Assembly: GCA_038849525.1 (NCBI GenBank)
Contig: JAWCMS010000001.1
Span: forward strand, 142,584 to 206,583
From: Candidatus Pacearchaeota archaeon
Lineage (GTDB): Archaea > Nanobdellota > Nanobdellia > Pacearchaeales > JAHJTO01
DNA length: 64,000 nt
Reading direction: 5' to 3'
Shown here: positions 1 to 64,000 of the stretch, one piece after another
How positions within the stretch are numbered: the first letter of the stretch is position 1
Layout of the letters: the number at the start of each line of letters is the position of its first letter
Position numbers and translations under genes: made by a program
The notes under the pieces: generated by a model
Told to the model about the DNA's origin: nothing
Database searches by the model: none
What the model saw: only the letters and a program-made list of their open reading frames with translations

Positions 1-53
1 TGTGTTATATGCTCTCTTGAGGCTGACCCATTTGACCGCTCTGGAACTCCCGC
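1..53 (-). tRNA. Partial tRNA (5' half only, runs off the window start). Type II Leu-like with anticodon loop CTCAAGA, so anticodon CAA.
   Basis: Reverse complement of 1-53 reads GCGGGAG-TT-CCA-GAGCGGTCAAA-TGG-G-TCAGC-CTCAAGA. This gives a 7-bp acceptor, a 3-bp D-stem with a long type II D-loop, and U33 with a CAA anticodon. It is truncated by the window edge. Confidence 0.4.
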
Positions 54-262
54 AAGTCTTACTAAATTTTGTGGAGTCCAAGCTCCCAAAGGGAACTCAG
101 TTAACACAAAACACCGAAGTGTTCTAAAGTTATGCTGAAACTTGGACTCCAATTTTAAAAAATTTAAGTAATATTTAAGGTTTTGTATTAAATTTGTTTA
201 TTAGATAGATTTTATTTAAAAATAAGGAAAAACTTTAAAAATCTAAAGAATACAAAGATATT

Positions 263-375
<113 letters not shown>

Positions 376-392
376 ATTGATTTTCTATTGAT

Positions 393-659
393 ATGACAAA
401 AAATAAAGAAAAAATAATTGAAGAAATAAAAGATTTATTTAAAAAAGCAGAAAACAATCCAAAAGATTCACAGAAAATTATAAAAGAAGCAAGAAAAAAG
501 GCTATGAGAGTAAACTTAAAATTACCTCTAGAATTAAGAAGGAAATTTTGCCATTATTGTAATTCCTTGCTAAAAGGAAGGATAAGACTAAAGAAAGGCA
601 AAAAAGTAATTTTTTGTGAAAAATGTAAAAAATTCACTAGAATACCATATAAAAATTAA
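393..659 (+). CDS. RNase P protein subunit Rpr2/Rpp21-like (zinc ribbon)
   Basis: 88 aa, basic. Motif R..C.YC...L.KGR.R.....KVIFCEKCKKF matches the Rpr2 C-x2-C...C-x2-C pattern. Confidence 0.55.
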   Translation: MTKNKEKIIEEIKDLFKKAENNPKDSQKIIKEARKKAMRVNLKLPLELRRKFCHYCNSLLKGRIRLKKGKKVIFCEKCKKFTRIPYKN

Positions 660-666
660 ATATCTT

Positions 667-864
667 TCAGAATTTTTTAAATTTACTAACTAATTCTAAT
701 AAGTCGACATGTCCTAGAAAAACAGCTCTGCAACAATATCTTTTCAATCCTAAATCATCGAGAACTTTTTTTACTTCTTCGCCTGCTGCTGTTCTTTTTT
801 TAAATTCTTCCCATAAATGAGCAATTGGCTTACCGCATGTAAAACATCTTACTGGTATTATCAT
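667..864 (-). CDS. rpoN: DNA-directed RNA polymerase subunit N (Rpo10/RpoN)
   Basis: 65 aa beginning MIIPVRCFTCGK with CC..RYCCR zinc motif. Sits at the conserved position next to uS9. Confidence 0.9.
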   Translation of the reverse strand: MIIPVRCFTCGKPIAHLWEEFKKRTAAGEEVKKVLDDLGLKRYCCRAVFLGHVDLLELVSKFKKF

Positions 865-940
865 TTTTTATTTATTAATATTAAATTTTTTAATCTATTA
901 AGGATTTATTAATGTTTTGATTAAATATTTTATAGTATAT

Positions 941-1396
941 TTATCTATATGATTTTTGTCTTGAAGCTCTTGCTCTCGAATCGTTAGGTTTATACATTTC
1001 TTTTCTTCTCGTATCCGCAACAAGTAATGAACGATCATAAGCAAGATATGCTGATTTTAACTCTTGAGATTTTGTAAATGCGACGAGTGATTTGGCTATA
1101 GCAAGCCTTGAAGCTTCTACTTGTGCTTCTGAACCCCCTCCTTTAACATTAACATTTATATCAAAAGCTAACTTTTGTTTTAATGTATCTTCTGCTATCC
1201 TTATCGGTTCAAGTAATGTAAGTTTTTGAAAATAAGGAAAAATTTCTATTGGTTTTTTATTTACCCTGACTATTCCTGTTCCAGCTTTTATTGTTGCTTT
1301 TGCTATAGCAGTTTTTCTTTTGCCTGAAACAGTAATAGCTATAGGTTTTGCTTCTTTTTCTTCCTTTATTTCTTTTTTTTCTTTTGTTTTTCTCAT
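941..1396 (-). CDS. rps9: 30S ribosomal protein uS9
   Basis: Motif GKRKTAIA. C-terminus ends ...SRQKSYR as is typical for S9. Confidence 0.9.
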   Translation of the reverse strand: MRKTKEKKEIKEEKEAKPIAITVSGKRKTAIAKATIKAGTGIVRVNKKPIEIFPYFQKLTLLEPIRIAEDTLKQKLAFDINVNVKGGGSEAQVEASRLAIAKSLVAFTKSQELKSAYLAYDRSLLVADTRRKEMYKPNDSRARASRQKSYR

Positions 1397-1436
1397 GAAA
1401 AATTCCTCTTTGATTTCTTCTTAATTTAAATTTTCA

Positions 1437-1838
1437 TTATAGTAATTCTTTTAGTATTTCCAGAGTAATGAAAGGAGGATTAGCTTTTGGAAATTTAATT
1501 ATCTTTTCACTTTTAGCATATTGTTCTGGTGATTCATTAAAGCATTTGATAAGCTTAAAAGCTTTTCTTCCCCTTGCAATATTCCATGGAAGCATACCCC
1601 TAATTGTCCTTTTAACAATTTTTTCAGGAATTTTTGAGATATAAGGTCCTTTCTGACTAAAGCCACCTCTTGCTAGCTTTTTTTGATATGCTTCAAGTAC
1701 TGCATGTTTTTTTCCCGTAATAACTGCTTTATTGCAATTTATTATAATTACCTTATTTCCAAGCAATGCCTGCTTCGCTGCAAAAGTTGAAAATCTTCCA
1801 AGAGCAGATCCTGCTGCATCAATTATTATTTCCTTCAT
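1437..1838 (-). CDS. rpl13: 50S ribosomal protein uL13
   Basis: Motifs IIDAAGSALGR, GNKVIIINCNKAVITGKK and RGMLP are L13 signatures. Confidence 0.9.
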   Translation of the reverse strand: MKEIIIDAAGSALGRFSTFAAKQALLGNKVIIINCNKAVITGKKHAVLEAYQKKLARGGFSQKGPYISKIPEKIVKRTIRGMLPWNIARGRKAFKLIKCFNESPEQYAKSEKIIKFPKANPPFITLEILKELL

Positions 1839-1839
1839 T

Positions 1840-2205
1840 TTAAATTAATAACATAATGCCTTCTCCTTTTTTATTTTCTTTTGCAAGTTCCTCTAAACTT
1901 ACAATTTTTGCAGTTTTCAGTTTTTGCCTTGCTTTTTCAGAAAATGAAAAAGCTGCTATTGTAATTGGCTTTGTTAATTCTCCTTCTGAAAGAACTTTTC
2001 CTGGAACTACTATTATTGAATTTGGTTTTGCAACTTTATCTATCTTGCTGATATTTACTTTAATTGATATCCTTTTAGGTTTTGCAAGATATTCAGAAAC
2101 TTTAAGCCAAAAAGGAGATTGTTTTCTAAGAAAATTAATTATTCTTATTTTTTGTGGATTTGATTTTCTCCTTATTTTTTCTTTTAATTTTGTTTGCGAT
2201 ATCAT
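1840..2205 (-). CDS. rpl18e: 50S ribosomal protein eL18 (L18e)
   Basis: 121 aa. Position in the operon and overall sequence fit the archaeal L18e pattern. Confidence 0.8.
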   Translation of the reverse strand: MISQTKLKEKIRRKSNPQKIRIINFLRKQSPFWLKVSEYLAKPKRISIKVNISKIDKVAKPNSIIVVPGKVLSEGELTKPITIAAFSFSEKARQKLKTAKIVSLEELAKENKKGEGIMLLI

Positions 2206-2245
2206 TATAAAAATTTCTTATAAGTTTCTATGAATTTTCAGTTTA

Positions 2246-2368
2246 TGCGGGGAAGAGGATTCGAACCTCTGTAGGCACTAAGCCATATGGTTTCAAAGAA
2301 CTTTGTTCTTTGTAATTCATATAAACATCTCCTTAGCCATACCCGTTTGGCCGCTCCGGCATCCCCGC
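2246..2368 (-). tRNA. tRNA, type II (Leu-like) with an intron of about 38 nt in the anticodon loop
   Basis: Minus strand reads GCGGGGA-TG-CCG-GAGCGGCCAAA-CGG-G-TATGG-CTAAGG[intron]A-CCATA-T-GGC-TTAGT-GCC-TAC-AGAGG-TTCGAAT-CCTCT-TCCCCGC-A. It has a long variable arm and a T-loop. The anticodon is ambiguous: AAG if the intron sits at 37/38. Confidence 0.75.
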
Positions 2369-2383
2369 ATTTTTTGGAAATAT

Positions 2384-3166
2384 TCAAAGTTTGTTAACAT
2401 CTTTATCTAATTCTTTAAGATTTTTTTTCAAGGCTTTAATAGATCCAATAAATATCTCTTTTGGGGTTATTTGCCCCCAGCTTTCTATTTCAAAGATAAA
2501 ATCTTTATCTGAGCCTTTTATTTTAATTTCATTTTTTCCTTTCGCTATGCATGCTTCAACACAAGCATTACATAAATCACAGTTTAAAATATTTTTTACT
2601 AAAATTTTTCCATTGCTTTCAAAAACGTTTTTTGGACACGACTTTATGCACTCTTTGCATAGGTTACAATCTTTTCCAATTTCTATATGCGGATATGCCC
2701 TAAACCAAACTAAGCCAGGAGAATATTTTGCATGTTCGATTCCTTTACCTAACCTTGCCTCTGCAGTCAGTTCAAGCTCTTGATTTTCTTGTAGCAAAAC
2801 AAGAGGAATATCAGGAAAAACAGGCTTTATTGTTTTACTTTTTAAATCGCCAGATTTTACCATACATGGACCTGTAATTTTTAATGTTAAAGTAGCTGTA
2901 CATTTCATGCAACCTTTGCCATTACAAGTACACTCTTCTGGTAAGGTAAAAGTTTTATCTGATTTTAAAGGAATAAGACCTATTCTTAAAGCAAGCATTT
3001 CATCATAAAGTACAGAATCATTTTTTGAAAATTCTATTGTATCAACTGCAAGTATTGGAACTTCTTCTGAAGACCTTCTGATAGCATTTGCATATGTACA
3101 ATTTATATCTTTAATTATAAAATTTAGTTCTTTATCATCACTTTTTAAAATTTCAATCATGCTCAT
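2384..3166 (-). CDS. rpoD: DNA-directed RNA polymerase subunit D (Rpo3) with 4Fe-4S ferredoxin-like Cys clusters
   Basis: 260 aa with CNLCKEC...CPKN and CDLCNACVEAC motifs. Position lies between uS11 and eL18. Confidence 0.85.
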   Translation of the reverse strand: MSMIEILKSDDKELNFIIKDINCTYANAIRRSSEEVPILAVDTIEFSKNDSVLYDEMLALRIGLIPLKSDKTFTLPEECTCNGKGCMKCTATLTLKITGPCMVKSGDLKSKTIKPVFPDIPLVLLQENQELELTAEARLGKGIEHAKYSPGLVWFRAYPHIEIGKDCNLCKECIKSCPKNVFESNGKILVKNILNCDLCNACVEACIAKGKNEIKIKGSDKDFIFEIESWGQITPKEIFIGSIKALKKNLKELDKDVNKL

Positions 3167-3546
3167 ACTCTTCTTCCTCGCTTACCACCTTTCGGCTTTG
3201 GTCCACCACGTGGTATAGGTGTAGTATCAAGTATATTTATTATTTTTAAACCTTCCTTTGCAAGGCTCTTTACTGCTGCATGCGCTCCTGGACCTGGAGC
3301 AGATGCTCCTGGTTTTGAAGAGATTCTTATATAAACAGAATCTATTCCAGCTTCTTTTGCAGCTTCTGCAATTCGTTTTGCACTAAACATTGCAATTGTA
3401 GGAGTAGCTTTTAACCTAGAGTGTTTTGTTATTTTCCCTCCAGAAACTTGCGCTATAGTTGTTCCAGCCATATCTGTTAAATGAAGGATAGTATTATTAA
3501 AAGTTGAATAAATATAAACTATTCCAGGAATTGATTTTTCAGGCAT
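3163..3546 (-). CDS. rps11: 30S ribosomal protein uS11
   Basis: Motifs GIVYIYSTFNNTI, DSVYIRISSKPGASAPGPGAHAA and a C-terminal PRGGPKPKGGKRGRRV tail. Confidence 0.92.
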   Translation of the reverse strand: MPEKSIPGIVYIYSTFNNTILHLTDMAGTTIAQVSGGKITKHSRLKATPTIAMFSAKRIAEAAKEAGIDSVYIRISSKPGASAPGPGAHAAVKSLAKEGLKIINILDTTPIPRGGPKPKGGKRGRRV

Positions 3547-4027
3547 TTTTTTCCTCCGTTTTTTTCTTGATTCTCTGTTCTTTTTTGGTAATTTGATTTT
3601 CTTCTTCTAAATCAACAAAATATGATGGAATATTAACTATTCTATCTTTAACTTTTATATGTTTATGGGTTATCAACTGCCTAGCTTCTTTTGGTGTTCT
3701 GGCGAGTTTTTTTTGGAAAACTATTGTTTGAAGTCTTCTTTCTAGAATCGCTTCTTTTGTTAATGCAAGAATATCATCTATTTGTGAATTTTTTTTCGCA
3801 ATTCCTTTATTTACAAGTCTCGCAATAAATTCCTGTTTTTTTTCTATTGGGGCAGTAATAAGTTTTCTCGCTTGATTTCTCAATCTGCTGAGATAATATT
3901 CTGCTTTCCAGATCTCTTTTTTATTTTTTAAGCCATATTTCTTTATTAATTGATTTTCTTCTTCTATTCTTGCTTTGTCAAATAACTTTTTTGGTTTTGA
4001 ATATTTTTTATGTTGTTTTCGAATCAT
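3539..4027 (-). CDS. rps4: 30S ribosomal protein uS4 (probable start at internal Met, position 4027)
   Basis: From MIRKQHKKYSKPKK... the sequence is S4-like. The upstream extension in the ORF track overlaps S13. An ATGA-type overlap with the rps13 stop is expected. Confidence 0.8.
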   Translation of the reverse strand: MIRKQHKKYSKPKKLFDKARIEEENQLIKKYGLKNKKEIWKAEYYLSRLRNQARKLITAPIEKKQEFIARLVNKGIAKKNSQIDDILALTKEAILERRLQTIVFQKKLARTPKEARQLITHKHIKVKDRIVNIPSYFVDLEEENQITKKEQRIKKKTEEKNA

Positions 4028-4566
4028 TTCTTCTCCTTTGATTGTGCGGCTGCTGTTCCTGGTTTTATTTTTGCTCTCATAACCCCCATTGTTGTACCTT
4101 TTCTGAAATGACTTTTTGTCCTCTGTCCACGCACAGGTTGTCCTAAGGCATGTCTCCATCCTTTATATGACTTTATTTTCTTCATTTTTCTTATATCAGA
4201 TTCTCTTGCAAAATCTAAATCAGTAGTAAGAAGATGCTTTGACTCACCTGTTTCTTCATCTTTTCTTCTATTAAGTAACCATTCTGGAATGCTTGGAGAA
4301 TGAATAAAATTTGTTATTTTCTCGATATCTTTATCGCTCAACTGTGCTATTTTCTTTTGTTTATCAATTTTCAAAGCATTGCAAATCGCATTTGACATCG
4401 CCCATGAAATTCCTTTTATTTTTGTTAAACCGTGATATACTGAAAAATTGCCAGGAATATCTGTAGAAAAAATCCTAACTAGAACTTCTGTTCTTTTTTT
4501 CTCATCTGGTTTTGTCTGAATTTTTGATAATTTTGCTTTATCCGTTATTTTTTCTTTTTCTATCAT
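4024..4566 (-). CDS. rps13: 30S ribosomal protein uS13
   Basis: Motifs RIFSTDIPGN, GISWAMSNAICN and KGWRHALGQPVRGQRTKSHFRKG are S13 signatures. Confidence 0.92.
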   Translation of the reverse strand: MIEKEKITDKAKLSKIQTKPDEKKRTEVLVRIFSTDIPGNFSVYHGLTKIKGISWAMSNAICNALKIDKQKKIAQLSDKDIEKITNFIHSPSIPEWLLNRRKDEETGESKHLLTTDLDFARESDIRKMKKIKSYKGWRHALGQPVRGQRTKSHFRKGTTMGVMRAKIKPGTAAAQSKEKK

Positions 4567-4568
4567 TT

Positions 4569-5108
4569 TTATGCAACAAAAAGTTTGTATTTTACCGTCT
4601 CTGTAAGTTCTTCCAACAAGCGCTTTTCTATTGTTTTTTTAGGATCTGGAATTGCTTTTATTCGCTTTTTTATATCTTCAAATGAAGTAAACGGCTTTTT
4701 TTCTCTTTCTTTCAGAACAGCTTGCATATGTTTTTTGCCAAATCCCGGGAGTAATTCAAATTGATGTACTCTTGTATTAATTGGTTCTGCCTTATTAAAA
4801 AAGTCTACAAATCTTTGTTCCTGTTCAGATACTACCTTTTGGACAAAATCTTGTAGTTCAATTTTTGCAGTTTCTGTAAGCTTTTCTTTTGGCAGTCTGC
4901 CAAGAATGTATGAAATTTTATCCCTCTTGCCAGAGCCTATGTAAATTTCTTCTTTTAGCTGTAAAGTTACACCTCGTCTTGGAACAAGTTGTAAAAGAGT
5001 AAAGTGTTTGGTGCCTATAGCCTGGGCTATCGGAATCATTTTTCCTTCCAATGGATAACCATTTGGTAGGAAGTCTAATACAATCGCGGTTTCTTCTTTT
5101 TCTTCCAT
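4569..5108 (-). CDS. DUF655/COG1491 predicted nucleic-acid-binding protein (OB plus HhH)
   Basis: 179 aa. Its conserved archaeal position is immediately downstream of rpoF and L21e. Confidence 0.55.
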   Translation of the reverse strand: MEEKEETAIVLDFLPNGYPLEGKMIPIAQAIGTKHFTLLQLVPRRGVTLQLKEEIYIGSGKRDKISYILGRLPKEKLTETAKIELQDFVQKVVSEQEQRFVDFFNKAEPINTRVHQFELLPGFGKKHMQAVLKEREKKPFTSFEDIKKRIKAIPDPKKTIEKRLLEELTETVKYKLFVA

Positions 5109-5110
5109 TT

Positions 5111-5443
5111 TTATTTAATTTGTTTAATAACTCCGAGTATTGAATCAATTTCATCTTGTTCAAGTGAAATATCCTCACCAACAAAAATTTTCTTTAAGTC
5201 TTCTGCATCCTCTGGCATTAAATCTATTATTTTGGCTATTATTTTTGGATTTAGTTTTATTATATTAAGGTTCTGAAGGTTATTTTTTAATTTTTTTATT
5301 TGTTCTGGTTTAAGTTTTACAAAATTTTTCAAATAAGTTAAAGTCTCCTTTGCTTTTTGATTCTCTTCTATCTCATTTTTTCCAAGATTTTCAATTATTT
5401 CTTTTACTTCTCCTAACGTCTGAACTTCTGCCGATTTTATCAT
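5111..5443 (-). CDS. rpoF: DNA-directed RNA polymerase subunit F (Rpo4/RpoF)
   Basis: 110 aa. Motifs FVKLKPEQIKKLKNNL and KIIDLMPEDAEDLKKIF resemble Methanocaldococcus RpoF (FAKLKPEQ..., LLPED...). Confidence 0.75.
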   Translation of the reverse strand: MIKSAEVQTLGEVKEIIENLGKNEIEENQKAKETLTYLKNFVKLKPEQIKKLKNNLQNLNIIKLNPKIIAKIIDLMPEDAEDLKKIFVGEDISLEQDEIDSILGVIKQIK

Positions 5444-5459
5444 TTTTATGTAGAAAAAA

Positions 5460-5714
5460 TTATGCTAAGAGCTTTTTTAAATGTATCTTTTGAACAATAA
5501 ATTTTTTGTCTTTCCTGCCATCATTAATACTAACAATAAGAGACTTTCCTTGTTTCCCTATAACTTTTCCAGTTTTTCCCTGAAAACGAATAGGAAAACC
5601 GCAACGATAACTAAGATCTTTTACTAAAGCGACTTTATCCCCTATATTAATTTCTGCAAAAACCCTGCTAAGACCAAGTTTACCTTTTTGCCTAATTTTT
5701 TTGTGGGATAACAT
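5460..5714 (-). CDS. rpl21e: 50S ribosomal protein eL21 (L21e)
   Basis: 84 aa with GDKV...GKTGKV motif. Lies in the conserved L21e-RpoF-DUF655 arrangement. Confidence 0.8.
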   Translation of the reverse strand: MLSHKKIRQKGKLGLSRVFAEINIGDKVALVKDLSYRCGFPIRFQGKTGKVIGKQGKSLIVSINDGRKDKKFIVQKIHLKKLLA

Positions 5715-5715
5715 T

Positions 5716-6081
5716 TTATCTTTGATAGGTCAATTTATCATGTCGTTGCTCTTTTTTTATAAATTTTACAACAGCTGTATAGATTTTTTCGCAAACATCT
5801 GAGACTGCATTGTAAAGATTCCACTTCGTAACACTTGCTGTGAACCTTGTATTTTTATCTATAAAAACAACACCATTGATTTCATGCTTAAAACTTTTGC
5901 CTTTTTGATGTTGTTGTAAGGTTAATTTCAATTCTTCAAAGGAACATACTTCTGAAAGCTTTTTTATGTATGTCATAACTATTTTTTGAATTTTTTCTAG
6001 TTCTACAGGTTCAAGAACTTCAAAGCCTATTAAAGCAACATTTCCTTTAATCTTGATTTCTTTCTGCATAGAGAATAGCAA
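5716..6081 (-). CDS. hypothetical protein
   Basis: 121-aa ORF co-oriented with the r-protein cluster. No recognisable motif. Confidence 0.4.
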   Translation of the reverse strand: MLFSMQKEIKIKGNVALIGFEVLEPVELEKIQKIVMTYIKKLSEVCSFEELKLTLQQHQKGKSFKHEINGVVFIDKNTRFTASVTKWNLYNAVSDVCEKIYTAVVKFIKKEQRHDKLTYQR

Positions 6082-6119
6082 ACCAAAAGCTTTTAAAAAG
6101 TTTTTTATTAGATAAATAG

Positions 6120-6845
6120 ATGAGTATATTAAAAAATCTGCTAAAAGGATTTATTAAAATCTTTTTGGTTCTTACAATAATACTTTTCATTTTGGCATCG
6201 ACAGGAGCTCATTTTACAGAAAAGGAAAATTTAAAGTATTTAATTCAAGAAATAATGGTTGAACAAATCGATAAAAACTATCTTAAAACAATAACCGATG
6301 AATTAAATAATTTATGTTATCAACATGAAAATGAGGTAATTAATAGATACGTTTATGAAATTAATACAACAATAAATATAGACTGCACTAAAATTAGTGA
6401 GGAATACGCAAAAAAGATATTCAAAGATTATGTAGTTGATAAAGAAATTGAAAATCTATATGCTCAAAAATGTACTGGATTTAAGTGTTTTGCAAATTTT
6501 TCAGCTGCTGCAAGCCAATCAGCGCATAGTTTTCTTAGAAAATTAGAAGTTGTTTTTGCAATTTTAGCATTAATTTTTGTAGTTTTGTTATTTTTATTGA
6601 CAAAAAAGGTTTCTAATAAAATGTTTGCAATTGGAATTCCTTTATTTATCTGTGGGGTTCCTTATTTCTTTATTGAAACTATAAAGAAAAAAATTTTTTT
6701 AACTATCTCTAATGCTGTTATAATAAAAATAATTATAGATGCAATTTTTGATTATGCTAGCAATTTATTTTTGGTGATATTAATAATAAGCATTATTCTC
6801 ATTGCTATTGGATTTATTATAAAAATAATTTTTAAAAAAAGCTAA
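6120..6845 (+). CDS. hypothetical membrane protein
   Basis: 241 aa with N-terminal and C-terminal hydrophobic segments. Confidence 0.45.
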   Translation: MSILKNLLKGFIKIFLVLTIILFILASTGAHFTEKENLKYLIQEIMVEQIDKNYLKTITDELNNLCYQHENEVINRYVYEINTTINIDCTKISEEYAKKIFKDYVVDKEIENLYAQKCTGFKCFANFSAAASQSAHSFLRKLEVVFAILALIFVVLLFLLTKKVSNKMFAIGIPLFICGVPYFFIETIKKKIFLTISNAVIIKIIIDAIFDYASNLFLVILIISIILIAIGFIIKIIFKKS

Positions 6846-7648
6846 AGAGAATCAAAAGGAGATTTAATTTTCTTTAACTCATCTGTTGAAACATGTGTAT
6901 ATATTTGGGTTGTATTAAGATTAGAATGACCAAGTAGTTCTTGGATGTAACGAATATCTGTTCCAGCTTCAAGAAGATGTGTAGCAAAGCTGTGTCTTAA
7001 AGTGTGAGGTGTAACTTTTTTTTGTATATTTGCTTTTTTTGTTGCTAATTTTACTATCTTTTGAATATTTCGCGTTGTTAAAGGTTTGTCTTTTGAAAAT
7101 AAGTATTGATAGTTTGGATGTTTATCTATGAATGCTTTTAGTTCTGGAATTATTTTCTCTGGTATAATAAAAATCCTATCCTTATTACCTTTTCCAGATT
7201 TTATTATTCCTGTTCGGTTTTCTAAATTCAAATCTAAAATTTTTAAATTTACCAATTCTGAAACTCTTAGACCAGTAGCATAAATAAAAGAAATTATTAA
7301 CTTCGACTTATTTGTATCTGCACTTTCTATTATTCTTTTAACTTCTTCTTTAGTTAATACCAAAGGTAGTTTTTTTTCCTTTTTTATTGGATGTATGTTA
7401 GCAAAAATTTCCTTTCCTAAAATTTTTTCATAATAAAATTTTAATGAAGCTAATGCAAGGGTGACAGTTGCTGTTGATTTTTTATCTAAAGATGCTATAA
7501 ACTGTTTTATATCATCTAAATTAACTAAATCTGCAGATTTTTTTATAAATTCAAGAAATTTTTTGTTGAAAAAAAGATAATTTTTTATTGTTTTTTCTGA
7601 TTTTCTTTGTAAACGCAATTCTGTTTCTAGTTTTTTTAGATCATCCAT
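6842..7648 (-). CDS. xerA: Tyrosine recombinase XerA/XerC-like
   Basis: C-terminal catalytic motif HTLRHSFATHLLEAGTDIRYIQELLGHSNLNTTQIYTHV (R, H-x-x-R, Y). Size of 268 aa is typical of XerA. Confidence 0.85.
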   Translation of the reverse strand: MDDLKKLETELRLQRKSEKTIKNYLFFNKKFLEFIKKSADLVNLDDIKQFIASLDKKSTATVTLALASLKFYYEKILGKEIFANIHPIKKEKKLPLVLTKEEVKRIIESADTNKSKLIISFIYATGLRVSELVNLKILDLNLENRTGIIKSGKGNKDRIFIIPEKIIPELKAFIDKHPNYQYLFSKDKPLTTRNIQKIVKLATKKANIQKKVTPHTLRHSFATHLLEAGTDIRYIQELLGHSNLNTTQIYTHVSTDELKKIKSPFDSL

Positions 7649-7678
7649 CTTTTTAGAATAAGAATATTAAACGAACTT

Positions 7679-7710
7679 GTTTTATAAATATTGCTATATT
7701 TTATATCTTA
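7679..7710. other. Candidate dif-like imperfect palindrome next to xerA
   Basis: TTTATAAATAT-TGC-TATATTTTATAT forms two imperfect inverted arms around a short spacer. It lies 30 bp upstream of xerA. Confidence 0.25.
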
Positions 7711-7783
7711 TTCAATTAAAGCTCTGTTACTTAGTAAAATATTAAATGTCAATTATTAGTTGTAAGATCCACACTATTCAAAA

Positions 7784-8491
7784 TTATTTTTTCTTTTTTT
7801 GAATTTCTGTTTCTAAATAAACTTGACCAAATAAAGAAAATGATATTACTCCAATAATAAAAGAGTATATTGCTGAGCCTACATAAGGAATCAAGCCCAG
7901 GATTATACTAAATAATATACCAATAAAGGCCATTAAGATCCAAGCAACAAAATATTTTCCAGTAAATGCTTTTTTAAATATTCTTTTAAACTTAAAAGCT
8001 CCTGAAAAATTATTTTCTTGTAAATAAGAAAGAACAGCTATTGGTATGACATAAATTGCAACTAAAAATAACAAAGTTGAAAAAATAATAAAAGGAATAG
8101 CGTTGATTAATAATGGCCTTAAATTATCTATTATGGGTGAGATCAGAGCCATCTTAGCTTCGTCTGTAGCAGCATTAGAGATATCTTCTAAAGACAGTAA
8201 TGTTAATAATTGAACCATTAATGAACCTACTCCCACTATAAAAATAATTATTGCAGGTAAAAAATAAATTATAGAAATGAGAAAATTAAAAAAACCTTTT
8301 ATAAAAAGATTACCAAAGTTTTTCCATTCTGGCATTTTTTTACTCGGCTTTGTTTTTCCTACGCCAGAACATTCTAATATAAAGCCTACAGCAAACCAGT
8401 TTATTATAGGGAGTATAGAAAAGAGTATTCCAATTATTAACTTTTTGATATCTGTAAAAGGCTTTTCAAATGCGCTTGTATAATCTACCAT
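7784..8491 (-). CDS. polytopic membrane protein (DUF4013-like)
   Basis: 235 aa with multiple TM helices. Confidence 0.45.
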   Translation of the reverse strand: MVDYTSAFEKPFTDIKKLIIGILFSILPIINWFAVGFILECSGVGKTKPSKKMPEWKNFGNLFIKGFFNFLISIIYFLPAIIIFIVGVGSLMVQLLTLLSLEDISNAATDEAKMALISPIIDNLRPLLINAIPFIIFSTLLFLVAIYVIPIAVLSYLQENNFSGAFKFKRIFKKAFTGKYFVAWILMAFIGILFSIILGLIPYVGSAIYSFIIGVISFSLFGQVYLETEIQKKKK

Positions 8492-8582
8492 CTTTTTAAA
8501 AAAAGAAAATAGGGTTAATAAAACTTTTGTAAATAATTTTCAGAAAAAACGAGAGCATAGATGTTAGATTGCTTAGGAAAAA

Positions 8583-9533
8583 TTGGCGTTAGCCAAGTCG
8601 AAAAGATTAAAAATAAGCAAGACACTCTATTATAGAGGTGATTCGCCTCAGACGATTTCTGAGATCAAAATGGTATATGAAGATAAAAACAAAAATGAAA
8701 GTTTATTCCATGCTACTTTAATATATTTAAAAATAGTTTCTGCAGGAACAGCTTCTGGAAATAAAAAACTTAAAGAGTTTCTCGAAAAATACGGTTCTTT
8801 TGAAGGAATCTATAATGTGTATAAAGGTTCTATGTCTATTGAAGATTCGTTAAAAAAAATAAAAGGGCTTGAAAACATAATAAACAAACTAAACAACTTG
8901 AATTTTGATTTTAAAGTTATTACAATAAAAGATATTAATTTTCCAGAACATCTTAGAAAAATTGAAAATGCAACTCCAGTATTGTATGCAAGAGGAGATT
9001 TAAATCTATTAAATAAAAAAAGCATTGCTGTTGTCGGCTCAAGGCATATTTATCCAAATAAGGACAGACAAGTTTATGAAGAAGCTTATGATGTCATGAA
9101 AAGGCTTGTTGAAAAAAAGTATGTAATTGTTTCAGGGTTAGCTGAAGGATGTGATACTATAGGACATATACAAACAATTGAAAATGGGGGAAAAACTATT
9201 GCTGTATTAGGAACTCCTTTGGATCAGTACTATCCTTCTTCTAACAAAAATTTGCAAGAGAAGATAGCAAGAGAGCATCTTTTAATCTCACAATATCCTA
9301 TAGGAATCAGAACATTTAAATCTTATTTCACAAACAGAAACCATACAACAGTCTCTTTGGCAACAGAGGGGATTGTTGTGATAAAGGCATCTGACAATTC
9401 AGGAACAATGCATGCTGTAAAATTTTGTTCAGAACAAAAAAAACCAATTTATGTTCTTGCTAATAATTTTTCAAATAACTATAAGTGGCTTGAAATTTAT
9501 AAAAATTTTATAAAAAGAGTTGATAAAAAATGA
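8583..9533 (+). CDS. dprA: DprA/Smf-like DNA-processing protein (Rossmann/SLOG fold)
   Basis: Motifs SIAVVGSRHIYP, VIVSGLAEGCDTIGHIQTIENGGKTIAVLGTPLDQYYP, LLISQYP, YFTNRNHTT and EGIVVIKASDNSGTMHA match the DprA core: VVSGLArGID...GrTiAVLG...YP..N, FP.RNR, SGslITA. Confidence 0.7.
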   Translation: MALAKSKRLKISKTLYYRGDSPQTISEIKMVYEDKNKNESLFHATLIYLKIVSAGTASGNKKLKEFLEKYGSFEGIYNVYKGSMSIEDSLKKIKGLENIINKLNNLNFDFKVITIKDINFPEHLRKIENATPVLYARGDLNLLNKKSIAVVGSRHIYPNKDRQVYEEAYDVMKRLVEKKYVIVSGLAEGCDTIGHIQTIENGGKTIAVLGTPLDQYYPSSNKNLQEKIAREHLLISQYPIGIRTFKSYFTNRNHTTVSLATEGIVVIKASDNSGTMHAVKFCSEQKKPIYVLANNFSNNYKWLEIYKNFIKRVDKK

Positions 9534-10792
9534 AAAAATATCTTTTTGATTTAGACAACACAATTGCAGACACATCAGAAATAAAAATATATAGAAAATC
9601 GGCTGAAGGAATGGAATATTTAGCAGAAAACATTGACAAATTTAATATATACTATAATCCTAAAATAACCAATCTTATAAACAAACTTAATGAAAAAGGA
9701 AAAATCAGCATAATAACAAATGCCCCTCTTAACTATGCAAAAGCTATTCTTAAAAAAGGAGAATTTTCTGAAAGCATTCCAATTTATTCGAACATGAAAA
9801 AACCTATCCCAACAAAAATTTATTTTGAGCTTAAAAGAAAAATAAATCCTAATGAAACAATTGTAATAGGAAATTCTCCAAAAGACATAATTGCTGCTCA
9901 TGGATATATAGAAGATTTTGCAGGATATGAATGGCCAGAAACTTTTAATCTTCCATCAGCAGGAGTTATTTTTAAAAGAGAGAATGAAAAAATAAGACTC
10001 AAAAAAGCCATCAAGTTGAATAAAGCAGAACCTAATAAAATTCTCAAAAATACAGAAGATCTTGAAGAGCTTGTTGATGAATTTGAATCAGGAAAAATAA
10101 CTTATCAAAGAAGGAAATCTATAGATGAGTATTTTTTCATTTCTAAGCAAGAACTTCCTGAAAAAGATATTAAAATTGAAATATTTTATCTTGGAAATTA
10201 TTATCCGAAGGACAAGTTTCCTGATATGAACAAAAAAGATGCTTTTTCCCAACATCTTTTAAGGTTCAAAAGAGCTCAAGATTGCCCTATAGAGAATATA
10301 AATGATAGGATAATTGATAAATATTTTTTCAATGGACAGATAAGAGGAATCTATACATATTGGCATTCAATAAAATTTTTTCTTGAAAAAGCAGAAGACA
10401 GAATAGATGAGATGAATCTTAAAGGAAAAACTGAAGTGATAGCTTCTCCGAATTCATACCCTGAATACTGCTATGATACTGATGTTAATCAAGCATTTGC
10501 AAGAAAACTTAATAATGATTGCTTTAACATTTCTGAAACAAAAAGAATTGTATATAGAGTGTTTCCTAAAGAAAAACATTCGAGAGGCATTGAAAATCAT
10601 CTTAAGACAATAGGTATTGAGAAGACAGCCTTATCACATATTCAGACTCTTAATAATATAATAATATTTGATGATAATATTACTTCAGGTTCTCAGATAA
10701 AAGCAATAGCTTATCTTTTAAGACAAAAATGTAATTTTCAAGGAAATATTTATGGCTTAACATTGGGAAAAACAGTTGGATCTATGCAATAA
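9530..10792 (+). CDS. Fusion of an N-terminal HAD-superfamily hydrolase and a C-terminal PRTase-fold (ComF-like) domain
   Basis: N-terminus has FDLDNTIADT (HAD motif I DxDxT), IITNAP (motif II) and K...GNSPKDIIAAHG (motifs III/IV). C-terminus has IIIFDDNITSGSQIKAIAYLL, a type I PRTase PRPP-binding loop as in ComF/ComFC. The 4-bp overlap with dprA suggests an operon. Confidence 0.6.
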   Translation: MKKYLFDLDNTIADTSEIKIYRKSAEGMEYLAENIDKFNIYYNPKITNLINKLNEKGKISIITNAPLNYAKAILKKGEFSESIPIYSNMKKPIPTKIYFELKRKINPNETIVIGNSPKDIIAAHGYIEDFAGYEWPETFNLPSAGVIFKRENEKIRLKKAIKLNKAEPNKILKNTEDLEELVDEFESGKITYQRRKSIDEYFFISKQELPEKDIKIEIFYLGNYYPKDKFPDMNKKDAFSQHLLRFKRAQDCPIENINDRIIDKYFFNGQIRGIYTYWHSIKFFLEKAEDRIDEMNLKGKTEVIASPNSYPEYCYDTDVNQAFARKLNNDCFNISETKRIVYRVFPKEKHSRGIENHLKTIGIEKTALSHIQTLNNIIIFDDNITSGSQIKAIAYLLRQKCNFQGNIYGLTLGKTVGSMQ

Positions 10793-10831
10793 AAGAGAAA
10801 TGATTAAATACAAAACATACTTACAATCTTT

Positions 10832-11083
10832 ATGAAACTGACGAGAAAAGAATATTCCGTTCTGTATGAAATACATTCAGGAAGAAGCGATATTGAAAGA
10901 TTATCTAAGGTTTTTAGTAAAGAATATGCCTTTAAAACAGTAAAAAAGCTTGAAAAACTTGGATTAATAAAAATAGTTTCTTGGAGAGACAATCCTTTAT
11001 ATGGATTAATGCTAACAGAAAAAGGTGAAAAACTTCTTCAGAGTAAAAAGTATATGAAATGGTTTATTGAAGAAGGAGATTAG
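10832..11083 (+). CDS. small winged-HTH transcription regulator
   Basis: 83 aa with SVLYEIHSG...RLSKVF...VKKLEKLGLIKIV, a MarR/TrmB-like wHTH. Confidence 0.5.
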   Translation: MKLTRKEYSVLYEIHSGRSDIERLSKVFSKEYAFKTVKKLEKLGLIKIVSWRDNPLYGLMLTEKGEKLLQSKKYMKWFIEEGD

Positions 11084-11143
11084 CGTGTGACGGCGCGGCT
11101 CGCTTCTAAAAATACTTAAATATAAGCTCTGCATGGAAAAAAC

Positions 11144-12607
11144 ATGCCAATTTTGACGAAATCAAAATATGTTGACGGCTTGAAATGCCTGAAGTACTTG
11201 TGGCTTCAATATAATAATCCATCAGCCATTCCGGCTCCTGACGAATATGCCTTGTTTGTGATAAATGAAGGCCATAAAGTTGGAGAGTTTGCAAAAACTC
11301 TTTATCCTGATGGAATTGCTGTAAGCACAGAAAGCAATGATGAGAACATAAGAAAAACTCAGCAATTATTGAAATTGAGAAAGCCCCTTTTTGAGGCAGG
11401 AATTTCTATAGATAATTGTTATGCAAGAACAGACATTCTTTTGCCTGTTGAAAAAGATGAATGGGACATTGTTGAAGTGAAAAGTTCAAGTAGAGTGAAA
11501 GAAGATGAGCATATTCCTGATGTTGCTTTCCAGAAATATGTTTATAGCAAAGCAGGATTAAAAATAAGAAAATGCATTATAATGCATGTTGATAGCAAAT
11601 ATGAAAGAAATGGGAATATAGATGCAGAAGCCCTGTTTGTAAGAGAGGATGTAACTGAAAAAGTTGGCAAAGTAATCAAGGAAGTTCCAAAAAACATAAG
11701 GAGATTTTTTACTGTTATAAAAAGCAAAAAATGCCCTGAAATTGATATAGGAAATTATTGTGCTGATGAATTTGGAGTGCATGAAAATGATGCATTCTGG
11801 AAAAAACATCCTGACTGCAATATCCTTCAATTGTATCACTCAAAAGACAAGGAAGAATTATTCAATAAGGGAATATTGAGGATAAAAGATATTCCTTCAA
11901 GTTATAGATTAGATGCAAAGCAGCTTATACAGAAGAAATGTGATGAAAATAACAGCATTCATATTAATAAGAAGGAGATATCAAATTTTCTTTCTAATTT
12001 GCAGTATCCTCTTCATTTCCTTGATTTTGAGACTTATAATACGGCAATTCCATTGTATGACAAGCTTAAGCCATGGGAAAAAGTGGCTTTTCAGTATTCA
12101 TTACATATTGTAAAAGATGAAAATGCAAAGCCATTGCATTATTCTTTTCTTGCAAAAAACAATTCTGATCCAAGAAAAGATTTTATTGAAAGCCTTGAAA
12201 AAAAGATTATGAAAAAAGGGAGTATAGTTGTATGGAATGCGGTATTTGAAAAAAGTATTCTTAAAAGCATTGCAGAGCATATGCCAGAATATGCAGTTTC
12301 TGTAAATGAAATAATTGGAAGGATTGAAGATTTGATGATTCCTTTCAAAGATTTTTCATATTATAATCCTAAACAGAAAGGAAGCAATTCCCTAAAAACA
12401 ATATTTCCTTTGCTTACAGGAAGAAGCTATCAAGGATTAAATATCTCAGAAGGAGGAATTGCAAGTGCAAGATATTATAAAGCGGTTCATGAATCGATAA
12501 AAGAAAGCGAAAAAGAAAAAATTTTTGATGATCTTGAAAAATACTGCTCTTTGGATACAGAGGCGATGATTTTTGTTCTTGACAAGCTTAATGAGATTGC
12601 AAAGTAA
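11144..12607 (+). CDS. Dual nuclease: N-terminal RecB/Cas4-like PD-(D/E)xK domain plus C-terminal DEDD/RNase H-like exonuclease domain (DUF2779-like)
   Basis: N-terminus has KSKYVDGLKCLKYLWLQY then D(ILLP)...WDIVEVKSS, a D/E-x-K triad. C-terminus has YPLHFLDFETYNTAIP, resembling DnaQ Exo I D-x-E. Confidence 0.55.
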   Translation: MPILTKSKYVDGLKCLKYLWLQYNNPSAIPAPDEYALFVINEGHKVGEFAKTLYPDGIAVSTESNDENIRKTQQLLKLRKPLFEAGISIDNCYARTDILLPVEKDEWDIVEVKSSSRVKEDEHIPDVAFQKYVYSKAGLKIRKCIIMHVDSKYERNGNIDAEALFVREDVTEKVGKVIKEVPKNIRRFFTVIKSKKCPEIDIGNYCADEFGVHENDAFWKKHPDCNILQLYHSKDKEELFNKGILRIKDIPSSYRLDAKQLIQKKCDENNSIHINKKEISNFLSNLQYPLHFLDFETYNTAIPLYDKLKPWEKVAFQYSLHIVKDENAKPLHYSFLAKNNSDPRKDFIESLEKKIMKKGSIVVWNAVFEKSILKSIAEHMPEYAVSVNEIIGRIEDLMIPFKDFSYYNPKQKGSNSLKTIFPLLTGRSYQGLNISEGGIASARYYKAVHESIKESEKEKIFDDLEKYCSLDTEAMIFVLDKLNEIAK

Positions 12608-12719
12608 AGGCAAGTGATGTGAAAAGGTTTAATCAAAAAATTTAAATTTCTTAATTTATTTGAAAAAATATCCAGAAAACTTATGTTTTCTGGCTTTACT
12701 CATGTGGAGGCATTCGTAA

Positions 12720-12959
12720 ATGGTAAAAGAGTTGATAAGAATTGACTTGCCTGGTTTTGAGAAGAAGGATGTTGTTGTCAAAGTAAAAGATAATAAAGTA
12801 TTTGTGAATGCAGAAAAAAAGCATCACTTTAAGAAAAAAGGAAAAAACTTTTATCATGAGGAAAGTTCTTATAGAGCAGTAAGTTATATGACAACAATTC
12901 CTAAAGGAAAAAAAGTCAAAACAGAATTTAAAAAAGGCAGGCTAAAGGTTGTTGCATAG
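12720..12959 (+). CDS. Hsp20/alpha-crystallin domain protein (short, ACD core only)
   Basis: Motifs IRIDLPGFEKKDVVVKVKDNKVFV...YRAVSYMTTIPKG...KGRLKVV match the ACD consensus. A stop lies immediately upstream of the ATG. Confidence 0.55.
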   Translation: MVKELIRIDLPGFEKKDVVVKVKDNKVFVNAEKKHHFKKKGKNFYHEESSYRAVSYMTTIPKGKKVKTEFKKGRLKVVA

Positions 12960-12970
12960 AATTGGAAAAG

Positions 12971-13609
12971 TTATTTAAGTTTATCAATGAATTTTTCTAT
13001 TGCTAACTTTATTCTGTAGTCTTTCTCATCTTTCAAAACAGATTTTCCTTCCAATTCAGAAAGAATTATCTCTGTAATCTTGATGTCATCATCAAGCTGC
13101 TTGTAATAAACATCCCATTTGACGCATCCCATGTCTTTGAAATCAGGGCAGTTATAAACAGAATATTCTTTTCCTGGATGAATGATGCATTTAGGATCCA
13201 TAAATTCTGATTCATCCGCATCTTTTGCATATGAACTCATATGACTACAGGCAGGACAGTATGATTTTGAATTTCTCTGCATTTTCACTTTTTTAAGCTC
13301 ATCCTCGAAAAATTCTCTGACTATTCTGCGCTTTATTCCAGGATCTGCTCCTTGTTCAACCAATGCTTCAATTCCTTCAATATTTCTTGCCAGCGCAATA
13401 TCTCCATGCTTCTTTCCATTGTATGCAATTTTATCAATATTTCTTGCAGCCATTTTATAAAATTCATCATTTGATTTCTCTATTTTTTCTTCTAGAATAG
13501 TAGGAGAATCAAGATGTATCTGACTAATAATCGACATTTTTACATTAAATGCAAGTTTCCAGTACAAAAATGCGAGCCTGCTATTTTTCGATTCCATTTT
13601 ATTCCGCAA
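12971..13609 (-). CDS. hypothetical Cys-rich (putative Zn-binding) protein
   Basis: 212 aa. C-terminal half has CPAC...C..HPG...CPDFKDMGC. Confidence 0.4.
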   Translation of the reverse strand: MRNKMESKNSRLAFLYWKLAFNVKMSIISQIHLDSPTILEEKIEKSNDEFYKMAARNIDKIAYNGKKHGDIALARNIEGIEALVEQGADPGIKRRIVREFFEDELKKVKMQRNSKSYCPACSHMSSYAKDADESEFMDPKCIIHPGKEYSVYNCPDFKDMGCVKWDVYYKQLDDDIKITEIILSELEGKSVLKDEKDYRIKLAIEKFIDKLK

Positions 13610-13674
13610 TAAACACAGAAATTTCTTCCATGTTTTTCAGCTTTTCTTTGATATAATTGTTTATTTCAGGACAA

Positions 13675-14280
13675 TTATTGTTTATATAAAAAAGCATTTT
13701 TATGTTTTTCTATAAATCCTTCAATGTTTTTTCCAGCCTTTAATTTTTCAGCATCCTGCAGAACAGCTTGAATGATGTCATCTGCAGTTTTATTGAAATA
13801 GTTCTTTTCTTTTATTCTTATTGGATCTCTTAAAAACATAAATTCTAAGCCATAAAGAACAATAGGCTTCGGCTGATTCTTCATATTATTCTTGACATCT
13901 TTCTTGAAAACTCTATAATCCTGGTTTCTTATTGTTAAATAGTCATTTTTCTCAACAAACTCTGGATTCAGCAAGAGAATGCCATATTTTCCTCTCCCGT
14001 ATCTTGAATCCTCTGGCTTTACTTCGAAATTTAAGCCTTTCATTGAGCATTTGAATGGAGTTGCATATTCCCTTCTTAAAAGATAAGCAGACTTTCCATC
14101 CTTATCTTTATGCTCAAGATTTATATTGTTTTTAAGAATATGACAAAAATCATTGATTATGTCATATTCATTTCCATAAAGAGTAGACTTCTGCTTGAAT
14201 AAATATTCTGATTTTTTGATTGTGTTTTCAACTGCTTTAATTATTTTTTTCTTATATTCTTGAACGTCCTTAGCCATCAT
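13675..14280 (-). CDS. hypothetical protein
   Basis: 201-aa ORF. Confidence 0.4.
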   Translation of the reverse strand: MMAKDVQEYKKKIIKAVENTIKKSEYLFKQKSTLYGNEYDIINDFCHILKNNINLEHKDKDGKSAYLLRREYATPFKCSMKGLNFEVKPEDSRYGRGKYGILLLNPEFVEKNDYLTIRNQDYRVFKKDVKNNMKNQPKPIVLYGLEFMFLRDPIRIKEKNYFNKTADDIIQAVLQDAEKLKAGKNIEGFIEKHKNAFLYKQ

Positions 14281-14341
14281 TTTTTCATTACTTTAGAATT
14301 TATAAAAGTTCGCTTAAACCTAAGATTATATATAAAAATAG

Positions 14342-14587
14342 CTTATATTTTGCATAAGAATAAATAATAGGCCTAAAGAAACAGGAAAATATAAAGTAGT
14401 TCAATTTTCAAAGCAGGATGAGCCTTATTTAAGATTTAGGAGGCAGGAGGAATATCATAATAGCATTGTTGAAAGTTTTGCAAAAGAGATTGAAGTTTCA
14501 TGCAGGAAGGATAGAGGGATTATTGGAGAAAAATTAGTGCTTCCAGAATATTCTTCTTATAAAATAGATGGGATTCTGCTCTTATAA
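14342..14587 (+). pseudogene. Gene remnant: 81-codon in-frame open segment without a start codon
   Basis: Open frame ...RPKETGKYKVVQFSKQDEPYLRFRRQEEYHNSIVESFAKEIEVSCRKDRGIIGEKLVLPEYSSYKIDGILLL* has no ATG/GTG/TTG and an upstream TAG. The GEKLVLPEY..K.DGIL stretch looks like the tail of a PD-(D/E)xK-type enzyme. Confidence 0.3.
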
Positions 14588-14761
14588 TAAAGAAGAAAAA
14601 TCAATGAAATTTTATACTGCCTATAAAAGCAAAAATTATGATATTTGAATAAATAAAAGACATTGAGATTTAGTAAAATTTATGGGAAAAGAAGTAAAAA
14701 TTATCATAGAAGAATAATTTTTGAATTCGCCTAAGGCTTATTAAAAGAACTTTATAGGTAG

Positions 14762-14986
14762 CTAAAAAGCGTTTTTGCCGAAATAGGCCATTGATTTTGA
14801 CCTTTCATCTCTTGTAGTAATATGATGTTTTGGTGGGCCTTTGCATTCATAGACTGAATTGCCAAAAGAGTCATTGCCATGATACTTGAGCTTTTTCTTA
14901 TGTTCTGGGCAATATTTTGATAATTCTGAAAAGCTATCAACTCTTTTTTCAAGATTTCTTAATTTTTTTGCAATATTTTTTTCCAT
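14762..14986 (-). CDS. small hypothetical Cys/His-rich protein
   Basis: 74 aa with YCPEHKKKLKYHG...YECKGPPKHH. Preferred over the overlapping 14752..14952 frame. Confidence 0.35.
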   Translation of the reverse strand: MEKNIAKKLRNLEKRVDSFSELSKYCPEHKKKLKYHGNDSFGNSVYECKGPPKHHITTRDERSKSMAYFGKNAF

Positions 14987-15027
14987 TTTTTTATGTTGTA
15001 AAATATTTTAGGTTTTGCTTAAAAATT

Positions 15028-15306
15028 TTAAGCGCTTAATTTTTCTTCTATTGATCTTGCTTTTTTTGAATTTTTTGGAATTATTTTTAATTTTGGGAAT
15101 GTTTTATAAAATATTTCTAAATTAAATCTTAAGTATCCTTTTTTGTATGCTTTTTTGTAAGGCCATAATCCAAAAAAAGGATAACTTAATAAGAGATTAT
15201 CATTGGAGTTTTCTTTAATTTTATAATAAATATCACTATAATCTGGCCATGAAATTTTAATATAATCACCAGGTTTTGCTGTTTTTAGTTGCTTTAAGGT
15301 TGTCAT
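15028..15306 (-). CDS. hypothetical protein
   Basis: 92-aa ORF. Confidence 0.35.
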   Translation of the reverse strand: MTTLKQLKTAKPGDYIKISWPDYSDIYYKIKENSNDNLLLSYPFFGLWPYKKAYKKGYLRFNLEIFYKTFPKLKIIPKNSKKARSIEEKLSA

Positions 15307-15451
15307 TTTCTTAAATTTTGACTTAGGTTATATAAATATCTTTCTTTAGAAGCTCTTAAAATTCAAAAAAACAATGGTTTTATGACTAAATATGGGTTCG
15401 TATAAGCATTCTTATGCGTACTTTATAGGGAAAAAGAATTTTGCTTAGAAG

Positions 15452-15706
15452 TTATTGTTGTGCTTTTGAAACTATCCAAATCCCAGCGACTGCAATTGCA
15501 GTTACAATTAATGCAGCTAAAACTTTTAGGAGATAAGAAGTTCCTGTCAGGCCCATGCTTGTAATCAAACTGTCAACTCCTGATTTTATTGCATCATTCC
15601 AAGAAAGAGCAATTACAAAAGCAAAGGCAGCTGCAATGGATGTAAGTACTTTTCCCTTGACTTCCTTAATAAAGTTTTTTGGTGTTTCCACCACTTTTTT
15701 TACCAT
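15452..15706 (-). CDS. small membrane protein (two TM helices)
   Basis: 84 aa, hydrophobic. Confidence 0.4.
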   Translation of the reverse strand: MVKKVVETPKNFIKEVKGKVLTSIAAAFAFVIALSWNDAIKSGVDSLITSMGLTGTSYLLKVLAALIVTAIAVAGIWIVSKAQQ

Positions 15707-15963
15707 TTTTTATTAAGTTTTTTCAAGTTTTTATAGTTTTCTTATATAGGCGGAAAGTTTTCAGCATTGCTTAAAACTTTTGATTTTTTTGTTCTTTATA
15801 TCGCTTGTATTTTTTCCAAAGATGTTTTTCTCCAATATAGATACATCATGCTTCAATACCTGTAATAAGTAAAGAGCTGAGAAAATATGCTCCTATCTTT
15901 CTAAGTTTTCAGATTCAAAATTTGCTTGCATACGATGATAATAACTATAAAAAAGTTTAAATA

Positions 15964-16620
15964 TTGAACAGGTGTTTAAATTTTATGATTTTTAATTTCT
16001 GGCCTTTTAAAAAAAGTAATGAGCATGAAACCTTAAAAAATGAGATTAAACAGGCTTTTTCTGCTGTTAAACAAGATATAAATAAAGCAGCAGAGTGGAT
16101 TTCTCACTTACATACTAAAGATAAGCATCATGAAACTAAGTTTGAAGTTATAAATTCACGTTTATCGATGATAGAAAAAGATTTGGAAGAGATAAAAAAT
16201 TTTATTTCTTTCTTTTCTACAAGGACTAATAGAGTATTGTTTAAACAGCTGTCTAAACAAGGACAAACACCTGTTTATAAACAAACAACTGTTGGTGGTG
16301 TTCAAACAGCTGTTCAAACAGCTGTTCAAACAGGTTTTTTAGGTAATTTAAGTGCAAATGAAAGATTAATTGTTTGGACCTTGTTAAATACAGATATGAA
16401 ATTGAGCTGTGAAGATATAGCAGCAATATTAAATAAAGAGAGATCTACTATTAGAGGTCAAATAAATGCAATAAAACAAAAAAGTGAGAATCTTATTAGC
16501 GAAATTTCTGAAAACAATGGTAAAAAAAGATTTTTTATTGATGAAAAAGTGAAAGAAATGTTATTATCAAAAATATCTGAATCTAGGCGCCAGCTAAAGC
16601 TAAAGGCTAAGGAAAAATAA
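15964..16620 (+). CDS. coiled-coil protein with C-terminal HTH (sigma-70 region 4 / LuxR-like). Paralog of 16889..17653.
   Basis: N-terminal heptad-rich region, in-frame (VQTA)n repeat, then LSANERLIVWTLLNTDMKLSCEDIAAILNKERSTIRGQINAIKQK. Confidence 0.5.
   Translation: MNRCLNFMIFNFWPFKKSNEHETLKNEIKQAFSAVKQDINKAAEWISHLHTKDKHHETKFEVINSRLSMIEKDLEEIKNFISFFSTRTNRVLFKQLSKQGQTPVYKQTTVGGVQTAVQTAVQTGFLGNLSANERLIVWTLLNTDMKLSCEDIAAILNKERSTIRGQINAIKQKSENLISEISENNGKKRFFIDEKVKEMLLSKISESRRQLKLKAKEK
16300..16333 (+). repeat. In-frame tandem 12-nt repeat (GTTCAAACAGCT, about 2.8 copies) inside CDS 15964..16620
   Basis: gttcaaacagct gttcaaacagct gttcaaacag, encoding (VQTA)n. Confidence 0.9.
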
Positions 16621-16840
16621 AAAAGTGAGGATTATTTTTTAATTAAAACGAACTTTATAGTTATAATTTAGTATATTAAACGAATCTTTTACTAATAAAA
16701 ATTAAAAAAGTGAGAGTTATAGAGATCTAAAAATTTTTAAAAAATTAAGAAAAATAAATAAAAATTAAATAAAAAAAGAAATTTTTAATAAAAAGTGAGG
16801 ATTAATTAAAAATATTCGGTTAAACGTAAAAAGTGAAAGC
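16621..16840. repeat. Reiterated AAAAAGTGAGGATTA motif, 4 copies (two exact, two degenerate) between the convergent paralogs
   Basis: Copies at 16621-16635, 16705-16720, 16791-16806 and 16828-16840. Spacing is irregular (about 85, 86 and 37 nt). Each copy is followed by A/T-rich tracts. Confidence 0.7.
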
Positions 16841-16888
16841 AAAAACATTTAATTAATTTAAAATTTTTATTAATTATAGCTTATTTCT

Positions 16889-17653
16889 TTAATTTTTTTT
16901 AGAATTGAACTCATTAAGACTGCTATTCGGCATCTGATTTCTTATTCTCAATAAAATGTCTAAAGTCGCTAAGTTCCTAATTTCATCAGGTATTTTTAGT
17001 ATTGTGACCTTATTATTAAGTCTTTCCTTAACTATTGGGATGCCTTTTTTTATTATTTTTTGTACATAATCACGTATACTTGACTCAGAAAGGCCTGTTT
17101 TTTCTGAAAGAGTCTTGTAAGTTATTGATTTTTGACTTTTATCGACGGTAAATAAGATTTGAAAAATATAAAATTCTTGTTTTGTTAATGACCTAAAACG
17201 CATTTTTAAGTCATTTTTTAAATTGTTTACTAGTTCTGTGATGCTTTCTGTTTGTTGTTTAGATGTGTTGAAATATGTATTTGTTTGTTGGATTTCTTTG
17301 TCTATCTGTTGGATATCTGTTGGATTTTGTGTTGGAATATATGTTGGAATTTTATTTTGCAAAGAGAATTTATCGTCGATAATTGTTGAAAATATGTTGG
17401 TTGTTGGTCTGTCTGTCTGTCTGTCTGTTGGAACCCCTTTATTTCCTATGGAAATTTGCTGTATAAAGTTCGTTTTAATTTCTTGTAATTCTTTTTTAAG
17501 TGTAATTATTTGTTCTGTTAGAGAATCTATATCTCTTTTTACTTTTTCAAAGGCTTCTTTTAGTTTTTCTTCATTCATCTTATTTTTAAATCTATGTTTA
17601 ATTAAATAATTTATTATAATAGAATGATTAGGTATAGGTATGATCTCTTTCAT
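16889..17653 (-). CDS. coiled-coil protein with C-terminal HTH. Paralog of 15964..16620. Contains a (GTCT)5 tetranucleotide repeat.
   Basis: N-terminus EKLKEAFEKVKRDIDSLTEQI is similar to the paralog. C-terminus has LTKQEFYIFQILF...YKTLSEKTGLSESSIRDYVQK (HTH). The repeat encodes TDRQTDRP. Confidence 0.5.
   Translation of the reverse strand: MKEIIPIPNHSIIINYLIKHRFKNKMNEEKLKEAFEKVKRDIDSLTEQIITLKKELQEIKTNFIQQISIGNKGVPTDRQTDRPTTNIFSTIIDDKFSLQNKIPTYIPTQNPTDIQQIDKEIQQTNTYFNTSKQQTESITELVNNLKNDLKMRFRSLTKQEFYIFQILFTVDKSQKSITYKTLSEKTGLSESSIRDYVQKIIKKGIPIVKERLNNKVTILKIPDEIRNLATLDILLRIRNQMPNSSLNEFNSKKN
17407..17426. repeat. (GTCT)5 simple sequence repeat within CDS 16889..17653
   Basis: ggtctgtctgtctgtctgtctgtt. 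Flanked by further TGTTGGA-type reiterations at 17280-17350. Confidence 0.9.
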
Positions 17654-17936
17654 TATAATAAATCTTTTGCTTTTCTATAGTGTTATATGCTTCAAATGCT
17701 TTTGACGAAAGTCTCCATCTCAACCTTCTTGAATAAAGAACTCCATTAGGATTTTTATTTATACTTACAACAATCTTTTGACTTTCTAGTTCTTTTAAGA
17801 CTTTTTTTGTAAACTCTTCATCCCGTATTATTTCAGATGCTATTTCTGAAGTAAACATAGGTTTAGGAGAGTTTCTATATAAAACAGCAATAATTACCTC
17901 TTTTATCTTATCTATTTTATCTTTTGAAAGTCTCAT
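17628..17936 (-). CDS. small winged-HTH DNA-binding protein
   Basis: 102 aa with IIAVLYRNSPKPMFTSEIASEI...VLKELESQKIV. Overlaps the 3' end of the preceding gene by 26 bp. Confidence 0.45.
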   Translation of the reverse strand: MRLSKDKIDKIKEVIIAVLYRNSPKPMFTSEIASEIIRDEEFTKKVLKELESQKIVVSINKNPNGVLYSRRLRWRLSSKAFEAYNTIEKQKIYYNERDHTYT

Positions 17937-18040
17937 AAAAATAATTATGTAAACAGGGTTTATTAAATATTCGGTATACGGAAAAAATAATTTTATTTAT
18001 TTTTACTATCAAAAGTTAAGTTTTTAAATAGTTTAATAAA

Positions 18041-20650
18041 TTGATAAAAACCATGGAAATAGCTGTAAGAAAAAGCGAACAAGAATTATTAAATATTCTT
18101 GATCCTTTAGTAAGAGAGTGGTTTTTTTCTCACTTTAAAGAATTTTCAGAACCGCAACTCTATGGAGTAGTGCCTATCTATGAAAGGAAAAATATACTTA
18201 TCTCTGCTCCTACTGGAGGAACTAAAACTTTGACTGCTTTTCTTTCTATAATAAATTATCTTGTTATTTTGGCAAAAAAAAATGAACTTGAAGATAAGGT
18301 TTATTGTATTTATACAAGCCCGCTTAAAGCTTTGGCAAATGACATTCTTGTTAATCTAATTAATCCTCTAAAAGAAATAAATGAAATAGCCAAGAAAAAA
18401 GGGATTATGCTGCAAGAAATAAGAGTTTCTGTAAGAACAGGAGACACAACAATAGATGAAAGACAGAAGATGCTTAAGAAGGTACCACATATTCTTATAA
18501 CAACCCCCGAAACATTAGCAATAATATTAAATTCAATAAAACTTATTGAAAAGCTATCTAATGTTGAGTTTCTTATTGTTGATGAAATTCATGCTCTAGC
18601 AAGTAACAAAAGGGGTGTTCATTTATCACTAAGTATTGAAAGACTTAATGAGTTATCAATGATAAAACCGGTAAGAATAGGATTATCCGCAACTATAGCT
18701 CCTTTGAAAGATATTGCTAGTTATCTTGTAGGGTATGAAAATGGAAAACAAAGAGAGTGTTTAATTGCAGATATACATTCAACAAAAAAAATTGATTTGA
18801 AAGTTATAACCCCTGTTGAAGACTTGATAGATTCGCCAACTATAGAACAACAAAAAGGATTATATGAGCTACTTGATAAATTAATACAAGAACACAAAAC
18901 AACATTGATATTTACAAATACAAGAAGTGCTACTGAAAGGGTTATTAATCATTTAAAAGAGAGGTTTCCATCTAAATATATTGATAATATAGGGGCGCAT
19001 CACTCTTCTTTAAGTAAAGAATTTAGGTTCAAAATTGAAGAAAAGCTTAGAAAAGGAGAATTAAAGGTTGTTGTTACTTCAACAAGTTTAGAGCTAGGAA
19101 TAGACATAGGGTATATTGATTTAGTCATAATGCTTGGAAGCCCTAAAAGTGTAGCAAGAGCATTACAGAGAACGGGAAGAGCAGGACATAGATTACATGA
19201 AGTAAGTAAAGGAAGATTTGTTGTTCTTGATAGAGATGATTTGGTTGAATGTGCAGTAATGTTAAAAGAAGCAAAAGAAAATAAGATTGATAGTGTTCAA
19301 ATTCCAAAAAATTGCCTTGATGTTTTAAGTCAGCAGATTTATGGAATGGCAATATCAAAGGTTTGGCATGTAGGTGATATGTTAAGATTAATAAGACAAA
19401 GTTATTGCTATCATGATCTCAAAACAGAAGACTTCTATTCTGTTATTTCTTATCTCAGTGGAGAGTACGCTTTAAATGCAAGAAATGTATATGCAAAAAT
19501 ATGGTTCGACAGCAAGACCGGTATGATAGGTAAAAAAGGAAAACTTGCAAGAGCAATTTATATGACAAATGTAGGAACTATACCTGAAGAAAGTTTTGTA
19601 AATGTTATAATACAATTGCCTGTTGAAAAAAGAGATATGAAAATAGGGGTAATAGATGAGGGTTTTTTGGAAAGACTGAAAAGAGGAGATGTTTTTGTTC
19701 TTGGAGGGCATAAATACGAGTTTCTTTATGCTAAGGGTATGAACGCTTATGTAAATGCATCTGTATCAAAATCACCAAACATCCCTTCATGGTTCTCTGA
19801 GATGCTACCTTTATCCTTTGATCTTGCAATGGCTGAGCAAAGGTTTAGAAAACTGGTTGCAGAAAAATTTGAAATAAAAAAACCAGCAAATGAAATAATA
19901 AAATTTATTTCTAACTATCTTTATGTTGATGAAAAAACTGCCGAAATAATTTATTCTTATTTTTATGAGCAGTTTAGATATAGCAAGATACCACATCTTG
20001 AAAGATTATTAATAGAGTATTGGAATGATGGGAGGAAAAATTATGCTATATTCCACAGTTTATTTGGGAGGAGAATCAATGATGCTTTATCTAGAGCTTT
20101 GGCTTATGTTGTTGGAAGATTTGGGGGGAGAGATATAGAAATTGGAATAAATGATAATGGCTTTTATCTTGCTTCTCAGACAGAGATGCAGGTTGAAAGA
20201 GCAATCCATGAAATTAATAGTAAAAATCTGCGAGATATATTAGAAGAAGCTATTTCAAAGACAGAAGTCTTTAAGAGAAGATTTAGACATTGTGCCACAA
20301 GAGCACTAATGTTGCTAAGGAATTATAAAGGACATAGAAAAAGTGTTGGAAAACAGCAGATGTCTAGTCACTTTTTACTTACGGCAAGTCAAAAAGCATC
20401 GGCAGATTTTCCTATTTTAAAGGAGACTAAAAGAGAAATAATGAATGATTTAATGGATTTGGAAAATGCAAAATTAGTATTGGATTTGATAAAGGAAGGA
20501 AAGATAAAGATTGAAATATTAAACAAAGAATTGCCTTCTCCTTTTTCTCTTGGGTTAATAATACAAGGACATACAGATTTGATGAGAATAGAAGATAAAA
20601 TAGAATTTTTAAAAAGAATGCATAAAGAAATAATAAAAAAGATAGAGTAA
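18041..20650 (+). CDS. lhr: Lhr-core type superfamily 2 (SF2) ATP-dependent helicase
   Basis: 869 aa. Motif I APTGGTKTL (non-canonical G-T-K), II DEIH, III SAT, VI QRTGRAGHR. The long C-terminal extension is typical of Lhr-core. Followed by MPE. Confidence 0.75.
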   Translation: MIKTMEIAVRKSEQELLNILDPLVREWFFSHFKEFSEPQLYGVVPIYERKNILISAPTGGTKTLTAFLSIINYLVILAKKNELEDKVYCIYTSPLKALANDILVNLINPLKEINEIAKKKGIMLQEIRVSVRTGDTTIDERQKMLKKVPHILITTPETLAIILNSIKLIEKLSNVEFLIVDEIHALASNKRGVHLSLSIERLNELSMIKPVRIGLSATIAPLKDIASYLVGYENGKQRECLIADIHSTKKIDLKVITPVEDLIDSPTIEQQKGLYELLDKLIQEHKTTLIFTNTRSATERVINHLKERFPSKYIDNIGAHHSSLSKEFRFKIEEKLRKGELKVVVTSTSLELGIDIGYIDLVIMLGSPKSVARALQRTGRAGHRLHEVSKGRFVVLDRDDLVECAVMLKEAKENKIDSVQIPKNCLDVLSQQIYGMAISKVWHVGDMLRLIRQSYCYHDLKTEDFYSVISYLSGEYALNARNVYAKIWFDSKTGMIGKKGKLARAIYMTNVGTIPEESFVNVIIQLPVEKRDMKIGVIDEGFLERLKRGDVFVLGGHKYEFLYAKGMNAYVNASVSKSPNIPSWFSEMLPLSFDLAMAEQRFRKLVAEKFEIKKPANEIIKFISNYLYVDEKTAEIIYSYFYEQFRYSKIPHLERLLIEYWNDGRKNYAIFHSLFGRRINDALSRALAYVVGRFGGRDIEIGINDNGFYLASQTEMQVERAIHEINSKNLRDILEEAISKTEVFKRRFRHCATRALMLLRNYKGHRKSVGKQQMSSHFLLTASQKASADFPILKETKREIMNDLMDLENAKLVLDLIKEGKIKIEILNKELPSPFSLGLIIQGHTDLMRIEDKIEFLKRMHKEIIKKIE

Positions 20651-20661
20651 AAAATAAAAAA

Positions 20662-21381
20662 ATGAAAATTTTAAATGATATCGAAATTGTTGATAAGTGT
20701 CTTTTAATAAAGAAAAGAATTCTTGTAATAGCAGATTTACACATTGGTTATGAAGAAGCATTGAATAAACAAGGTATTTTTGTTCCGAGAATGCAATTTA
20801 AAGAAACAAAAAAAGAGATTAATAAAGTATTTAAAAAACTAAATAGAAAAAAAATAGAGAATATAATTATAAATGGTGATTTGAAGCATGAGTTTGGTGA
20901 AATTTCAACACAGGAATGGTTTGAAACATATGAAATTCTTAACATCTTTGAAAAACATTGTAAGAAAATTATTTTGGTAAAAGGAAATCATGATACAATC
21001 TTAAAACCGATAGCAAAGAGGAAGGGATTAAAGATAGAAAAAAAGTATATTATTGATAATGAAATAGCAATAATTCATGGTGATGAAATTATTGAAGATA
21101 AAGAAATTAATAAATGTAAAATATTAATTATTGCTCATGAACATCCTGCAATTTCACTATATGAAGAACCGAAAAGTGAAAAATATAAATGTTTTTTACT
21201 TGGTAATTTCAGAAATAAAAAGTTAGTTGTTATGCCTTCATTTCTTCCAATTATTGAAGGAACTGATGTAAGAAAAGAAGAACTTCTTTCTCCTTACCTT
21301 AAAAGAGATATTGGAAACTTTAAAGTTTTTATTGTAGGAGATAAAACATATAAGTTTGGAAAATTGAAAAATATAGGATAA
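20662..21381 (+). CDS. Metallophosphoesterase (MPE, Mre11/SbcD-related calcineurin-like) partner of Lhr
   Basis: Motifs ADLHIGYEE, INGDLKHE, VKGNHD and IAHEHP are phosphoesterase signatures. The Lhr-MPE gene pair is a known conserved arrangement. Confidence 0.7.
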   Translation: MKILNDIEIVDKCLLIKKRILVIADLHIGYEEALNKQGIFVPRMQFKETKKEINKVFKKLNRKKIENIIINGDLKHEFGEISTQEWFETYEILNIFEKHCKKIILVKGNHDTILKPIAKRKGLKIEKKYIIDNEIAIIHGDEIIEDKEINKCKILIIAHEHPAISLYEEPKSEKYKCFLLGNFRNKKLVVMPSFLPIIEGTDVRKEELLSPYLKRDIGNFKVFIVGDKTYKFGKLKNIG

Positions 21382-21431
21382 ATTTGATGTTTAAACAATA
21401 AGTATTTAATTAATTTTTATTTTATTTTTTA

Positions 21432-21513
21432 GGCAGGTTGCCAGAATGGTAATGGGATGGTCTCGAAAACCATTGTCCGCAAGGACTTACAGGTTCAAAT
21501 CCTGTACCTGCCG
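21432..21513 (+). tRNA. tRNA-Ser (anticodon CGA), type II with long variable arm, no intron
   Basis: GGCAGGT...ACCTGCC acceptor, anticodon loop TCTCGAA, variable arm TGTCCGCAAGGACTTAC, T-arm CAGGTTCAAATCCTG. Confidence 0.8.
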
Positions 21514-21548
21514 CTTAAATTTTTAAATTGTGATATATTAGAAAGAAT

Positions 21549-21980
21549 ATGAAAACAAGAAAAGGAATCGTAGCGATAATTTTTGTGAGGAATAAAGAAA
21601 AGAAATATTTACTTCTAAGAAGAAAAATGTATTGGATTGGTTGGGAGTGGCTTAAAGGTGGAAGAAAAAAAGGGGAAAAAGAAATTGAATGTTTAAAAAG
21701 AGAAATAAAAGAAGAGACTGGAAAAAATGTTGAAGAGTATATTGTTAAAAAAACTAATTATATTTTTTCTTTTAAATATGAAAGACCGTTTGTTCATGAT
21801 AAAGAGTTATGGAGGGGGGCAAAAAACAGAGTATATTTAGTTGAATTTAATAATAAAAAGATAAAACTTGATAAGGATGAGCATTCTTCTTTTAGATGGG
21901 TAACAAGAAAAAAAGCCTTAAAAATGATAACGTGGGATGATCAAAGAAAGGTATTTGAAAAGTTAACAAAAAATCTCTAA
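21549..21980 (+). CDS. Nudix hydrolase
   Basis: Nudix box GGRKKGEKEIECLKREIKEETG (G-x5-E-x7-REUxEExGU). Confidence 0.75.
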   Translation: MKTRKGIVAIIFVRNKEKKYLLLRRKMYWIGWEWLKGGRKKGEKEIECLKREIKEETGKNVEEYIVKKTNYIFSFKYERPFVHDKELWRGAKNRVYLVEFNNKKIKLDKDEHSSFRWVTRKKALKMITWDDQRKVFEKLTKNL

Positions 21981-21987
21981 AATTAAT

Positions 21988-22428
21988 TTAACCTGTATAA
22001 GTTGAGGATTTCGATGTTTTTTCTTCTTCTGGCCTTATTATTGGGAGTCTTAGATGAGGGGGTAAATTGAAGTCTTCTTCTAGTTCAAGAGCTTTAATAT
22101 TGCATTTATGAAAAATAGTATTAAATACACGAAGTTTTATATCAGATTCTAAAATCTTTTTCTTTTTCCATTCTTCAAGAATGCCTTTTGCTTCTTTTGG
22201 TTCGGCCATAACAAGAATAAATCCTCTAAAAAGCAATTCTGCAAGTTCTGGTTCGTAATTTATAGAATATTCAAAATCAAATTTCAGAACATCTTTATTC
22301 TCAACAAGCTTTATTTTTTCTTCTTTGACATCTTTTATATCAATCTTAGAAGAAACCTGAAATTTTCCTTTCATATCGTTTTTTCTATCAATTAAAATCT
22401 TTGTTAATGTAAATCCTACTATTTGCAT
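21988..22428 (-). CDS. hypothetical protein
   Basis: 146-aa ORF. Confidence 0.4.
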   Translation of the reverse strand: MQIVGFTLTKILIDRKNDMKGKFQVSSKIDIKDVKEEKIKLVENKDVLKFDFEYSINYEPELAELLFRGFILVMAEPKEAKGILEEWKKKKILESDIKLRVFNTIFHKCNIKALELEEDFNLPPHLRLPIIRPEEEKTSKSSTYTG

Positions 22429-22493
22429 AAATATAATGATAAAAGAACATTTTTAAATGTTTTTGAAGTTTATAATATAATAAAAATTTAGAA

Positions 22494-22754
22494 TTATGCT
22501 AAATCTTCTTCACTTACAACTACAAAATCACCTATTGCTATAATTGCACTATAAGGAATAAGTAAATCATTATCTTTTGTTTTTTCTAACCCTAAAGAGA
22601 GAGCATAAGCTGTAGGTTGTGTAAGCATTAGATGTATTAATTCACCAGTTTTTATTTCAAAAGTAATATCTTTTACTACACCAAGCCTCCTACCTTCTTT
22701 TGTTACTACGCTTTTAGTAAGAATTTCTTTAAGAGGCTTTTTTTCTAATGCCAT
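22494..22754 (-). CDS. PRC-barrel domain protein
   Basis: 86 aa with VVTKEGRRLGVVKDITFEIKTGELIHLML, a PRC-barrel pattern. A paralog lies at 44483..44758. Confidence 0.55.
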   Translation of the reverse strand: MALEKKPLKEILTKSVVTKEGRRLGVVKDITFEIKTGELIHLMLTQPTAYALSLGLEKTKDNDLLIPYSAIIAIGDFVVVSEEDLA

Positions 22755-22895
22755 ATTCTTTTATAAGTTAATTAATTTATAAATGTTTCTATTTTATAAT
22801 GACTTTTTTATAATAAAGTAGTAAGAGCTTTAAAATTTAAATTTATGTTTAATTTGATATCTAAAATAATTTTAAAAATTCGTTTAATTTTTTAA

Positions 22896-22926
22896 GTGTC
22901 CCCTTCATTGCTTATGGAAATATAAA
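22896..22926. repeat. ORB-like box 1 (G-string plus ATGGAAATATA)
   Basis: gtgtccccttcattgcttATGGAAATATAaa. Its reverse complement, TTCCATAAGCAATGAAGGGGA, resembles the archaeal ORB dyad TTCCAGTGGAAAC...GGGG. Confidence 0.45.
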
Positions 22927-23080
22927 AAAATTTAAAAAGATTGTCAAAAATTTTATTTTCTTTTTTTATTTAATTTATAAATTTTTATATATTTTTATAT
23001 TATATATTATAAATATATTTTTCTAATATATTTTTTAAAAATAAATTATCTTATAAAATAAATAAATATTTTTAAATTTT

Positions 23081-23104
23081 GTTTCCAATGGAAATATAGG
23101 TCTG
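23081..23104. repeat. mini-ORB-like box 2 (TTCCAATGGAAA dyad)
   Basis: gTTTCCAATGGAAATATAgg contains the palindromic core TTCCA-ATGGAA, like the mini-ORB TTCCAGTGGAAA. Confidence 0.5.
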
Positions 23105-23232
23105 TATTATTATTTTTCATTTGAAATATATTTATAAAAGGAGCTTTTTTTAAAAAATAACAAAAAATGTAAAAGGAGGCAAAAGAGGCTAAGGATTTAA
23201 TAAATTTTATAATTTATTTTTAAGATAGCCTT

Positions 23233-24447
23233 TTGTTTTTCATGTCAATAAAATTAGACAAAATTTTTGATTCTTTTACTAAGGAAAGTATATTTAAAAA
23301 TAAATTTATTCTTCAATCAAATTATGTACCAGAAGCAATACAACATAGAGATAAACAAATAAAACAAGTTGCATCAATACTTGCACCTTGTCTTAGATTA
23401 GAAAGGCCTAGTAATCTTTTTATTTATGGTAAAACAGGTACTGGCAAAACAATTTCAATAACTTTTGTTAAAAATGAACTGTTGAAAAGAGCACAAGAGC
23501 AAGATATTCCGTTAACAATAGAGTATATAAATTGTAAACTAAAAAAAGTTGCGGATACAGAATATAGAATTTTAGCAGAACTTATTAAAAAACTCGGTGG
23601 AAATGTTCCATCTACAGGACTCCCTACAGATCAAGTATACCAAAAATTTATTGAAATTGTGGATTCAAAAAAACAATTATTAATTATTATACTTGATGAA
23701 ATAGATCAAGCAGTTAAGAAAATAGATGATAATTTTCTTTATAATCTTACAAGACTAAATTCAGAGCTTACTAAAGCCCAAATGTCAATTATAGGGATAA
23801 GTAATGATGTGAGATTTCTTGATTATATTGATCCAAGAATAAAAAGTAGCTTATCAGAGGAAGAACTTGTTTTTCCACCATATAATGCTTTACAATTAAA
23901 AGATATTTTAAAAGAAAGAGCAATAAAAGCATTTAAAGAAAATGTAATTGGAGAAGGAGTTATAGAAAAATGTGCTGCATATGCTGCACGTGAACATGGT
24001 GATGCAAGAAGGGCATTAGATTTATTAAGAATAGCTGGAGAGCTAGCAGAAAGAGATGGAAAAAATATTGTTTTATTAGAATATATAGACAAGGCAAATG
24101 AAAAAATAGAACGTGATAAAATTTTTGATGTTGTTGCAACACAACCAAAACAATTTCAGCTTGTTCTTATGGCTATTATAATTTCAGAAGAAAAAAAAAT
24201 GGAACAAATTTTTACTGGTGACATCTATAATATTTATCAAGCTTTATGTAATAAAACCTCTACTGAACCACTAACACAAAGAAGAATAGGGGATATTATT
24301 GCAGAATTTGATATGCTTGGGATAATAAACGCAAGAGTAGTAAGCAAAGGCAGATATGGAAGGACAAGGGAAATTAAACTTGCAATTCCATCTACCATTC
24401 TTGACAAAATAAAAGAAATGATAAAAGATTCTTTAGGTTTAAAATGA
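23233..24447 (+). CDS. cdc6: Orc1/Cdc6 replication initiator (AAA+ with C-terminal winged helix)
   Basis: Walker A GKTGTGKT, Walker B LIIILDEID, sensor regions and C-terminal wH. Confidence 0.9.
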   Translation: MFFMSIKLDKIFDSFTKESIFKNKFILQSNYVPEAIQHRDKQIKQVASILAPCLRLERPSNLFIYGKTGTGKTISITFVKNELLKRAQEQDIPLTIEYINCKLKKVADTEYRILAELIKKLGGNVPSTGLPTDQVYQKFIEIVDSKKQLLIIILDEIDQAVKKIDDNFLYNLTRLNSELTKAQMSIIGISNDVRFLDYIDPRIKSSLSEEELVFPPYNALQLKDILKERAIKAFKENVIGEGVIEKCAAYAAREHGDARRALDLLRIAGELAERDGKNIVLLEYIDKANEKIERDKIFDVVATQPKQFQLVLMAIIISEEKKMEQIFTGDIYNIYQALCNKTSTEPLTQRRIGDIIAEFDMLGIINARVVSKGRYGRTREIKLAIPSTILDKIKEMIKDSLGLK

Positions 24448-25961
24448 GTATTATTAAAGCCTTTTTACAAGAAGGAATCCTTATAGAACCATCACTTTTA
24501 GAATTTTTTAAAACAAATCAAATAAGTTATAATCTCATTGATGTTATAAAGAGTCTTAATATAAGTTTTTTATCAAAAGATGTATTATTTCAAAATAATG
24601 AAAAAATAAAATTCTTTTTAGAGAGTATTAAACATGGAAAAAATGATGAAGAAAAAGCGTTGATAGAAAAAACAATTGAGTGTTTGTCTATTTTCAAAAA
24701 AGAAATAAAAAATGAAACAAAAGAAAATAAAATTAAATTTAAAATTCTTGAATCATGGAAAATTCCAAGTAGAAAAATAAATGTTGATGATTTTGTAAAA
24801 TATTTCAAAAATAGACTTGTTATATTAAAAACTGCTCTACAAGAAAGAGCTGAACTTGTAAATTTAACTGCAATAAATAAAATATCAAATCAAAAACAAA
24901 ATAATATAAGTATTATTGGAATCGTATATGAAAAGATAATTACAAAAAATAAAAATATAATTTTAGAGATAGAAGATTTTACTGGAAGAATTTCTGTTCT
25001 TGTAAATTTTAATAAGGAAGATGTTTATAAAAAAGCTGAAAAGGTACTGCTTGATGATGTTATTGGTATAAAAGGAAGTGGAAATTCCGAACTTTTATTT
25101 GCAAACGATATCTTTTTTCCAGATGCATTTATACCAAAGAAAGAGGGTGATAAAGAAGATTTTGCCGCTTTTATTTCAGATATTCATATAGGTTCAAGTA
25201 TGTTTTTGGAGGATGAATTTTTAAGATTTATTAATTGGTTAAACTTAGAAAAAGGGAGCGATGAACAAAAAGAGATAGCTAAAAAGGTAAAATATCTTTT
25301 TATAGTAGGAGACACAGTAGATGGTGTAGGAGTTTATCCAGGTCAAGAAGATTTATTAAAAATTAAAGATGTAAAAGAACAATATATGAAATTAGCAGAG
25401 TTTTTAAATAATATAAGAAAAGATATTACAATTTTTATGATTCCTGGACAACATGATGCTGTAAGAATTGCAGAGCCACAACCTCCAATAGATGAAGATT
25501 ACGCTCCAGAACTTTATAAAATAAATAATCTTGTTTTATTAAGCAACCCTTCTATGGTAGAAGTTTGTGGAAGAAAAATTTTACTTTATCACGGTGCAAG
25601 TTTTCATAATATTATAGATGGCATTGAAGAATTAAGACTTGCAAATGCACATAACAATCCTTCTAAAGTGATTAAAACAATTTTAAACAAAAGACATTTA
25701 GCACCAACACACGCATCAACAGTATATATTCCTACTAAAGATACAGACCCGTTAGCAATAAGAGAAGTACCTGATGTTATTGCAACAGGAGAGCTACATA
25801 AAGTAGATATTGGTTTTTATAACAATATTAGAATAATAGCTTCTTCATGTTGGCAATCTCAAACACCCTTTGAAGAAAAAGTTGGCAATTTATCTGAACC
25901 ATGTAAGGTTCCTATTTTGAATTTAAAAAATAATTCAGTAAAAATAATGGATTTTTCATAA
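24444..25961 (+). CDS. polB: DNA polymerase II (PolD) small subunit DP1 (3'-5' exonuclease, calcineurin-like)
   Basis: Phosphoesterase motifs FISDIHIGS, FIVGDTVDG, IPGQHDA and LYHGASF. 4-bp overlap with cdc6. Confidence 0.85.
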   Translation: MSIIKAFLQEGILIEPSLLEFFKTNQISYNLIDVIKSLNISFLSKDVLFQNNEKIKFFLESIKHGKNDEEKALIEKTIECLSIFKKEIKNETKENKIKFKILESWKIPSRKINVDDFVKYFKNRLVILKTALQERAELVNLTAINKISNQKQNNISIIGIVYEKIITKNKNIILEIEDFTGRISVLVNFNKEDVYKKAEKVLLDDVIGIKGSGNSELLFANDIFFPDAFIPKKEGDKEDFAAFISDIHIGSSMFLEDEFLRFINWLNLEKGSDEQKEIAKKVKYLFIVGDTVDGVGVYPGQEDLLKIKDVKEQYMKLAEFLNNIRKDITIFMIPGQHDAVRIAEPQPPIDEDYAPELYKINNLVLLSNPSMVEVCGRKILLYHGASFHNIIDGIEELRLANAHNNPSKVIKTILNKRHLAPTHASTVYIPTKDTDPLAIREVPDVIATGELHKVDIGFYNNIRIIASSCWQSQTPFEEKVGNLSEPCKVPILNLKNNSVKIMDFS

Positions 25962-25968
25962 TAAAAAC

Positions 25969-28900
25969 ATGCAACAATATTTTAAAGAAATAGAGAATAA
26001 AGTAAAGGTTGCTTATTCGATAGCTGGAGAAGCAAGAGCGAAAGGCTTAGATCCAGTGTCAATAGTAGAAATACCTCTGGCTACAAGTTTGGCTGAAAGA
26101 GTTACAGGATTAATTTCAACAAAATATCCTCAAGTTAGAAATTCTGGAATAGAAAAAAGGATTAAAGAACTAGAAAAACAATATGGTTTTCTTGACTCTG
26201 CTATTTGTTTACAAATTGCAGAAGAAGTTGCTAAAGAACGTTTTTGCAAATTCCAAAATATGGAAGAAGCATTAGATGCAGGAATAAGAATTGCATTTGC
26301 TTATATAACTCTTGGCGTTGTATCATCACCATTAGAAGGATTTACTCATTTTAAAATAAAGAAAACAATAGATGGAAAAGATTATATGGCTGTTTATTAT
26401 TCTGGGCCAATAAGGTCTGCTGGTTCAACTACAGCTGCTTTTTCTCTTTTAATTATAGATCATCTAAGAGAAGTTTTTGGATTCGCAAAATATGATCCTA
26501 CTGAACAAGAAATCAAAAGAATGATTACTGAGATATATGATTATCATGAAAGAGTTGCTAATCTACAATATTTACCTACTGAACAAGAAATATATTTTAT
26601 GTTTAAGAATTTACCTATACAAGTTACAGGGGATCCATCAGAAGAAAGAGAAGTTTCAAATTACAAAGATCTGGCCAGAATTGAAACAAATAAAATTAGG
26701 AATGGACCATGTCTTGTTTTAGGGGAAGGGCTGGCACAAAAATCTTTCAAAATTTTAAAGAGATTGAATCATCTAAGAGAAAAAGGTTTTAAACTAACGG
26801 ATTGGGATTGGTTAAAAGATTTTACTGAATTACAGAAAAAATTAATTGCCGAAAAAAAAGAGAAAGCAACGGGAACTTATATACAGGATATCGTTGCTGG
26901 AAGACCTGTTTTTTCTCACCCCTCTAGATCTGGAGGATTTAGGCTTAGGTACGGAAGGGCAAGAACATCAGGATATAGTGCTATTGCTATTTCTCCTTTA
27001 ACTATGGTTCTATTGAATAATTTTATTGCTATTGGAACACAAATAAAACTAGAAAAACCAACAAAAGCTGCAGCAGTAACTTCTTGTGATACAATAGAAG
27101 GTCCTATAGTAAAATTAAAAGATGGTTCGCTTGTTAAGATTAAAGATTTAAAAGAAGCAAATGAAATAAAACCTTATGTAGAAGAAATAGTTTATTTAGG
27201 AGATATATTAATTTCTTATGGGGATTTTTTGAATAGAAATCATATTCTTCTTCCTGCAGGATATAATGAAGAGTGGTGGTATGCAGAATTATTAGAAAAA
27301 GATAAAATAGAAGCAGAAAAAATAAACCCTTTAGATATAAGTCTTGATAAAGCAATAGAATTAAGTGAAAAATATGAAATTCCTTTACATCCAAAATACA
27401 TTTTTTACTGGTCACAAATAAATTACGAATTATTTTTTGCAATGTTAAAATGGCTTGAAAAAGCAAAAATAATAAACGGAAAATTAATTCTTGATTATAC
27501 TGAAAAAGAAAAAAAAGCAAAACGCGCTCTTGAATTGCTTGGAGTAGAGCATAAAAAAGAAGGAGACAAATTTGTTGTCGATGAAATAATAACAAAAGCA
27601 TTTTTTTTGAATTTGGGTAAACGTATAGAAGAAATCAACGAACTAATAAGACAACCAGAACAAAGAGAAGGAGTTCTTGAATTTATAAATTCTTTTTCTA
27701 AATATAAAATCAAAGATAAAGCAGGGACTTTTATAGGTGCGAGGATGGGTCGACCTGAAAAAGCAAAGTTGAGAAAACTTGTTGGTTCTCCACATGTTTT
27801 GTTTCCTGTAGGCGAAGCAGGAGGAAGAATGAGGAGTGTACAAGAAGCTATGAAATCTTATGTCGAAGCTGATTTTCCTATTTATTTCTGTGATAATTGT
27901 AAACAAGAAACCATTTATTTTATTTGTGAAAAATGTAATAATAAAACAAGGAAACTATGTTACTGTCCATTATGTGAAAGAATTGTAGGTGAAAATTGCC
28001 CTCAACATGGGGGGATACAAGGAGGAAAAGTTAAAACATTTATGCAAAAAAGAATTGATCTTAGTTATTATGTAAATAGTGCTTTAAATTATTTGAATAT
28101 CCAGAAAACTGATATACCAGAATTAATAAAAGGTGTTAGGGGAACAAGTTCTGAGGAACATATACCAGAACATATAGCAAAAGGAATTCTAAGAGCTCAG
28201 TTCTCACTTAATGTAAATAAAGATGGAACAATAAGATATGACGCAAGTGAAGTTCCGATTACACATTTTAAACCAAAAGAAATAGATACTGAAATAAAAA
28301 AATTAAAAGAGCTAGGATATACAAAAGATATTTTTGGAAAAGAACTAGTTGATAAAGAACAAATTTTATGTTTGAAGCCACAAGATATTATTCTCCCTTC
28401 ATGTCCTGAAACTCTTGATGAAAAAGCAGATGATGTTTTTGTAAATATTGCAAAATTTATTGATAATTTGCTTGTGAGATTTTACAAACAAAAACCATTT
28501 TATAATGTTAAATCAAGAGATGATTTAGTAGGACATTTAGTTGTTGGAATTGCTCCACATAACTGTGCGGGGGTAGTTGGAAGAATAATAGGGTTTAGTA
28601 AGACGCAAACTTTTTTGGCAAGCCCATATATGCATGCTGCAATGCGTAGAGATTGCGATGGCGATGAAGCTGCGATAATGTTACTTTTAGATTTACTGCT
28701 TAATTTTTCAAAAAAATTTTTACCTGCACATAGAGGAGGGACACAAGATGCACCTTTAGTTTTAAATGCAAGAATAAGAGCTTCTGAAGTTGATGATATG
28801 ATTCTTGATATGGATATTACAAAAAATTTACCATTAGAACTTTACAAAGCAGCTGAAGAGTTTAAATCTCCAAGTAGTATTAAGATTGAAAACATTGGTA

Positions 28901-29412
28901 CTAGGCTTGGAGAAGAGGAAAAAGATGCAAATGTTTTCGAGGATTTATGGTTTACTCATGATACTTTAGATATCAATAATGGAACTATTTGTTCTTCTTA
29001 TAAAACACTTGAAACAATGCAAGACAAAGTAAAAGCGCAGATGGAACTTGCAGAAAAAATTCGGGCTGTAGATACAACAGATGTTGCAAGGCTTGTTATC
29101 GAAAGACATTTTATTCGTGATATTAGGGGAAATTTGAGAAAATTTTCAGGACAGCAATTTCGCTGTGTTGATTGTAATACGAAATACAGAAGGCCACCTT
29201 TGACTGGCAAATGTTTAAATTGTAATGGAAGAATAATATTCACAATTGCTGAAGGTTCTATTGTTAAGTATCTTGAGCCTGCTCTTCAACTAGCTGAAAA
29301 ATATAATATCTCACCTTATCTTAAACAAAGTTTAGAATTAACAAAGTCTTACATCGAGAGTATTTTCGGTAAAGAATTAGAAAAACAGCAAGACTTAGAA
29401 AGGTGGTTTTAA
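25969..29412 (+). CDS. polC: DNA polymerase II (PolD) large catalytic subunit DP2
   Basis: 1147 aa. Zn fingers CDNCKQET...CEKCNNKT...CPLCE and C-terminal CVDCNTKY...CLNCNG. No intein-sized insertion. Confidence 0.85.
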   Translation: MQQYFKEIENKVKVAYSIAGEARAKGLDPVSIVEIPLATSLAERVTGLISTKYPQVRNSGIEKRIKELEKQYGFLDSAICLQIAEEVAKERFCKFQNMEEALDAGIRIAFAYITLGVVSSPLEGFTHFKIKKTIDGKDYMAVYYSGPIRSAGSTTAAFSLLIIDHLREVFGFAKYDPTEQEIKRMITEIYDYHERVANLQYLPTEQEIYFMFKNLPIQVTGDPSEEREVSNYKDLARIETNKIRNGPCLVLGEGLAQKSFKILKRLNHLREKGFKLTDWDWLKDFTELQKKLIAEKKEKATGTYIQDIVAGRPVFSHPSRSGGFRLRYGRARTSGYSAIAISPLTMVLLNNFIAIGTQIKLEKPTKAAAVTSCDTIEGPIVKLKDGSLVKIKDLKEANEIKPYVEEIVYLGDILISYGDFLNRNHILLPAGYNEEWWYAELLEKDKIEAEKINPLDISLDKAIELSEKYEIPLHPKYIFYWSQINYELFFAMLKWLEKAKIINGKLILDYTEKEKKAKRALELLGVEHKKEGDKFVVDEIITKAFFLNLGKRIEEINELIRQPEQREGVLEFINSFSKYKIKDKAGTFIGARMGRPEKAKLRKLVGSPHVLFPVGEAGGRMRSVQEAMKSYVEADFPIYFCDNCKQETIYFICEKCNNKTRKLCYCPLCERIVGENCPQHGGIQGGKVKTFMQKRIDLSYYVNSALNYLNIQKTDIPELIKGVRGTSSEEHIPEHIAKGILRAQFSLNVNKDGTIRYDASEVPITHFKPKEIDTEIKKLKELGYTKDIFGKELVDKEQILCLKPQDIILPSCPETLDEKADDVFVNIAKFIDNLLVRFYKQKPFYNVKSRDDLVGHLVVGIAPHNCAGVVGRIIGFSKTQTFLASPYMHAAMRRDCDGDEAAIMLLLDLLLNFSKKFLPAHRGGTQDAPLVLNARIRASEVDDMILDMDITKNLPLELYKAAEEFKSPSSIKIENIGTRLGEEEKDANVFEDLWFTHDTLDINNGTICSSYKTLETMQDKVKAQMELAEKIRAVDTTDVARLVIERHFIRDIRGNLRKFSGQQFRCVDCNTKYRRPPLTGKCLNCNGRIIFTIAEGSIVKYLEPALQLAEKYNISPYLKQSLELTKSYIESIFGKELEKQQDLERWF

Positions 29413-29418
29413 TTAAAA

Positions 29419-30618
29419 TTACAATAAAAAATACAAGATAACAGGAACAATTAAACAACCCATAAGATGCATTCTTTTAACACCTGAATTAATCGCAATA
29501 ATGCCAAGAGCAGTTGATATTATCAAGACAAAGAGTGAAAACCATCCTGAAATCAAGACGGACATTATAATTAAAATAATTAAAATTACAAAATTCATTT
29601 TTGTGTAATCTATTTTTGAGACATATTTTATGAATATTTTTACAAAGAAAATTGAAAGAAAAACTGCAATTGAACCTGAAATTAGCATTATAATAAGAAG
29701 AAGTGAGAGATGGGTTAGTGTTATCTCTTCAAGAAATTTTTGTATTATTATCCCTGTTCCACTTCTTGCTTTACCTATTATATACAAAGCAGCAAAATTA
29801 AGCCCTAAAACAAGCGTAGAAATAGAGCCAAGTAAAAACAAGAAGGCCCTTTCATCTTCTGTTTTTTTCATTTGTGAGCCAAGAACTGCTGCTTGCGATG
29901 AACCTAATCCTGGAAGGAATGCACATAAAGAAGATGAAATAACTGATGATGGTAAAATCTTAAAAACCTCTTTTTTATCAAATTTTTCAAATATTATCTT
30001 TTGCTCTGGCAATTTTGTCTTTTGGTTTATACTTGTTAAAATTGTTGAAATCCCAAATAATCCTGTAAGCAATGGAAATAAAGGTTCTTTTATTAAATAA
30101 AAATTCAAAGTAAGAATTCCAAGAATTCCTGCAAATAAAAAAATGGTTAAAGCAAGAAAAGGATTTTTTTCTTTTATTATTAAAAATATAGAAGCAGCAA
30201 TAAGAACAAAGGGAATAAGAAAATTTAATGTTTCATAAATATTTGGAAGAAAGATTATAAATAAAGGAACTAACAAAAAAAGAAGAATTATTCCGATATA
30301 ACAACCGAAGGTTGTGAGCATTATAGCTTCATAACCCTTTCCTTTAAGTAAAAGTTTATGTCCTGGAAGAATAGACAAAGCAGTAGATTCTTCTGGACAA
30401 CCTAAAAATATCGAAGGGATAAAATCAATGAATGTATGCACTATTGCCATTGAAACAATAAAGCATGCAACAACAATTGGTGATGTAATTGAAAGCAATA
30501 ATTCAGAATTTACAAAAAGCAATAATGCAACGAGATTTATATGAATTCCCGGAGCGATGCCTGTAAAAGTGCCTGCAAGAATACCAAGTAAAAGAGCAAG
30601 CAAAATCTCTATTATCAT
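29419..30618 (-). CDS. TctA/DUF112-family polytopic membrane transporter-like protein
   Basis: 399 aa, 10 or more TM helices. N-terminus ILLALLLGILAGTFTGIAPGIH is typical of DUF112. Confidence 0.5.
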   Translation of the reverse strand: MIIEILLALLLGILAGTFTGIAPGIHINLVALLLFVNSELLLSITSPIVVACFIVSMAIVHTFIDFIPSIFLGCPEESTALSILPGHKLLLKGKGYEAIMLTTFGCYIGIILLFLLVPLFIIFLPNIYETLNFLIPFVLIAASIFLIIKEKNPFLALTIFLFAGILGILTLNFYLIKEPLFPLLTGLFGISTILTSINQKTKLPEQKIIFEKFDKKEVFKILPSSVISSSLCAFLPGLGSSQAAVLGSQMKKTEDERAFLFLLGSISTLVLGLNFAALYIIGKARSGTGIIIQKFLEEITLTHLSLLLIIMLISGSIAVFLSIFFVKIFIKYVSKIDYTKMNFVILIILIIMSVLISGWFSLFVLIISTALGIIAINSGVKRMHLMGCLIVPVILYFLL

Positions 30619-30625
30619 TCCTTAT

Positions 30626-31990
30626 TTATACCTTTGTTTTATTGATACTTTGGTTCATTAAATTTTTTAAGAGTTTGTAAAATCCATAAAATATGATAAC
30701 AGATATCCCTAATAATTTTATTTTATAGACTATATCTTTTCTGATTAAAAAATTTATACAATTAATGAGAGAATTTTGATTATTGCCTATAATTGTAAAT
30801 GCATTAACTGTTCCAATTAAAGAAATAATCATTGATAAAACAGCGAGTAAAATAAATAATCCTTTTTTAATCTTTGATTTTTCTATATCTTTTGATATTC
30901 TGCCTAAAGGTAAAAGGCAAAGAAGTATTATTGTTGCAAACCATCGCACTCCAAAAGAATTACCACTATAATTTGTAGTACGAATTATATAAAAAATTAT
31001 AAACATAAGTGAAGATAAAAGGATATACAAATAATATTTTGTATAATAATCTTTTCTTTTAAAATTAATAGCTAAGGCATAGACAGAAAAAAGTAGTATT
31101 GGTGTATAAGAAAAAAACCCTCTATTTCCAAAAATCATATGAAATGCATAAATTAATAAATCTTTAACATTATTATGCATCGCAAGCCCACACATGGTAT
31201 TTTTGTTCATATAACTCCCAACATAATTATGGAGTTCTTCATTTATTGAAGGAGGGATTATACTCCCTGAAGTATAATAGTTGATAAGAAAGAAAATAAT
31301 TGTTAAAGGTATGGCTGCAAGAATGAATGTTATTTTCGATTTAATGTTTTCTTTTCTAAAAACAATAAAAAAAGCAAATGGAATAAATAAGAATGTTACG
31401 GTATCTATGCTTCCTGCAAGAGACATTAAAAAACCAGCAATTATAACGTGTTTTAAATTTTTTAATTTAAGAAGAAAATAAAAACTAATCATTAATAATG
31501 CGCCACTTATTACATGGTTATTATAAACTGTAGAGTAGGGTAATATCAAAGTTCCGGTACCAGCAATAAATGTAAGTATCTTAGACCATTTTTCATCTAC
31601 TTTCATAAGTCTTAATGATTTATAAAAATAAACAAGTCCCAATGCAGATATTACTCCCACTGTAAGTAAAGTTAGCAAATAATACGTCATTGCATAATGC
31701 TTTGAAAAAGTGATACCAAATAATTTTAAACCAAAATAAAGAATTGAAGAGTAAATTGAAAGAAGAGGGGGTTTGTCAGAATAAAAATGACCATTATAAA
31801 AATATTTATCACCAGTACCATTAAATATTGAATTGTCTATTGCAAGAGTATTTCTTTCTACTATCGATTCAATAGTAGCCATTCTTGCTTCATCATTCCA
31901 GCTGGTTACTTTTGTTTCTGTCAATAAAGAGAAAAGAGCTAAAAATAAAATAAAAATTATTAAAACATGTTTTTTTTCTTTTATAGCCAT
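30626..31990 (-). CDS. GT-C fold glycosyltransferase (ArnT/PMT-like, family 39-like) membrane protein
   Basis: 454 aa, polytopic. N-terminal loop WNDEARMATIESIV...GHFYSDKPPLLS resembles the DE..A...KPPL catalytic loop of PMT/ArnT enzymes. Confidence 0.5.
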   Translation of the reverse strand: MAIKEKKHVLIIFILFLALFSLLTETKVTSWNDEARMATIESIVERNTLAIDNSIFNGTGDKYFYNGHFYSDKPPLLSIYSSILYFGLKLFGITFSKHYAMTYYLLTLLTVGVISALGLVYFYKSLRLMKVDEKWSKILTFIAGTGTLILPYSTVYNNHVISGALLMISFYFLLKLKNLKHVIIAGFLMSLAGSIDTVTFLFIPFAFFIVFRKENIKSKITFILAAIPLTIIFFLINYYTSGSIIPPSINEELHNYVGSYMNKNTMCGLAMHNNVKDLLIYAFHMIFGNRGFFSYTPILLFSVYALAINFKRKDYYTKYYLYILLSSLMFIIFYIIRTTNYSGNSFGVRWFATIILLCLLPLGRISKDIEKSKIKKGLFILLAVLSMIISLIGTVNAFTIIGNNQNSLINCINFLIRKDIVYKIKLLGISVIIFYGFYKLLKNLMNQSINKTKV

Positions 31991-32048
31991 ATTCTTAGAG
32001 CTGTATCGAAAGATTTAAATACTACTTATAAAGTGTTATCATTATAAA

Positions 32049-32960
32049 ATGACGACTAATCTTATTAAAAGAACATTTAAAGAAGCATATAAACCATTTA
32101 TTCTCATAACAGGCCTAACTTTCTTGACAAATTTTGCTAATGCAAAAGAAATTAACAAAAGTAGCGATACTATTGTTAGCAAGAGTAACGAAGATGATTT
32201 TAATCCGTATGTCTCTCCAACTGGAAAATACACAATTGATTTTTATTTTGACTTCGAAGGTTTTTCTTCCCAAAGTAATGATTCAAAAGGTAATTTTTTA
32301 GGATTAAATCCTAAAGCAGAATTTTTTGGTAGAATGAATCTACCAAAAGGGCACAATTTATATGCATCCGCAAACATAGCCATCCAAAATAATGGGGGTA
32401 GTATAACTCATGAAAAAACAGAAATAGCAAAACTTGATATTCTAAACAAAGAAATTTCAGCAATTTTAGGATATTTTTCAAGATATGGTATTTATGGAGG
32501 ATTAGGGTACCATATTAAATCAAGAGATGTAGATGTAGGAGGGTGGTTTGGAGATGTAGATCATAATGAACAGATAACTGGTTCTGTCTTAAACTTAGGC
32601 TATAAAAGCAAGAAAGGCGAATTAGCTTTTGATTGTCGTTATAAACATGAAAAAGGGAATATTGAAGATAAACTAAATGATCAAATCAATAAAGAAGATA
32701 TTTCAGGTAGTAATGAAATTTATGGAAAATTTAATTTTGTTGTTGATGAATGCGACTTATTTTTTGAATTAAGTAAAGAAAGTTACAATAATGGAACAAT
32801 AAATACTTCTATAAAAGGAGGTATTTATAAAGAGATTAGTAAAAATTTGAATCTCGGTTTTACTACAGGGCATACAACAACTAAAAAAGACAATTACAAG
32901 GATAATCACATTCATGCTGGGCTTAATGTAAAATATAAAACACAGAAAATAATAAAATGA
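32049..32960 (+). CDS. secreted hypothetical protein (signal peptide)
   Basis: N-terminal hydrophobic segment ILITGLTFLTNFANA. Gly/Tyr-rich beta-rich composition. Confidence 0.45.
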   Translation: MTTNLIKRTFKEAYKPFILITGLTFLTNFANAKEINKSSDTIVSKSNEDDFNPYVSPTGKYTIDFYFDFEGFSSQSNDSKGNFLGLNPKAEFFGRMNLPKGHNLYASANIAIQNNGGSITHEKTEIAKLDILNKEISAILGYFSRYGIYGGLGYHIKSRDVDVGGWFGDVDHNEQITGSVLNLGYKSKKGELAFDCRYKHEKGNIEDKLNDQINKEDISGSNEIYGKFNFVVDECDLFFELSKESYNNGTINTSIKGGIYKEISKNLNLGFTTGHTTTKKDNYKDNHIHAGLNVKYKTQKIIK

Positions 32961-34807
32961 AAAAGTTGATTTTATTTTTGTTTAGTATTACGATCTTAAT
33001 AACTTTGGTTTTAGCAGCTTCAATAACAATAAGTCCCGAGATCGCATATAATAATGATAATTTGATATGTAGTGTAAGTGAACATCCGAATGCTTATATT
33101 TACAAATGGTATGAAATAAACAACTATATAAAAACAGGTTCTGTTTTAGAAAATGAATATACAGCAGTAGGTTCTACTTATGTCTGCAAGGTATTTTTGC
33201 CTCCAACTCCTTGGACAAATGAAATTTATGTTGGAGAGGAAAGCAGATTTATTTCTGCAACAACACAAATACTAAATAATCCTCCAAGTATTCCAAATCT
33301 CAATCTTACTTTAGGACCTTATTATGCCGATTCTATTATTACAGCAAACGCTTTCGGAAGTTTAGACTCTGATGGCCCTCAAAATGTAACTTATGAATAT
33401 AGGTTTGAAGTTAATGGTTTAATTGTAAGCGATAGCAATACTCTTAATTGCTTAGGGGTTTGTACAAAAGGAGATAATGTAACGGTTTATGCAAGAGCTT
33501 ATGATGGCTTAAATTATTCTGATTGGGTTTTTAGGGAAATAACAATCAATAATTCTATTCCAATAATAACTAATGTTTCTTATTCACCGATAGATGTTTA
33601 TGATAATGATACGTTAATTGTTAGTGTAAATGCTACTGACATTGATAATGATCTTTTAAAATATTTCATTGCTTTTGTAGATACAAATAAAGAAATGCTC
33701 TTAAAGCAAAATTATAGTAATTCAAATACCTTAAACTATACATTTAATTCAAGTTTTATTAATGATACAATAGCAATATTTGCAGTAGTAACCGATGATA
33801 TAAATGGCAATATTTACATAAATTCTAGTGGATTTATTGTTTATGAAAATATTTCTTATTTTGATTATGAGTTATTTTTCATTACTATAAAAAATTCTAG
33901 CTTACAAAATCAAACTAAAACTTTTAATTTTTGTAGTATAAATTCCGTTCATTCACCCATTATACTTAAAGATATAATAAATGATAATAAAATAAATGGA
34001 AAAAAATTCAAACCGTTAGATGAAATTGAAATTAAAGTTAAAGTTGAAAATACTGATGATAATGATGAAAAGGATGTTGTTGTTGAAGCTGTTTTAGTTA
34101 AAAATAATATTGAAGTTTCTGATACGAGTGTAGATACAACAATTTCGTTAGAAGATGGTGATACTGAAACAGTTGTTCTCAAAATGACTCTTCCTTTAGA
34201 TATAGATAATGGAAATTATTTACTTTATGTTAGGGCTTATGATGAAGATAATCAGAATAACTGCCAGCAAGCTTCGCTTAACATAACTGTTGCAAGAATT
34301 TCTCATGAAGTTATTATTAGTTCTATAATAATACCTTCATTTGTATACAATGGCAGTTTAATGACTTTGCAAGGAGAAATAGCAAATATTGGAAATGAAG
34401 AAGAAGAAAAAGTAAAGATAGTTTATAGTGATGATATGAGCAATAATTTATATGAAGAGAAAAGAAATTTAGATTCAAAAGAAGCCAGTATGTTTAGTTT
34501 TAATGTAAATATTCCTGGGGATGTATCAATTGGGAATCATAAGATCTTACTTAAGGTATATTATGATTATGATGATGGGGTTTATGGTAAAAGCAATGAA
34601 TTAGAATATAATTTGAATGTCATTGAAAAACCTTCTAAAACAATCAGTAGTCAAAGTATTTCAGTTCAACCACAGACTGTAACAGCTGAGAAAATATCCT
34701 TTTCTGATTTTTTAAATGAAAATTGGAAATCTCTTTTGTTAGGATTAGAAATTATAGTTATTACAGTAATTTTAATAAAAATTCTTTTATTAATTAAAGT
34801 AATTTAA
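32957..34807 (+). CDS. large cell-surface protein with signal peptide, many N-glycosylation sequons and a C-terminal TM anchor
   Basis: 616 aa. C-terminus LLLGLEIIVITVILIKILLLIKVI. Numerous N-x-S/T sites. Confidence 0.5.
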   Translation: MKKLILFLFSITILITLVLAASITISPEIAYNNDNLICSVSEHPNAYIYKWYEINNYIKTGSVLENEYTAVGSTYVCKVFLPPTPWTNEIYVGEESRFISATTQILNNPPSIPNLNLTLGPYYADSIITANAFGSLDSDGPQNVTYEYRFEVNGLIVSDSNTLNCLGVCTKGDNVTVYARAYDGLNYSDWVFREITINNSIPIITNVSYSPIDVYDNDTLIVSVNATDIDNDLLKYFIAFVDTNKEMLLKQNYSNSNTLNYTFNSSFINDTIAIFAVVTDDINGNIYINSSGFIVYENISYFDYELFFITIKNSSLQNQTKTFNFCSINSVHSPIILKDIINDNKINGKKFKPLDEIEIKVKVENTDDNDEKDVVVEAVLVKNNIEVSDTSVDTTISLEDGDTETVVLKMTLPLDIDNGNYLLYVRAYDEDNQNNCQQASLNITVARISHEVIISSIIIPSFVYNGSLMTLQGEIANIGNEEEEKVKIVYSDDMSNNLYEEKRNLDSKEASMFSFNVNIPGDVSIGNHKILLKVYYDYDDGVYGKSNELEYNLNVIEKPSKTISSQSISVQPQTVTAEKISFSDFLNENWKSLLLGLEIIVITVILIKILLLIKVI

Positions 34808-35123
34808 TAATCTTTTCAGCTTCTATTTCTAGTATTCCACGATATTCTTTTACTTTTCCAATTACTTCTATTTTTCCTTTTGTTATATTTGTTTTTGATG
34901 TAATTATATTTATTGTTTCTGTGCTATCGTTAATTGTCATAATTGTCAAAGTATCATAATTTTTTATTTTTATTATATCTCCTTGTATTTTGACATAATT
35001 GTCTAACATTTTTTTATTTATTTCTGAAATCTTTATTAGTTTTGGTTCTAAATTTTGTGAAAGAAAAAATAAAATGATTAATCCTATCAAAAATGTTAGT
35101 AAAGCATATTTTGTCAAATCCAT
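34794..35123 (-). CDS. membrane-anchored OB-fold-like protein
   Basis: 109 aa with an N-terminal TM helix followed by a beta-rich domain. Confidence 0.35.
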   Translation of the reverse strand: MDLTKYALLTFLIGLIILFFLSQNLEPKLIKISEINKKMLDNYVKIQGDIIKIKNYDTLTIMTINDSTETINIITSKTNITKGKIEVIGKVKEYRGILEIEAEKIIKLL

Positions 35124-35175
35124 TTATTATAAAGCATAAAGAAAGGTTTAAATTTTATGTTTTTATTATTTTTAA

Positions 35176-36276
35176 ATGGATATTGAAACAAGAATAAATT
35201 TAATAAAAAGAAATACAGAAGAAATATTAACAGAGGAAGAGTTGAGAAAAAAATTAGAAAATGGAAAAAAATTAAAACATTATATCGGTTTTGAAATATC
35301 TGGTTTTATTCATCTTGGGACAGGCATTGCCAGTGGAATAAAAATTGCCGATTTTCAGAAAGCAAAAGTTGATTGTAGTTATTTTCTTGCAGATTGGCAT
35401 TCTTGGATAAATGAAAAGCTTGGTGGAGATATGGAAACAATAAAAAAAGTAGCCTTAAATTATTTTAAGGAGGGTTTGAAGGCATCTTTAAAATGTTGTA
35501 AAGGCGATGCGGAAGATATAAAATTTATTCTCGGCTCTGATTTGTATCATAACAATGATGATTATTGGAAGACAGTGATTGATATTTCAAAACATTTGAC
35601 TCTTAATAGAGTAGAAAGAAGTATCACTATCATGGGTAGACAGCTTGGTGGAAGCATGCCTTTTGCATGGCTTATTTACCCTCCAATGCAAGCAGCTGAT
35701 ATATTTGCCTTAAATATAAACTTGTGTCATGCGGGCACGGACCAAAGAAGTGCACATGTTATTGCTATAGATGTAGCCCATAAAATAAAAAAAGAAAAAC
35801 CTGTAGCTATTCATCAGCATCTTCTTTTAGGTGCACAAAAACCATATACATGGCCTATTCCAGAAGGAAAGATAAAAGAAATTCTTTCTGAAATGAAAAT
35901 GTCAAAATCGATTCCAAAAACAGCCATATTTATTCATGATTCTGAAGAAGAAATTAGAGAAAAAGTTAAAGAAGCTTTTTGTTTGCCAAAAGACATTAGT
36001 TTTAATCCAATTCTTGATTGGGTAAAGTGGCTTATCTTTCCATTAAAAAATTCTTTTGAAGTAAAAAGAAAAGAAAAATTTGGAGGAAGTATTAATTTTG
36101 AGAGTTATGAAAAATTGGAAAAAGCATATAGCGAAGGAGAATTACATCCTCTTGATTTAAAAAATGCTGTGGCAGAAGTACTGATTGAAATTCTTGAACC
36201 AGCAAGAAAACATTTTATGCAACCAAAAATCAAAAAATTCAAAGAAGAGTTAGAAAAATTACGAATAACAAGATAA
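35176..36276 (+). CDS. tyrS: Tyrosyl-tRNA synthetase (archaeal type)
   Basis: HIGH-region GFEISGFIHLGT and KMSKS motifs. C-terminus ELHPLDLKNAVAEVLIEILEPARKHF is nearly identical in pattern to the M. jannaschii TyrRS C-terminus. Confidence 0.85.
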   Translation: MDIETRINLIKRNTEEILTEEELRKKLENGKKLKHYIGFEISGFIHLGTGIASGIKIADFQKAKVDCSYFLADWHSWINEKLGGDMETIKKVALNYFKEGLKASLKCCKGDAEDIKFILGSDLYHNNDDYWKTVIDISKHLTLNRVERSITIMGRQLGGSMPFAWLIYPPMQAADIFALNINLCHAGTDQRSAHVIAIDVAHKIKKEKPVAIHQHLLLGAQKPYTWPIPEGKIKEILSEMKMSKSIPKTAIFIHDSEEEIREKVKEAFCLPKDISFNPILDWVKWLIFPLKNSFEVKRKEKFGGSINFESYEKLEKAYSEGELHPLDLKNAVAEVLIEILEPARKHFMQPKIKKFKEELEKLRITR

Positions 36277-36328
36277 AATATTTATAAAAAATTCAAAAAT
36301 AAAAATGTTTTTTTGTGTTAGTTTAAGT

Positions 36329-36496
36329 CTATTTCTTTTTATAAGAATAATTTCTTATAAGCTTACCTATACCAATCACAAGAACGCCTATAGGTATAAG
36401 CCACTTGTCTAGCAATTCTCCAAGACTTACTCCAGCAGCTGCAAGAATAAGCAAAATACCTATAATCGTTACAACCCAAGCAGTGAGTTTAGCCAT
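36329..36496 (-). CDS. possible small membrane protein (55 aa, below the ORF-track cutoff)
   Basis: MAKLTAWVVTIIGILLILAAAGVSLGELLDKWLIPIGVLVIGIGKLIRNYSYKKK. Two hydrophobic helices. Preceded by ggaggt. Confidence 0.3.
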   Translation of the reverse strand: MAKLTAWVVTIIGILLILAAAGVSLGELLDKWLIPIGVLVIGIGKLIRNYSYKKK

Positions 36497-36592
36497 TTCA
36501 ACCTCCTTTTGAATAATTATTATTTCTATAAAGAAATTTGAGTTTATAAGATTTTAGTAAAAATTTAATACGAACTTTTATTTAACATAAAA

Positions 36593-37048
36593 TTAAATTT
36601 TAATTCCAAATTGCTCTCTTGGATCTTCTGTTGTTTTTTGGGAGTTCATCTCTTTTCTCCATTTATTAATTAATTCAAAAGCTGTAAAATCTGGAAGCTT
36701 TAGCATATCCCTCATATAAGCAAGTATTCTATGTTCTGGCTCTTCTCCACATTTAAACTTTTTTTCAAGTTCTTCATAGCTAAGAAGGGTTATAGGAACT
36801 TCGGTAGCTTTTTGCCGTTCTGTTTTTGTTCCACATTCAGGACAAAATTTTTCATTTCCTTCAAGTTTTATATTACACTTATTACATCTCAATTCTTCTT
36901 TTTTTCTTTCAATTATTGTTTTATATCCAAACTTACCTCCAGAAACAAGTTTCGAAAAAGCGTCTGCTACTTTTTCATCATTTTCATATTTTCTTAAATC
37001 CCTGCAACCTCCAGCTGTTATTCCCATCTTTATAAATAGTATCAACAA
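36593..37048 (-). CDS. zinc-ribbon protein, function unknown
   Basis: C-x2-C...C-x2-C (CNKCNIKLEGNEKFCPECGTK) ribbon. Confidence 0.4.
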   Translation of the reverse strand: MLILFIKMGITAGGCRDLRKYENDEKVADAFSKLVSGGKFGYKTIIERKKEELRCNKCNIKLEGNEKFCPECGTKTERQKATEVPITLLSYEELEKKFKCGEEPEHRILAYMRDMLKLPDFTAFELINKWRKEMNSQKTTEDPREQFGIKI

Positions 37049-37075
37049 AAATTTAATTTATAAATTTTTATGCTT

Positions 37076-37978
37076 TTATTTAATATATAATTCTACAATG
37101 TCTTTATCTTGAAGAACATGTTCTATCCCTACAATTTGGCCAGGAAATTTTGCAGATTGTCCCCATACTTTTGCTTTTATAAATCGTTCAGGAAAATCTT
37201 TTCTTATTTTTTCCGCCATTTCTTTTATCGTTGAACCAGATTTTATAACAAGTGGTTTATCAAGTTTTGGTTTCTTTCCCGGCTCTTTCGTGTAAATCCT
37301 TATAAGCCCTATTGAATGAAAAATTTTTTGCTTTATGTCCTCAATTCCAATTTTTTCTTTTATTGAAACTTTTAATACATCAAGTTTAGAAAATTTTTTT
37401 AATTCATCTTGCTCTAGCATTTCAACTTTATTTAAAATAAAAATTTTTTTGTTAGTTATATTTTCTTTTTTTAGTATTTCTGAAATACGTATGAGTTCGT
37501 CAAGGGAAGTAATCATAACTAAAATTAAATCAGAGGTTCTTGCAATACTTAATAGTTCTTTATCTTCTATATATGCCGGTAATTCAATTAATTGAATTTT
37601 TATTCCTTCTAAGTCTAAAGTCCCTATTTCTGGCTTTAATGTTATAAAAGGAATTTCAGAAATTTTTGGTTTAGCATTTGTCAATGTTGCAAGTAGCGAT
37701 GATTTGCCTGATTTTGTGTATCCTATGATAACGACTTGAGCATCACCTTCTTTTTTTATTCCTACGCTTTTTCCTTTCTTTTTTGCTTTTTCTTTTTCAA
37801 ATTCTTGTTTTAATTTTGATAATCTTAATCTTAATTGAGCTCTTAAGTTTTCAGCTCCTTTATGAGAAGGAGAAAGCGAAATCATTTTCTTTAATTTTTC
37901 TATTTTTTCTTCTAAAGTACAAGCTGCAAGAAATTCACGCTCTGCTTGCATGTATTCTGGAGATGCATTAATTGACAT
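37076..37978 (-). CDS. Obg/DRG-family GTPase with C-terminal TGS domain
   Basis: G1 GYTKSGKSSLL and G-domain motifs. C-terminus IRIYTKEPG...PLVIKSGSTIKEMAEKI is a TGS domain. Confidence 0.6.
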   Translation of the reverse strand: MSINASPEYMQAEREFLAACTLEEKIEKLKKMISLSPSHKGAENLRAQLRLRLSKLKQEFEKEKAKKKGKSVGIKKEGDAQVVIIGYTKSGKSSLLATLTNAKPKISEIPFITLKPEIGTLDLEGIKIQLIELPAYIEDKELLSIARTSDLILVMITSLDELIRISEILKKENITNKKIFILNKVEMLEQDELKKFSKLDVLKVSIKEKIGIEDIKQKIFHSIGLIRIYTKEPGKKPKLDKPLVIKSGSTIKEMAEKIRKDFPERFIKAKVWGQSAKFPGQIVGIEHVLQDKDIVELYIK

Positions 37979-38029
37979 GCTTATTTTTAGAATAGAAAAT
38001 TTAAAAGATTTCTGCTTGAAAATAATAAA

Positions 38030-38626
38030 TTATAATATAGCCGGCTCTATTAATTTATGTTCTTCTATTTTTGGTTTTAATTGCTGTATTTTATTTCTTA
38101 GATCTTTGTAAAATATCCATTTGCCATGGTGAACTTCGCTTTCTTTTAATAATTTATAGAATATACATGAATAATTATCTGCCCATTCTTTAAAATCTTT
38201 CTCCTTTGAACCTAACCAATTTAAAATAAGATTAATTTGTTCCATATTATAAAATTCTTGAAATGTAGTCTGGTCATTCATTATTGCAAAATATTCAGCA
38301 TTTTTTACCCAATCTTCTATTTCTAAACAATACTCAAGTCCTTTAAGGTCTGGATAGTTATCACGGTTAAATTTGTTTTCTGACCAATTTAAAGCCCCTT
38401 CATAAAATCCCACATTGAAACCATTTTTTTCAGAGATAATATACTTATCATCTTTTATTTCTTTTAACATTCCATATTCTTCATCACGTATCTTTCGATG
38501 AAGAGGGCTTTTTAGGTGCTTTTCAGAAATATAAATAAAAACTCTCCCATCAATCGTGTTTTTGTCAGGATAATCTAAATCTAGCTCTTCTTTAACATAA
38601 CCTGGAAAGCCAATGGTATTATCCAT
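38030..38626 (-). CDS. hypothetical protein
   Basis: 198-aa ORF. Confidence 0.4.
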   Translation of the reverse strand: MDNTIGFPGYVKEELDLDYPDKNTIDGRVFIYISEKHLKSPLHRKIRDEEYGMLKEIKDDKYIISEKNGFNVGFYEGALNWSENKFNRDNYPDLKGLEYCLEIEDWVKNAEYFAIMNDQTTFQEFYNMEQINLILNWLGSKEKDFKEWADNYSCIFYKLLKESEVHHGKWIFYKDLRNKIQQLKPKIEEHKLIEPAIL

Positions 38627-38801
38627 GACTAATTTTCTTAGCCTAGATTTCTATTTTTACTTATCTTTTTAGAAATTATTTAAATATAAAAATCTTTCTT
38701 TTTCTTACTTATTAGTAATTAGAATGAGTATGGTGGAAAAGTTTATATTAAATAAAAAACAATGTTAGTATTAAAATAAAATAAAGAGGATTTATTTCGG
38801 A

Positions 38802-40076
38802 ATGAGAGTAGACAATAATTTCTTTAGACAGGTTTTACCTAACGGTATGACTGTAATCTTCGAAAAAAGACAGTTTCCTTTAGTATCAATTTCAGCAGCT
38901 GTAAAGTTTGGTTCTGCTTATGAAAATGAAAGGTTGAAAGGTATGGCTCATTTTATAGAGCATGCTGTTTTCAAGGGTACAAAAAAAAGAACAAGACAGC
39001 AAATAGTAGAGGAAATAGAAAAAAAAGGTGGAATAATAAATGCATACACAGATGAAGAGATGACTGTTTTCTGGACAAAGCTTAGATCAAAATATTTTGA
39101 AACAGGAATAGACATTCTTGCAGACATAATGCTCAATCCTTTACTTAGTAAGAAAGATATTGATATGGAAAGAAACGTTATTTTAGAAGAGATAAAAATG
39201 TATCACGACTTGCCAAAATACTATGTCGCTGTAAAATTAAAGGAACAACTTTACGAATCTCCTTTTGGTTTATCTTCGTTAGGGACAGACAAAATTATAA
39301 AGAGTATTTCAAGACAAACGCTACAGAAATATCATAACATTCATTATTCTCCTTCTAATATTGTAGTCTCTATTGTTGGTGATGCGGATGTTGATAAAAT
39401 TTGGAATCTTTCAAAAAAAATGTTTTGTAAGGGACAAATTCAGGAACAAATAATAAAACCTTCTTTAACAATAAAGCCAGGAAAGTTTGGTAAAATAATA
39501 GAACCAAGAAAAGGAATTGATCAATTGCATCTTGCCTTAGGGTTTTATATGCCTAGTAAATCTGATAAATTAAGATATGCAGCAGAGATTTTTAATACTG
39601 CTTTTGGAGTAGGAATGTCTTCAAAACTTTGGCAAGAAATGAGAGAAAAGAGAGGGCTTGCTTATGACATAAGTAGTTGGCTTGATCAAGGAAAAAATTT
39701 TGGATATTGTTTTGTTACAGCAGGAATATTAAAAGGAAAACAAGAAATTGCGAAAAAAATAATTCTTGAAGAATTGAATAAATTTAAAGAATGGAATGCA
39801 AAAGAACTCGAAGAGACAAAAGAACAATTGATAGGTCAAAGAGAATCTGAGAATGAAATAAGCGAAAAAGTTGCAGATAATCTATTAAGAGAACAGCTAA
39901 TAGGGGACGCAAAAGAATACTATAAATATGCTGAAAAGATCTCTTCTGTAACGCTCGAGGACATTAAACAAATAATAACTAACATAAAGGATTATGCTTT
40001 TGTTGCTTTAGCTCCAGAGTCTGAAAAAAGTGTAAGAAAAAAAGATACAGTAAAAGAAGTATCTGAATTGAAATGA
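38802..40076 (+). CDS. M16-family (insulinase/pitrilysin-like) zinc peptidase
   Basis: Inverted zinc motif HFIEH (HxxEH) near the N-terminus. 424 aa. Confidence 0.75.
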   Translation: MRVDNNFFRQVLPNGMTVIFEKRQFPLVSISAAVKFGSAYENERLKGMAHFIEHAVFKGTKKRTRQQIVEEIEKKGGIINAYTDEEMTVFWTKLRSKYFETGIDILADIMLNPLLSKKDIDMERNVILEEIKMYHDLPKYYVAVKLKEQLYESPFGLSSLGTDKIIKSISRQTLQKYHNIHYSPSNIVVSIVGDADVDKIWNLSKKMFCKGQIQEQIIKPSLTIKPGKFGKIIEPRKGIDQLHLALGFYMPSKSDKLRYAAEIFNTAFGVGMSSKLWQEMREKRGLAYDISSWLDQGKNFGYCFVTAGILKGKQEIAKKIILEELNKFKEWNAKELEETKEQLIGQRESENEISEKVADNLLREQLIGDAKEYYKYAEKISSVTLEDIKQIITNIKDYAFVALAPESEKSVRKKDTVKEVSELK

Positions 40077-40612
40077 GATGTTTTATAGCGATAGATCTAC
40101 CAAAAGAAGTTAAAAAAGAAATTTCAGAAATACAAACTAAACTACCTGAAGGGAAATTGCTTTTTGTAAAACCTGAAATAGCACATTTAACAATAAAATT
40201 TCTTGGAGAAGTAGATGATTATAAATTAAACAGAATTAAAGAAATATTGAAAAAATTGCATTTTAAAAAATTTAAAGCTAAACTCAGTAATATTGGAGTA
40301 TTCACTCCCCATTTTATTAAGGTGGTATGGGTTAAATTAGAACCTGAAAAAGAATTTGAAGAAATTCATAATTTAATCGATAATTCTCTTTCCCTTGAAA
40401 ATTTTAAAAAAGATAAAAAATGGGAGAGTCATGTAACGCTTGCAAGAGTAAAGCATATTAAAAATAAAAACGAATTCATTAAAAAATTAAATGAAATAAA
40501 AGTAAAGCCAATTGAATTTAATGTTGATAATATTACATTAAAAAAATCAATTCTTACACCAGAAGGACCAATTTATGAAGATATTTTTAGTATAAGTTTA
40601 CTCAATAATTAA
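40073..40612 (+). CDS. thpR: RNA 2',3'-cyclic phosphodiesterase (2H family, LigT/ThpR-like)
   Basis: Two H-x-T/S-x motifs: AHLTIKFLG and SHVTLAR. Confidence 0.75.
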   Translation: MRCFIAIDLPKEVKKEISEIQTKLPEGKLLFVKPEIAHLTIKFLGEVDDYKLNRIKEILKKLHFKKFKAKLSNIGVFTPHFIKVVWVKLEPEKEFEEIHNLIDNSLSLENFKKDKKWESHVTLARVKHIKNKNEFIKKLNEIKVKPIEFNVDNITLKKSILTPEGPIYEDIFSISLLNN

Positions 40613-41249
40613 TTTCGAGAAGTTTTTTTATTATAAGTGCCTTTTTCTTTCCTAATTTTGGAACTTTTTCAAGTTCTTCAAGGGAAGCATTAGAAATATT
40701 TTTAATACTTTTAAAATGTCTTAACATTTCTTTTGCAAGAGAAGGGCCTATTCCAGGAAAACTTTCAACAATCATTTGTTGTTGTTCTTTTATTGAATAA
40801 ACTTTTCTTTTTACTATTAAAGAGATATCCTTTCTTCTTTTTAATTGTTTTTTTGCTAGCAACATTAGATAATTTGCAGTATCTTCGTATCCTTCTGTAA
40901 ATATAAAAGGAATTTGAAATTCTGTTGCTATGCTTAACAGCATCCCTCTAACTGCATTTTCATGAATTCTTGAATGCAAAGAAGGTTTGTATAACGAATG
41001 ATAATCTTCTTTTTCTATTATTAACAAAGGAATTTTAAAATTATTTTTCAAATCATATAACTGTTTAGGAAGTCTTTTATTTATCATCGATGAAATAAAG
41101 TCATTTATTGTTTTTCTTTCTACCGCTATTTCATTGCTAATTAAATAATCTGCCAGAGTAAGATGTTTTAATTCAACTTCAACTCCAAGATTTTTTAATT
41201 CTGCTATTACAAGAGAATTTTTTTCTCTTATATCTGCAATGATTTTCAT
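40602..41249 (-). CDS. xpf: Short XPF/ERCC4-family nuclease with C-terminal HhH2
   Basis: Motifs ADIRE and DYLISNEIAVERKTINDF carry the ERK signature of the ERCC4 nuclease. C-terminus GIGPSLAKEML...LEELEKVPKLGKKKA is a (HhH)2. Confidence 0.75.
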   Translation of the reverse strand: MKIIADIREKNSLVIAELKNLGVEVELKHLTLADYLISNEIAVERKTINDFISSMINKRLPKQLYDLKNNFKIPLLIIEKEDYHSLYKPSLHSRIHENAVRGMLLSIATEFQIPFIFTEGYEDTANYLMLLAKKQLKRRKDISLIVKRKVYSIKEQQQMIVESFPGIGPSLAKEMLRHFKSIKNISNASLEELEKVPKLGKKKALIIKKLLEINY

Positions 41250-41336
41250 TTTTTATGCTTTATTTGTTTATTATCTTTTTAATTATATCTAATAAATTGC
41301 ATCAATATTTTTAATATCTTACTAATCATATATCTC

Positions 41337-41744
41337 ATGATGAGGCTTAATTGGGATAATTATCTTATGGAAATTGCCAAAATAGTAATGAAAAGATCAA
41401 CTTGCTTAAGAAGACAGACAGGAGCTGTTTTAGTAAAAGACAAGAGGATAATATCAATAGGCTATAATGGGGCTCCTACAAAATTGAAGCACTGCAATGA
41501 AATCGGTTGTTTAAGATTAAAGATAAATATTACGCCAGGAGAGAGAATGGAAATATGTAGAGCTGTTTATGCAGAAGAAAATACAATACTCCAAGCAGCA
41601 TTATACGGGGTAAGCACGAAAAATTCTATTTTATACACTGTGCTCTCACCATGTTCGCACTGTGCAAAATCTATAATAAATGCAAAAATTAAAGAAGTTG
41701 TTTGTTTAAAAAATATCCTGATAATCTTAGTATTAAATTGTTAA
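41337..41744 (+). CDS. dCMP/cytidine deaminase-family zinc enzyme
   Basis: AEEN (H/C-A-E) and PCSHC zinc-ligand motifs. Confidence 0.65.
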   Translation: MMRLNWDNYLMEIAKIVMKRSTCLRRQTGAVLVKDKRIISIGYNGAPTKLKHCNEIGCLRLKINITPGERMEICRAVYAEENTILQAALYGVSTKNSILYTVLSPCSHCAKSIINAKIKEVVCLKNILIILVLNC

Positions 41745-41779
41745 AAGAAGCTTGGATAAAATTAGGATTTCTTTAATAG

Positions 41780-43315
41780 TTAAAAAAATTCATTCATATT
41801 TTTTTGTTTTATTTTCTTGCTAAATTTTCTGTTTATGTTGTTAAGGACACCATACATTTTTCTTTCTTTACTAATAGAAGCATAGTGGTATGCTTCATCT
41901 CTTGTCATTTTTGTTATCAGTATAATTAATTTACCAGGTTTTAATCGCGCTGTTCTTCCTGTTCTTTGAATCTTTCTAATTGCAGATGGGATAGGTTCAT
42001 AAAAGACTACGCAATCAACTTCTGGCAAATCCAAACCTTCTTCTCCAATGCTTGTAGCAACGAGAACATTTATTTCACCAATCTTAAACTGATTGATTAT
42101 TTCATTTTGCTCTTTTTGACTAAGTCCTGTTTCTTCTTTACCAATAGTTTTTTTTGTTTGCCCCACAAAAATCTTTGCTTTTATACCTTGAATTTTATTT
42201 AGCCTTTTTGTTATTAAAACAACCGTATCACGATATTGGGAAAATACAATAAATCTTGCTTTAGGATTTTTCGATATTTCTTCTTTTATTATTTCTTCTA
42301 TTTTTTCAAGTTTTGGATGTTCTATATTATTTAATAGTTTTGATAATTCAATATATGCTGATGTAAATTGTTGAGATTTTATTATTTGTGAAACAGCCTT
42401 GCTTTTTTGCTTTTTTGCTTGTTCAAACAAAGAATGAATATATTTATACAAGGAGGATATTCCTTGGGTTTCAAGTAGTTCGAGAGCATGGTCAATTTTT
42501 ATTGCTTGGGCACATACACTTAATCCGCGAAGAATATTAAAATGATTGTTTCCAGAATAGACTTGTTTAGCTAATTTTGATTGAAGCTCTAAAAGATGAG
42601 TTTTTGTTGCGTTGCCGAAGAGAAGTTGTCTATTTTTAAGCTCGTCAATTTTTTTGTCATAAATATCTTTTAATAGTGAACGAATTCTTTTAAAACTATC
42701 TGGAAAATCAACTTTTATTATTTCAGTTTTTAACTCTTGAATATATGGTCTTACATCTTCACTGAATCTGTTTCTTATCTCAACTTTTTCTATCTTTAAA
42801 TTATTACATATTTCTTGTATTATTTTTGGATCTGAACCGGGAGATGCAGTTAGTCCTAAAATCTTACCATTACTTTGTTCACTAAATTTTTTAGCAACAA
42901 AAACATAATCATAGTTTTTAAGGCATCTATGGCATTCGTCCTCTATAAGTAAAGAGACATTTTCAAGAGAGATTTTATTTTTTCTTAAATCATTGGCAAT
43001 ACATTGCGGAGTTGAGAATACTATATCAGCAATCTTCCAAAGACTTTCTCTTTTTGTAGCATTTATTTTTCCAGTAAAAAGTTGCATTTCAGCATAAAGC
43101 TCTGGCAGATTTTCTTTAAAATAATTGAAATGTTGTTGGGTTAAAGGGCGTGTAGGAGCAAGAAACAATATTTTTGATTTTGGATTTTTAGATAGGTGAT
43201 ATTTTGTTAAAAGTAATGCTATCAAAGTTTTACCCATCCCCGTAGGCAAAATAACAAGGGTATTATTGTTTTTTGCTGTTTCAAAAATATTACGTTGATA
43301 TTCTCTAGGTTCCAT
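41780..43315 (-). CDS. hef: Hef/FANCM-like SF2 helicase domain protein (no nuclease domain)
   Basis: N-terminus PREYQRNIFETAK...LVILPTGMGKT, motif II DECH, motif VI QRTGRTAR. 511 aa. Confidence 0.7.
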   Translation of the reverse strand: MEPREYQRNIFETAKNNNTLVILPTGMGKTLIALLLTKYHLSKNPKSKILFLAPTRPLTQQHFNYFKENLPELYAEMQLFTGKINATKRESLWKIADIVFSTPQCIANDLRKNKISLENVSLLIEDECHRCLKNYDYVFVAKKFSEQSNGKILGLTASPGSDPKIIQEICNNLKIEKVEIRNRFSEDVRPYIQELKTEIIKVDFPDSFKRIRSLLKDIYDKKIDELKNRQLLFGNATKTHLLELQSKLAKQVYSGNNHFNILRGLSVCAQAIKIDHALELLETQGISSLYKYIHSLFEQAKKQKSKAVSQIIKSQQFTSAYIELSKLLNNIEHPKLEKIEEIIKEEISKNPKARFIVFSQYRDTVVLITKRLNKIQGIKAKIFVGQTKKTIGKEETGLSQKEQNEIINQFKIGEINVLVATSIGEEGLDLPEVDCVVFYEPIPSAIRKIQRTGRTARLKPGKLIILITKMTRDEAYHYASISKERKMYGVLNNINRKFSKKIKQKNMNEFF

Positions 43316-43368
43316 TTGCTTTCATAACTATTCAATAAATTTTTAAATTTATTTAGAATTTAAAATTA

Positions 43369-43638
43369 ATGATAATGCAGTTTTTAGGTATTATTGATCT
43401 TTTAATAAGCCTAAATATTGGATTAATGATATATGGTATTTATTTAAAATTAATTATTTTAATCGCCGGAATTTATCTTATTATAAAAGGATTGATATTT
43501 TTAAGTTCTTTAGCTAGTGTGATAGACATAATAACCGGGATTTTACTGATCGCAGGATATTTTTTTATTATCCCAAAATTTTTATTGATAATTATAACAT
43601 TAATTTTACTACAAAAAGGAATTTTTAGTCTTTTTTAA
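43369..43638 (+). CDS. small membrane protein
   Basis: 89 aa, three hydrophobic segments. Confidence 0.35.
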   Translation: MIMQFLGIIDLLISLNIGLMIYGIYLKLIILIAGIYLIIKGLIFLSSLASVIDIITGILLIAGYFFIIPKFLLIIITLILLQKGIFSLF

Positions 43639-43676
43639 TATTCAGTCTTATACAAACTGTTCTCTAAAGTTAATTT

Positions 43677-44366
43677 TCAAGTATGCATTGAAATATAAAA
43701 AAGAATTACTGCTATTATTGCGATAAGTACTGCAGAGATTATTGTTGTTATTGGGGAAACTGTACCTAAAAGCAAGATAAGAACTATAGTTAAAACAAGA
43801 GAGAAAATCCAGAGCATTATCGAGCCAAAAAATATTTTTCCACCATCTAATTTTGAAATGGGGATTAGATTAAATAGGATAAAATAGAGATTTAGCATTG
43901 CGAAGTTGTTCCATCCGAATATTTGCGAAATTACTGCAAGTAAGGCATTAAAAAATAATCCTCCTACAGTTATAAGAGCAAGATCCCATTCTGTCAGTTC
44001 AGCATATTTTCTTCTGACACGAGAAGGTAATGGTATTGCTTCAAACGTTGTTAAAGCAAGCCATTTTACAAAACCAAAGGTGAATATTACTAGTAAAACA
44101 GGTAGTACAACCCATAAAGGAAAATTAAATTTGAAATAACTTTTTTTAGCAAGCCAAAATTGTTTTACTGTCCATAAGTTCACTTCTATAGAACAATCGT
44201 AAAATAAAGCTGTAAGCTTTTGGCCTATATGATGCACAAAAAGCACTATTAAAGCAAGCCCTGCAGCTGAAATCCATCCAAGCCATGTTATTGTTTTGAA
44301 TGAAATTGTATAACCTATTACAATTGCCGCAAGTAAAATTGAAATTGCTTCTTTTTTATTAAACAT
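43677..44366 (-). CDS. polytopic membrane protein (possibly a degenerate M50-like metalloprotease)
   Basis: 229 aa. FVHHIGQK near TM2. Confidence 0.35.
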   Translation of the reverse strand: MFNKKEAISILLAAIVIGYTISFKTITWLGWISAAGLALIVLFVHHIGQKLTALFYDCSIEVNLWTVKQFWLAKKSYFKFNFPLWVVLPVLLVIFTFGFVKWLALTTFEAIPLPSRVRRKYAELTEWDLALITVGGLFFNALLAVISQIFGWNNFAMLNLYFILFNLIPISKLDGGKIFFGSIMLWIFSLVLTIVLILLLGTVSPITTIISAVLIAIIAVILFYISMHT

Positions 44367-44482
44367 CTATTTTAAAGAATCTCTTTTTTTAAAAATCTTT
44401 TTATAATAAATCTAAAAATTCTTTTTTTATATTAGAAAAATATATAAAGGATATGTTGCTTTTTAAAAAATAGGAGATTAGA

Positions 44483-44758
44483 ATGCTAAAAACAAAAAGA
44501 CTAAGAGAAGTTATAGGTATAAAAGTTTTTACTGACGGTGGTGACTATTTTGGAGAAGTTGAAGAAGTAAATATTATGGAAAACAAAGTAGACGGATGGA
44601 GAATAAAAATTGCGCGAGATTCTAGTTTGTCAGCCTTTTTAGGTAGCGCAAAGGGGCTTATTATTCCACATCAGTTTGTTAAAGCAATAGGTGATGTGAT
44701 GGTTGTAAGTCGTTCAGCTGTGCCAAGTAAAGAGGAAGAAACAGAAGAGACAGTGTAA
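44483..44758 (+). CDS. PRC-barrel domain protein
   Basis: LREVIGIKVFTDGGDYFGEVEEVNI...GWRIKI. Confidence 0.55.
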   Translation: MLKTKRLREVIGIKVFTDGGDYFGEVEEVNIMENKVDGWRIKIARDSSLSAFLGSAKGLIIPHQFVKAIGDVMVVSRSAVPSKEEETEETV

Positions 44759-44829
44759 TTAAACTAAACTTTTTGAAAGTAAGGTTGGATCAAGTGTAGA
44801 ATATTAATACATTTTAAAAAAGGTGTGAG

Positions 44830-45324
44830 ATGGTTGCTTTAGGAATTTTAGGATCTGAAATTTTTACTAATGTTATTCTCCCATTTTTGTTTATTTTTAC
44901 AGTTATATTCGCAATTTTGGAAAAAACAAAATTTCTTGGAGAAAAGAAAGACATAAGTGCTATAGTTGCTCTTGTTTTTGGTTTAGTAAGTGTAGGTGTC
45001 CCATGGGCAATAGGCGTAGTTTTGAATATTATTCCGATAGTCGCAGTAATAGTTGTGATACTAATATCTTGGCTTATGACTTATGGGTTCATGGGTGGCT
45101 ATGAACCTGGAAAAGGAATTTCTGATGCTTGGAAAAAGACCTTTCAAATCTTATTAGGATTAGCTTTTATAGGAATAATAGTATTTTCAACTGGCATTTA
45201 TAAATTAGTAATGAACAAACCAGATTTAGCACGTCAAATAGGAGAGGCTATATTAATGATTGGAGCAATTATTGCAGTTATTGCTATAGTTATTTCTGGT
45301 GAAAAAGCTACGCCTGGCAGGTAG
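44830..45324 (+). CDS. membrane protein, paralog 1 of a tandem triplet
   Basis: Conserved N-terminal block ILPFLFIFTVIFAILEKTKFLGEKKDI shared with the next two ORFs. Confidence 0.5.
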   Translation: MVALGILGSEIFTNVILPFLFIFTVIFAILEKTKFLGEKKDISAIVALVFGLVSVGVPWAIGVVLNIIPIVAVIVVILISWLMTYGFMGGYEPGKGISDAWKKTFQILLGLAFIGIIVFSTGIYKLVMNKPDLARQIGEAILMIGAIIAVIAIVISGEKATPGR

Positions 45325-45341
45325 AAGTCGAGACTCTTAAA

Positions 45342-45911
45342 ATGGTACACTTTTTTGATTTTAGGTATGCATTAATGCAATGGGAAGCGATAGGTATTTT
45401 TGATGTTATGCTGCCTTTTTTTCTTATATTTACTATTATATTTGCAATTCTTCAGAAAACCAAGATTTTTGGAGCAAGAAAAGGAATCGATGTTATTATC
45501 GCAATGACTATTTCTGCGCTTACGATTTTAAATCCTTTTGTAAATGATATTTTGAAAATAATATTGCAAAATGCAGTTATAGCTATTCTTATTATAATTG
45601 CTTTAATGCTTCTTTTAGGATTAATTTGGGGAGCGAAAAGACCTGAAATATGGACATATATTGGTGGAATGATTGGGCTTGTGATTTTTGTCTGGATTTT
45701 AGGAAGAGTGGCAGATTATTATGAAATGTATTATCCAGGAACTATAATCTTTTCGAGAGTGTGGTGGGAAAATAATTTACCATGGATAATTCCTCTTTTG
45801 ATTATAATTATTTTTGCAATAGTAGTTATAAGCTCTAGCAAAGAAAGACCATCTGGAACCCCTGCAGAGAAAATATGGAATGCATTAATGGAACGAAAAG
45901 AGGAATGGTAA
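45342..45911 (+). CDS. membrane protein, paralog 2
   Basis: MLPFFLIFTIIFAILQKTKIFGARKGID. Confidence 0.5.
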   Translation: MVHFFDFRYALMQWEAIGIFDVMLPFFLIFTIIFAILQKTKIFGARKGIDVIIAMTISALTILNPFVNDILKIILQNAVIAILIIIALMLLLGLIWGAKRPEIWTYIGGMIGLVIFVWILGRVADYYEMYYPGTIIFSRVWWENNLPWIIPLLIIIIFAIVVISSSKERPSGTPAEKIWNALMERKEEW

Positions 45912-46036
45912 ATATTGCATAAAATTTTTGCAGAGTATAGTTAATGTTAATTGATTATGAGATAGCCAACATAAATTATTTTAATTCTTATTGTAACTAT
46001 AACAAATTTTAAATAGTTCTTTAATTTTTTAGAGAA

Positions 46037-46513
46037 ATGACATTATTATTACCAATAATGGCATTTTTGTTCGTATTTTTTGTAACTTATGCCTTACTTG
46101 CGAAAATCAGAATTTTGGGAGAAAACAATTTTATACATCTATTTATTAGCTTTATAATAGCAATAATTTTTGCAATTTCTCCAGGTGCAAAGGAGTTTAC
46201 TGTTATGACAATGCCATGGATCGCTGTTCTTCTTGTAATAATTTTTTCAGTTTTAATTGCATTTGCATTTGTCAAAGGAAGTATAGAAGACATAGTAAAA
46301 AGTTCTGCAGTTGCGATAATTATTGTGACTATTGTACTATTGATTTTTTTTATTTCAGCACTTAACGTCTTTGGACCTTTTTTTAGTCAGTATATGCCGG
46401 GACCAGAACAAAAACCTGGAATAATTAGTTTTTTAATTAACCCTGCTGTACTTGGAGCAATTATCTTATTAATAATTGCGGCTATTACATCATGGATACT
46501 TACAAAGCATTAG
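46037..46513 (+). CDS. membrane protein, paralog 3
   Basis: LLPIMAFLFVFFVTYALLAKIRILGENNFI. Confidence 0.45.
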   Translation: MTLLLPIMAFLFVFFVTYALLAKIRILGENNFIHLFISFIIAIIFAISPGAKEFTVMTMPWIAVLLVIIFSVLIAFAFVKGSIEDIVKSSAVAIIIVTIVLLIFFISALNVFGPFFSQYMPGPEQKPGIISFLINPAVLGAIILLIIAAITSWILTKH

Positions 46514-46541
46514 AATTAAATGTAAAAATTGAGGATTAAAA

Positions 46542-47447
46542 TTATTTTTTCTCTACTGTTTTAGTAATTTTTGTTACTTCTTTTACAACCTTACCATCTT
46601 CTTTTTTATGATGTGCCTGCTTATGTAGATTTTTTAGTTTTGGATGTTTATGGATAGCTATTGTTTTTATTTCTCTTTTGGCGGGCATTTGTTTAGGTTT
46701 TGCTTTTTTATGTATTATTGTTATTTCTTTTTTTATAGGGGGCGATGGTTTTTGAATAGATGGTTTTTTTAACTTTGCAACTTTCAGTTCTTCTGTTATC
46801 CTACTCAATTCTTTCATGTTTTCTACAAATGGAGAAAGAATCTTGCCAAATGCTCCTTCAAGCCCCACCATTTCTGCACTTAGATTTTTTATATCTCTCT
46901 GGTATTCTTGAACTTTTGATAGCAATGCAGCTTGTAATCTATCCATTGAAGACTCTATCCTTTTTATTCTTTCATCAATGCTTGAAATTCTTTTTTCAGC
47001 ATAAATTTTCCATTCTATAACATCTGAGATTTTTCCTTTTATTTCAGACCATTTTTCATTTACTATTTCTTCTGCTATCTCTTCTATTGCTTCTGTTTCT
47101 ATTTTTGGAGCAATTTCTGGTGCAACAGGATATTGATAAGGATAGGCGGGATATTCTGTTGAAGGTGTAGTAGGAGTTATTACGGGAGCTGGAACAATAG
47201 ATGGTTTAGGAATCGGTGTTTCATAAGCTGAAGGTGTTGGAATTTGTGAAGTTTCTTTTGTTAGTATAGATGGCTGCAAACCTTCTACTCCTATAATTTC
47301 TTTTTTTATTTTAGCCTGATTTAAAGCATCTGTAATTTGGACTGGCGAATATCCAGCGTCTGTAAGCCTTTTTATTATATCCATATCAGAAAGGCCTTGT
47401 TGTAACATATTCAAAACTTCAGATACTGGTGTTTCTCTATCAACCAT
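46542..47447 (-). CDS. coiled-coil protein with Pro-rich linker and Lys-rich tail. Possible pilus/archaellum accessory.
   Basis: 301 aa. Lies upstream of the pilus ATPase operon. Confidence 0.35.
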   Translation of the reverse strand: MVDRETPVSEVLNMLQQGLSDMDIIKRLTDAGYSPVQITDALNQAKIKKEIIGVEGLQPSILTKETSQIPTPSAYETPIPKPSIVPAPVITPTTPSTEYPAYPYQYPVAPEIAPKIETEAIEEIAEEIVNEKWSEIKGKISDVIEWKIYAEKRISSIDERIKRIESSMDRLQAALLSKVQEYQRDIKNLSAEMVGLEGAFGKILSPFVENMKELSRITEELKVAKLKKPSIQKPSPPIKKEITIIHKKAKPKQMPAKREIKTIAIHKHPKLKNLHKQAHHKKEDGKVVKEVTKITKTVEKK

Positions 47448-47517
47448 CTTTTTATATTATTTTTAAGAAATCTGATATTTAAAATGTTTGTGATTTCTTT
47501 TATTAGCAAAATATTTA

Positions 47518-47877
47518 TTATTTTTTCAACTTTTCATTAATCATTCTTTTAACATCATCTTCTTTTACAAATTTAAGAGGCTCGAACATTTTTATATATT
47601 TTTCAAGAATTAGCAATTCTTCTCTGCGTACGAAATCAGCGCTGTCTCTAATTAAAGACTGGAGATTTTCTTTAATACGGTCTAAATCTAAACGCATCTC
47701 TTTAACTTCATCTTTTAAAAGTGCAAATTCTTTTGACATTCTTTCTTCTGCTCTAAGAAATGATTGTGAAATAAGAAGAACCCTTTCTTTTAACATTTCA
47801 TGCCTTTCTTCAATATCTTTTATTTTTGTATTCCATTCAGCTAACAGTGCAGAAATTTCACCTATTTCTTCTACCAT
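47518..47877 (-). CDS. small coiled-coil protein
   Basis: 119 aa, heptad-rich. Confidence 0.35.
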   Translation of the reverse strand: MVEEIGEISALLAEWNTKIKDIEERHEMLKERVLLISQSFLRAEERMSKEFALLKDEVKEMRLDLDRIKENLQSLIRDSADFVRREELLILEKYIKMFEPLKFVKEDDVKRMINEKLKK

Positions 47878-47946
47878 CTTTTTTCTATATTCTCATAGAA
47901 AGGTATTTTAATAAACTTTTCTTTCTATAAACATAAAAGAGGAAAA

Positions 47947-50241
47947 ATGATTTTCAGACCAGAAACAAAGTTATATTCTTATGAAGTAGTCAGAGAAGCA
48001 GGGCAGGATGTAATGTATATAAATTATATTGGACATCCAAGTGTACCTTCTATCGCTGATTCTGCAATTGTGATGGCAAGGACAATTGATAATCTAATAG
48101 AATCTCCAAGGGTTAGTAAAATTGTTTTTGTACAACAGAGAAATTATGTTTATGATCTTAATCAAACTTCATTACTCATAGAAATCGCACAGCTTTATAC
48201 TTTTCTCATCGAACAAGAAAAAATTCTTTCTCCAAAGAAATTAATTCCTTTTGGAGAGCAGCAATTTTTGCAGCAAAGGTATAATGCTATGAGGTGGCTG
48301 ATTTTAACTTTGTTAAAGCAAGATCCAATAGGTTGTTATATTGAAGCTAAGAGGTTATTAAGAGAAGAAAAAATAAATGCAGAAAGAATTGCTGCAGAGT
48401 ATGTTCATTCTGAAAATGCTTACATAAGATTACTAAGTAAAATTGTTGAAATGCTTGAAGGAACTAGGTTAATTAGAGAGGCTAGAGATATTGATATTGA
48501 AGCACATAAAATAGGAGACAGAGAAATTTATAGAAAATTTTTTAGACCAGATGTTGTTCCAAATTTCACTTTTACGAGATTAATGGCGAGTTTACCAATC
48601 GGAGCAGATATTTTAGATGAATATAAAGTAGAATCTGGATATGATAAGAGTTTAGTAACTATCTTAAAAATACCTGGAACTGGAAGACCTATTTACCATT
48701 TACAAAGTCCTGAATTTATGTTAGAAGAAAATTTTTACAGCTTAATCGATTTAGCAAGAAGTGTTTTAATTGAGCACAGGCCAAAAGCAGAAGAATTTAT
48801 CGATCCACAAAGAACAAGACAGGTTTTTTTTAATATATCTCGAGATTTATTAAGAGAATTAGCTGAAAGTAGAAAAATTTCTTTGTCTTACAGGCAACTT
48901 AACAAACTTGCAACAATTCTTGTTAGACATACAATCGGATTTGGCTTAATTGAAGTGCTTTTACAAGATGAAAGGTTACAAGATATTGTTGTAAATGCAC
49001 CTGTTTCACAAACGCCAATATTTGTAAGGCATCAGGATTTTGATGAATGTGTTACTAACATTATTCCTGCATATGAAGATGCAGAAGCGTGGGCTGCTCG
49101 TTTTAGATTAATTTCAGGAAGGCCTTTAGACGAAGCAAATCCTGTTCTTGATACTGATTTGGAGATAGAAAATGTAAGGGCAAGAGTAGCAATTATACAA
49201 CAACCATTGTCTCCGTATGGACTTGCTTATGCTTTAAGAAGACATAGAGAAAAGCCATGGACCTTACCTTTGTTCATAAAAAATAGGATGATAAACCCTA
49301 TAACTGCAGGATTATTAAGTTTTTTAATTGATGGTTCAAGAACAATTCTTTTTGCAGGGACAAGAAGTGCAGGAAAAACATCTTTGCTTGCCGCAGCAAT
49401 GCTTGAAATAATACCTAAATATAGAATAATAGTTATAGAAGATACATTAGAGATGCCCGTAAATGCATTTAAAAAACTGGGCTATGACATATTGAGAATG
49501 AAAGTTCGTTCTGCGTTGCTTAGAGAGAGCACTGAAATGGAAGCTGCTGACGGAATAAGAACGAGTTTGAGATTAGGAGATTCTTCTTTAATAGTTGGAG
49601 AAGTAAGAAGTGATGAAGCGAAAGCATTATATGAGGCAATGAGGATTGGAGCGTTAGCTAATGTTGTTGCAGGAACGATACATGGCGGCTCGCCATATGC
49701 TGTTTTTGATAGGGTTGTTAATGATTTAGGAGTGCCAATAACTTCATTTAAAGCAACCGATATCGTATTAGTTGCAAATCCGATAAAGAGTCCAGATGGG
49801 ATACATAGCTGGAGAAGAGTTACACAATTTGCAGAAATAAGGAAGCATTGGCAGAGAGATCCTTTGGAAGAAAAAGGTTTTGTTGACTTGTTAACTTATG
49901 ATGTAAAAAAAGATTCTTTAGAGCCAAGTACAGATTTAATAAACGGCGAGTCAGAAGTGATCAAAACAGTTGCAGGACAAGTAAAAGGATGGGCTGGAGA
50001 TTGGGATGCTGTATGGGATAATATTTTGCTGAGAGCAAATATAAAACAAGAATTAGTTGAAAAAGCAAAAATTACAGGTATAAAAGATCTACTTGAAGCT
50101 CCTTTTGTATTGAAGAGCAATAATATGTTTCATGAATTTTCAGATAAAATTACTAAGGAGATAGGCATTCCTGAAGGTAAAAGAGTATTTAGCGAATGGA
50201 AAGACTGGTTAAATGAAGAAATAAGAAAAAGAACTTTATAA
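47947..50241 (+). CDS. Type II/IV secretion-family ATPase (FlaI/PilB/VirB11-like) with long N-terminal extension
   Basis: Walker A GTRSAGKTS, Asp box RIIVIEDTLE, Walker B LIVGEVRSDEA, His box GTIHGGSP. 764 aa. Confidence 0.75.
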   Translation: MIFRPETKLYSYEVVREAGQDVMYINYIGHPSVPSIADSAIVMARTIDNLIESPRVSKIVFVQQRNYVYDLNQTSLLIEIAQLYTFLIEQEKILSPKKLIPFGEQQFLQQRYNAMRWLILTLLKQDPIGCYIEAKRLLREEKINAERIAAEYVHSENAYIRLLSKIVEMLEGTRLIREARDIDIEAHKIGDREIYRKFFRPDVVPNFTFTRLMASLPIGADILDEYKVESGYDKSLVTILKIPGTGRPIYHLQSPEFMLEENFYSLIDLARSVLIEHRPKAEEFIDPQRTRQVFFNISRDLLRELAESRKISLSYRQLNKLATILVRHTIGFGLIEVLLQDERLQDIVVNAPVSQTPIFVRHQDFDECVTNIIPAYEDAEAWAARFRLISGRPLDEANPVLDTDLEIENVRARVAIIQQPLSPYGLAYALRRHREKPWTLPLFIKNRMINPITAGLLSFLIDGSRTILFAGTRSAGKTSLLAAAMLEIIPKYRIIVIEDTLEMPVNAFKKLGYDILRMKVRSALLRESTEMEAADGIRTSLRLGDSSLIVGEVRSDEAKALYEAMRIGALANVVAGTIHGGSPYAVFDRVVNDLGVPITSFKATDIVLVANPIKSPDGIHSWRRVTQFAEIRKHWQRDPLEEKGFVDLLTYDVKKDSLEPSTDLINGESEVIKTVAGQVKGWAGDWDAVWDNILLRANIKQELVEKAKITGIKDLLEAPFVLKSNNMFHEFSDKITKEIGIPEGKRVFSEWKDWLNEEIRKRTL

Positions 50242-50252
50242 TCTAAATAAAA

Positions 50253-52376
50253 ATGGTAAATAAAAAGGTTGAAGAAATACTAAGGAGATATAGCTCACAG
50301 ATCGAAAGAGCAGTAAGGACTGAAAAGTTTGAGTCTGAATATTCAAAAGAATATCTTAAATTTAAAGAAGAACTTTCTCCAGAACTCTCAAACTATGAAA
50401 AGTTTGCAAAAAATGCTGGCAAAATAATAAAATTAAAAATAAATGAAAAAGATAAAGCAAAAATAAATGAACATTTGGAAAGAGCACATTTGGATGTTAA
50501 AGCAGAAGATGCTGTAGCATTTTCTCTTCTTTCTTTTATTATTTCACTTTTGATTTTTTCACTTTTAATTGCAACACTCTTTCTTTTAGATATTGAAGTT
50601 CCAATATTAATTATTATTCTTGCTTTTTTAATCTCTATTTTTATTTATTTTTATGTTTCTTCACTACCAGAAAAAATAAGCCAACAATGGAAATTAAAAG
50701 CAAGTTCTCAGATGGTTCCTGCAATTTTGTATATTGTTGTTTACATGAAACACACAAGCAATTTAGAGAGAGCAATTAAATTTGCAAGTCAGCATTTACA
50801 ACCTCCACTATCTCTTGATTTCAAAAAGATACTATGGGATGTTGAAACTGGAAAATATACAACAATAAAAGAGTCTTTAGATTCTTATCTTGAAGGCTGG
50901 AGAACATACAGCCCAGAATTTATAGAATCATTTCATCTTATTGAAAGTTCATTGTATGAGCCGAGCGAGGCAAGAAGGATTGCTGTTTTGGAAAAAGCAT
51001 TATCTGTCATTCTCGATGGGGTTTATGACAAAATGTTAAAATATACTCATGATGTTCAAGCACCTTTAACTAATCTTTATATGCTTGGTATTGTACTTCC
51101 AACATTAGCGATAGCCTTGTTACCTCTAGCTTCTACTTTACTTGCAGGTACAATAAAGTGGTGGTATGTTGCGATATTCTTTAATTTGATTATACCTTTT
51201 TTTGTTTATTATCTTACTTCTGGTGTTCTTGTAAAACGACCCGGAGGATATGGAGATACAGAAATGCTTGAGCTTAATCCAGAATATCCTTATTACAAAA
51301 GTAGCATTCATTATTACAAAGCTCTTATTGTTGCAATTCCTTTTTTTATAATTGGTATAATACCTTTGATGGTTTATTTTGGATTTTTCCCAGATTATAG
51401 TTTTAAAGAAATAGGAATGCAGTTTCCTTCTTTAGAAGAAATGAAAATATTTGGTTTTATAGATGGCAAAGGTCCTTTTGGTTTAGGTGCATTGATACTT
51501 AGCTTTTTTATTCCTCTTAGCATTGCATCTTTTTTATGGATTTCTTACTCATCAAAAACAAAAAAAATTTTAAAGATGAAAGAAGAGACCTTAAAGCTTG
51601 AAAGTGAATTTTCAAGTTCTTTATTTCAGCTTGGAAACAGACTGGGGGACAATATTCCAGCTGAAATGGCTTTTGGAAGAGTCGCTGAAAGTTCTAAGGG
51701 AACAGCAACAGAAGGTTTCTTTAGAACAGTCAACAGCAATATTCAGCAATTTGGAATGTCAGTAAAAGAAGCTATTTTTAATTCTAGTAGAGGAGCAATA
51801 ATCTACTATCCATCTGAACTTATCAGAACAAGCATGGAAATTCTTGTTGAATCTGTCAAACAAGGATTACAGGTTGCTGCAAATGCGATGATAAGCATTT
51901 CACAATATGTAAAAAATATCGGAAAAATAAATGAAAGGCTAAAGGATTTACTTGCAGATATAATAAGTAGTATGAAAAGCAATATGTCTTTCCTTGCACC
52001 TCTACTTGCAGGAATAGTTGTTGGCTTAGCAGCAATGATTACCACGATACTAACCAAATTGCAGCAAATGCTATCTCTTCCTGGAGGAGAAAATATCCCT
52101 CTTGCAGGTTCTACCTTAGGAAATTTAACAAAATCTTTTAATCTTGAAGCGATGATCCCTCCTTACTGGCTACAAATAGTAGTAGGAATATACTTAATAG
52201 AAATAATTTATATTTTAAGTATAACTCTTGTTTCAGTAGAGTCAGGAGTAGACAAATTAAAAGAAAAATCAGAAATTGCGAGAAATATGAAAGCCGGAAT
52301 CTTGCTTTATATACTTACTGCTCTTGCAGCATCATTGATATTATCAATGCTTGCAAGTATAGCTATAACTGTATAA
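50253..52376 (+). CDS. FlaJ/TadC/PilC-like polytopic membrane platform protein
   Basis: 707 aa. Two blocks of TM helices separated by cytoplasmic domains. Immediately follows the ATPase. Confidence 0.65.
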   Translation: MVNKKVEEILRRYSSQIERAVRTEKFESEYSKEYLKFKEELSPELSNYEKFAKNAGKIIKLKINEKDKAKINEHLERAHLDVKAEDAVAFSLLSFIISLLIFSLLIATLFLLDIEVPILIIILAFLISIFIYFYVSSLPEKISQQWKLKASSQMVPAILYIVVYMKHTSNLERAIKFASQHLQPPLSLDFKKILWDVETGKYTTIKESLDSYLEGWRTYSPEFIESFHLIESSLYEPSEARRIAVLEKALSVILDGVYDKMLKYTHDVQAPLTNLYMLGIVLPTLAIALLPLASTLLAGTIKWWYVAIFFNLIIPFFVYYLTSGVLVKRPGGYGDTEMLELNPEYPYYKSSIHYYKALIVAIPFFIIGIIPLMVYFGFFPDYSFKEIGMQFPSLEEMKIFGFIDGKGPFGLGALILSFFIPLSIASFLWISYSSKTKKILKMKEETLKLESEFSSSLFQLGNRLGDNIPAEMAFGRVAESSKGTATEGFFRTVNSNIQQFGMSVKEAIFNSSRGAIIYYPSELIRTSMEILVESVKQGLQVAANAMISISQYVKNIGKINERLKDLLADIISSMKSNMSFLAPLLAGIVVGLAAMITTILTKLQQMLSLPGGENIPLAGSTLGNLTKSFNLEAMIPPYWLQIVVGIYLIEIIYILSITLVSVESGVDKLKEKSEIARNMKAGILLYILTALAASLILSMLASIAITV

Positions 52377-52414
52377 ATAAGCAAGTAAAAATAGAATAAA
52401 AATATAAAGATATA

Positions 52415-53341
52415 GTGGATGATAAAAATATGAAAAATAAAAAAGGACTTACTATCACAACAATTGTAATAACTATTGTGATAATTATGTCTTTTATAAT
52501 TCTTTTAGCAGTTGTCAATCAAATAGTTGAACTAATTCCTTCTACTTTTAACAAAGAAGCATGTCGTGATTCTGTAATTGCAAGAGCAGCAATTAAGAAT
52601 CTTCCTGTTGGAGGAGAATTGGCTACAAAAAAAATTCCGTTAAAGTGTAAAACAGAATATATCTGCCTTACAATGGGGGGAGAATGTCCAACTGGTTATA
52701 ATAAAATATCTGTAAGAAATAAAGAAGACATAAACAAAGAGATTGCAAATGCGATACATGACTGTTGGTGGATGTTTGGAGAAGGAAAACTAAATTTTCT
52801 GTCTTCAGAATGGATAACAAAAGAAAAGTGTATTATTTGTTCTATAATTGCATTTGACGACAAAATTCAACAAGAGTATCCTGAAATAGCCGGATTAAAC
52901 AATTATTTATCTTATAACTTAGTTCCTAATAAAAATGTTACCTATTTACAGTATATTTCAAATAATATGGATGTACAACCTTCAATAAGTGAGAATGATA
53001 GATATTCTACTAAAGAGAAATATTCTATAATCTTCGGATATGTTGCCAAAGGAAATCTTGCAAAAAGAGTTGGTTGTATAGTTGGGGGAGGGGCAGGAGC
53101 TACAGTAGGATTTACCTTAGGAAGCGTAGTTCCTATAATTGGAAATATCGCTGGAACAGGGCTTGGTTTTACAATCGGTGCAGCAGGCTGTTACTTTGGT
53201 GCCAAAGGTGGAACAGAAGCAATAAATTTTATAAATAATTTTTTCGGAGATTACAGCAATACGGTATTGTTACAATTCTTACAATTTAACCAAAAAAACA
53301 TTGAACAGTTCGGATGTGATAAAATTGAATCAATTCCTTAA
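52415..53341 (+). CDS. large pilin-like protein with class III (prepilin) signal peptide and Cys/Gly-rich C-terminus
   Basis: N-terminus MKNKKG|LTITTIVITIVII (K-G cleavage motif plus hydrophobic helix). Confidence 0.5.
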   Translation: MDDKNMKNKKGLTITTIVITIVIIMSFIILLAVVNQIVELIPSTFNKEACRDSVIARAAIKNLPVGGELATKKIPLKCKTEYICLTMGGECPTGYNKISVRNKEDINKEIANAIHDCWWMFGEGKLNFLSSEWITKEKCIICSIIAFDDKIQQEYPEIAGLNNYLSYNLVPNKNVTYLQYISNNMDVQPSISENDRYSTKEKYSIIFGYVAKGNLAKRVGCIVGGGAGATVGFTLGSVVPIIGNIAGTGLGFTIGAAGCYFGAKGGTEAINFINNFFGDYSNTVLLQFLQFNQKNIEQFGCDKIESIP

Positions 53342-54147
53342 TTAAGTCTATTCAAATTTGTATAGAACTCTTTTACACTTAAATTATATCCTGGATCTAA
53401 ACCTACATCCATTACTATAATGTTATTTTTTGTTTTTAATATTAAAAGAGGGTAGTTGTCTTCTAATTTATATTTCCATTTCAACCTAGCACCCTTAACA
53501 TACGTCCTGAGTGGTTTTTCACTTTTTGAGACTTTAATATTTTTAATTCGAGACTGCACAGCCCGGCTAAAATTAAATTGATTGGCATTTATATTTTTTA
53601 TTGTATCAACTTCTTCTTGATTGATGTTAACATTAAACTTCTTTAATGACAATACTTTTTCTTCTAAACATGTACCTTTTCCATTTTCTATTTCACTTAT
53701 TTCTTTTTCGGTAAAATCAAATTCAGAAAGAAGATATGGTTTATCTTTAAATCTTCTATAGGTATTAGTTCTTACGTTTTCATAACCGTAAAGCGCATTG
53801 ATCTTTTTTTCAGTAAAATCATTGTCAACAAAAATATTGGCGGTAACATCAACATAGTCCCCCTTTATAAAAATTTTTGGCACTATAAGAAACTCTACTT
53901 TATTGTTATCAGCGAATTTGTTATAAAGAGAAAATAATGATTTCTCTTGAACAATTTCTATAGGTGCAAGAGTCCATCCCCAATATACGCTATCAAGATA
54001 CTCATTACCATTTAAACGTAAATTTGTTATTGTCCTATAATCTATAAAAATTGGAGATTTAAACTTTGAAAATTCTTTTTTTTGGCATCCAGTAATTGTC
54101 AGATAAGCTGCAAGAAAGCCAATCTTAGCAAGTTTAGATATACTCAT
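53338..54147 (-). CDS. putative lipoprotein / secreted protein
   Basis: N-terminus LAAYLTITGCQK is lipobox-like. Confidence 0.35.
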   Translation of the reverse strand: MSISKLAKIGFLAAYLTITGCQKKEFSKFKSPIFIDYRTITNLRLNGNEYLDSVYWGWTLAPIEIVQEKSLFSLYNKFADNNKVEFLIVPKIFIKGDYVDVTANIFVDNDFTEKKINALYGYENVRTNTYRRFKDKPYLLSEFDFTEKEISEIENGKGTCLEEKVLSLKKFNVNINQEEVDTIKNINANQFNFSRAVQSRIKNIKVSKSEKPLRTYVKGARLKWKYKLEDNYPLLILKTKNNIIVMDVGLDPGYNLSVKEFYTNLNRLN

Positions 54148-54299
54148 TTCATAATAAAGATATTTGTTTTATTTAAGGATTTATATAGAAAAAAAATATA
54201 TTTATATAAATTAACATTTGGTTAGCTGATTTTTGATGGTTCATGATAAACACCTCTTTTATTATCTCTTTAAGTTTCTATACCTAAAAGATATACTTT

Positions 54300-55274
54300 T
54301 TAGCATGTAGCAGTTGAAGGAATATGATTTGGCAGCCCTATTCTTGCCCAATCAAAATTACTCGGATCTATTTTTCTATCTCTCATGCCTTGAAGAGTTT
54401 CATAATGGCCAATGATATGTTTATCATCATATTTTATATCAGGCCATCTTTTTATTATATCTTTAATTAAATTATTTAATGATGAGTACTGTGCATCTGT
54501 ATATCCAAAATTTTTGCATCCTGTGCTAACAAGTTCTATACCTATTGAAAAATCATTGTATGGGTATCCAGCATGGATAGCTTTTTGAGTTTCATCAACA
54601 AGATAATATATTTTGCCATCTCTATCTATTATATAATGAACAGAATTTCCAGAATTTTTGAGAAAATTATAAGCCTCTATAAAATTTGTTCCAGCGGTAT
54701 GATGCAAGACGATAGTATTAATTTTTGTATCTTTATCTCTTGGTTTTGATTGAAGGGTATAAGATGTATTGACTTTTATTTCTGGTATAGTTGTTCTTTC
54801 ATATTCTTTTAGTGTTCCTTGTTCTGAAATAACACTTAAAATAGAATATTCTGTAGGGTTATTTTTAATATAAAGTTCCATTATCTTAATTTGCATGGAA
54901 ATGCTTTTACCATCTTTTTTTAATGGTTTTTCTATATTATTACAGTATTTTTCTTCTGATTTAACTGGACAGTCTTTATCTTTGCAGATACATATACAAT
55001 TTTGGCTAGCACATATTATGGGGCTACTTTCTATTTTATCATAAGAAACAAGCCAGTATCCTTGAGGAGCATAAACAATAAAAGAATCGATATTTTCATT
55101 TTTTATATCTCTTAAAAAATTTATTAGATTTGTTAAAGTCTCTTTTGCTTGTTGTTCCTCTTTACTTTTTAAAAAATTACCATAGATGTTAGTGCATGCG
55201 CCTATTACTGCTATTATAAGAAAAACTGTAAGAAGCAGATACATTACTTCTTTTAATAAAGACATTTCGGGCAT
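54300..55274 (-). CDS. Secreted N-acetylmuramoyl-L-alanine amidase (Amidase_2/PGRP-type) with Cys-rich linker
   Basis: C-terminal domain IVLHHTAGTNF...SVHYIIDRDGKIYYLVD...AIHAG...NDFSIGIELV...HYE...RKIDPSNFDW matches the H-H/T-A-G...H-A-G...IGIE pattern of T7-lysozyme/AmiD-type amidases. N-terminal signal/TM plus C-x-C-x-C-x-C region. Confidence 0.7.
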   Translation of the reverse strand: MPEMSLLKEVMYLLLTVFLIIAVIGACTNIYGNFLKSKEEQQAKETLTNLINFLRDIKNENIDSFIVYAPQGYWLVSYDKIESSPIICASQNCICICKDKDCPVKSEEKYCNNIEKPLKKDGKSISMQIKIMELYIKNNPTEYSILSVISEQGTLKEYERTTIPEIKVNTSYTLQSKPRDKDTKINTIVLHHTAGTNFIEAYNFLKNSGNSVHYIIDRDGKIYYLVDETQKAIHAGYPYNDFSIGIELVSTGCKNFGYTDAQYSSLNNLIKDIIKRWPDIKYDDKHIIGHYETLQGMRDRKIDPSNFDWARIGLPNHIPSTATC

Positions 55275-55372
55275 TTTGCTAAAAAGAAAAAGAATTATTT
55301 AAATTTACTTGTTTATCTTATAAACAAATAAGAAAAAATGACTATTGACTAGTTACTAACCCAAATGGCTTT

Positions 55373-55648
55373 TTAGCAACTAGTAATCTCTTTACAATAT
55401 TTTACACCAATATTTCTTATTGTAACAGTTGCATTATCAAATAACTCTTGTTTGCCTACAGCCCTTGCACTCGTGCATATATCATCACATCTTGCTTTTG
55501 CTTGAGACAATTCTATTTCTGTCGTACCCATAATTTTATCCCAAAGATTTTTCATTCCTCCAGAAAAGGCTGCGGCTACTACAACTAAAACAATCAAAGC
55601 CAAGATTATTATTATAATAGTCTCGATTGAAATAGCCCCTCTTTTCAT
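55373..55648 (-). CDS. archaeal type IV pilin (class III signal peptide, DUF361-like)
   Basis: MKRG|AISIETIIIIILALIVLVVVAAAF is the classic archaeal prepilin motif. Confidence 0.65.
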   Translation of the reverse strand: MKRGAISIETIIIIILALIVLVVVAAAFSGGMKNLWDKIMGTTEIELSQAKARCDDICTSARAVGKQELFDNATVTIRNIGVKYCKEITSC

Positions 55649-55715
55649 GTTAGTTAGAATAAAAAAGTATATTTAAATATTTCTAATCCTTCAATTAAAC
55701 TAGGAATATCTAAAC

Positions 55716-57893
55716 ATGTTAGAGAGTATATTATTAAAAACAAAGAAAGCAATTCTTCCTTTAGCCATTTCTTCTACTATTCTTTCATTTTCAAATGCAT
55801 CTACACCATACATCTCAATTGTTAATCTAGATAATAAAAATTATAGAGTCTTATTTGATGAAAATAACAAACCCCATGTTAATGCTGAAAATCTAGAGAT
55901 TGCAAAAAAAGCTGCTTTTAAAGCCCTAATCAATCAAAAGTCAGAGGAGCTTGAGACGCATGTAAAATCTCTGACTTATGAGTCTCTTCAAACAATCTTT
56001 GGACCTATTGAAAGAGGCAAGGAAATTGACAATAAAATCAATACTATTGATAAATATCTTGGTTTAGACGAAGATATTCCTTTCTGGATTTTCTCTGTTC
56101 TTGAATATAGGGAAAAATTCGATAAAAAGCTTCTTGCTGATGTTTTTGAAGCATGGAAATATAGGAATAATGCATTAAAATTTTTGAAAAGCATTGAAGA
56201 AAGAGAAGATTTAGCTAATACCTACAAAAATCTTTGCATAATAGATGAAAATATTCTTGATATGACTGAAAATATAAAAGAAAAAAATGAACTTACAAGT
56301 ATTAAATTTATTCTTGATAAGAAACACATAGATTTTTTTCTTGATAAACTTTTAAGAACATGGAATTTAGAAGAAGCTAAAGAAAAAATTGAAGAAATAA
56401 AAAAAGAACTTGAAAATCCTGCTGTTAGAGAATTAAAAGAAGATTTAGAGAAAACATTAGAAGAAAGTCGAGATTATAGGAAGAATAAAGAAAAATCAAA
56501 AGAAAAAGAGATAGGAAAAATTATAAGAGATCAAGATATTATCTCGGAAACTCCTGAAAAAATTTTCCAAAAAAATTTTATTGTTCCTTTATTTACTCAA
56601 TCAAATCCTTCTTTTCAAACTTTTGAAAATCAAGAAAAAGCATCTTTAGATATTTCAATTGAAAAATATAATTTAAAGGAAGGTTGTATCTTAGAATTAA
56701 TAGTTCTTTCAGATAAAGTATTCAATAAAGCAAAAACAAATATTTTTTGCATACATTTACCAGAAACAAGAATAGGAAAGATAGGCCAAAAAGCATACAC
56801 TTTTAGTACAAGATACAGGCAGTTTAGACAATGGGAGGAAATTCTACCATATGGCCAAGATAAGTATATTCTTCTTGAGATGGATGCAACAAAATGGGCA
56901 TTCAACAAAATGATTTCGATGACAATGAAAGGAAATATAATAAAAACAAAAAATCTTCTGAGATTTATAGGTGAAAATATTTACGGAGTTGAACTTGAAA
57001 GAGATGTGAATAAGCTAAATGATAATGTTATAAAAAAATTAAATGATGCATACTCTGTTCATGGTATAAAAATTAATCCTGTAGGGGCTTTTAGGCAGGC
57101 TCAAGGTTATCTTTTTCTTATTCCGATATATAATTTTCAAAAAGACGTTATTCTCTATATGAACTTAACGATGCAATCTGGTTTGATACCATCAGAAAAA
57201 GGCTTCGGTGTACCTTCGGGATATGAGGAAGCAGAAGGAAGACTTGAAGATTTAGTGATTTCAGTAAATAAAAAAACAGCTTTTCAAGGTTTTATAACAG
57301 CCGAAGAACAGCAACAAGAAAAATATGATAAAAGTCTTATTAATTTCCTAGAGAATAAAAAAAATGAATTTGAAAAAGAAAATCCTTTCGCCACTTATGA
57401 CTATGAAATTACAGCTTATGATAAAAACAAAGCTGAAGTTAAAGTTAACTTGACATTTACGAGAAAAATTGGGCTACAAGAATGGAAAAACGAAGCTCTT
57501 AGTTTGGGGACTAAAATCCTTAATTCAAACCCTGCTGATTTAGGAAGAATTCTTGAACAAAGCAATACTGATTTATTAAACTCTGAAAAAAAAGAATTTC
57601 ATTCTTTAAAACTTTGGCTAGAAAAACAAGGAGAAAGGTGGTATGAAAAATATTCTACAGAAAAAGATATCAAAAGAAGTTTAGAGATAATAAGAAGAAT
57701 GATTAATATTTATTACGAAAATCATAAAAAGTATCCTCAAGCCCTTAAAGATTTAAGAGAAGATTTTAATGAAAAAAGTCCAGAAGTATTAGAATTATGT
57801 GAGATCGGTTCAAGAACTTTTGTAAGAGAAAGTGAACTCATTTATGATAAAAACAATGGAAAAATTTATTATAAACCATTTCTTAAATGGTAG
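55716..57893 (+). CDS. large secreted hypothetical protein
   Basis: 725 aa. N-terminal signal-like segment ILPLAISSTILSFSNAS. Confidence 0.45.
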   Translation: MLESILLKTKKAILPLAISSTILSFSNASTPYISIVNLDNKNYRVLFDENNKPHVNAENLEIAKKAAFKALINQKSEELETHVKSLTYESLQTIFGPIERGKEIDNKINTIDKYLGLDEDIPFWIFSVLEYREKFDKKLLADVFEAWKYRNNALKFLKSIEEREDLANTYKNLCIIDENILDMTENIKEKNELTSIKFILDKKHIDFFLDKLLRTWNLEEAKEKIEEIKKELENPAVRELKEDLEKTLEESRDYRKNKEKSKEKEIGKIIRDQDIISETPEKIFQKNFIVPLFTQSNPSFQTFENQEKASLDISIEKYNLKEGCILELIVLSDKVFNKAKTNIFCIHLPETRIGKIGQKAYTFSTRYRQFRQWEEILPYGQDKYILLEMDATKWAFNKMISMTMKGNIIKTKNLLRFIGENIYGVELERDVNKLNDNVIKKLNDAYSVHGIKINPVGAFRQAQGYLFLIPIYNFQKDVILYMNLTMQSGLIPSEKGFGVPSGYEEAEGRLEDLVISVNKKTAFQGFITAEEQQQEKYDKSLINFLENKKNEFEKENPFATYDYEITAYDKNKAEVKVNLTFTRKIGLQEWKNEALSLGTKILNSNPADLGRILEQSNTDLLNSEKKEFHSLKLWLEKQGERWYEKYSTEKDIKRSLEIIRRMINIYYENHKKYPQALKDLREDFNEKSPEVLELCEIGSRTFVRESELIYDKNNGKIYYKPFLKW

Positions 57894-57899
57894 TAGATT

Positions 57900-58520
57900 T
57901 TAACAAGCCTCTATTTTAGAGAAAAAGGCTTGCTGCTCTTCTTTGCTTTTACCAAAAATAAATAAATTTTCAAATCCTTTTTCTTTATATACAATAAATG
58001 ATAAAGTAGAAGAATTTTTATAAATGTTTGGTGAGATTATTTCATCGCCATTAAATTCTGCTATTTTTTCAAATGTTATCAAATTTTCTATTTCTTCTTT
58101 TATTTCTATTATATTTTCATCTTTGTTTAAAACTCCTGTAATAGACACATTATTCATGGTATAACTTCTAAAAGTTTTATCATTATATTTGAAATTAATA
58201 TTTGCATAACGATTAATTAAAGTACCCCTATTTATTATCTGCATGCTTACTTCTTTAGGAAGATTTACGAAAGCATCTTTACACAAGCAATTGTTTTTTT
58301 GCTTTAATTTGCATTCTTCAAGTTTTGAAATAAAATTATCTACTGCGCTATTGATAGAATATTTGGTAGTTACAGGCAGTGATTGAAAATCTATTTTTGT
58401 TTCTGGTGCTAAGTAAGTATTATAAAAAGAGTAAATCAACAAAAATATTATTGCTACTGCGATTATAACAAGTATAAGATTTATTAATTTTTCAAAAGTT
58501 AGCTCCATTTTATCTTCCAA
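57900..58520 (-). CDS. hypothetical protein with N-terminal TM helix
   Basis: 206 aa with LINLILVIIAVAIIFLLIYSF. Confidence 0.4.
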   Translation of the reverse strand: MEDKMELTFEKLINLILVIIAVAIIFLLIYSFYNTYLAPETKIDFQSLPVTTKYSINSAVDNFISKLEECKLKQKNNCLCKDAFVNLPKEVSMQIINRGTLINRYANINFKYNDKTFRSYTMNNVSITGVLNKDENIIEIKEEIENLITFEKIAEFNGDEIISPNIYKNSSTLSFIVYKEKGFENLFIFGKSKEEQQAFFSKIEAC

Positions 58521-58668
58521 ATCTAAAAATATCTAATATATTCTGAAGGGCTGCAGCTAATCTCCCTGTTGCTAACGAATTTATAAACAAAATAAGTATC
58601 ACAAGCACAGCCAGTCCTATTATCCATTTTCCAATTTCAGCAAATTCGAATCCTTTTTTATTTTTCAT
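58510..58668 (-). CDS. small pilin-like protein (52 aa) with class III signal peptide. Not in the ORF track.
   Basis: Manual translation: MKNKKG|FEFAEIGKWIIGLAVLVILILFINSLATGRLAAALQNILDIFRFGR. Confidence 0.4.
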   Translation of the reverse strand: MKNKKGFEFAEIGKWIIGLAVLVILILFINSLATGRLAAALQNILDIFRFGR

Positions 58669-58830
58669 GTTAGTAACGAAGGAATTATCTTTTTTAAAAT
58701 TACATAATAGGCAAGCATAATAATTATTATATAAAGCAGTATTTTTAGTAACAGTTCTAAACTTAATGAACCTTTTTTCATAATTCTTAATGATAAATAT
58801 TGTTAATAAACTTTATTAATTAGATATTGT

Positions 58831-59169
58831 TTGAAAAATAAGAAAATGAACAGAGGTGGGACTGAAGATTTGTTGTGGAATCTAGGACTTATTCTTATCT
58901 TTCTTTTTGTTGCAGGAATATTATTTGTATGGGAATCAAATCAAGTAACAGGAAAGGCTGTTAAATCAGAAATTATTGCAAAACAGACAGCATTGCTTAT
59001 TGATAGTGGTAAACCAGGAACAATAATATTTGTTGATGCAAATATTACTATAGAAGGAAATAAAATAATTGCATATTATGAAAATAGCAAATTTGAATAT
59101 TCATTTTTTAATAAGAATAAAATTTCATATAAGCAAACAGGAAGAGGAACTGAAATTAAGATAGAATGA
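58831..59169 (+). CDS. pilin-like / secreted small protein
   Basis: N-terminus MKNKKMNRGG|TEDLLWNLGLILIFLFVAGILFV. Atypical class III motif. Confidence 0.4.
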   Translation: MKNKKMNRGGTEDLLWNLGLILIFLFVAGILFVWESNQVTGKAVKSEIIAKQTALLIDSGKPGTIIFVDANITIEGNKIIAYYENSKFEYSFFNKNKISYKQTGRGTEIKIE

Positions 59170-59630
59170 ATCGCAAAGGACAGGTTTTGAGTGAAGGAAT
59201 AATACTAGTATGGAAAATTTTTCTTATCATATTTGTAATATTATTTGTTGTAATTACAATAACACCTGTTTTTACAACGAAATTAGATATAAGGCAGCCA
59301 GAAGGTCTGCTTATTGCAAAGAGTATTCTTGAATGTGTTTCCAATAATGGAATTGTAGAACAAGGTATTGATTTTAAAAATTGCATAATTTTAGATGAAA
59401 ATGAATACTATATTAATACTTCTTTAACCTCATTTGATTCAAATTTGAAAAAAGAAAGTATTTTCGGAATAGATTTAGAGGTCCTATGCTCTTTTCCTGG
59501 AAAATATTTATCATCACCTTCATGTATAAGACAAAAATATTATGTTTTAATTAACAACAATGGGAAAATAGAAAAAGGAACTCTTAATTTACTTATTGGA
59601 ATAAAAAAATTTGCTGAAAATGTCAAATAA
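59166..59630 (+). CDS. pilin-like protein (class III signal peptide)
   Basis: MNRKG|QVLSEGIILVWKIFLIIFVILFVV. 4-bp overlaps suggest an operon. Confidence 0.55.
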   Translation: MNRKGQVLSEGIILVWKIFLIIFVILFVVITITPVFTTKLDIRQPEGLLIAKSILECVSNNGIVEQGIDFKNCIILDENEYYINTSLTSFDSNLKKESIFGIDLEVLCSFPGKYLSSPSCIRQKYYVLINNNGKIEKGTLNLLIGIKKFAENVK

Positions 59631-60078
59631 AAAGGGTCAATTATTAGGAGAAACAGCAGCATTAATTGTAGCAACTATCATAATATTCATTTTGCTAGTT
59701 GTTTTCTTTTTTCTTATAAAAAGTATTTCAATAGCAAAAGGAACTGATTCAGAAACTATTCTATTACAAGAACAAAATATAGTTTCATTAATGGCTTATT
59801 TAAACACTCCTGTTAATATTCAAGAACAAGAGATGAAAATGATTGATTTAATTAGACTTACATCTATTGATAAGAATTATAAACTTTTATTGGAAGAAAA
59901 AACAAAAGAAATTTTTAATAAGGTTTATGGAAATGATTATCAATTTTGGATTATTCAAGATAGTAAGACTATAATTCAAATAAGTCCATTAGAAACTACG
60001 AAATATGGGTGGGTTCAGACTAAAATGGAATTGCCTGGAAAAATAATTGTCTATCTCCAACTAAAAAAACTAAAATGA
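59611..60078 (+). CDS. pilin-like protein (class III signal peptide)
   Basis: MSNKKG|QLLGETAALIVATIIIFILLVVFFF. Confidence 0.55.
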   Translation: MLKMSNKKGQLLGETAALIVATIIIFILLVVFFFLIKSISIAKGTDSETILLQEQNIVSLMAYLNTPVNIQEQEMKMIDLIRLTSIDKNYKLLLEEKTKEIFNKVYGNDYQFWIIQDSKTIIQISPLETTKYGWVQTKMELPGKIIVYLQLKKLK

Positions 60079-60785
60079 ACAGCAAATCACAGATTCCAGA
60101 AGCTGTATTAATTTTGATAGCTCTTGTTGTTTGTGGGACTACTTTATATTATATAGTAACATATGGAACAATAAAAGCAGAAACAATAAATATAAATAAA
60201 TCTATTGATATATTTAATGAAGCAGAAAAATTTGATTATTATATTCGCGATTTCTCTGACATGGCTTTACAAGAAAGCTATGCTGAAGTTACTAAAAAAC
60301 CCTTGGTTTGTCAGGAGCAAATAGGAACAGTAGCTATCTGGAGTGAGAAATGCAAACCTAATAATCAAGAAATTAAAAATAAAATAAAGTTAAAATTTGA
60401 TGAAAAATTATCAAAAATTGGAAAACTTTTTAGTTCTGAGATAAAAGAAAAAATAAATGTAAAATTTGAACCAATTATTTTTAATAATTCTAATAAAAAT
60501 AAGTTTGTTTCTTATAATATAAGTTATACATTATTTCCATCATTTTCTCTTGATTATCCAAAAATTGATTTCGAAGAGATATATTCTGCAATTATAACAA
60601 AAAAAGTAGAATGTGAAAATAAAGACAATCAGCAGGAATGCATGCAGCAATTAAATTTTGAAAATTGGAATTTTAGGCTGGAGTCAAGCACAAATTATTA
60701 TCTCTTTACTCTTTATTCAAAAAAATCATATTTTTATGATAATTCATTCAAACCTGTTGAATTTTCATTTGCCATAAAAAAATAA
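60075..60785 (+). CDS. pilin-like protein (probable class III signal peptide)
   Basis: MNSKS|QIPEAVLILIALVVCGTTLYYIV. Confidence 0.45.
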   Translation: MNSKSQIPEAVLILIALVVCGTTLYYIVTYGTIKAETININKSIDIFNEAEKFDYYIRDFSDMALQESYAEVTKKPLVCQEQIGTVAIWSEKCKPNNQEIKNKIKLKFDEKLSKIGKLFSSEIKEKINVKFEPIIFNNSNKNKFVSYNISYTLFPSFSLDYPKIDFEEIYSAIITKKVECENKDNQQECMQQLNFENWNFRLESSTNYYLFTLYSKKSYFYDNSFKPVEFSFAIKK

Positions 60786-60839
60786 TCGTTATAATTCAAA
60801 CTAAGAAAATTTATAAATAGGTTTTCTTTTAAAAGAAAA

Positions 60840-61796
60840 ATGATTAAGGCAAATTATTCTCAGCTTGTTGAAAGGATTTCTAAGGCTACAGGTTTAGATA
60901 TCGCAGATATAGAAAGAAGAATAGATGCAAAAAAAGCAAAACTTTCTGATTTAATTTCAAGAGAAGGAGCAGCGCAGATAGTTGCTGCAGAACTTGGAGT
61001 TAATTTTGACAATATAAAAGTTAAGATTAATGAATTGCTTGTAGGAATGAGAAAAGTAACTGTCGTCGGAAAAATAATAAAAATCTTTCCTATAAAAACA
61101 TTCAAAACAAAATTTGCAGAAAGTAAGGTATGCTCTTTCTTACTTGCAGATGAAACTGCTAATGTAAGATGTGTTTTATGGGATACCAATCATATAAAGA
61201 TGATTGAAGAAGGAAAAATTAAGGAAAATGATATAGTAGAAATTAAAGATGCTACTGTAAGAGAAGGGACAACCAAAGAGCTACATTTAAGTTCATTATC
61301 AGAATTTAATTTATCTACAGAAATAATTGAAAATCCTGTAATAGAAGAAACTATAGCAATAAAAGATATTTCTGAACTAAAAGAAAATGATAAAGTAGTG
61401 GTAAGGGCTACTGTAGTACAAGCATTTGAACCAAAATTTTTTAACATATGTCCAGAATGTGGTAGAAAAGTAACCTATGAGTCAGATAAATTTTTATGTC
61501 CACAACACGGTTTTGTCATCCCAAAAGAAAGGGCCCTATTTAATTTTGTGCTTGATGATGGGAAAGAAAATATCCGTGCAATAGCTTTTTCTGAAGCAAT
61601 AAAAAAATTTTTTAATATCACTGATGAAGAACTTAAAAATCTTGCTGAAAAAAGACAGAGCTTGCTTGGGAAGGAAGTAATGTGTAATGGAATTGTAAGA
61701 ATGAACAAAGCATTTGGCAATTTGGAGTTAGTTGTTTCTGATTTTGAAGAAGCAGATCCTGAAAAATTGATTCAAGAGCTTACCATAAATAGATAA
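60840..61796 (+). CDS. rpa: Replication protein A (RPA, ssDNA-binding) with OB folds and Zn ribbon
   Basis: N-terminal RPA-like helical region. OB-fold blocks (VTVVGKIIKIFPIKTFK.., VVVRATVVQAFEPKFF). C4 ribbon CPECGRKV...CPQHG. Confidence 0.7.
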   Translation: MIKANYSQLVERISKATGLDIADIERRIDAKKAKLSDLISREGAAQIVAAELGVNFDNIKVKINELLVGMRKVTVVGKIIKIFPIKTFKTKFAESKVCSFLLADETANVRCVLWDTNHIKMIEEGKIKENDIVEIKDATVREGTTKELHLSSLSEFNLSTEIIENPVIEETIAIKDISELKENDKVVVRATVVQAFEPKFFNICPECGRKVTYESDKFLCPQHGFVIPKERALFNFVLDDGKENIRAIAFSEAIKKFFNITDEELKNLAEKRQSLLGKEVMCNGIVRMNKAFGNLELVVSDFEEADPEKLIQELTINR

Positions 61797-61857
61797 ACCT
61801 TTTAATTATTTAAAATATATTATTTATTAGTATAAACCTTATAAACTGCTTTTTATT

Positions 61858-62853
61858 TTGTACTTTATGGCTAAGGTGAAAGAAGAAAAAGAAAAATCTG
61901 AGATTGAAGAATTACCAGGTGTAGGGCCTGCTATTGCTCAAAAATTAAAGGATGCTGGAATAAATGATATCATTTCTGTTGCTGTTATGTCTCCTTCTGA
62001 ATTAGCTGAAAGTGCAGGAATGACAGAAGCAACTGCAAGAAAAACGATTCAAGCAGCAAGAAAAATGGCTAATCTTGATTTTAAAGATGCAACTCAATAT
62101 ATGAAAAACAGAGAAGATATGTTCACTATATCGACAGGAAGTAAGAATCTTGATACTCTACTCGGTGGGAGAGGTTTAGAAACAGGTGCATTAACAGAAG
62201 CTTATGGAGCATATGGTTCTGGAAAATCCCAAATTGCACATTCACTAGCGGTTCATGTCCAATTACCTAAAGAGCTTGGTGGAGCAGATGGGATGGCTGT
62301 TTTTATTGATACAGAAGGAACATTTAGACCAGAAAGAATAAAACAAATTGCAGCTGCATTAGGAATAGAACCTCAAGAAGCATTAAAAAAGATTTATGCT
62401 GCTAGAGCATTTAATTCAGATCACCAAATGCTATTAGTTGAAAAAATCCCAGAACTTATTAATGAGAAAAAATTGCCTATTAAACTTGTTATTATTGATT
62501 CCTTAACATCGCATTTTCGTGCAGAGTTTTCAGGAAGAGGACAACTTGCAGACAGACAACAAAAACTTAATAGACATATACATAATTTAATTAGGCTTGC
62601 TGAACAATATAATCTTGCTGTTTATGTTACTAACCAAGTTATGGCAAATCCTGCTGTGATGTTTGGTGATCCAACAACAGCAATTGGAGGGCATATTGTT
62701 GGACATGCTTCTACTTATAGAATATATTTAAGAAGAGGTAGAGAAGGAAGTAGGGTAGCTAAAATGATCGATGCTCCTAATTTGCCTGAAAACGAAACTG
62801 TTTTTTGGATTACCACTAGGGGATTAAGTGATATTGAGCCTAAAGAAGAATAA
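61858..62853 (+). CDS. radA: DNA repair and recombination protein RadA
   Basis: N-terminal Hh[18 protein letters not shown]. Walker [10 protein letters not shown], Walker B VIIDSL. RecA/Rad51 core. Confidence 0.9.
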
Positions 62854-62932
62854 AATTTTTGTTAATTTAATCTTCTTATATATATTAGGAAAAATTTATT
62901 TATTAAGGATATCTGTTTTATTTAAACAATTT

Positions 62933-63042
62933 GCCCCTGTCGGCTAACGGATAGGCCACGACCTTGCGGTATAAAACTAATGTTTTTATTTCCTTAAAAA
63001 TGCAGAAAGGTTGAAATCGGGGTTCGAATCCTCGTAGGGGCA
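62933..63042 (+). tRNA. tRNA with intron of about 38 nt in anticodon loop. Anticodon GCG (Arg) under the canonical 37/38 intron position.
   Basis: Acceptor GCCCCTG/TAGGGGC (one G-U) with discriminator A. Anticodon stem CGACC...GGTTG, loop TTGCGG[intron]A. T-arm CGGGG-TTCGAAT-CCTCG. Confidence 0.7.
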
Positions 63043-63124
63043 TATTAAATAGTCATTAATTAGTAGTTAAAGCGAAAGTTTTAAATAAGGTTTTTTTCTT
63101 TAAGTATTCTCTTAAAAAATTAAA

Positions 63125-63832
63125 ATGGAAATTATTATAAATAAATTTAAAGAATTATTCAAGATAGATTCTATTGAAACAACTGAGATAGACATTGATA
63201 ACACACCTCTTACCAATAATGTTAAAAAAGAACTTCTTGATAATTGCAAACAAAGCATGGGAAAAATAAAGGCCTACTTTAAGATTCTTAAAAATATGGA
63301 CGATTCCTATACATTTGAGGGAGCTTTAGTATATCGCGACAATGGCAAAAATAAAATACTCTATCTAAATCAAAATTTTCGTCGCCCCCCTGTTCAAGGA
63401 ACTATAATAAGCCATATGATGCCGAATGAAGAATTATCTTGGCATGAATATGCAGACAGTTACAAAGAAATGGCTTTAAAACTAGAAAAGTATCTTTTTC
63501 CAAATGAGTCAAAAAATAATGAAAATGGATATGATCGTATTTTTATAGAAATCAAAAACAGATTTGGGTTGCATGCAAGAGCCGCAGGTTTATTTGTTAA
63601 AGAAGCAACAAAATACAATTCAGAGATTTATGTAAGAAATGGAAGAGAAACTGCATTTGCAAGCAAAGAAATAGATGGAAAAAATTATGTTGATGGTAAA
63701 TCAATAATGAGCCTTTTGACATTAGCAGCTGAAAAAGGAAGCATTCTTGAAATAATTGTAAAAGGTGATGACTCAAAAAAAGCAATAGAAGGCCTTACCA
63801 ACTTAATAAATAATAAATTCTATGAAGACTAA
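63125..63832 (+). CDS. Two-domain protein: N-terminal domain of unknown function plus C-terminal HPr-like phosphocarrier domain
   Basis: C-terminal 90 aa: IKNRFGLHARAAGLFVKEATKYNSEIYVRNGRETA...NGKSIMSLLTLAAEKGSILEIIVKGDDSKKAIEGL. Matches the HPr fold signature (H-A-R-P/A-A, KS-I/L-M, G...G.D...A). Confidence 0.55.
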   Translation: MEIIINKFKELFKIDSIETTEIDIDNTPLTNNVKKELLDNCKQSMGKIKAYFKILKNMDDSYTFEGALVYRDNGKNKILYLNQNFRRPPVQGTIISHMMPNEELSWHEYADSYKEMALKLEKYLFPNESKNNENGYDRIFIEIKNRFGLHARAAGLFVKEATKYNSEIYVRNGRETAFASKEIDGKNYVDGKSIMSLLTLAAEKGSILEIIVKGDDSKKAIEGLTNLINNKFYED

Positions 63833-63865
63833 AGTTTTATATAGTCCTTTATTTTATTGAAAAAA

Positions 63866-64000
63866 TGAAATGTGTGAGTTGCGGCAAAAATTTTGTAAAA
63901 GGGGTTTGTTTTATATGCCCCGAGTGTGGCAAACGAAAAATTGCTAGATGTTTTGAATGCAAGAAACTAAATGTTACTTATAAATGCGAATGTGGTTTTC
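63866..64000 (+). CDS. partial ORF (5' portion), Zn-ribbon (C-x2-C...C-x2-C repeats). Runs off the window.
   Basis: MKCVSCGKNF...CPECGKRK...CFECKK... Confidence 0.3.

Follow-up and report, generated by a model that had tools for sequence, protein, structure and literature searches.

The window analyzed here, a 64,000-nucleotide stretch of DNA from a Candidatus Pacearchaeota archaeon, carries four co-oriented genes on the plus strand. See Table 1 for their coordinates. The stop codon of the dprA-like gene 1 overlaps the start of gene 2 in an ATGA at 9530–9533, as described in the initial annotation, and spacers of 39 and 60 nt separate genes 2 and 3 and genes 3 and 4, respectively. NCBI places the start of gene 1 at the ATG at 8670, not at an in-frame upstream TTG (8583) that gives a 316-residue version; alignments of homologues start close to the ATG. 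The unit had been described as lying next to xerA, but a DUF4013 membrane-protein gene sits between the integrase gene (6842–7648, minus strand) and gene 1.

Table 1. Genes and protein domains of the locus, in window coordinates
Feature	Position	Strand	Remarks
Gene 1, shosA-like; DprA-family (SLOG/Rossmann) ssDNA-binding protein, predicted antitoxin/sensor	8670..9533	+	NCBI call, 287 aa
Gene 2, shosT-like; HAD-type phosphatase/pyrophosphatase + PRTase, predicted toxin	9530..10792	+	420 aa
Gene 2, HAD-superfamily domain	9530..10090	+	Residues ~1–187; counterpart of the ShosT N-terminal pyrophosphatase domain
Gene 2, PRTase domain	10091..10792	+	Residues ~188–420; PRPP loop IIIFDDNITSGSQIKA at 10655–10702
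Gene 3, small wHTH protein	10832..11083	+	83 aa; neighbor outside the conserved pair
Gene 4, Cas4-like PD-(D/E)xK + DUF2779 (DEDD-type 3'-5' exonuclease) fusion	11144..12607	+	487 aa; neighbor

Gene 1 was confirmed as having the DprA/Smf core. Its motifs, numbered from the TTG, are GSRHIYP (152–158), SGLAEGCDTIGH (184–195), GKTIAVLG (203–210), RNH (252–254), and SGTMH (273–277), and Pfam DNA_processg_A matches it at 4e-51. The PADLOC model of the antitoxin ShosA (PDLC03961) matches at 2.9e-64 and 215 bits. Matches in the PDB include both DprA (3uqz, 2.6e-30) and ShosA (8zva/9vzo, 3e-15), with S. pneumoniae DprA scoring above crystallized ShosA (109 versus 59 bits). Counterparts of the ssDNA-binding arginines of ShosA are retained (R154, R252, and K280), and the RecA-contacting ShosA residues K200 and R206 are replaced by Ser and Gln. 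The protein is 43–50% identical to ~281-residue proteins of Vibrio, Aeromonas, and E. coli.

Gene 2 combines an N-terminal HAD domain with a C-terminal PRTase domain, as had been proposed. The former is matched by Pfam Hydrolase (9e-8) and HAD_2 (3e-7), and HAD phosphatases make up the bulk of its PDB profile and fold matches. The motif DLDNT occupies residues 7–11, and D7, D9, T11, T63, K91, and D119 are invariant in the family alignment; motif IV (GNSPKD) has an Asn in place of the first Asp. The PRPP loop of the PRTase domain, FDDNITSG (380–387), includes the likewise invariant D381-D382, at the same position as D331/D332 of ShosT, where the D331A/D332A mutant is non-toxic. The PADLOC ShosT model (PDLC03962) matches the PRTase part only (residues 254–416; 2.1e-10, 38.9 bits); across the gene 2 family, 15 of 16 members match it.

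The PRTase fold was identified using AlphaFold and Foldseek. The full-length AF2 model of gene 2 has a pLDDT of 92.3 and a pTM of 0.90. A Foldseek search with this model places ShosT (8zvc/8zvd) at ranks 3 and 5, over 456–469 aligned columns, and these are the only PDB entries among the top matches with both HAD and PRTase domains. The global TM score is low (0.28–0.30), and the relative orientation of the domains differs from that of E. coli APEC O1 ShosT. The PRTase loop of gene 2 had been likened to that of ComF/ComFC. A model of the PRTase domain only (pLDDT 78.5) does match H. pylori ComF (7p0h, 2.9e-3), as the third-best fold match and ahead of OPRT/APRT, but ShosT 8zvc ranks first (E 5.7e-4, TMq 0.45) with ComF close behind. 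Overall, ShosT is the PDB fold that gene 2 matches best, at full length as well as with the PRTase domain by itself.

The initial annotation read the locus as a DNA-uptake/processing module, in which gene 1 would be a true DprA that loads recombinase on incoming ssDNA and gene 2 a ComF/ComFC analogue, acting with a pilus locus and the nuclease. Like the DprA-ComFC competence proteins, the pair has the DprA Rossmann/SLOG core (GSR, SGLAxGxD, RN), complete in gene 1, and its second protein has a type I PRTase fold. S. pneumoniae DprA is the top-scoring PDB match of gene 1, ComF is among the leading fold matches of the PRTase domain, and both a T2SSE-type pilus ATPase and RadA (61858–62853) are encoded in the window. 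However, both curated equivalog/subfamily models fall short of their cutoffs, at 141 bits against 191 for TIGR00732 (dprA) and 16.6 against 233.55 for TIGR00201 (comF). The CxxC pairs of a Zn finger are absent from the sequence of gene 2, which carries its HAD domain where ComFC has the Zn finger, and this HAD + PRTase architecture is a proven toxin in ShosT. No Pfam matches to ComEC or ComEA were found among the ~38 window proteins scanned. What had been reported as a pilus locus in the window is the T2SSE-type ATPase, ~35 kb from the pair, and in the loci with Pfam tables no flanking gene has a pilus/secretion ATPase domain. Furthermore, the pair does not have the distribution of a conserved competence regulon; it is sporadic and mobile-like, and its E. 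coli homologues even adjoin prophage tail genes. Because the equivalog thresholds were missed, the transformation reading is largely refuted, and we regard it as very improbable.

The pair has a known counterpart in ShosTA, also called DprA-PPRT, of E. coli APEC O1 (Rousset 2022; Millman 2022; Pu 2025; Yang 2026; PDB 8zva–8zvd, 9vzo, 9w2p). Here too, adjacent genes encode a DprA-like protein first and a HAD/PRTase protein second, and the same order is seen in the DprA + HAD/PRTase pair from a P2 hotspot that was validated against T7 and lambda (Rousset 2022). Both ShosA and gene 1 are ~290–330 residues long and combine a DprA Rossmann core with conserved arginines for ssDNA binding. Published ShosT (424 aa) consists of an N-terminal HAD-like pyrophosphatase (1–164) and a C-terminal PRTase (165–424). 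The HAD domain in place of a Zn finger, initially taken as a novelty of gene 2, is therefore the canonical ShosT architecture. Gene 2 shares this two-domain layout with APEC O1 ShosT but only ~13–14% identity in structural alignments. A phmmer search of gene 2 against APEC O1 ShosT gave no match, and the gene 2 family profile reached E = 0.09, in the HAD part only. Additionally, the archaeal pair differs in its host and in having no prophage context. ShosA is a RecA-dependent antitoxin, but gene 1 lacks its RecA contacts K200/R206, and the archaeal host has RadA, not RecA.

A second bacterial subtype (PDLC03961/PDLC03962) is homologous to the archaeal pair over the full length of both proteins, in the same order. 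Its antitoxin is the ~281-residue "DprA" of Vibrio, Aeromonas, Alteromonas, and Yersinia, and its predicted toxins have ~436–461 residues, compared with ~360–420 in archaea. In E. coli, the P0200 protein is 43% identical to gene 1 and is followed by a 439-residue protein that matches the whole of gene 2 at 26% identity (E 3e-24). An hhalign comparison of family A1 with this partner gives a probability of 99.95% (E 3e-38). The E. coli pair adjoins P2-like prophage tail genes and receives the same PADLOC calls as the archaeal pair, with almost equal scores. Lys occupies the K200-equivalent position in five of the seven bacterial antitoxins but in just one of nine archaeal ones.

We compared the gene neighborhoods of gene 2 homologues. 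Of 16 independent loci, drawn almost entirely from DPANN archaea, 15 have a DprA-like gene directly adjoining the HAD-PRTase gene; it is co-directional and upstream in 13 of these and divergent in two. One locus (L001) has an intact gene 2 homologue (46% identity) with no DprA-like gene within 6 kb. The flanks are otherwise unrelated between loci and include IS66, integrase, ParE, and nucleotidyltransferase genes. The distribution of the pair is sporadic and mobile-like, in variable contexts.

Since genes 3 and 4 have no homologue within 4–6 kb of the pair in any of the 16 loci, the conserved unit comprises genes 1 and 2 only. Conservation of the gene neighborhood, a check suggested in the initial annotation, holds for the pair and not for its two neighbors. 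The wHTH assignment of gene 3 stands on weak matches (Pfam MarR_2, 0.011; the Csa3 C-terminal HTH in PADLOC, 3.8e-6). In the 15 loci with DNA, the 4–6 kb around the pair contained no gene 3 homologue, and none adjoined the three homologues of gene 4 that were inspected. The two nuclease parts assigned to gene 4 were both recovered, with Pfam Cas_Cas4 at threshold (1e-4; 22.9 versus 22.7 bits) and DUF2779 at 3e-41, along with D97 and E111-V-K113 of the PD-(D/E)xK nuclease and DFET/NAVFE/YCSLD of the exonuclease part. DUF2779 was placed in a 3'-5' exonuclease clade by Majorek et al. (2014), and the Cas4-like + DUF2779 architecture is described there and in an mSphere 2026 paper. Gene 4 shares the N-terminal PD-(D/E)xK and C-terminal DEDD-type exonuclease motifs of this family (F.17 of Majorek 2014; MMSYN1_0389 of JCVI-syn3.0) and is an ordinary member with no notable difference, at 45–50% identity to thousands of homologues.

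The co-orientation and short spacers of the four genes might suggest that the wHTH regulator and the two-headed nuclease act with the pair as one system. DUF2779 homologues also adjoin GmrSD and restriction-modification genes in other DPANN loci, which makes a functional neighborhood plausible. However, this family has >4,000 members across archaea and bacteria, against ~100 HAD-PRTase clusters, and in GCA_042572295.1 the pair and a DUF2779 gene lie ~50 kb apart on one contig (L004 versus L010). A hairpin across the stop codon of gene 3 (z = -2.2) is a weak sign of a transcript boundary. A conserved four-gene system is rejected because the pair is conserved without genes 3 and 4; any joint action would have to be a strain-specific interaction, and we give the four-gene reading very little credence. 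The wHTH and Cas4-like/DUF2779 genes are independent neighbors of the pair, forming with it at most a small defense-type neighborhood.

The pair could also serve nucleotide salvage or housekeeping in a metabolically reduced DPANN symbiont. The PRTase would then build nucleotides out of scavenged bases, with the HAD domain as a nucleotidase or pyrophosphatase and the DprA-like protein taking care of scavenged ssDNA. The catalytic motifs of gene 2 are all intact, and the acceptor substrate of ShosT is not established, even in E. coli. In this ShosT subtype, most clusters have a length of ~400 residues, as the archaeal members do, and all nine reference-genome loci are archaeal. Viral contigs yielded no full-length copies, and no obvious mobile-element boundary was seen at the locus. 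Against this, the family is small and scattered, with nine species representatives (found with one search pattern only) and ~107 clusters among 1.84 billion representatives. Synteny ends at the pair, with IS, integrase, and toxin-antitoxin genes in the flanks, and the bacterial proteins homologous over their full length are assigned to an abortive-infection system that has been validated. We therefore consider a salvage role unlikely.

Similarly unlikely is a plain addiction or stabilization toxin-antitoxin (or a relative resembling PsyrTA/RqlHI) that plays no antiviral part in the host. ShosTA was at first described solely as a toxin-antitoxin pair, and PsyrTA/RqlHI and retron PRTase effectors likewise use DprA-like antitoxin or PRTase-type toxin domains in abortive infection. 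The PsyrA model also matches gene 1 (1e-26), but its 92 bits are far below the 215 bits of ShosA, and only 1 of 16 gene 2 family members is touched by a PsyrT or retron type III-A PRTase model. Phage defense by bacterial ShosTA has been demonstrated repeatedly.

Taken together, genes 1 and 2 probably form a chromosomal type IV toxin-antitoxin/abortive-infection module of the ShosTA (DprA-PPRT) family in Pacearchaeota (DPANN), a reading to which we assign a probability of roughly 0.78. This reading draws on homology and the two-domain layout, on conserved residues for catalysis and ssDNA binding, and on the strict pairing of the two genes in variable contexts. The fallback offered in the initial annotation, a SLOG/PRTase-type nucleotide-centric conflict system, was essentially right. 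If the archaeal pair works like its E. coli homologue ShosTA, the PRTase domain of the ShosT-like protein would bind and consume PRPP, and the fused HAD pyrophosphatase would clear the PPi product, pulling the reaction forward. The resulting upset of purine/nucleotide metabolism may cause replication stress and DNA damage. The ShosA-like protein would not bind the toxin but would instead bind ssDNA and recruit a recombinase, so that damage is repaired. A virus that halts expression in the host, or that fills the cell with ssDNA replication intermediates, could abolish antitoxin function, and the infected cell would then be arrested or killed. We infer toxicity, antiviral function, and the use of RadA in place of RecA for the archaeal pair. 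The system had been thought undescribed in archaea, but defense-system surveys already count ShosTA among the most frequent archaeal defense systems. The pair is thus a divergent member of known ShosTA, whose layout and archaeal occurrence are already published.

All four co-oriented open reading frames of the initial annotation are present at the locus as described. The stop codon of the DprA-like gene (gene 1) overlaps the start codon of the HAD-PRTase gene (gene 2) in the ATGA at 9530-9533, and spacers of 39 nt and 60 nt follow between genes 2 and 3 and genes 3 and 4, respectively. In the NCBI annotation, gene 1 encodes a "DprA" of 287 aa, and the ATG at 8670 is therefore its likely start. 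See the table for coordinates of the window features.

Table. Features of the window, with coordinates, strand, and supporting matches.
Feature	Coordinates	Strand	Matches and remarks
Gene 1, DprA-like	8583 or 8670 to 9533	+	Pfam DNA_processg_A, 4e-51
Gene 2, HAD-PRTase	9530-10792	+	Pfam HAD families over first ~125 residues
Gene 3	10832-11083	+	Weak wHTH-type matches only
GC-rich stretch	11070-11110		GCGTGTGACGGCGCGGCTCGC
Gene 4	11144-12607	+	DUF2779, 3.2e-41; Cas_Cas4, 22.9 bits (threshold 22.7)
Neighboring genes	12971-13609; 13675-14280		No matches in Pfam, PADLOC, or PHROG
33-nt AT-rich direct repeats	22768; 22966		Upstream of Orc1/Cdc6
Orc1/Cdc6	23233-24447		Directly upstream of PolD DP1 and DP2
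PolD DP1 and DP2	24444-29412		
Archaeal type IV pilus-like locus	47947-52376		T2SSE-type ATPase (764 aa), then 707-aa protein without Pfam match
N-acetylmuramoyl-L-alanine amidase	54300-55274	-	Amidase_2, 6e-29
RPA-like OB-fold protein and RadA	60840-62853		Adjoining; RPA-like protein at 60840-61796
RadA	61858-62853		Rad51 family, 3e-89

ShosTA has also been named "DprA + PRTase" and DprA-PPRT; it belongs to the type IV toxin-antitoxin systems and acts by abortive infection. Rousset et al. validated a pair of DprA and HAD/PRTase genes against T7 and lambda; the pair came from E. coli APEC O1, where it lies in the P2 hotspot. The antitoxin ShosA is a dimer that resembles DprA and combines a SAM with a Rossmann domain; it binds ssDNA and RecA, and not ShosT. 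The toxin ShosT carries an N-terminal HAD-like pyrophosphatase and a C-terminal PRTase, and is classed as "non-canonical" by a nine-residue PPi loop and a six-stranded sheet. Like the APEC O1 system, the window has adjacent DprA-like and PRTase genes, the HAD-then-PRTase order, and a PRPP acidic loop in gene 2, and we read genes 1 and 2 as an archaeal ShosTA with a probability of roughly 0.8.

Gene 1 has every motif listed for it initially (GSRHIYP, SGLAEGCDTIGH, GKTIAVLG, RNH, and SGTMH) as well as a Rossmann domain. It matches the PADLOC ShosA model PDLC03961 with 215 bits (2.9e-64). It has an N-terminal region of ~78 aa, a possible counterpart of the N-terminal SAM domain of ShosA, and the ssDNA-binding residues R139/R234/R261 of ShosA correspond to R154/R252/K280. 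Relatives at 43–50% identity include ~281-aa proteins labeled "DprA" in Vibrio, Aeromonas, Alteromonas, Yersinia, and E. coli, which are too short for canonical DprA. Membership in the related PsyrTA and RqlHI systems was also considered and rejected, as gene 1 scores only 92 bits against PsyrA and the PsyrT model is matched by 1 of 16 gene 2 homologues.

The initial annotation had read the locus as a DNA-uptake and processing module in which a DprA works with a ComF-like partner, that is, a natural-transformation pair of DprA and ComF(C). We consider this highly improbable. Gene 1 stays below the cutoffs of both dprA equivalog models (141.2 bits against 191.15 for TIGR00732; 109.6 against 495 for NF008007). 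Gene 2 reaches 16.6 bits against the comF model TIGR00201, which has a cutoff of 233.55, and the match is confined to a 36-residue stretch at the PRPP loop; its N-terminus is a HAD domain without the CxxC pairs of a Zn finger. The supposed replacement of that finger by a HAD domain, initially seen as unusual, is simply the canonical ShosT layout. A Pfam scan of ~38 window proteins gave no match to ComEC or ComEA families, although some large ORFs had no Pfam match at all. The pilus locus invoked in support of uptake does contain a T2SSE-type ATPase, but it lies ~35 kb away from the pair, and the genes next to the pair in the loci with Pfam tables carry no such ATPase domain.

Both motifs reported for gene 2, DLDNT and FDDNITSG, were found. 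The latter is the intact PRPP-binding acidic loop (residues 380–387), whose D381 and D382 do not vary among 16 homologues. Judged by position in the canonical PRPP loop, and not by residue-level superposition, these would be the equivalents of ShosT D331/D332, and the D331A/D332A double mutant of ShosT loses toxicity. The HAD catalytic residues D7, D9, T11, T63, K91, and D119 are likewise invariant in the family alignment. Together with P0002 and P0003, its two closest homologues, the window protein stands apart in two respects. In HAD motif IV, Asn replaces the first Asp (GNSPxD versus GDSxxD), and a 13-residue insertion, EDFAGYEWPETFN, in the region of residues 113–145 is absent from the other 13 homologues.

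The relation of gene 2 to characterized ShosT is distant. Its C-terminal 160 residues match the PADLOC ShosT model PDLC03962 (38.9 bits, 2.1e-10) in the PRTase part only; this model is matched by 15 of 16 homologues. Gene 2 has no significant sequence similarity to APEC O1 ShosT: a phmmer comparison with the crystallized protein gave no match, and a profile of the 16-member family reached only E = 0.09, in the HAD region. With no direct sequence link, we relied on fold, architecture, and an intermediate E. coli subtype. An AlphaFold 2 model built from the family alignment (pLDDT 92.3, pTM 0.90) was searched against the PDB with Foldseek, where the ShosT structures 8zvc and 8zvd rank third and fifth and align over both domains (456–469 columns); no other entry among the top matches combines HAD and PRTase domains. 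The global TM-score is ~0.3 because the relative domain orientation differs, and therefore the PRTase domain was modeled alone (pLDDT 78.5, less confident). Its best match is ShosT (E 5.7e-4, TMq 0.45), followed by H. pylori ComF (2.9e-3) and then OPRT and APRT enzymes. In this domain-only search ShosT is the better match, but its margin over ComF is modest.

The intermediate subtype comes from E. coli. Just downstream of P2-like prophage tail genes, an E. coli homologue of gene 1 (P0200) is followed on the same strand by a 439-aa protein without a Pfam match. Gene 2 and this protein can be aligned over their whole length (BLASTP 26% identity, E 3e-24; hhalign probability 99.95%, E 3e-38), and PADLOC makes the same calls for the E. 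coli pair as for the window pair at almost identical scores (ShosA 189 bits, ShosT 38.8 bits). Together with the APEC O1 type, this bridge indicates at least two ShosTA subtypes, the APEC O1 or crystal type and the PDLC03961/2 type, and the window pair belongs to the latter. The relation of gene 2 to crystallized ShosT shows only at the level of fold and architecture and via this second bacterial subtype. Searched exhaustively with the family profile, 1.84 billion representatives yielded only 107 proteins of the gene 2 family at E <= 1e-30. Most are 360–420 aa, the size of the archaeal members, and ~15 are 436–461 aa, the size of the bacterial members, one of them from Aeromonas caviae. Viral contigs gave partial HAD-only matches and no full-length relatives.

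We then compared 16 independent loci encoding gene 2 homologues. A DprA-like gene is immediately adjacent in 15 of them, upstream and co-directional in 13 (often overlapping) and divergent in 2. Beyond the pair, the surroundings differ from locus to locus, with IS66 transposases, an integrase with Lar and S24 peptidase, ParE, and nucleotidyltransferase genes among the neighbors. Such a sporadic distribution, with strict pairing and changing flanks, is typical of a self-contained accessory module. A four-gene operon is rejected: the neighborhood comparison bore out genes 1 and 2 as a unit, and no homologue of gene 3 or gene 4 lies near the pair in any of the 16 loci. In GCA_042572295.1, the pair and a DUF2779 gene share one contig, ~50 kb apart. 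The nine loci from reference genomes all belong to archaeal MAGs or SAGs, of which seven carry the labels Nano-, Woese-, or Pacearchaeota and two "uncultured Methanosarcinales." In the comparison with L002–L021, the DprA-like partner is in every case better conserved than the HAD-PRTase; among the co-directional loci, identity to the window proteins is 42–63% for the former and 29–37% for the latter. The values for L004 (JBHPFA010000001.1) are 63% and 35%; this Nanoarchaeota single-cell genome also has archaeal RNA polymerase genes, and a gene with a Pfam match to LpxC, odd for an archaeon in being bacterial-type, runs off the locus end (13177-13179). There is one counter-example to strict pairing. 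Locus L001 (5944-7972) encodes an apparently intact HAD-PRTase, 46% identical, but the surrounding 6 kb contain no DprA-like gene, leaving either an orphan toxin or one that has a different partner. Its neighbors are a 155-aa membrane protein and one of ~201 aa that has an HExxH motif and a weak SprT-like match.

Gene 4 is an independent gene and not part of the pair. Its motifs (D97, E111-V-K113, DFET 294–297, NAVFE 365–369, and YCSLD 467–471) predict a Cas4-like PD-(D/E)xK core joined to a DUF2779 DEDD-type exonuclease domain, an architecture already described, with DUF2779 in the 3'-5' exonuclease clade. A sequence search of the PDB gave no match. The family has more than 4,000 proteins at 45–50% identity in DPANN archaea and many bacteria. 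Genes of this type lie beside GmrSD in one DPANN locus (L010, 5001-6488), beside GmrSD, Eco57I, a DNA methylase, and an Alw26I-type REase in a second (L011, 5001-6497), and beside an SNF2 helicase, an N6/N4 methyltransferase, and ResIII in a third (L012, 5001-6518). Counting the window, where the neighbor is ShosTA, all four DPANN loci place the gene beside defense genes. A defense-island association is therefore plausible, and these neighborhoods suggest that the gene 4 family is a defense-island family. Gene 3 may be a small wHTH protein, going by its weak profile matches, and no conserved linkage to either neighbor was found. The GC-rich stretch spanning its stop codon, in a ~28% GC genome, folds as a hairpin (-20.7 kcal/mol, z = -2.2) and may mark a transcript boundary or a small structured element.

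The source contig is a 400,615-bp piece of a Candidatus Pacearchaeota MAG. An archaeal chromosome is confirmed by the presence in the window of Orc1/Cdc6, both PolD subunits, Lhr helicase, RadA, an RPA-like protein, and 5S rRNA, and the region from the first 33-nt repeat to PolD (22768-29412) is likely a replication-origin region. The window also encodes an amidase, a peptidoglycan hydrolase, yet the DPANN host has no murein. We make no claim of a mobile island at the locus. No obvious integrated-element boundaries were found in the 5–23 kb part of the window, where the sole direct repeats are AT-rich and imperfect, and the integrase was the sole match in the PHROGs search.

By homology with ShosTA, we infer each functional step of the archaeal pair. 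The HAD-PRTase would bind and consume PRPP, and its fused pyrophosphatase would remove PPi, perturbing purine metabolism and leading to replication stress and DNA damage. The DprA-like partner would bind ssDNA and promote recombinational repair. Infection would then disable the antitoxin via host shut-off or competing viral ssDNA, resulting in cell arrest or death. An unlikely alternative is that in RecA-less, metabolically reduced DPANN archaea the pair is not a suicide module but a scavenging one, with the DprA-like protein handing acquired or host-derived ssDNA to RadA while the HAD-PRTase recycles bases into nucleotides. The ~400-aa form makes up most clusters of this ShosT subtype and is the only size in named archaeal members, so it could be the ancestral state, not yet toxic, that gave rise to the prophage-borne toxin of bacteria.

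For the ShosTA reading, the recombinase matters. The host recombinase is RadA rather than RecA, and RadA and the RPA-like protein are likely the recombination partners of the DprA-like protein. The RecA contact residues of ShosA, K200 and R206, differ from those at the corresponding positions of gene 1 (S219 and Q225). Gln at the R206 position is invariant across the PDLC03961/2 subtype in both archaea and bacteria, and the K200 position is Lys in 5 of 7 bacterial antitoxins and only 1 of 9 archaeal ones. This alignment pattern in the archaeal antitoxins is a weak hint and not a result.

Surveys place ShosTA among the eight most frequent archaeal defense systems. It is commoner there than in bacteria, shows enrichment in Asgard archaea, and occurs in about 16% of the genomes of archaeal virus hosts. 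The window locus is therefore a divergent further member and not a new system. Its main value is as a correction. The NCBI labels "DNA-processing protein DprA" and "HAD hydrolase-like protein" invite a competence misreading, and a DprA gene beside a PRTase in an archaeon should be taken as ShosTA-type immunity, not as evidence of natural competence. More modestly, the published antitoxin mechanism needs ShosA-RecA contact, yet ShosTA is frequent in archaea, where the recombinase is RadA, and the contact residues are not kept in the window pair. An archaeal pair of this type would be well suited to testing whether the ShosA mechanism truly runs through the recombinase.

Follow-up and report, generated by a model that had tools for sequence, protein, structure and literature searches.

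A probable ShosTA-type toxin-antitoxin gene pair in the chromosome of a Pacearchaeota archaeon

What does a protein that joins a HAD-fold hydrolase to a phosphoribosyltransferase (PRTase) do beside a gene of the DprA family? The question is raised by two overlapping genes of a Pacearchaeota (DPANN) archaeon, which lie on its chromosome within a stretch of 64,000 nucleotides, called the window below. A sequence-only reading had described the open reading frame at 9530-10792 as an unusual HAD-PRTase fusion, suited to nucleotide salvage from imported DNA or nucleotides or to a ComF-like function, and had judged that either use would be noteworthy in view of the DprA neighbour. The frame was borne out exactly as described (forward strand, ATG start, 420 aa). 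A database record exists for a protein identical to its product, to which NCBI gives only the name 'HAD hydrolase-like protein', and a search turned up 15 homologues of full length. The domain build, the profile matches and the pairing of the genes agree in favouring the characterised ShosTA toxin-antitoxin defence system, and the DprA neighbour proved indeed to be key to the function. The two genes, 8583-9533 and 9530-10792, are probably a ShosTA-family toxin-antitoxin or abortive-infection module, and by its sequence the pair appears as a distant archaeal member of this known system. The pair comprises the following features:

8583 to 9533, forward strand: ShosA-like antitoxin candidate of the DprA family, 316 aa from a TTG start (alternative ATG start at 8670)
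9530 to 10792, forward strand: candidate for a ShosT-like toxin, whose 420 aa comprise a HAD-fold hydrolase (N-terminal) and a PRPP-binding PRTase (C-terminal)
9530 to 9533, forward strand: ATGA start/stop overlap of both genes, in the sequence ...GATAAAAAATGAAAAAAT...

The ATG of the downstream gene overlaps the TGA of the DprA-family frame upstream (...AAAAATGAAAAA...), an apparent translational coupling of the two genes, and the identical 4-nt overlap is present in loci L001, L005 and L008.

The two-domain call was upheld by Pfam, by hhalign and by an AlphaFold2 model of the 420-aa protein (pLDDT 92.3, pTM 0.90), which has two Rossmann-type domains. The N-terminal domain carries the following features:

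9530 to 10087, forward strand: HAD-fold hydrolase domain, residues 1-186, placed by Pfam, profile matches and domain-level hhalign
9548 to 9562, forward strand: HAD motif I, D7-L-D9-N-T11, with the Asp nucleophile and the general acid/base; invariant across 16 of 16 homologues
9716 to 9718, forward strand: HAD motif II, T63, invariant
9800 to 9802, forward strand: HAD motif III, K91, invariant
9869 to 9886, forward strand: HAD motif IV, G114-N-S-P-K-D119, with G114 and D119 invariant

Motifs I-IV place the domain in the HAD superfamily phosphohydrolases, as do Pfam scores above the gathering thresholds for PF00702 (33.1 bits vs 26.4, E = 9.3e-8) and PF13419 (31.1 bits vs 23.8, E = 3.2e-7), the matches spanning residues about 4-124. 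The four motifs, with DxDxT at residues 7-11, had already been read from the letters and were confirmed: D7, D9, T11, T63, K91 and D119 are invariant across 16 homologues, and DxD is kept in 93 of the 99 members of the wider clade. The first acidic position of motif IV is Asn115 in the window protein and Asp in 13 of 16 sequences. The domain includes a helical cap insertion bearing a conserved PY..T.EGR-type motif, and its profile matches include the HAD phosphatase structures 2hi0 and 3mc1. With these and with 2hsz, all phosphoglycolate-phosphatase-like enzymes, and with B. thetaiotaomicron BT2127, a HAD-type PPase cited as a structural neighbour of the ShosT N-domain, it shares the HAD Rossmannoid fold, motifs I-IV and a small helical cap; what sets it apart from them is the fusion to a PRTase and the pairing with DprA.

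The remainder of the protein was assigned as follows:

10088 to 10789, forward strand: divergent ComF-like PRTase domain, residues 187-420, assigned by PADLOC, hhalign, Foldseek and stand-alone relatives
10442 to 10492, forward strand: conserved extended loop ASPNSYPEYCYDTDVNQ, residues 305-321, candidate long PPi loop, with P311, C314 and D318 invariant
10655 to 10696, forward strand: PRPP-binding loop NIIIFDDNITSGSQ, residues 376-389, with the invariant acidic pair D381/D382

The proposed check on conservation of the Asp nucleophile and the PRPP loop gave D7, D381 and D382 as invariant in 16 sequences, and the acidic pair is nearly invariant among the 99. The loop had been called a canonical type I PRPP loop; it is present, but appears near-canonical rather than strictly canonical, reading as four hydrophobic residues, DD and then TSG, and a Pfam search gave zero matches of the 420-aa protein to PF00156 (Pribosyltran) and only E = 0.19 for PRTase_2. 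The PROSITE-type PRPP pattern is unmatched by the window protein, in which N383 and Q389 deviate, and likewise by 97 of 99 clade members and by 34 of 34 bacterial ShosT. The extended loop, in which A305, E312 and N320 are nearly invariant, comes after the first core strand (E301-305) in the AlphaFold2 model and may, like the extended loops reported in ShosT and ComFC, be the PPi loop. R343, P346, K347 and R352 are also nearly invariant in the clade; their region corresponds to the one that holds the PRPP-contact residues H240, K280 and R285 in the PPi and flexible loops of E. coli ShosT. Spacing is different there and hhalign confidence low, and any one-to-one match with those residues is tentative.

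ShosTA (Shosta) is a type IV toxin-antitoxin anti-phage system of E. coli APEC O1, with structures available for ShosT (8ZVB/8ZVC/8ZVD, 9W2P/9W2Q) and ShosA (8ZVA, 9VZO), and it has already been reported as widespread in archaea. E. coli ShosT is a 424-aa protein with a HAD-type hydrolase/PPase domain (1-164) followed by a non-canonical PRTase domain (165-424). The fusion in the window is of the same length, about 420 aa, and is ordinary rather than 'unusual', because exactly this two-domain HAD and PRTase build is the standard, published architecture of the toxin. The PADLOC model ShosT PDLC03962 was the sole defence model matched by the 420-aa protein (E = 2.1e-10, residues 254-416); this broad model is also matched by 96 of 99 clade members and by E. 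coli ShosT itself (E = 3.1e-53). The E. coli-type PADLOC model PDLC03012 was unmatched by the window protein. Of two hhalign comparisons with 34 bacterial ShosT, one scored 96.8% (E = 2.7e-10) and the other, made with the clade, 97.7% (E = 2.4e-12) over 329 collinear columns covering both domains. Taken domain by domain, the N-domain matched the ShosT N-domain at 96.4% (E = 1.1e-9) and the C-domain matched the ShosT PRTase domain at 85.9% (E = 5.3e-6, 171 columns), against 0.4-0.5% in cross-domain controls. A second-tier alignment tried as a bridge to bacterial ShosT gave 53%, worse than the archaeal alignment itself, and the second-tier proteins P0098 and P0105 had zero PDB matches.

In these alignments D381/D382 fall on E. 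coli ShosT D331/D332, whose mutation abolishes toxicity, K91 of HAD motif III falls on K92, and G114..D119 of motif IV falls on G116..D121. The window protein is no more than about 13-15% identical to E. coli ShosT, and the relationship is missed by plain sequence search: phmmer of the 420-aa protein against the PDB returned one HAD phosphatase and not ShosT, profiles against the PDB reached ShosT weakly and through the HAD half only (E = 0.09, 0.002), and a profile of the C-domain did not find it there. Foldseek with the full-length model matched ShosT 8zvc and 8zvd at 3.4e-6 and 5.7e-6, with a TM of about 0.3, little better than HAD-only matches; with the C-terminal domain model alone, ShosT was absent from the top 50 PDB matches. 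Two differences lie in the HAD domain. The DxDxT motif is intact in the window clade, whereas 34 of 34 bacterial ShosT lack the nucleophile Asp and carry G, S or T in its place; and E. coli ShosT is without the cap insertion of roughly 20 residues that bears the PY..T.EGR motif.

The product of the upstream gene matches Pfam PF02481 (DNA_processg_A, E = 4.4e-51) at residues 108-299, after about 100 N-terminal residues, and so has the ShosA layout of a DprA-family Rossmann domain behind a small N-terminal domain. It also matches the PADLOC ShosA model PDLC03961 (E = 2.9e-64); this match was dropped as evidence for ShosA because a genuine competence DprA scores equally well, a fragment of S. pneumoniae DprA used as control giving 209 bits where the corresponding part of the window protein gives 204. 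PDB matches were 2.6e-30 for S. pneumoniae DprA (3uqz) and about 3e-15 for E. coli ShosA (8zva/9vzo), and by these comparisons the neighbour is nearer to canonical DprA than to the ShosA of E. coli. Across loci it is better conserved than the fusion protein. A further match was to PADLOC PsyrA (E = 1e-26), and PsyrT is weakly matched by 9 of 99 clade members. PsyrTA (RqlHI) is a two-gene toxin-antitoxin defence system with DprA/SLOG-like and PRTase domains; the window matches to it are much weaker than those to the ShosA and ShosT models, the window pair is without a RecQ-like helicase, and the domains are split differently between the genes.

Gene pairing was examined over 17 distinct clade loci, in 16 of which a DprA gene adjoins the ShosT-like gene, while the remaining neighbours are unrelated between loci and include IS66, ParE or LAGLIDADG genes at some of them. 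The exception is the locus (L003) of the close homologue P0003, where Pfam and tblastn did not find DprA within 4 kb. The window pair, two adjacent co-oriented genes with the DprA-like one first, has the gene order of the E. coli and Piscirickettsia ShosTA. A search of 185,579 species representatives with the 16-sequence alignment as query recovered only 9 loci; among 1.84 billion representatives there were 83 clusters at E <= 1e-30. The pair is a sparse, mobile two-gene cassette. Its sister clade in Aeromonas (hhalign against the window clade 100%, E = 2e-60) also has an adjacent DprA gene and adjoins a P2-type gpA; E. coli ShosTA is flanked, in a P2-like prophage, by the portal gene on one side and the gpA-type replication endonuclease on the other, and this common P2-prophage position is evidence for the ShosTA reading. 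Evidence against it lies in the weak sequence link, the mixed fold evidence and the non-diagnostic ShosA model, and further in the differing HAD site, the archaeal host without RecA, and P0003 without DprA.

A mechanism can be proposed from what is known of E. coli ShosTA, the only system in which toxicity of the toxin alone, neutralisation by ShosA and protection against virus have been demonstrated. By analogy we infer the toxicity, neutralisation, trigger and anti-virus role of the window pair, and its partnership with RadA. The downstream 420-aa protein would be the ShosT-like toxin, its PRTase domain binding PRPP through the D381/D382 loop and transferring or consuming the phosphoribosyl group on some acceptor, and the resulting disturbance of purine nucleotide metabolism would lead to replication failure and DNA damage. 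The HAD domain may strip phosphate or pyrophosphate from the product and so pull the reaction forward. The upstream DprA-like protein would serve as a ShosA-like antitoxin with no need to bind the toxin, as ShosA has none; it would bind ssDNA and load a recombinase, so that the damage is repaired. The demonstrated partner of ShosA is RecA, which archaea are without; they have RadA instead, and RadA would be the recombinase loaded here. When a virus stops host expression or brings in ssDNA that competes, ShosA would be lost or titrated, and ShosT would then arrest or kill the cell.

Since the HAD active site is intact here and degenerate in the 34 bacterial ShosT, the chemistry may differ. E. 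coli ShosT is reported to have a weak, Mg-independent pyrophosphatase activity, and a true phospho-aspartyl phosphatase is possible in the window clade because the Asp nucleophile and the conserved cap motif are kept. It is a tentative idea, and on balance an unlikely one, that the DxDxT-type clade of DPANN archaea and Aeromonas prophages is a mechanistically distinct ShosTA branch, with a phospho-aspartyl phosphatase acting on the PRTase product, a possible origin in ComFC-DprA and wiring to RadA. In such a branch the HAD domain could, for instance, convert a phosphoribosylated base to a riboside that is toxic or wasted, and the whole module might trace back to ComFC and DprA, two competence proteins that interact.

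The best-surviving alternative takes the pair as a competence-like DNA-handling or nucleotide-scavenging module of a host-dependent DPANN archaeon, in which a ComF-like PRTase, joined to a HAD domain of nucleotidase type, and DprA process imported ssDNA or nucleotides, much as ComFC and DprA act in bacterial natural transformation. ComFC binds PRPP and ssDNA and is linked to a DprA protein both functionally and physically, and it shares with the window protein a PRT-fold domain, a DD..T(S/T)G PRPP loop and an extended PPi loop. The structure comparison proposed with ComFC gave H. pylori ComFC (7p0h_A) as the top PDB match of the C-terminal domain model in Foldseek (E = 2.9e-3, prob 0.97, 195 columns), and the closest stand-alone relatives of this domain have TIGR00201 (ComF) as their best match (1e-9 to 4e-13, below its cutoff) over most of its PRT part. 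The catalytically intact HAD site fits such a module, as do the greater conservation of the DprA partner, its resemblance to genuine DprA and a ShosA model that does not separate the two. To this extent the suggested ComF likeness stands, while a competence role is not the best supported: the 4-Cys zinc finger that defines ComFC at its N-terminus is missing from the window protein, whose Cys 252, 314, 331 and 401 are scattered with zero CxxC, and CxxC occurs at most once in any of the 99 clade members. ComFC in turn has no HAD domain. TIGR00201 gives the window protein only 16.6 bits (E = 0.0056) against a cutoff of 233.55, over residues 365-400, that is, the PRPP loop. Competence genes were absent from the neighbours examined, flanking genes differ at every locus, with IS or TA genes at some, a core scavenging function would call for a far denser and less patchy distribution, and the bacterial sister clade has the prophage position described above. 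On this balance a competence-like module is improbable, and salvage from imported DNA, the use first suggested for the fusion, gives way to a mobile cassette with the architecture, profiles and pairing of ShosTA.

Somewhat less probable again is a ShosTA-like pair that acts purely in addiction, stabilisation or stress response, with no antiviral role. It would draw on the same homology and cassette evidence as a defence module, and some loci lie beside IS66 and ParE genes. ShosTA is said to have been found first as a toxin-antitoxin pair, by Kimelman et al. in 2012, before its defence role. Against a purely addictive role stand the protection of six orders of magnitude that E. coli ShosTA gives against T7 and the place of the sister clade next to P2-type gpA, as in E. 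coli. A housekeeping bifunctional enzyme, in which a salvage PRTase is joined to a 5'-nucleotidase or pyrophosphatase and the DprA gene is incidental or loosely co-regulated, would fit the intact HAD motifs, the Pfam scores, the bare NCBI label and the weak similarity to phosphoglycolate phosphatase and pyrimidine 5'-nucleotidase models and to APRT/HGPRT folds, but is very improbable, given that no characterised PRTase or phosphatase equivalog model came near its cutoff for the 420-aa protein, that DprA adjacency, kept at 16 of 17 loci and frequently with stop and start codons that overlap, is not incidental, and that a salvage enzyme should be widespread in the lineage whereas this family is rare.

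Recognition of the pair as of ShosTA type gives a putative function to a 'HAD hydrolase-like protein' and its 'DprA' neighbour, in a genome of the DPANN, for which few defence systems are known and those poorly characterised. It opens no new kind of biology. By keeping the HAD nucleophile that is missing from characterised bacterial ShosT, the window clade offers a cleaner subject for study of the ShosT reaction, namely the acceptor of the PRTase and the role of the hydrolase. Because the PADLOC 'ShosA' model cannot tell ShosA from ordinary DprA, archaeal ShosTA calls rest on the ShosT component and on adjacency.

The surroundings of the pair were searched with PADLOC for a defence island, and the idea was set aside when nothing specific was returned among the neighbours; an Lhr-type helicase neighbour matches the DpdJ/BrxHI models via the generic helicase core only. 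A tyrosine recombinase gene (6842-7648) is adjacent to the pair and was considered as a marker of an integrated element. It was not taken as one because archaea carry a housekeeping XerA of the same type. The wider window is ordinary chromosome, with Orc1/Cdc6 and PolD.

The HAD-phosphatase::PRTase fusion reported in the sequence-only reading was recovered as an open reading frame directly behind a DprA-family gene:

8583..9533, DprA-family (ShosA-like) protein, its stop overlapping the 9530 start within ATGA
9530..10792, + strand, ShosT-like protein, 420 aa, ATG start

HAD motifs I to IV were located in the protein, motif I as D7-L-D9-N-T11 in its N-terminal part, motif II as T63, motif III as K91 and motif IV as G114-N-S-P-K-D119, and two Pfam HAD models exceeded their gathering scores (PF00702, 33.1 bits vs 26.4; PF13419, 31.1 bits vs 23.8). 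The PRPP loop NIIIFDDNITSGSQ, containing D381/D382, lies at C-terminal residues 376-389; it had been called canonical but is near-canonical, with no match of the protein to PF00156 in the Pfam scan (PRTase_2 only at E = 0.19) and no match of the loop to a strict PROSITE-type PRPP pattern. An identical protein is already on record from a 400,615-bp contig, where NCBI names it "HAD hydrolase-like protein". Across 15 full-length homologues (31-48% identity) D7, D9, T11, T63, K91, D119, D381 and D382 are invariant, so that both the Asp nucleophile (D7) and the PRPP-loop aspartates are conserved. An AlphaFold2 model built from the homologue alignment was confident (pLDDT 92.3, pTM 0.90) and contained two Rossmann-type domains. 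Given the recorded protein, the homologues, the invariant residues and this model, the gene at 9530..10792 is real.

In a scan against defence models, residues 254-416 matched ShosT, the toxin of the E. coli anti-phage pair ShosTA, at 2.1e-10, this being the sole defence family matched; the upstream protein matched PF02481 (E = 4.4e-51) and the PADLOC model of the antitoxin ShosA (2.9e-64). E. coli ShosT is a 424-aa toxin whose residues 1-164 form a HAD-type hydrolase/pyrophosphatase domain similar to the HAD pyrophosphatase BT2127, residues 165-424 making up a non-canonical PRTase domain; its toxicity requires PRPP binding via D331/D332 and R285, and its pyrophosphatase is Mg-independent, the loss of which lowers toxicity marginally (PMC11961720, PMC12961424). 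Both domains were thus named correctly in the sequence-only reading, but the fusion it thought unusual is the normal build of ShosT, and a DprA gene is what normally accompanies it. An E. coli ShosTA locus was found via a ShosA fragment rebuilt from a printed alignment and used as a plasmid query. It consists of shosA (327 aa) followed directly by shosT (424 aa, 4213-5487 of the locus) within a P2-like prophage, an order shared with the window pair, and the same gene pair was present on a Piscirickettsia plasmid, where ShosT is annotated "HAD hydrolase-like protein". E. coli ShosT matches the E. coli-type PADLOC model PDLC03012 at 2.6e-294 and the broad model PDLC03962 at 3.1e-53, the latter being common to E. 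coli ShosT and the window protein.

A phmmer search of the PDB with the window protein found one HAD phosphatase and no solved ShosT; family profiles reached ShosT at E = 0.09 and 0.002 through the HAD half only, and a profile of the C-terminal domain did not find it in the PDB. For profile-profile comparison, 111 bacterial ShosT homologues were gathered and 34 diverse ones aligned.

Profile-profile comparisons of the window protein's clade with bacterial ShosT (probability, E-value, aligned columns).
16 archaeal sequences vs bacterial ShosT: 96.8%, E = 2.7e-10, 321 columns, collinear
99-sequence clade alignment vs bacterial ShosT: 97.7%, E = 2.4e-12, 329 columns
N-domain vs N-domain: 96.4%, E = 1.1e-9, 137 columns
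C-domain vs C-domain: 85.9%, E = 5.3e-6, 171 columns
Cross-domain controls, N vs C and C vs N: 0.5% and 0.4%

In these alignments D381/D382 of the window protein fall on D331/D332 of E. coli ShosT. The ShosT model was matched individually by 96 of the 99 clade members, and none of the other defence families competed.

Structural comparison gave a mixed picture for the PRTase half. The full-length model matched ShosT 8zvc/8zvd over its full length (Foldseek, E = 3.4e-6 / 5.7e-6) with a TM of only ~0.3 and an E-value barely better than those of HAD-only matches. Residues 187-420 modelled on their own (pLDDT 83) had H. pylori ComFC 7p0h as their best PDB match (E = 2.9e-3), and ShosT was absent from their top 50 Foldseek matches. 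The nearest stand-alone relatives of the PRTase domain (~180 aa) best matched the ComF family model, below cutoff; a ComF signal was not seen in E. coli ShosT. With ComFC ranking first by fold and the stand-alone relatives matching the ComF model, this clade has a ComF-like PRTase domain, a hint that a ComFC-DprA pair could be the ancestor of ShosTA. The 4-Cys zinc finger that defines ComFC is absent from the protein. A reverse-order fusion was also encountered in P0118 (470 aa, a cluster of 10 members), with a ComF-like PRTase N-terminal (~75-203) and HAD-type matches C-terminal (~384-440); this order suggests a separate fusion event that put the two domains together the other way round.

The HAD active site separates the clade from E. 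coli-type ShosT, in which all 34 aligned bacterial sequences carry G, S or T in place of the nucleophile (F[GS]xxD) and retain the motif III Lys and motif IV. In the window clade, by contrast, DxDxT is present in 16/16 archaeal proteins and DxD is retained in 93/99 members; the cap also carries an insertion, absent from E. coli ShosT, in which the motif PY..T.EGR is conserved. Since the Asp nucleophile is missing from 34/34 bacterial ShosT, the E. coli pyrophosphatase must use non-canonical HAD chemistry; given the intact nucleophile here and, there, a Mg-independent activity whose loss lowers toxicity only slightly, the hydrolase chemistry of the window clade may be different and more conventional. 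The intact nucleophile and cap motif in this DPANN/Aeromonas clade are of interest.

PADLOC calls with the ShosA model PDLC03961 alone cannot separate ShosA from housekeeping DprA: the model gave 209 bits to the Rossmann domain of S. pneumoniae competence DprA and 204 bits to the same region of the window ShosA-like protein, which is itself closer to S. pneumoniae DprA (2.6e-30) than to E. coli ShosA (~3e-15). Support for the ShosTA assignment therefore comes from the ShosT side and from the gene pairing. When the window is compared with homologue loci L001, L002, L005 and L008, conservation between the same two genomes is far higher for the DprA-like partner than for the ShosT-like protein (for example 63% vs 35% identity in L001 and 52% vs 31% in L005); the presumed antitoxin evolves more slowly than the presumed toxin.

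A DprA-family gene was directly adjacent in nearly every homologue locus read, usually upstream and overlapping and twice divergent, while all remaining neighbours differed between loci; some loci lie among IS66 transposases or beside genes for a LAGLIDADG endonuclease and a ParE toxin. Only nine loci came out of the 185,579 species-representative genomes scanned, all from archaea (Woesearchaeota, Pacearchaeota, Nanoarchaeota and two MAGs labelled Methanosarcinales), and local tblastn placed a DprA-like gene immediately upstream in 9/9. Of the 17 distinct loci, 16 contained the pair. When 1.84 billion representatives were searched exhaustively with an HMM of the C-terminal domain, only 83 clusters reached E <= 1e-30, nearly all of ~360-440 aa with the domain C-terminal. 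Aeromonas proteins of 436-461 aa form a second tier within this family (hhalign 100%, E = 2e-60). In A. jandaei, DprA then HAD-PRTase lie two genes away from a gpA replication gene of P2 type, and E. coli ShosTA directly adjoins the gpA-type replication endonuclease gene in its P2-like prophage, which suggests that one prophage cargo region holds both the Aeromonas DxDxT-type and E. coli ShosTA subtypes. The two genes form a mobile cassette that is conserved as a pair: its occurrence is sparse and patchy, independent of neighbours and associated with prophages, as expected of a toxin-antitoxin or defence cassette and not of a core salvage or DNA-uptake pathway. The one unpaired homologue, P0003, is a 444-aa protein with 46% identity, among the window protein's closest relatives; a DprA-like gene was not found within 4 kb either side, where the neighbours are unannotated small proteins, and P0003 is either an orphan toxin homologue or belongs to a pair with a replaced partner.

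From the architecture, conserved residues, homology and pairing observed, we infer all function by homology with E. coli ShosTA, and ShosTA-type toxin-antitoxin defence is most likely, rather than salvage or competence. The ShosT-like protein would bind PRPP at the D381/D382 loop and transfer or consume the phosphoribosyl group on some acceptor, and the HAD domain would hydrolyse a phosphate-containing product (PPi or a phosphomonoester), driving the reaction forward. Disturbed purine nucleotide pools would lead to replication damage, to be repaired when the DprA-like ShosA binds ssDNA and loads a recombinase; virus infection would remove or titrate ShosA and so unleash the toxin. In archaea, which use RadA in place of RecA, the recombinase partner of the ShosA-like protein is a point of interest. 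The salvage or ComF-like role first suggested, as a competence-like ComFC/DprA or nucleotide-scavenging module, draws on the ComF-like PRTase domain, on a neighbour that resembles DprA and on the interaction known between ComFC and DprA, but is unlikely given the missing zinc finger, a failed TIGR00201 threshold, the cassette-like distribution and the lack of competence genes among the neighbours examined. A toxin-antitoxin module without a defence role is somewhat less probable still. A purely metabolic bifunctional enzyme is very improbable against the conserved DprA pairing and the rarity of the family. ShosTA-type defence is also no new system: automated surveys report ShosTA as widespread in archaea, with >25 archaeal taxa included (bioRxiv 10.1101/2024.10.26.620412; PMC11291487). 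With the system already characterised and its archaeal occurrence surveyed, the window locus is a new, distant ShosTA-type member.

A recognisable defence island was not found around the pair by PADLOC. Other genes noted in the window were as follows:

6842-7648, - strand, tyrosine recombinase (Phage_integrase 2.7e-46, N-terminal SAM-like domain)
7784-8491, - strand, DUF4013 membrane protein
10832-11083, + strand, winged-helix protein, 83 aa (weak Csa3/CasR-like, 3.8e-6, and MarR-like matches)
11144-12607, + strand, 487-aa protein (DUF2779, PF11074, 3.2e-41; Cas4-like nuclease region, PF01930, 1e-4; UU173-family match)
12720-12959, + strand, small Hsp20-family chaperone (1.2e-10)
18041-20650, + strand, Lhr-type helicase (DEAD, Helicase_C, WH_Lhr, DEAD_assoc)
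20662-21381, + strand, calcineurin-like metallophosphoesterase
21432-21514, + strand, tRNA-Ser(CGA)
21549-21980, + strand, NUDIX hydrolase
23233-29412, + strand, Orc1/Cdc6, PolD DP1 (small) and PolD DP2 (large subunit) in a row
47947-50241, + strand, type II/IV secretion-family ATPase, 764 aa (T2SSE 5.9e-13)

The recombinase and DUF4013 genes lie just upstream of, and divergent from, the ShosA-like gene, and the recombinase could be a housekeeping XerA or a mobile-element integrase. The winged-helix and DUF2779 genes directly downstream of the pair are neighbours not kept in other family loci. The Lhr-type helicase was rejected as a DpdJ/BrxHI defence gene, the PADLOC matches running through the generic helicase core only; with the metallophosphoesterase it forms the classic Lhr-MPE pair. 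The wider window is ordinary archaeal chromosome, which the Orc1/Cdc6-PolD row confirms while suggesting a replication origin nearby, and the secretion-family ATPase probably belongs to an archaeal pilus or archaellum system.

Follow-up and report, generated by a model that had tools for sequence, protein, structure and literature searches.

The 64,000-nucleotide stretch of DNA from a Candidatus Pacearchaeota archaeon that was analyzed here (the window) encodes a textbook member of the DUF2779 family. Judged by its sequence and predicted structure, this protein of 487 amino acids combines, in a single polypeptide, two nucleases with intact catalytic sites, a Cas4/RecB-type PD-(D/E)xK domain at the N terminus and a DEDDy-type 3'-5' exonuclease domain at the C terminus. 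We have high confidence in this domain identity and architecture.

Overall architecture of the protein

The gene is a complete open reading frame, from ATG to stop codon (Table 1), and an identical protein, derived from a Pacearchaeota MAG, is already listed at NCBI under the name 'DUF2779 domain-containing protein'. The original prediction had proposed a two-headed nuclease here, with a Cas4/RecB-like N-terminal and a DEDD-like C-terminal domain. The reading frame and the motifs that it named were found in their places, and the architecture is borne out by Pfam, by the conserved residues and by the fold searches. The DUF2779 model (PF11074) is matched over its full length (model positions 1-126) by residues 291-416, with an E value of 3.2e-41 and a score of 141 bits (cut-off, 23.3), which confirms the proposed family assignment. 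The Cas_Cas4 model (PF01930) is matched by residues 62-183, with an E value of 1e-4 and a score of 22.9 bits, barely above the cut-off of 22.7; PADLOC also matches Cas4 in this protein. When the two halves were analyzed separately with Pfam, DUF2779 was found in the C-terminal half and Cas_Cas4 in the N-terminal half, the same as with the full-length protein.

Table 1. Positions of the nuclease gene, its domains and motifs, and its upstream neighbors in the window
Feature	Position	Strand	Basis
ShosTA-like toxin-antitoxin pair (neighbor of the nuclease gene)	8583..10792	+	PADLOC, Pfam, architecture of E. coli ShosT
ShosA-like gene (DprA fold)	8583-9533	+	PADLOC ShosA, 2.9e-64
ShosT-like gene (HAD-type hydrolase + PRTase)	9530-10792	+	PADLOC ShosT, 2.1e-10, a modest 38.9 bits
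83-aa winged-helix protein, weak Csa3/MarR-type HTH	10832..11083	+	Located between the ShosT-like and nuclease genes
TATA-box-like element TTAAATATAA, ~23 nt upstream of the nuclease ATG	11116..11125	+	Sequence read
DUF2779-family two-nuclease gene, complete	11144..12607 (stop codon included)	+	ORF call, Pfam, identical NCBI protein, AlphaFold model
Cas4/RecB-type PD-(D/E)xK nuclease core, aa 1-196	11144..11731	+	Cas_Cas4 match, Foldseek, invariance in 79 species
Catalytic segment D97 ... E111-V-K113 of the PD-(D/E)xK site	11432..11482	+	Invariance in alignments
Metal-cluster segment, aa 197-225, CPEIDIGNYCADEFGVHENDAFWKKHPDC	11732..11818	+	Alignments
Helical linker between the nuclease domains, aa 226-289	11819..12010	+	Secondary structure of model
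DEDDy-type 3'-5' exonuclease domain, RNase H-like fold, aa 290-487	12011..12604	+	Pfam, model, Foldseek
Exo I, FLDFET (aa 292-297; D294, E296), strand β1	12017..12034	+	Alignments, model
Exo II, VVWNAVFEKSIL (N365, F368, E369)	12227..12262	+	Alignments, match to Pol I chain
Exo III, Y467-C-S-L-D471, DEDDy type, C-terminal helix	12542..12556	+	Alignments, model

The protein has the plan that is typical of the family, with roughly 480-500 residues and the Cas4-like domain ahead of the DUF2779 domain; most of the 150 best representatives have 470-510 residues. More than 4,000 full-length homologs are found at E values of 1e-5 or lower, and 8,072 representatives of 50%-identity clusters at 1e-3 or lower, which puts the finding far outside chance. 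The best 120 homologs share 42-51% identity with the protein, in alignments that cover 94-100% of the query. The full-length AlphaFold model has a pLDDT of 95.1 and a pTM of 0.88.

Conservation was assessed with 79 species-level homologs that represent more than 15 phyla of bacteria and archaea. Asp97, Glu111, Lys113 and Gln130 in the N-terminal domain and Asp294, Glu296, Glu369, Asp396, Tyr467 and Asp471 in the C-terminal domain are invariant among these 79 representatives, and also in the 120 close homologs. As the catalytic residues are invariant in both sets, both sites are under selection.

The two-domain architecture is already known. Both domains of DUF2779 proteins have been described computationally, by Majorek et al. 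in 2014 (PMC3985635) and in a 2026 mSphere paper on JCVI-syn3.0 (PMC13621843), and DUF2779 is family F.17 in the classification of the RNase H-like superfamily. Literature searches found no biochemical data for any DUF2779 protein, in keeping with the earlier description of the family as functionally uncharacterized.

The N-terminal Cas4/RecB-type domain

The N-terminal core contains Cys15 in the first helices, Glu84, Asp97, the E111-V-K113 segment and the Q130-x3-Y134 motif. The lead-in motif that had been read from the sequence is present as K6-x2-Y9-x3-L13-x-C15-x-K17-x2-W20-L21. With the full-length model as the query, Foldseek finds the Cas4 structures 4r5q and 4ic1 and human EXO5 (7lwa), each with a probability of 1.00. 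The PD-(D/E)xK fold and the D...ExK and QxxxY motifs are shared with Cas4 and solo-Cas4 proteins (SSO0001, 4IC1; Pcal_0546, 4R5Q), EXO5, AddB/AdnAB and ACE1. As in the Cas4 group, an N-terminal helix that carries a cysteine is stapled onto a C-terminal metal loop.

There are several differences, however, between this domain and Cas4. The Pfam score is at threshold only, a second nuclease is fused to the domain, and the spacing of the cysteines is C-x5-C-x4/5-C in DUF2779 proteins. In comparison, the spacing in Cas4 and AddB is C-x2-C-x5-C. The metal-cluster segment CPEIDIGNYCADEFGVHENDAFWKKHPDC is a His-type variant of the iron-sulfur motif of the family, C-x5-C-x4/5-C-W. Cys15 and Cys206 are retained from the four-cysteine set, and the other two positions are occupied by Val212 and Phe218. 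The canonical cluster cysteines are found in 72 of the 79 species representatives, and the His-type variant is common to five archaeal ones. From these alignments, the protein belongs to an archaeal sub-clade in which most of the Fe-S cysteines have been replaced, a minor novelty. With only one of the three cluster cysteines left at the C-terminal end of the domain, the metal site, and perhaps the activity, may differ from those of canonical Cas4.

The two nuclease domains are connected by a helical linker. A helix-hairpin-helix motif was suspected in this region (residues 226-289), and was dropped as no Pfam match was found there.

The C-terminal DEDDy exonuclease domain

The predicted fold and the motifs identify the C-terminal half as a DEDDy-type 3'-5' exonuclease domain. 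Modeled by itself, the domain has a pLDDT of 91.7. Its Foldseek matches include the exonuclease region of ASFV PolB (probability 1.00, TM 0.57), the HSV-1 polymerase in the exo state (0.96), and ERI2, ERI3 and 3'hExo, while the full-length model also finds RNase T and a DnaQ domain with probabilities of 0.93-0.99. All the proteins named here as matches of this half are RNase H-like; the E values of the isolated domain against solved structures are weak, with the best being 2.5e-3. The fold searches place the C terminus in the RNase H-like/DEDD exonuclease fold rather than an unrelated one.

The Exo motifs are located on the expected elements of the model, with Exo I on strand β1, Exo II on the helix after β4, and Exo III on the last helix. 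The FLDFET segment is Exo I, as had been proposed. The YSFLAKN segment (residues 333-339), which had been named as a place to look for Exo II, corresponds instead to strand β3. The true Exo II motif, W364-N-A-V-F-E369, lies where the helix after strand β4 (residues 360-363) begins, and its acidic residue is a Glu where Asp is usual. The acidic residues of Exo II and Exo III are not absent from the homologs: Glu369 and the Y467-x3-D471 pair are invariant.

The RNase H-like fold is shared with DEDDy/DEDDh exonucleases, including the proofreading domains of family A and B polymerases, RNase T, ERI/3'hExo, MrfB, and the Cas2-DnaQ prespacer trimmer. The DxE of Exo I, the NxxF-acidic segment of Exo II and the Yx3D of Exo III are common to these enzymes and the C-terminal domain. 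On the other hand, this domain has a Glu in Exo II, an extra invariant Asp396, and no attached polymerase or helicase. Sequence similarity to any solved structure is marginal. The family profile gives one match of 41 residues among PDB sequences, in the Exo II region, to the Pol I chain 9qhs_A (E = 0.014), and a single-sequence phmmer search against all PDB chains gives no match. An E value of 5e-7 has been reported for the HHpred match between a DUF2779 family member and MrfB (8UN9) (PMC13621843).

Comparison with other two-domain nucleases

The overall plan of the protein, with a Cas4-like N-terminal domain and a DEDDy C-terminal domain, is the same as that of MMSYN1_0389 of JCVI-syn3.0 and Mbov_0804 of Mycoplasma bovis, and the catalytic residues are shared as well, including a Tyr in Exo III where other enzymes have a His. 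The mycoplasma branch is only a distant one, however. Its members have about 650 residues, compared to 487 in the archaeal protein, the archaeal protein reaches 47.8 bits with the NCBIfam UU173_fam model (cut-off, 225), and the His-type replacement of the Fe-S cysteines sets its sub-clade apart from that branch. MMSYN1_0389 counts as a quasi-essential gene of the minimal cell in a rich, phage-free medium (PMC13621843). A transposon mutant of Mbov_0804 grows poorly with host cells, and RecD, DnaB and HolA mutants were recovered in the same screen of M. bovis (PMC7373297).

The domain order and the relative placement of the two domains are also the same in the COG2251/PF13482 proteins, fusions of a YprB-type RNase_H_2 domain and a Cas4-like domain, which include proteins of giant viruses (CroV E3T4R0, Faunusvirus and Yasminevirus). 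Full-length Foldseek comparisons with these proteins give TM scores of 0.58-0.69 and E values down to 5e-16. They belong to a separate Pfam family, however, with 9-16% sequence identity, and the viral ones are longer (471-892 residues). COG2251 members often have added AAA domains and were noted alongside DUF2779 by Majorek et al. (PMC3985635). Faint PF13482 matches are seen in some close homologs of the 487-residue protein.

The family has a patchy distribution over bacteria and archaea, at 40-50% identity. It is found in several lineages with reduced genomes, and just as commonly in the free-living Dehalococcoidia, Verrucomicrobiota and Omnitrophota. A phage origin was considered and set aside, as a tblastn search of 50,697 phage genomes gave no match.

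Gene neighborhood

Two genes with a 4-bp overlap, followed by a gene for a winged-helix protein, are located upstream of the nuclease gene. The two had been called DprA/ComF-like, and from this position a role for the nuclease in processing incoming DNA had been suggested. The first protein does contain a DprA domain (DNA_processg_A, E = 4e-51), with S. pneumoniae DprA as its closest relative in the PDB. Both equivalog scores are missed, however, at 141.2 bits for DprA (TIGR00732; cut-off, 191.15) and 16.6 bits for ComF (TIGR00201; cut-off, 233.55). ShosTA consists of the DprA-like ShosA and a protein with a HAD-type hydrolase and a PRTase; the second protein here has 420 residues, E. coli ShosT has 424, and the domain architecture is that of the crystallized ShosT. 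The archaeal pair differs in its order, A then T, and in its host. By profile matches and architecture, the two genes are a ShosTA-type toxin-antitoxin defense pair.

The nuclease gene and this pair are neighbors by chance. Homologs of ShosA, ShosT or the winged-helix protein were found by blastp within 8 kb of none of the 79 DUF2779 homologs. A scan of metagenomes found no relatives of the ShosT-like protein, and its homologs came from a protein search. Of the three ShosT-homolog loci examined, two retain the overlapping DprA-like partner, and none has a DUF2779 gene within 6 kb, so the pair is conserved independently of DUF2779; one genome holds genes of both types, about 35 kb apart. The element TTAAATATAA is a candidate private promoter of the nuclease gene, from which a leaderless or short-leader mRNA may be produced. 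A search for repeats of a GC-rich 19-mer that lies upstream of the gene found no second copy in the window.

There is no conserved operon partner in the neighborhoods of the homologs by Pfam and PADLOC tallies, blastp of neighbors, or all-against-all clustering of 934 ORFs. The Pfam tally assigned 136 flanking proteins to 136 families, none of them seen more than three times, and a tyrosine recombinase, present at 7 of 79 loci, is the commonest neighbor within 8 kb. The nuclease gene is a solo, horizontally mobile gene. A link to CRISPR was considered because the winged-helix protein weakly resembles Csa3, and was rejected; no CRISPR-like array is found in the window, no CRISPR RNA family is matched, and no cas genes are seen among the neighbors scanned. 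Unlike the CRISPR-associated Cas4 of adaptation modules, the nuclease gene has no cas1, cas2 or CRISPR array nearby.

Proposed mechanism and possible functions

The protein is most probably a stand-alone enzyme of the cytoplasm. By analogy with its relatives, the Cas4-like domain would thread and cut single-stranded 5' tails, with 5'-to-3' exonuclease and endonuclease activity supported by Mn2+ or Mg2+. The DEDDy domain would trim 3' ends by two-metal hydrolysis, with Tyr467 positioning the attacking water. Together, the two activities would allow the protein to process or destroy DNA ends in both polarities with no need for a helicase. The polarity, the nature of the substrate, whether DNA or RNA and whether single- or double-stranded, and the cooperation of the two domains are drawn from these analogies and may differ in this protein. 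The role we consider most likely, although with somewhat less than even confidence, is a general one in repair and recombination, in which the enzyme would process and turn over DNA ends and clear linear or damaged DNA. Its gene would have its own promoter and would spread as a solo gene, not as a component of ShosTA or of DNA uptake. A role beyond defense is suggested because MMSYN1_0389 is quasi-essential and the Mbov_0804 mutant grows poorly with host cells.

The position of the gene raises two other possibilities. The nuclease could be an extra component of ShosTA that resects DNA ends, producing ssDNA for a recombinase loaded by ShosA and thereby countering the damage caused by ShosT. Two published reports describe ShosA as binding ssDNA and RecA and promoting recombinational repair of ShosT-induced damage (PMC11961720, PMC12961424), which would suit this arrangement, as would the order of the genes on one strand (shosA, shosT, wHTH, nuclease) with gaps of 40 and 60 bp. 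We consider it very improbable, given the absence of linkage at all 79 homolog loci and at the three loci examined that encode the rare HAD-PRTase protein, and the nuclease gene's own TATA-like box. Hardly credible is a competence-type pathway in which the nuclease would act with DprA and ComF on incoming transforming DNA. The DprA domain and the weak ComF-type PRTase signal next to it had suggested this reading, but both cut-offs are missed, the PRTase protein is better explained as ShosT, the linkage to the nuclease is not conserved, and no further competence genes are seen in the neighborhood. The nuclease gene thus lies outside a DNA-uptake pathway, and the tempting but wrong link to DNA uptake is corrected here.

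The likeliest alternative, although we regard it as somewhat unlikely, is a dedicated anti-mobile-element nuclease, either a one-gene innate defense or a shared accessory of defense islands, which would attack foreign DNA, linear or nicked, from both ends and destroy it. In all four DPANN contigs inspected, genes for GmrSD, type II/IIG/III restriction-modification or SNF2/DISARM-like systems are located a few genes away. A tally of 107 proteins within three genes of a homolog at 23 DPANN loci is headed by ResIII (4), with D12 and N6_N4 DNA methylases, Schlafen-type helicase, Fic and CARF (2 each), and GmrSD and R.HinP1I (once each). On plasmids, the genes that flank DUF2779 copies encode SspD, a PbeA-like helicase, an MzaB-like ATPase, a PLD nuclease, a PDC-S26 nuclease and WYL. 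DUF2779 genes in DPANN and on plasmids are thus often associated with defense islands, in a qualitative sense, and in these neighborhoods rich in restriction and defense genes a defense role fits at least as well as housekeeping. The location of the present gene 352 bp downstream of the ShosTA pair, the patchy distribution, and the absence from phage genomes point the same way. Most of the immediate neighbors in 68 diverse species, however, are genes that are unrelated or have housekeeping functions (KdpA, histidinol dehydrogenase, PFK, ABC-F, tRNA synthetase). PADLOC 2.0 has no model for the family, no module for self/non-self discrimination is obvious, and the mycoplasma homolog is quasi-essential where phages are absent. 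An improbable alternative is that RNA is the main substrate, as for RNase T, ERI and oligoribonuclease, or that the enzyme salvages nucleotides for DPANN, Parcubacteria and mycoplasmas with reduced biosynthesis. RNases (RNase T, ERI2/ERI3, 3'hExo, Pan2) are among the structural neighbors of the C-terminal domain, the M. bovis mutant came from a screen dominated by nucleotide-recycling enzymes (PMC7373297), and the family is present in several reduced-genome lineages. It is no rarer in the free-living ones, however, and the best high-TM matches of the C-terminal domain are DEDDy-type proofreading domains of DNA polymerases. In the cases studied so far, the Cas4/RecB/EXO5 domain is known to be specific for DNA (for background, see PMC5704561), which also counts against RNA. 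Helicase-independent processing of DNA ends from both polarities is the most likely of these functions.

Implications for the family

The locus brings no new architecture; it provides a compact archaeal representative of the family and a confident model. The family is large, with about 8,000 clusters at 50% identity in bacteria and archaea, and the same two-domain fold is found in proteins of giant viruses. With nucleases for 5' and 3' ends in one chain, its members could be a minimal, helicase-free counterpart of the end processing carried out by RecBCD/AddAB-type enzymes, or alternatively an unrecognized defense effector. A combined proposal, which we hold as a rather unlikely one, is that DUF2779 is a widespread, unlisted single-gene defense or defense-accessory nuclease that, with no helicase, attacks invading linear DNA at its free ends in both polarities, and that the archaeal sub-clade has exchanged the Fe-S cluster for a His/Cys site, probably for zinc. 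If true, the defense reading would explain the patchy distribution between the domains of life and the frequent restriction, GmrSD, Ssp, DISARM-like and toxin-antitoxin neighbors, and the archaeal sub-clade would have given up an oxygen-sensitive Fe-S cluster.

Domain architecture of the DUF2779 protein

The original prediction had described the gene product as a Cas4/RecB-like nuclease fused to a DEDD-like exonuclease. The features that it quoted are found in the translated open reading frame: the lead-in K6-x2-Y9-x3-L13-x-C15-x-K17-x2-W20-L21, the catalytic residues D97 and E111-V-K113 of the N-terminal domain, and FLDFET at residues 292–297. The DUF2779-like assignment is also correct, with a match of Pfam PF11074 to residues 291–416 (E=3.2e-41, 141 bits, cut-off 23.3). 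Cas_Cas4 (PF01930) matches residues 62–183 (22.9 bits, cut-off 22.7), and separate Pfam scans of each half find the same two families and no others. An identical protein is already at NCBI ('MAG: DUF2779 domain-containing protein [Candidatus Pacearchaeota archaeon]'), on a contig of 400,615 bp. The gene is a new member of a known, uncharacterized family.

The two-domain plan is already known, as the architecture was described by Majorek et al. (2014; PMC3985635) and in a 2026 paper (PMC13621843). The former assigned PF11074 (family F.17) to the clade of 3'-5' exonucleases within the RNase H-like superfamily and remarked on its co-occurrence with DUF83/Cas4. The latter analyzed MMSYN1_0389, a quasi-essential protein of JCVI-syn3.0. 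A transposon mutant of the M. bovis homolog grows poorly in cell culture (PMC7373297). The fusion is not covered in a study of Cas4 phylogenomics (PMC5704561), and our literature search found no biochemical study of DUF2779 proteins, in agreement with their description as functionally uncharacterized.

Features of the nuclease gene, its product and the surrounding window
Feature	Position	Strand	Basis or remarks
ShosA-like gene (DprA domain)	8583-9533	+	PADLOC ShosA, 2.9e-64
ShosT-like gene, 420 aa (HAD-type hydrolase, then PRTase-like region)	9530-10792	+	PADLOC ShosT, 2.1e-10
wHTH gene, 83 aa	10832-11083	+	Weak Csa3/CasR-type and MarR-type HTH similarity; between shosT-like and nuclease genes
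Candidate promoter box TTAAATATAA	~23 nt upstream of nuclease ATG	+	Sequence reading
DUF2779 two-nuclease gene	11144-12607	+	ATG-to-stop ORF, 487 codons
Exo I (D294, E296)	Strand, aa 290-298		Alignment and model
Exo II (N365-x2-F368-E369)	Start of helix aa 366-379, after strand 360-363		Alignment and model
Exo III (Y467-x3-D471)	Last helix, aa 454-486		Alignment and model
Lhr-type large helicase (869 aa; DEAD_assoc, WH_Lhr domains), then calcineurin-like metallophosphoesterase	18041-21381	+	
cdc6/orc1	23233-24447		
PolD genes	24444-29412		

Modeled structures of the two nuclease domains

The AlphaFold model of the full-length protein, built from a 50-sequence alignment, has a mean pLDDT of 95.1 and a pTM of 0.88. 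Among solved structures, Foldseek matches it with probability 1.00 to the Cas4 proteins Pcal_0546 (4r5q) and SSO0001 (4ic1) and to human EXO5 (7lwa), while ACE1 (an Argonaute-associated Cas4-family enzyme) and the AdnAB nuclease rank lower. In 120 close homologs, D97, E111, K113 and Q130 (the D...ExK and QxxxY motifs) and C15 vary little or not at all; in 79 species-level homologs from more than 15 phyla (GTDB genomes) they are invariant. The matches to Cas4 and EXO5 and the conserved active site bear out the predicted PD-(D/E)xK domain.

In the C-terminal domain, both of the expected downstream motifs, Exo II and Exo III, are present. The proposed location of Exo II at 'YSFLAKN' is incorrect, since this segment is strand β3. 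The residues of the three motifs, as well as D396, are invariant in all 79 species. A model of this domain alone (residues 272–487) has a pLDDT of 91.7, and its named Foldseek matches are all RNase H-like proteins. Family-B DNA polymerases give the best high-TM matches, through their exonuclease regions (ASFV polymerase at probability 1.00 and TM 0.57, and HSV-1 polymerase, in its exonuclease state, at 0.96); ERI2, ERI3, 3'hExo, Maelstrom and Pan2 come next. RNase T (0.93) and a DnaQ domain (0.99) were matched in the full-length search. The family profile has a single sequence match in the PDB: a Pol I chain aligns over its Exo II stretch ('VIVYNQSFEAGV', E=0.014) and likewise has Glu at the Exo II acidic position. 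Although the E-values to solved structures are weak, the fold, the order, placement and invariance of the motifs, and the literature agree in supporting a DEDD-like domain. The two-domain assignment stands because the Exo II and Exo III acids are conserved and the fold is not an unrelated one.

A variant of the Fe-S motif

C15 and the motif C-x5-C-x4/5-C-W, the expected Fe-S ligands, are found in 72 of the 79 species representatives. A different motif, CPE(F/I)..G..(Y/C)(H).D..GVH..D.FWK(E/K)HP.(C), occurs in the window protein and in five of its archaeal relatives, which belong to the Woese- and Micrarchaeota, the Thermoplasmata and, in one case, an archaeon not assigned to a phylum. In this segment of the window (11732–11818, residues 197–225), two of the three C-terminal Fe-S cysteines are replaced, and the conserved ..GVH..D.FWKEHP.. 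contains a histidine. Two further archaeal homologs are irregular, one from Pacearchaeota with neither motif and one from Nanoarchaeota with cysteines in a non-canonical spacing. Comparison of these sequences suggests that the Fe-S cluster has been replaced by a His/Cys site, or lost, in the window-type archaeal proteins. The 2026 paper (PMC13621843) remarked that the mycoplasma branch has lost cysteines in parallel.

Gene neighborhood

The two genes at 8583–10792 had been taken as DprA/ComF-like, and processing of incoming DNA was suggested on this basis. That identity is rejected, as the scores are below the cut-offs for both the DprA equivalog (141 vs 191) and ComF (16.6 vs 233), and the genes match the ShosA and ShosT models. 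They are in the order shosA-like to shosT-like, with a 4-bp overlap. Like the ShosT-like protein of the window, the crystallized E. coli ShosT (424 aa) begins with a hydrolase/pyrophosphatase domain and ends with a PRTase. Judged by sequence, the pair is a ShosTA-type toxin-antitoxin defense pair in a DPANN (Pacearchaeota) chromosome. The ShosT-like protein has only 16 homologs in a collection of 5.8 billion proteins, mostly on Nanoarchaeota-type contigs. At two of three such loci inspected the gene has an overlapping stop/start with a preceding DprA-domain gene, and at none of the three is there a DUF2779 gene within 6 kb.

No homolog of the wHTH protein adjoins the other DUF2779 genes (79 loci, ORFs within 8 kb, blastp), and the window has no CRISPR-cas genes. 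Right after the wHTH stop codon lies a GC-rich 19-mer (GTGTGACGGCGCGGCTCGC, 11085–11103) in a genome of ~28% G+C; a repeat search finds it once in the window. The box upstream of the nuclease gene is a putative archaeal promoter, from which a leaderless mRNA would be expected.

Tyrosine recombinases excepted, the ShosA-like, ShosT-like, wHTH and other flanking proteins have no homolog within 8 kb of the 79 DUF2779 homologs (blastp, all ORFs). The 136 immediate flanking genes at 68 loci gave 136 Pfam families, each at most three times. After all-against-all clustering of 934 neighboring ORFs, the most recurrent families are tyrosine recombinase (7 loci), ABC-F ATPase (6) and SAM methyltransferase (4). 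With no conserved neighbor, an intervening wHTH gene and its own promoter-like box, the nuclease gene is therefore a solo gene, and its position next to ShosTA is a non-conserved association. The inference about incoming DNA falls, as the neighbors are ShosTA and the linkage is absent in the 79 loci.

An XerC/D-type tyrosine recombinase (268 aa, 6842–7648, minus strand) is encoded 0.9 kb upstream of the ShosTA genes and may be a chromosomal XerA or a marker of a variable region; such recombinases are the most recurrent DUF2779 neighbor elsewhere too (7/79 loci). Pfam and PADLOC gave no match for two adjoining ORFs of 212 and 201 aa (12971–14280, minus strand), which lie shortly downstream of the nuclease gene and a gene for Hsp20.

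The window comes from the chromosome of a Pacearchaeota-type archaeon. It has a G+C content of ~28% and carries 5S rRNA, tRNA-Ser, products matching RNA polymerase Rpb3/RpoA (subunit D-like) and a ribosomal-protein S4 domain, a XerA-like recombinase, Cdc6/Orc1, both PolD subunits, and the Lhr helicase and metallophosphoesterase, which are the usual Lhr-MPE repair pair. The very AT-rich intergenic region 22754–23233 holds a 26-bp x 3.5 tandem repeat (22989–23078) and many imperfect inverted repeats. Its position immediately upstream of cdc6/orc1 and the PolD genes makes it a candidate replication origin; no clear origin-recognition boxes were found in it.

Distribution of the family

At E<=1e-5, the 8,000 candidates scored include more than 4,078 homologs. 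Among representatives of clusters at 50% identity, 8,072 match at E<=1e-3 and 2,331 at <=1e-30. Among the best 150 representatives, lengths are mostly 470–510 aa. The closest 80 homologs in species-representative genomes have 38–49% identity to the window protein and come from archaea (Woese-, Pace-, Micr- and Nanoarchaeota, Thermoplasmata, Methanosarcinales) and bacteria (Dehalococcoidia, Actinomycetota, Verrucomicrobiota, Omnitrophota, Planctomycetota, Parcubacteria, Bacteroidota), among other groups. Such identity across scattered taxa indicates that the gene is frequently transferred horizontally. By tblastn, copies are present on 33 of 72,556 plasmids and in none of 50,697 phage genomes.

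In BFVD, giant-virus proteins match both domains at once (TM 0.58–0.69, E down to 5e-16), including those of Faunusvirus (A0A3G4ZWN9), CroV (E3T4R0, 'YprB RNase H-like'), Yasminevirus, Sylvanvirus and a Megaviridae sample. Bacteriophage proteins match the PD-(D/E)xK half only.

Possible functions

The protein combines two active sites in one chain, both of them intact, strongly conserved and of known fold. By analogy with characterized relatives, the Cas4/EXO5-type domain would act on 5' single-stranded tails, an activity summarized in PMC5704561, and the DEDDy domain would remove 3' nucleotides via two-metal catalysis. With both domains, the enzyme would need no helicase to process or degrade DNA ends of both polarities.

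The candidate roles are repair and recombination, which quasi-essentiality in the minimal cell favors, defense, and nucleotide recycling. A defense role draws on restriction and defense genes near DUF2779 in DPANN loci and on plasmids. On four DPANN contigs inspected, the gene is beside GmrSD and type IIS/IIG restriction-modification, Eco57I, a set of SNF2 helicase, methylase and Res-type endonuclease, or GmrSD and Dam methylase. Among 107 proteins within three genes at 23 DPANN loci, restriction-, methylase-, Schlafen-helicase-, Fic- and CARF-type proteins are the commonest, in raw counts. On plasmids, the Planktothrix gene is flanked by SspD (6.6e-115), an MzaB-like ATPase, a PbeA-like helicase and a PLD protein, and the Aliarcobacter gene by a WYL protein and a PDC-S26 nuclease. 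In Helicobacter an AAA ATPase adjoins the gene, a PDC-M03A-like protein follows closely downstream, and the plasmid also carries toxin-antitoxin genes. Many bacterial loci, however, are plainly housekeeping. As the neighbor counts are raw and such loci are many, we regard defense as rather unlikely, and keep it as a serious rival, not a conclusion.

At the Pacearchaeota locus L004 (the L009 region; 8001–17312), the DUF2779 stop codon overlaps the start of a SNF2/DrmD-like helicase, and genes for an N6_N4 methylase and for a protein with ResIII and RE_endonuc come next; the gene may be in an operon with a restriction/DISARM-like system. On Planktothrix agardhii plasmid p2 (locus L091, NZ_LR882954.1, 189–9446), SspD, two unknown genes, the PbeA-like DEAD helicase, the MzaB-like ATPase, DUF2779 and the PLD-family protein follow one another on the same strand, in what looks like a composite or new defense locus.

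The His-type motif variant is a small new point on the DUF2779 family. The nuclease itself is of modest interest, a good biochemical target and no surprise.
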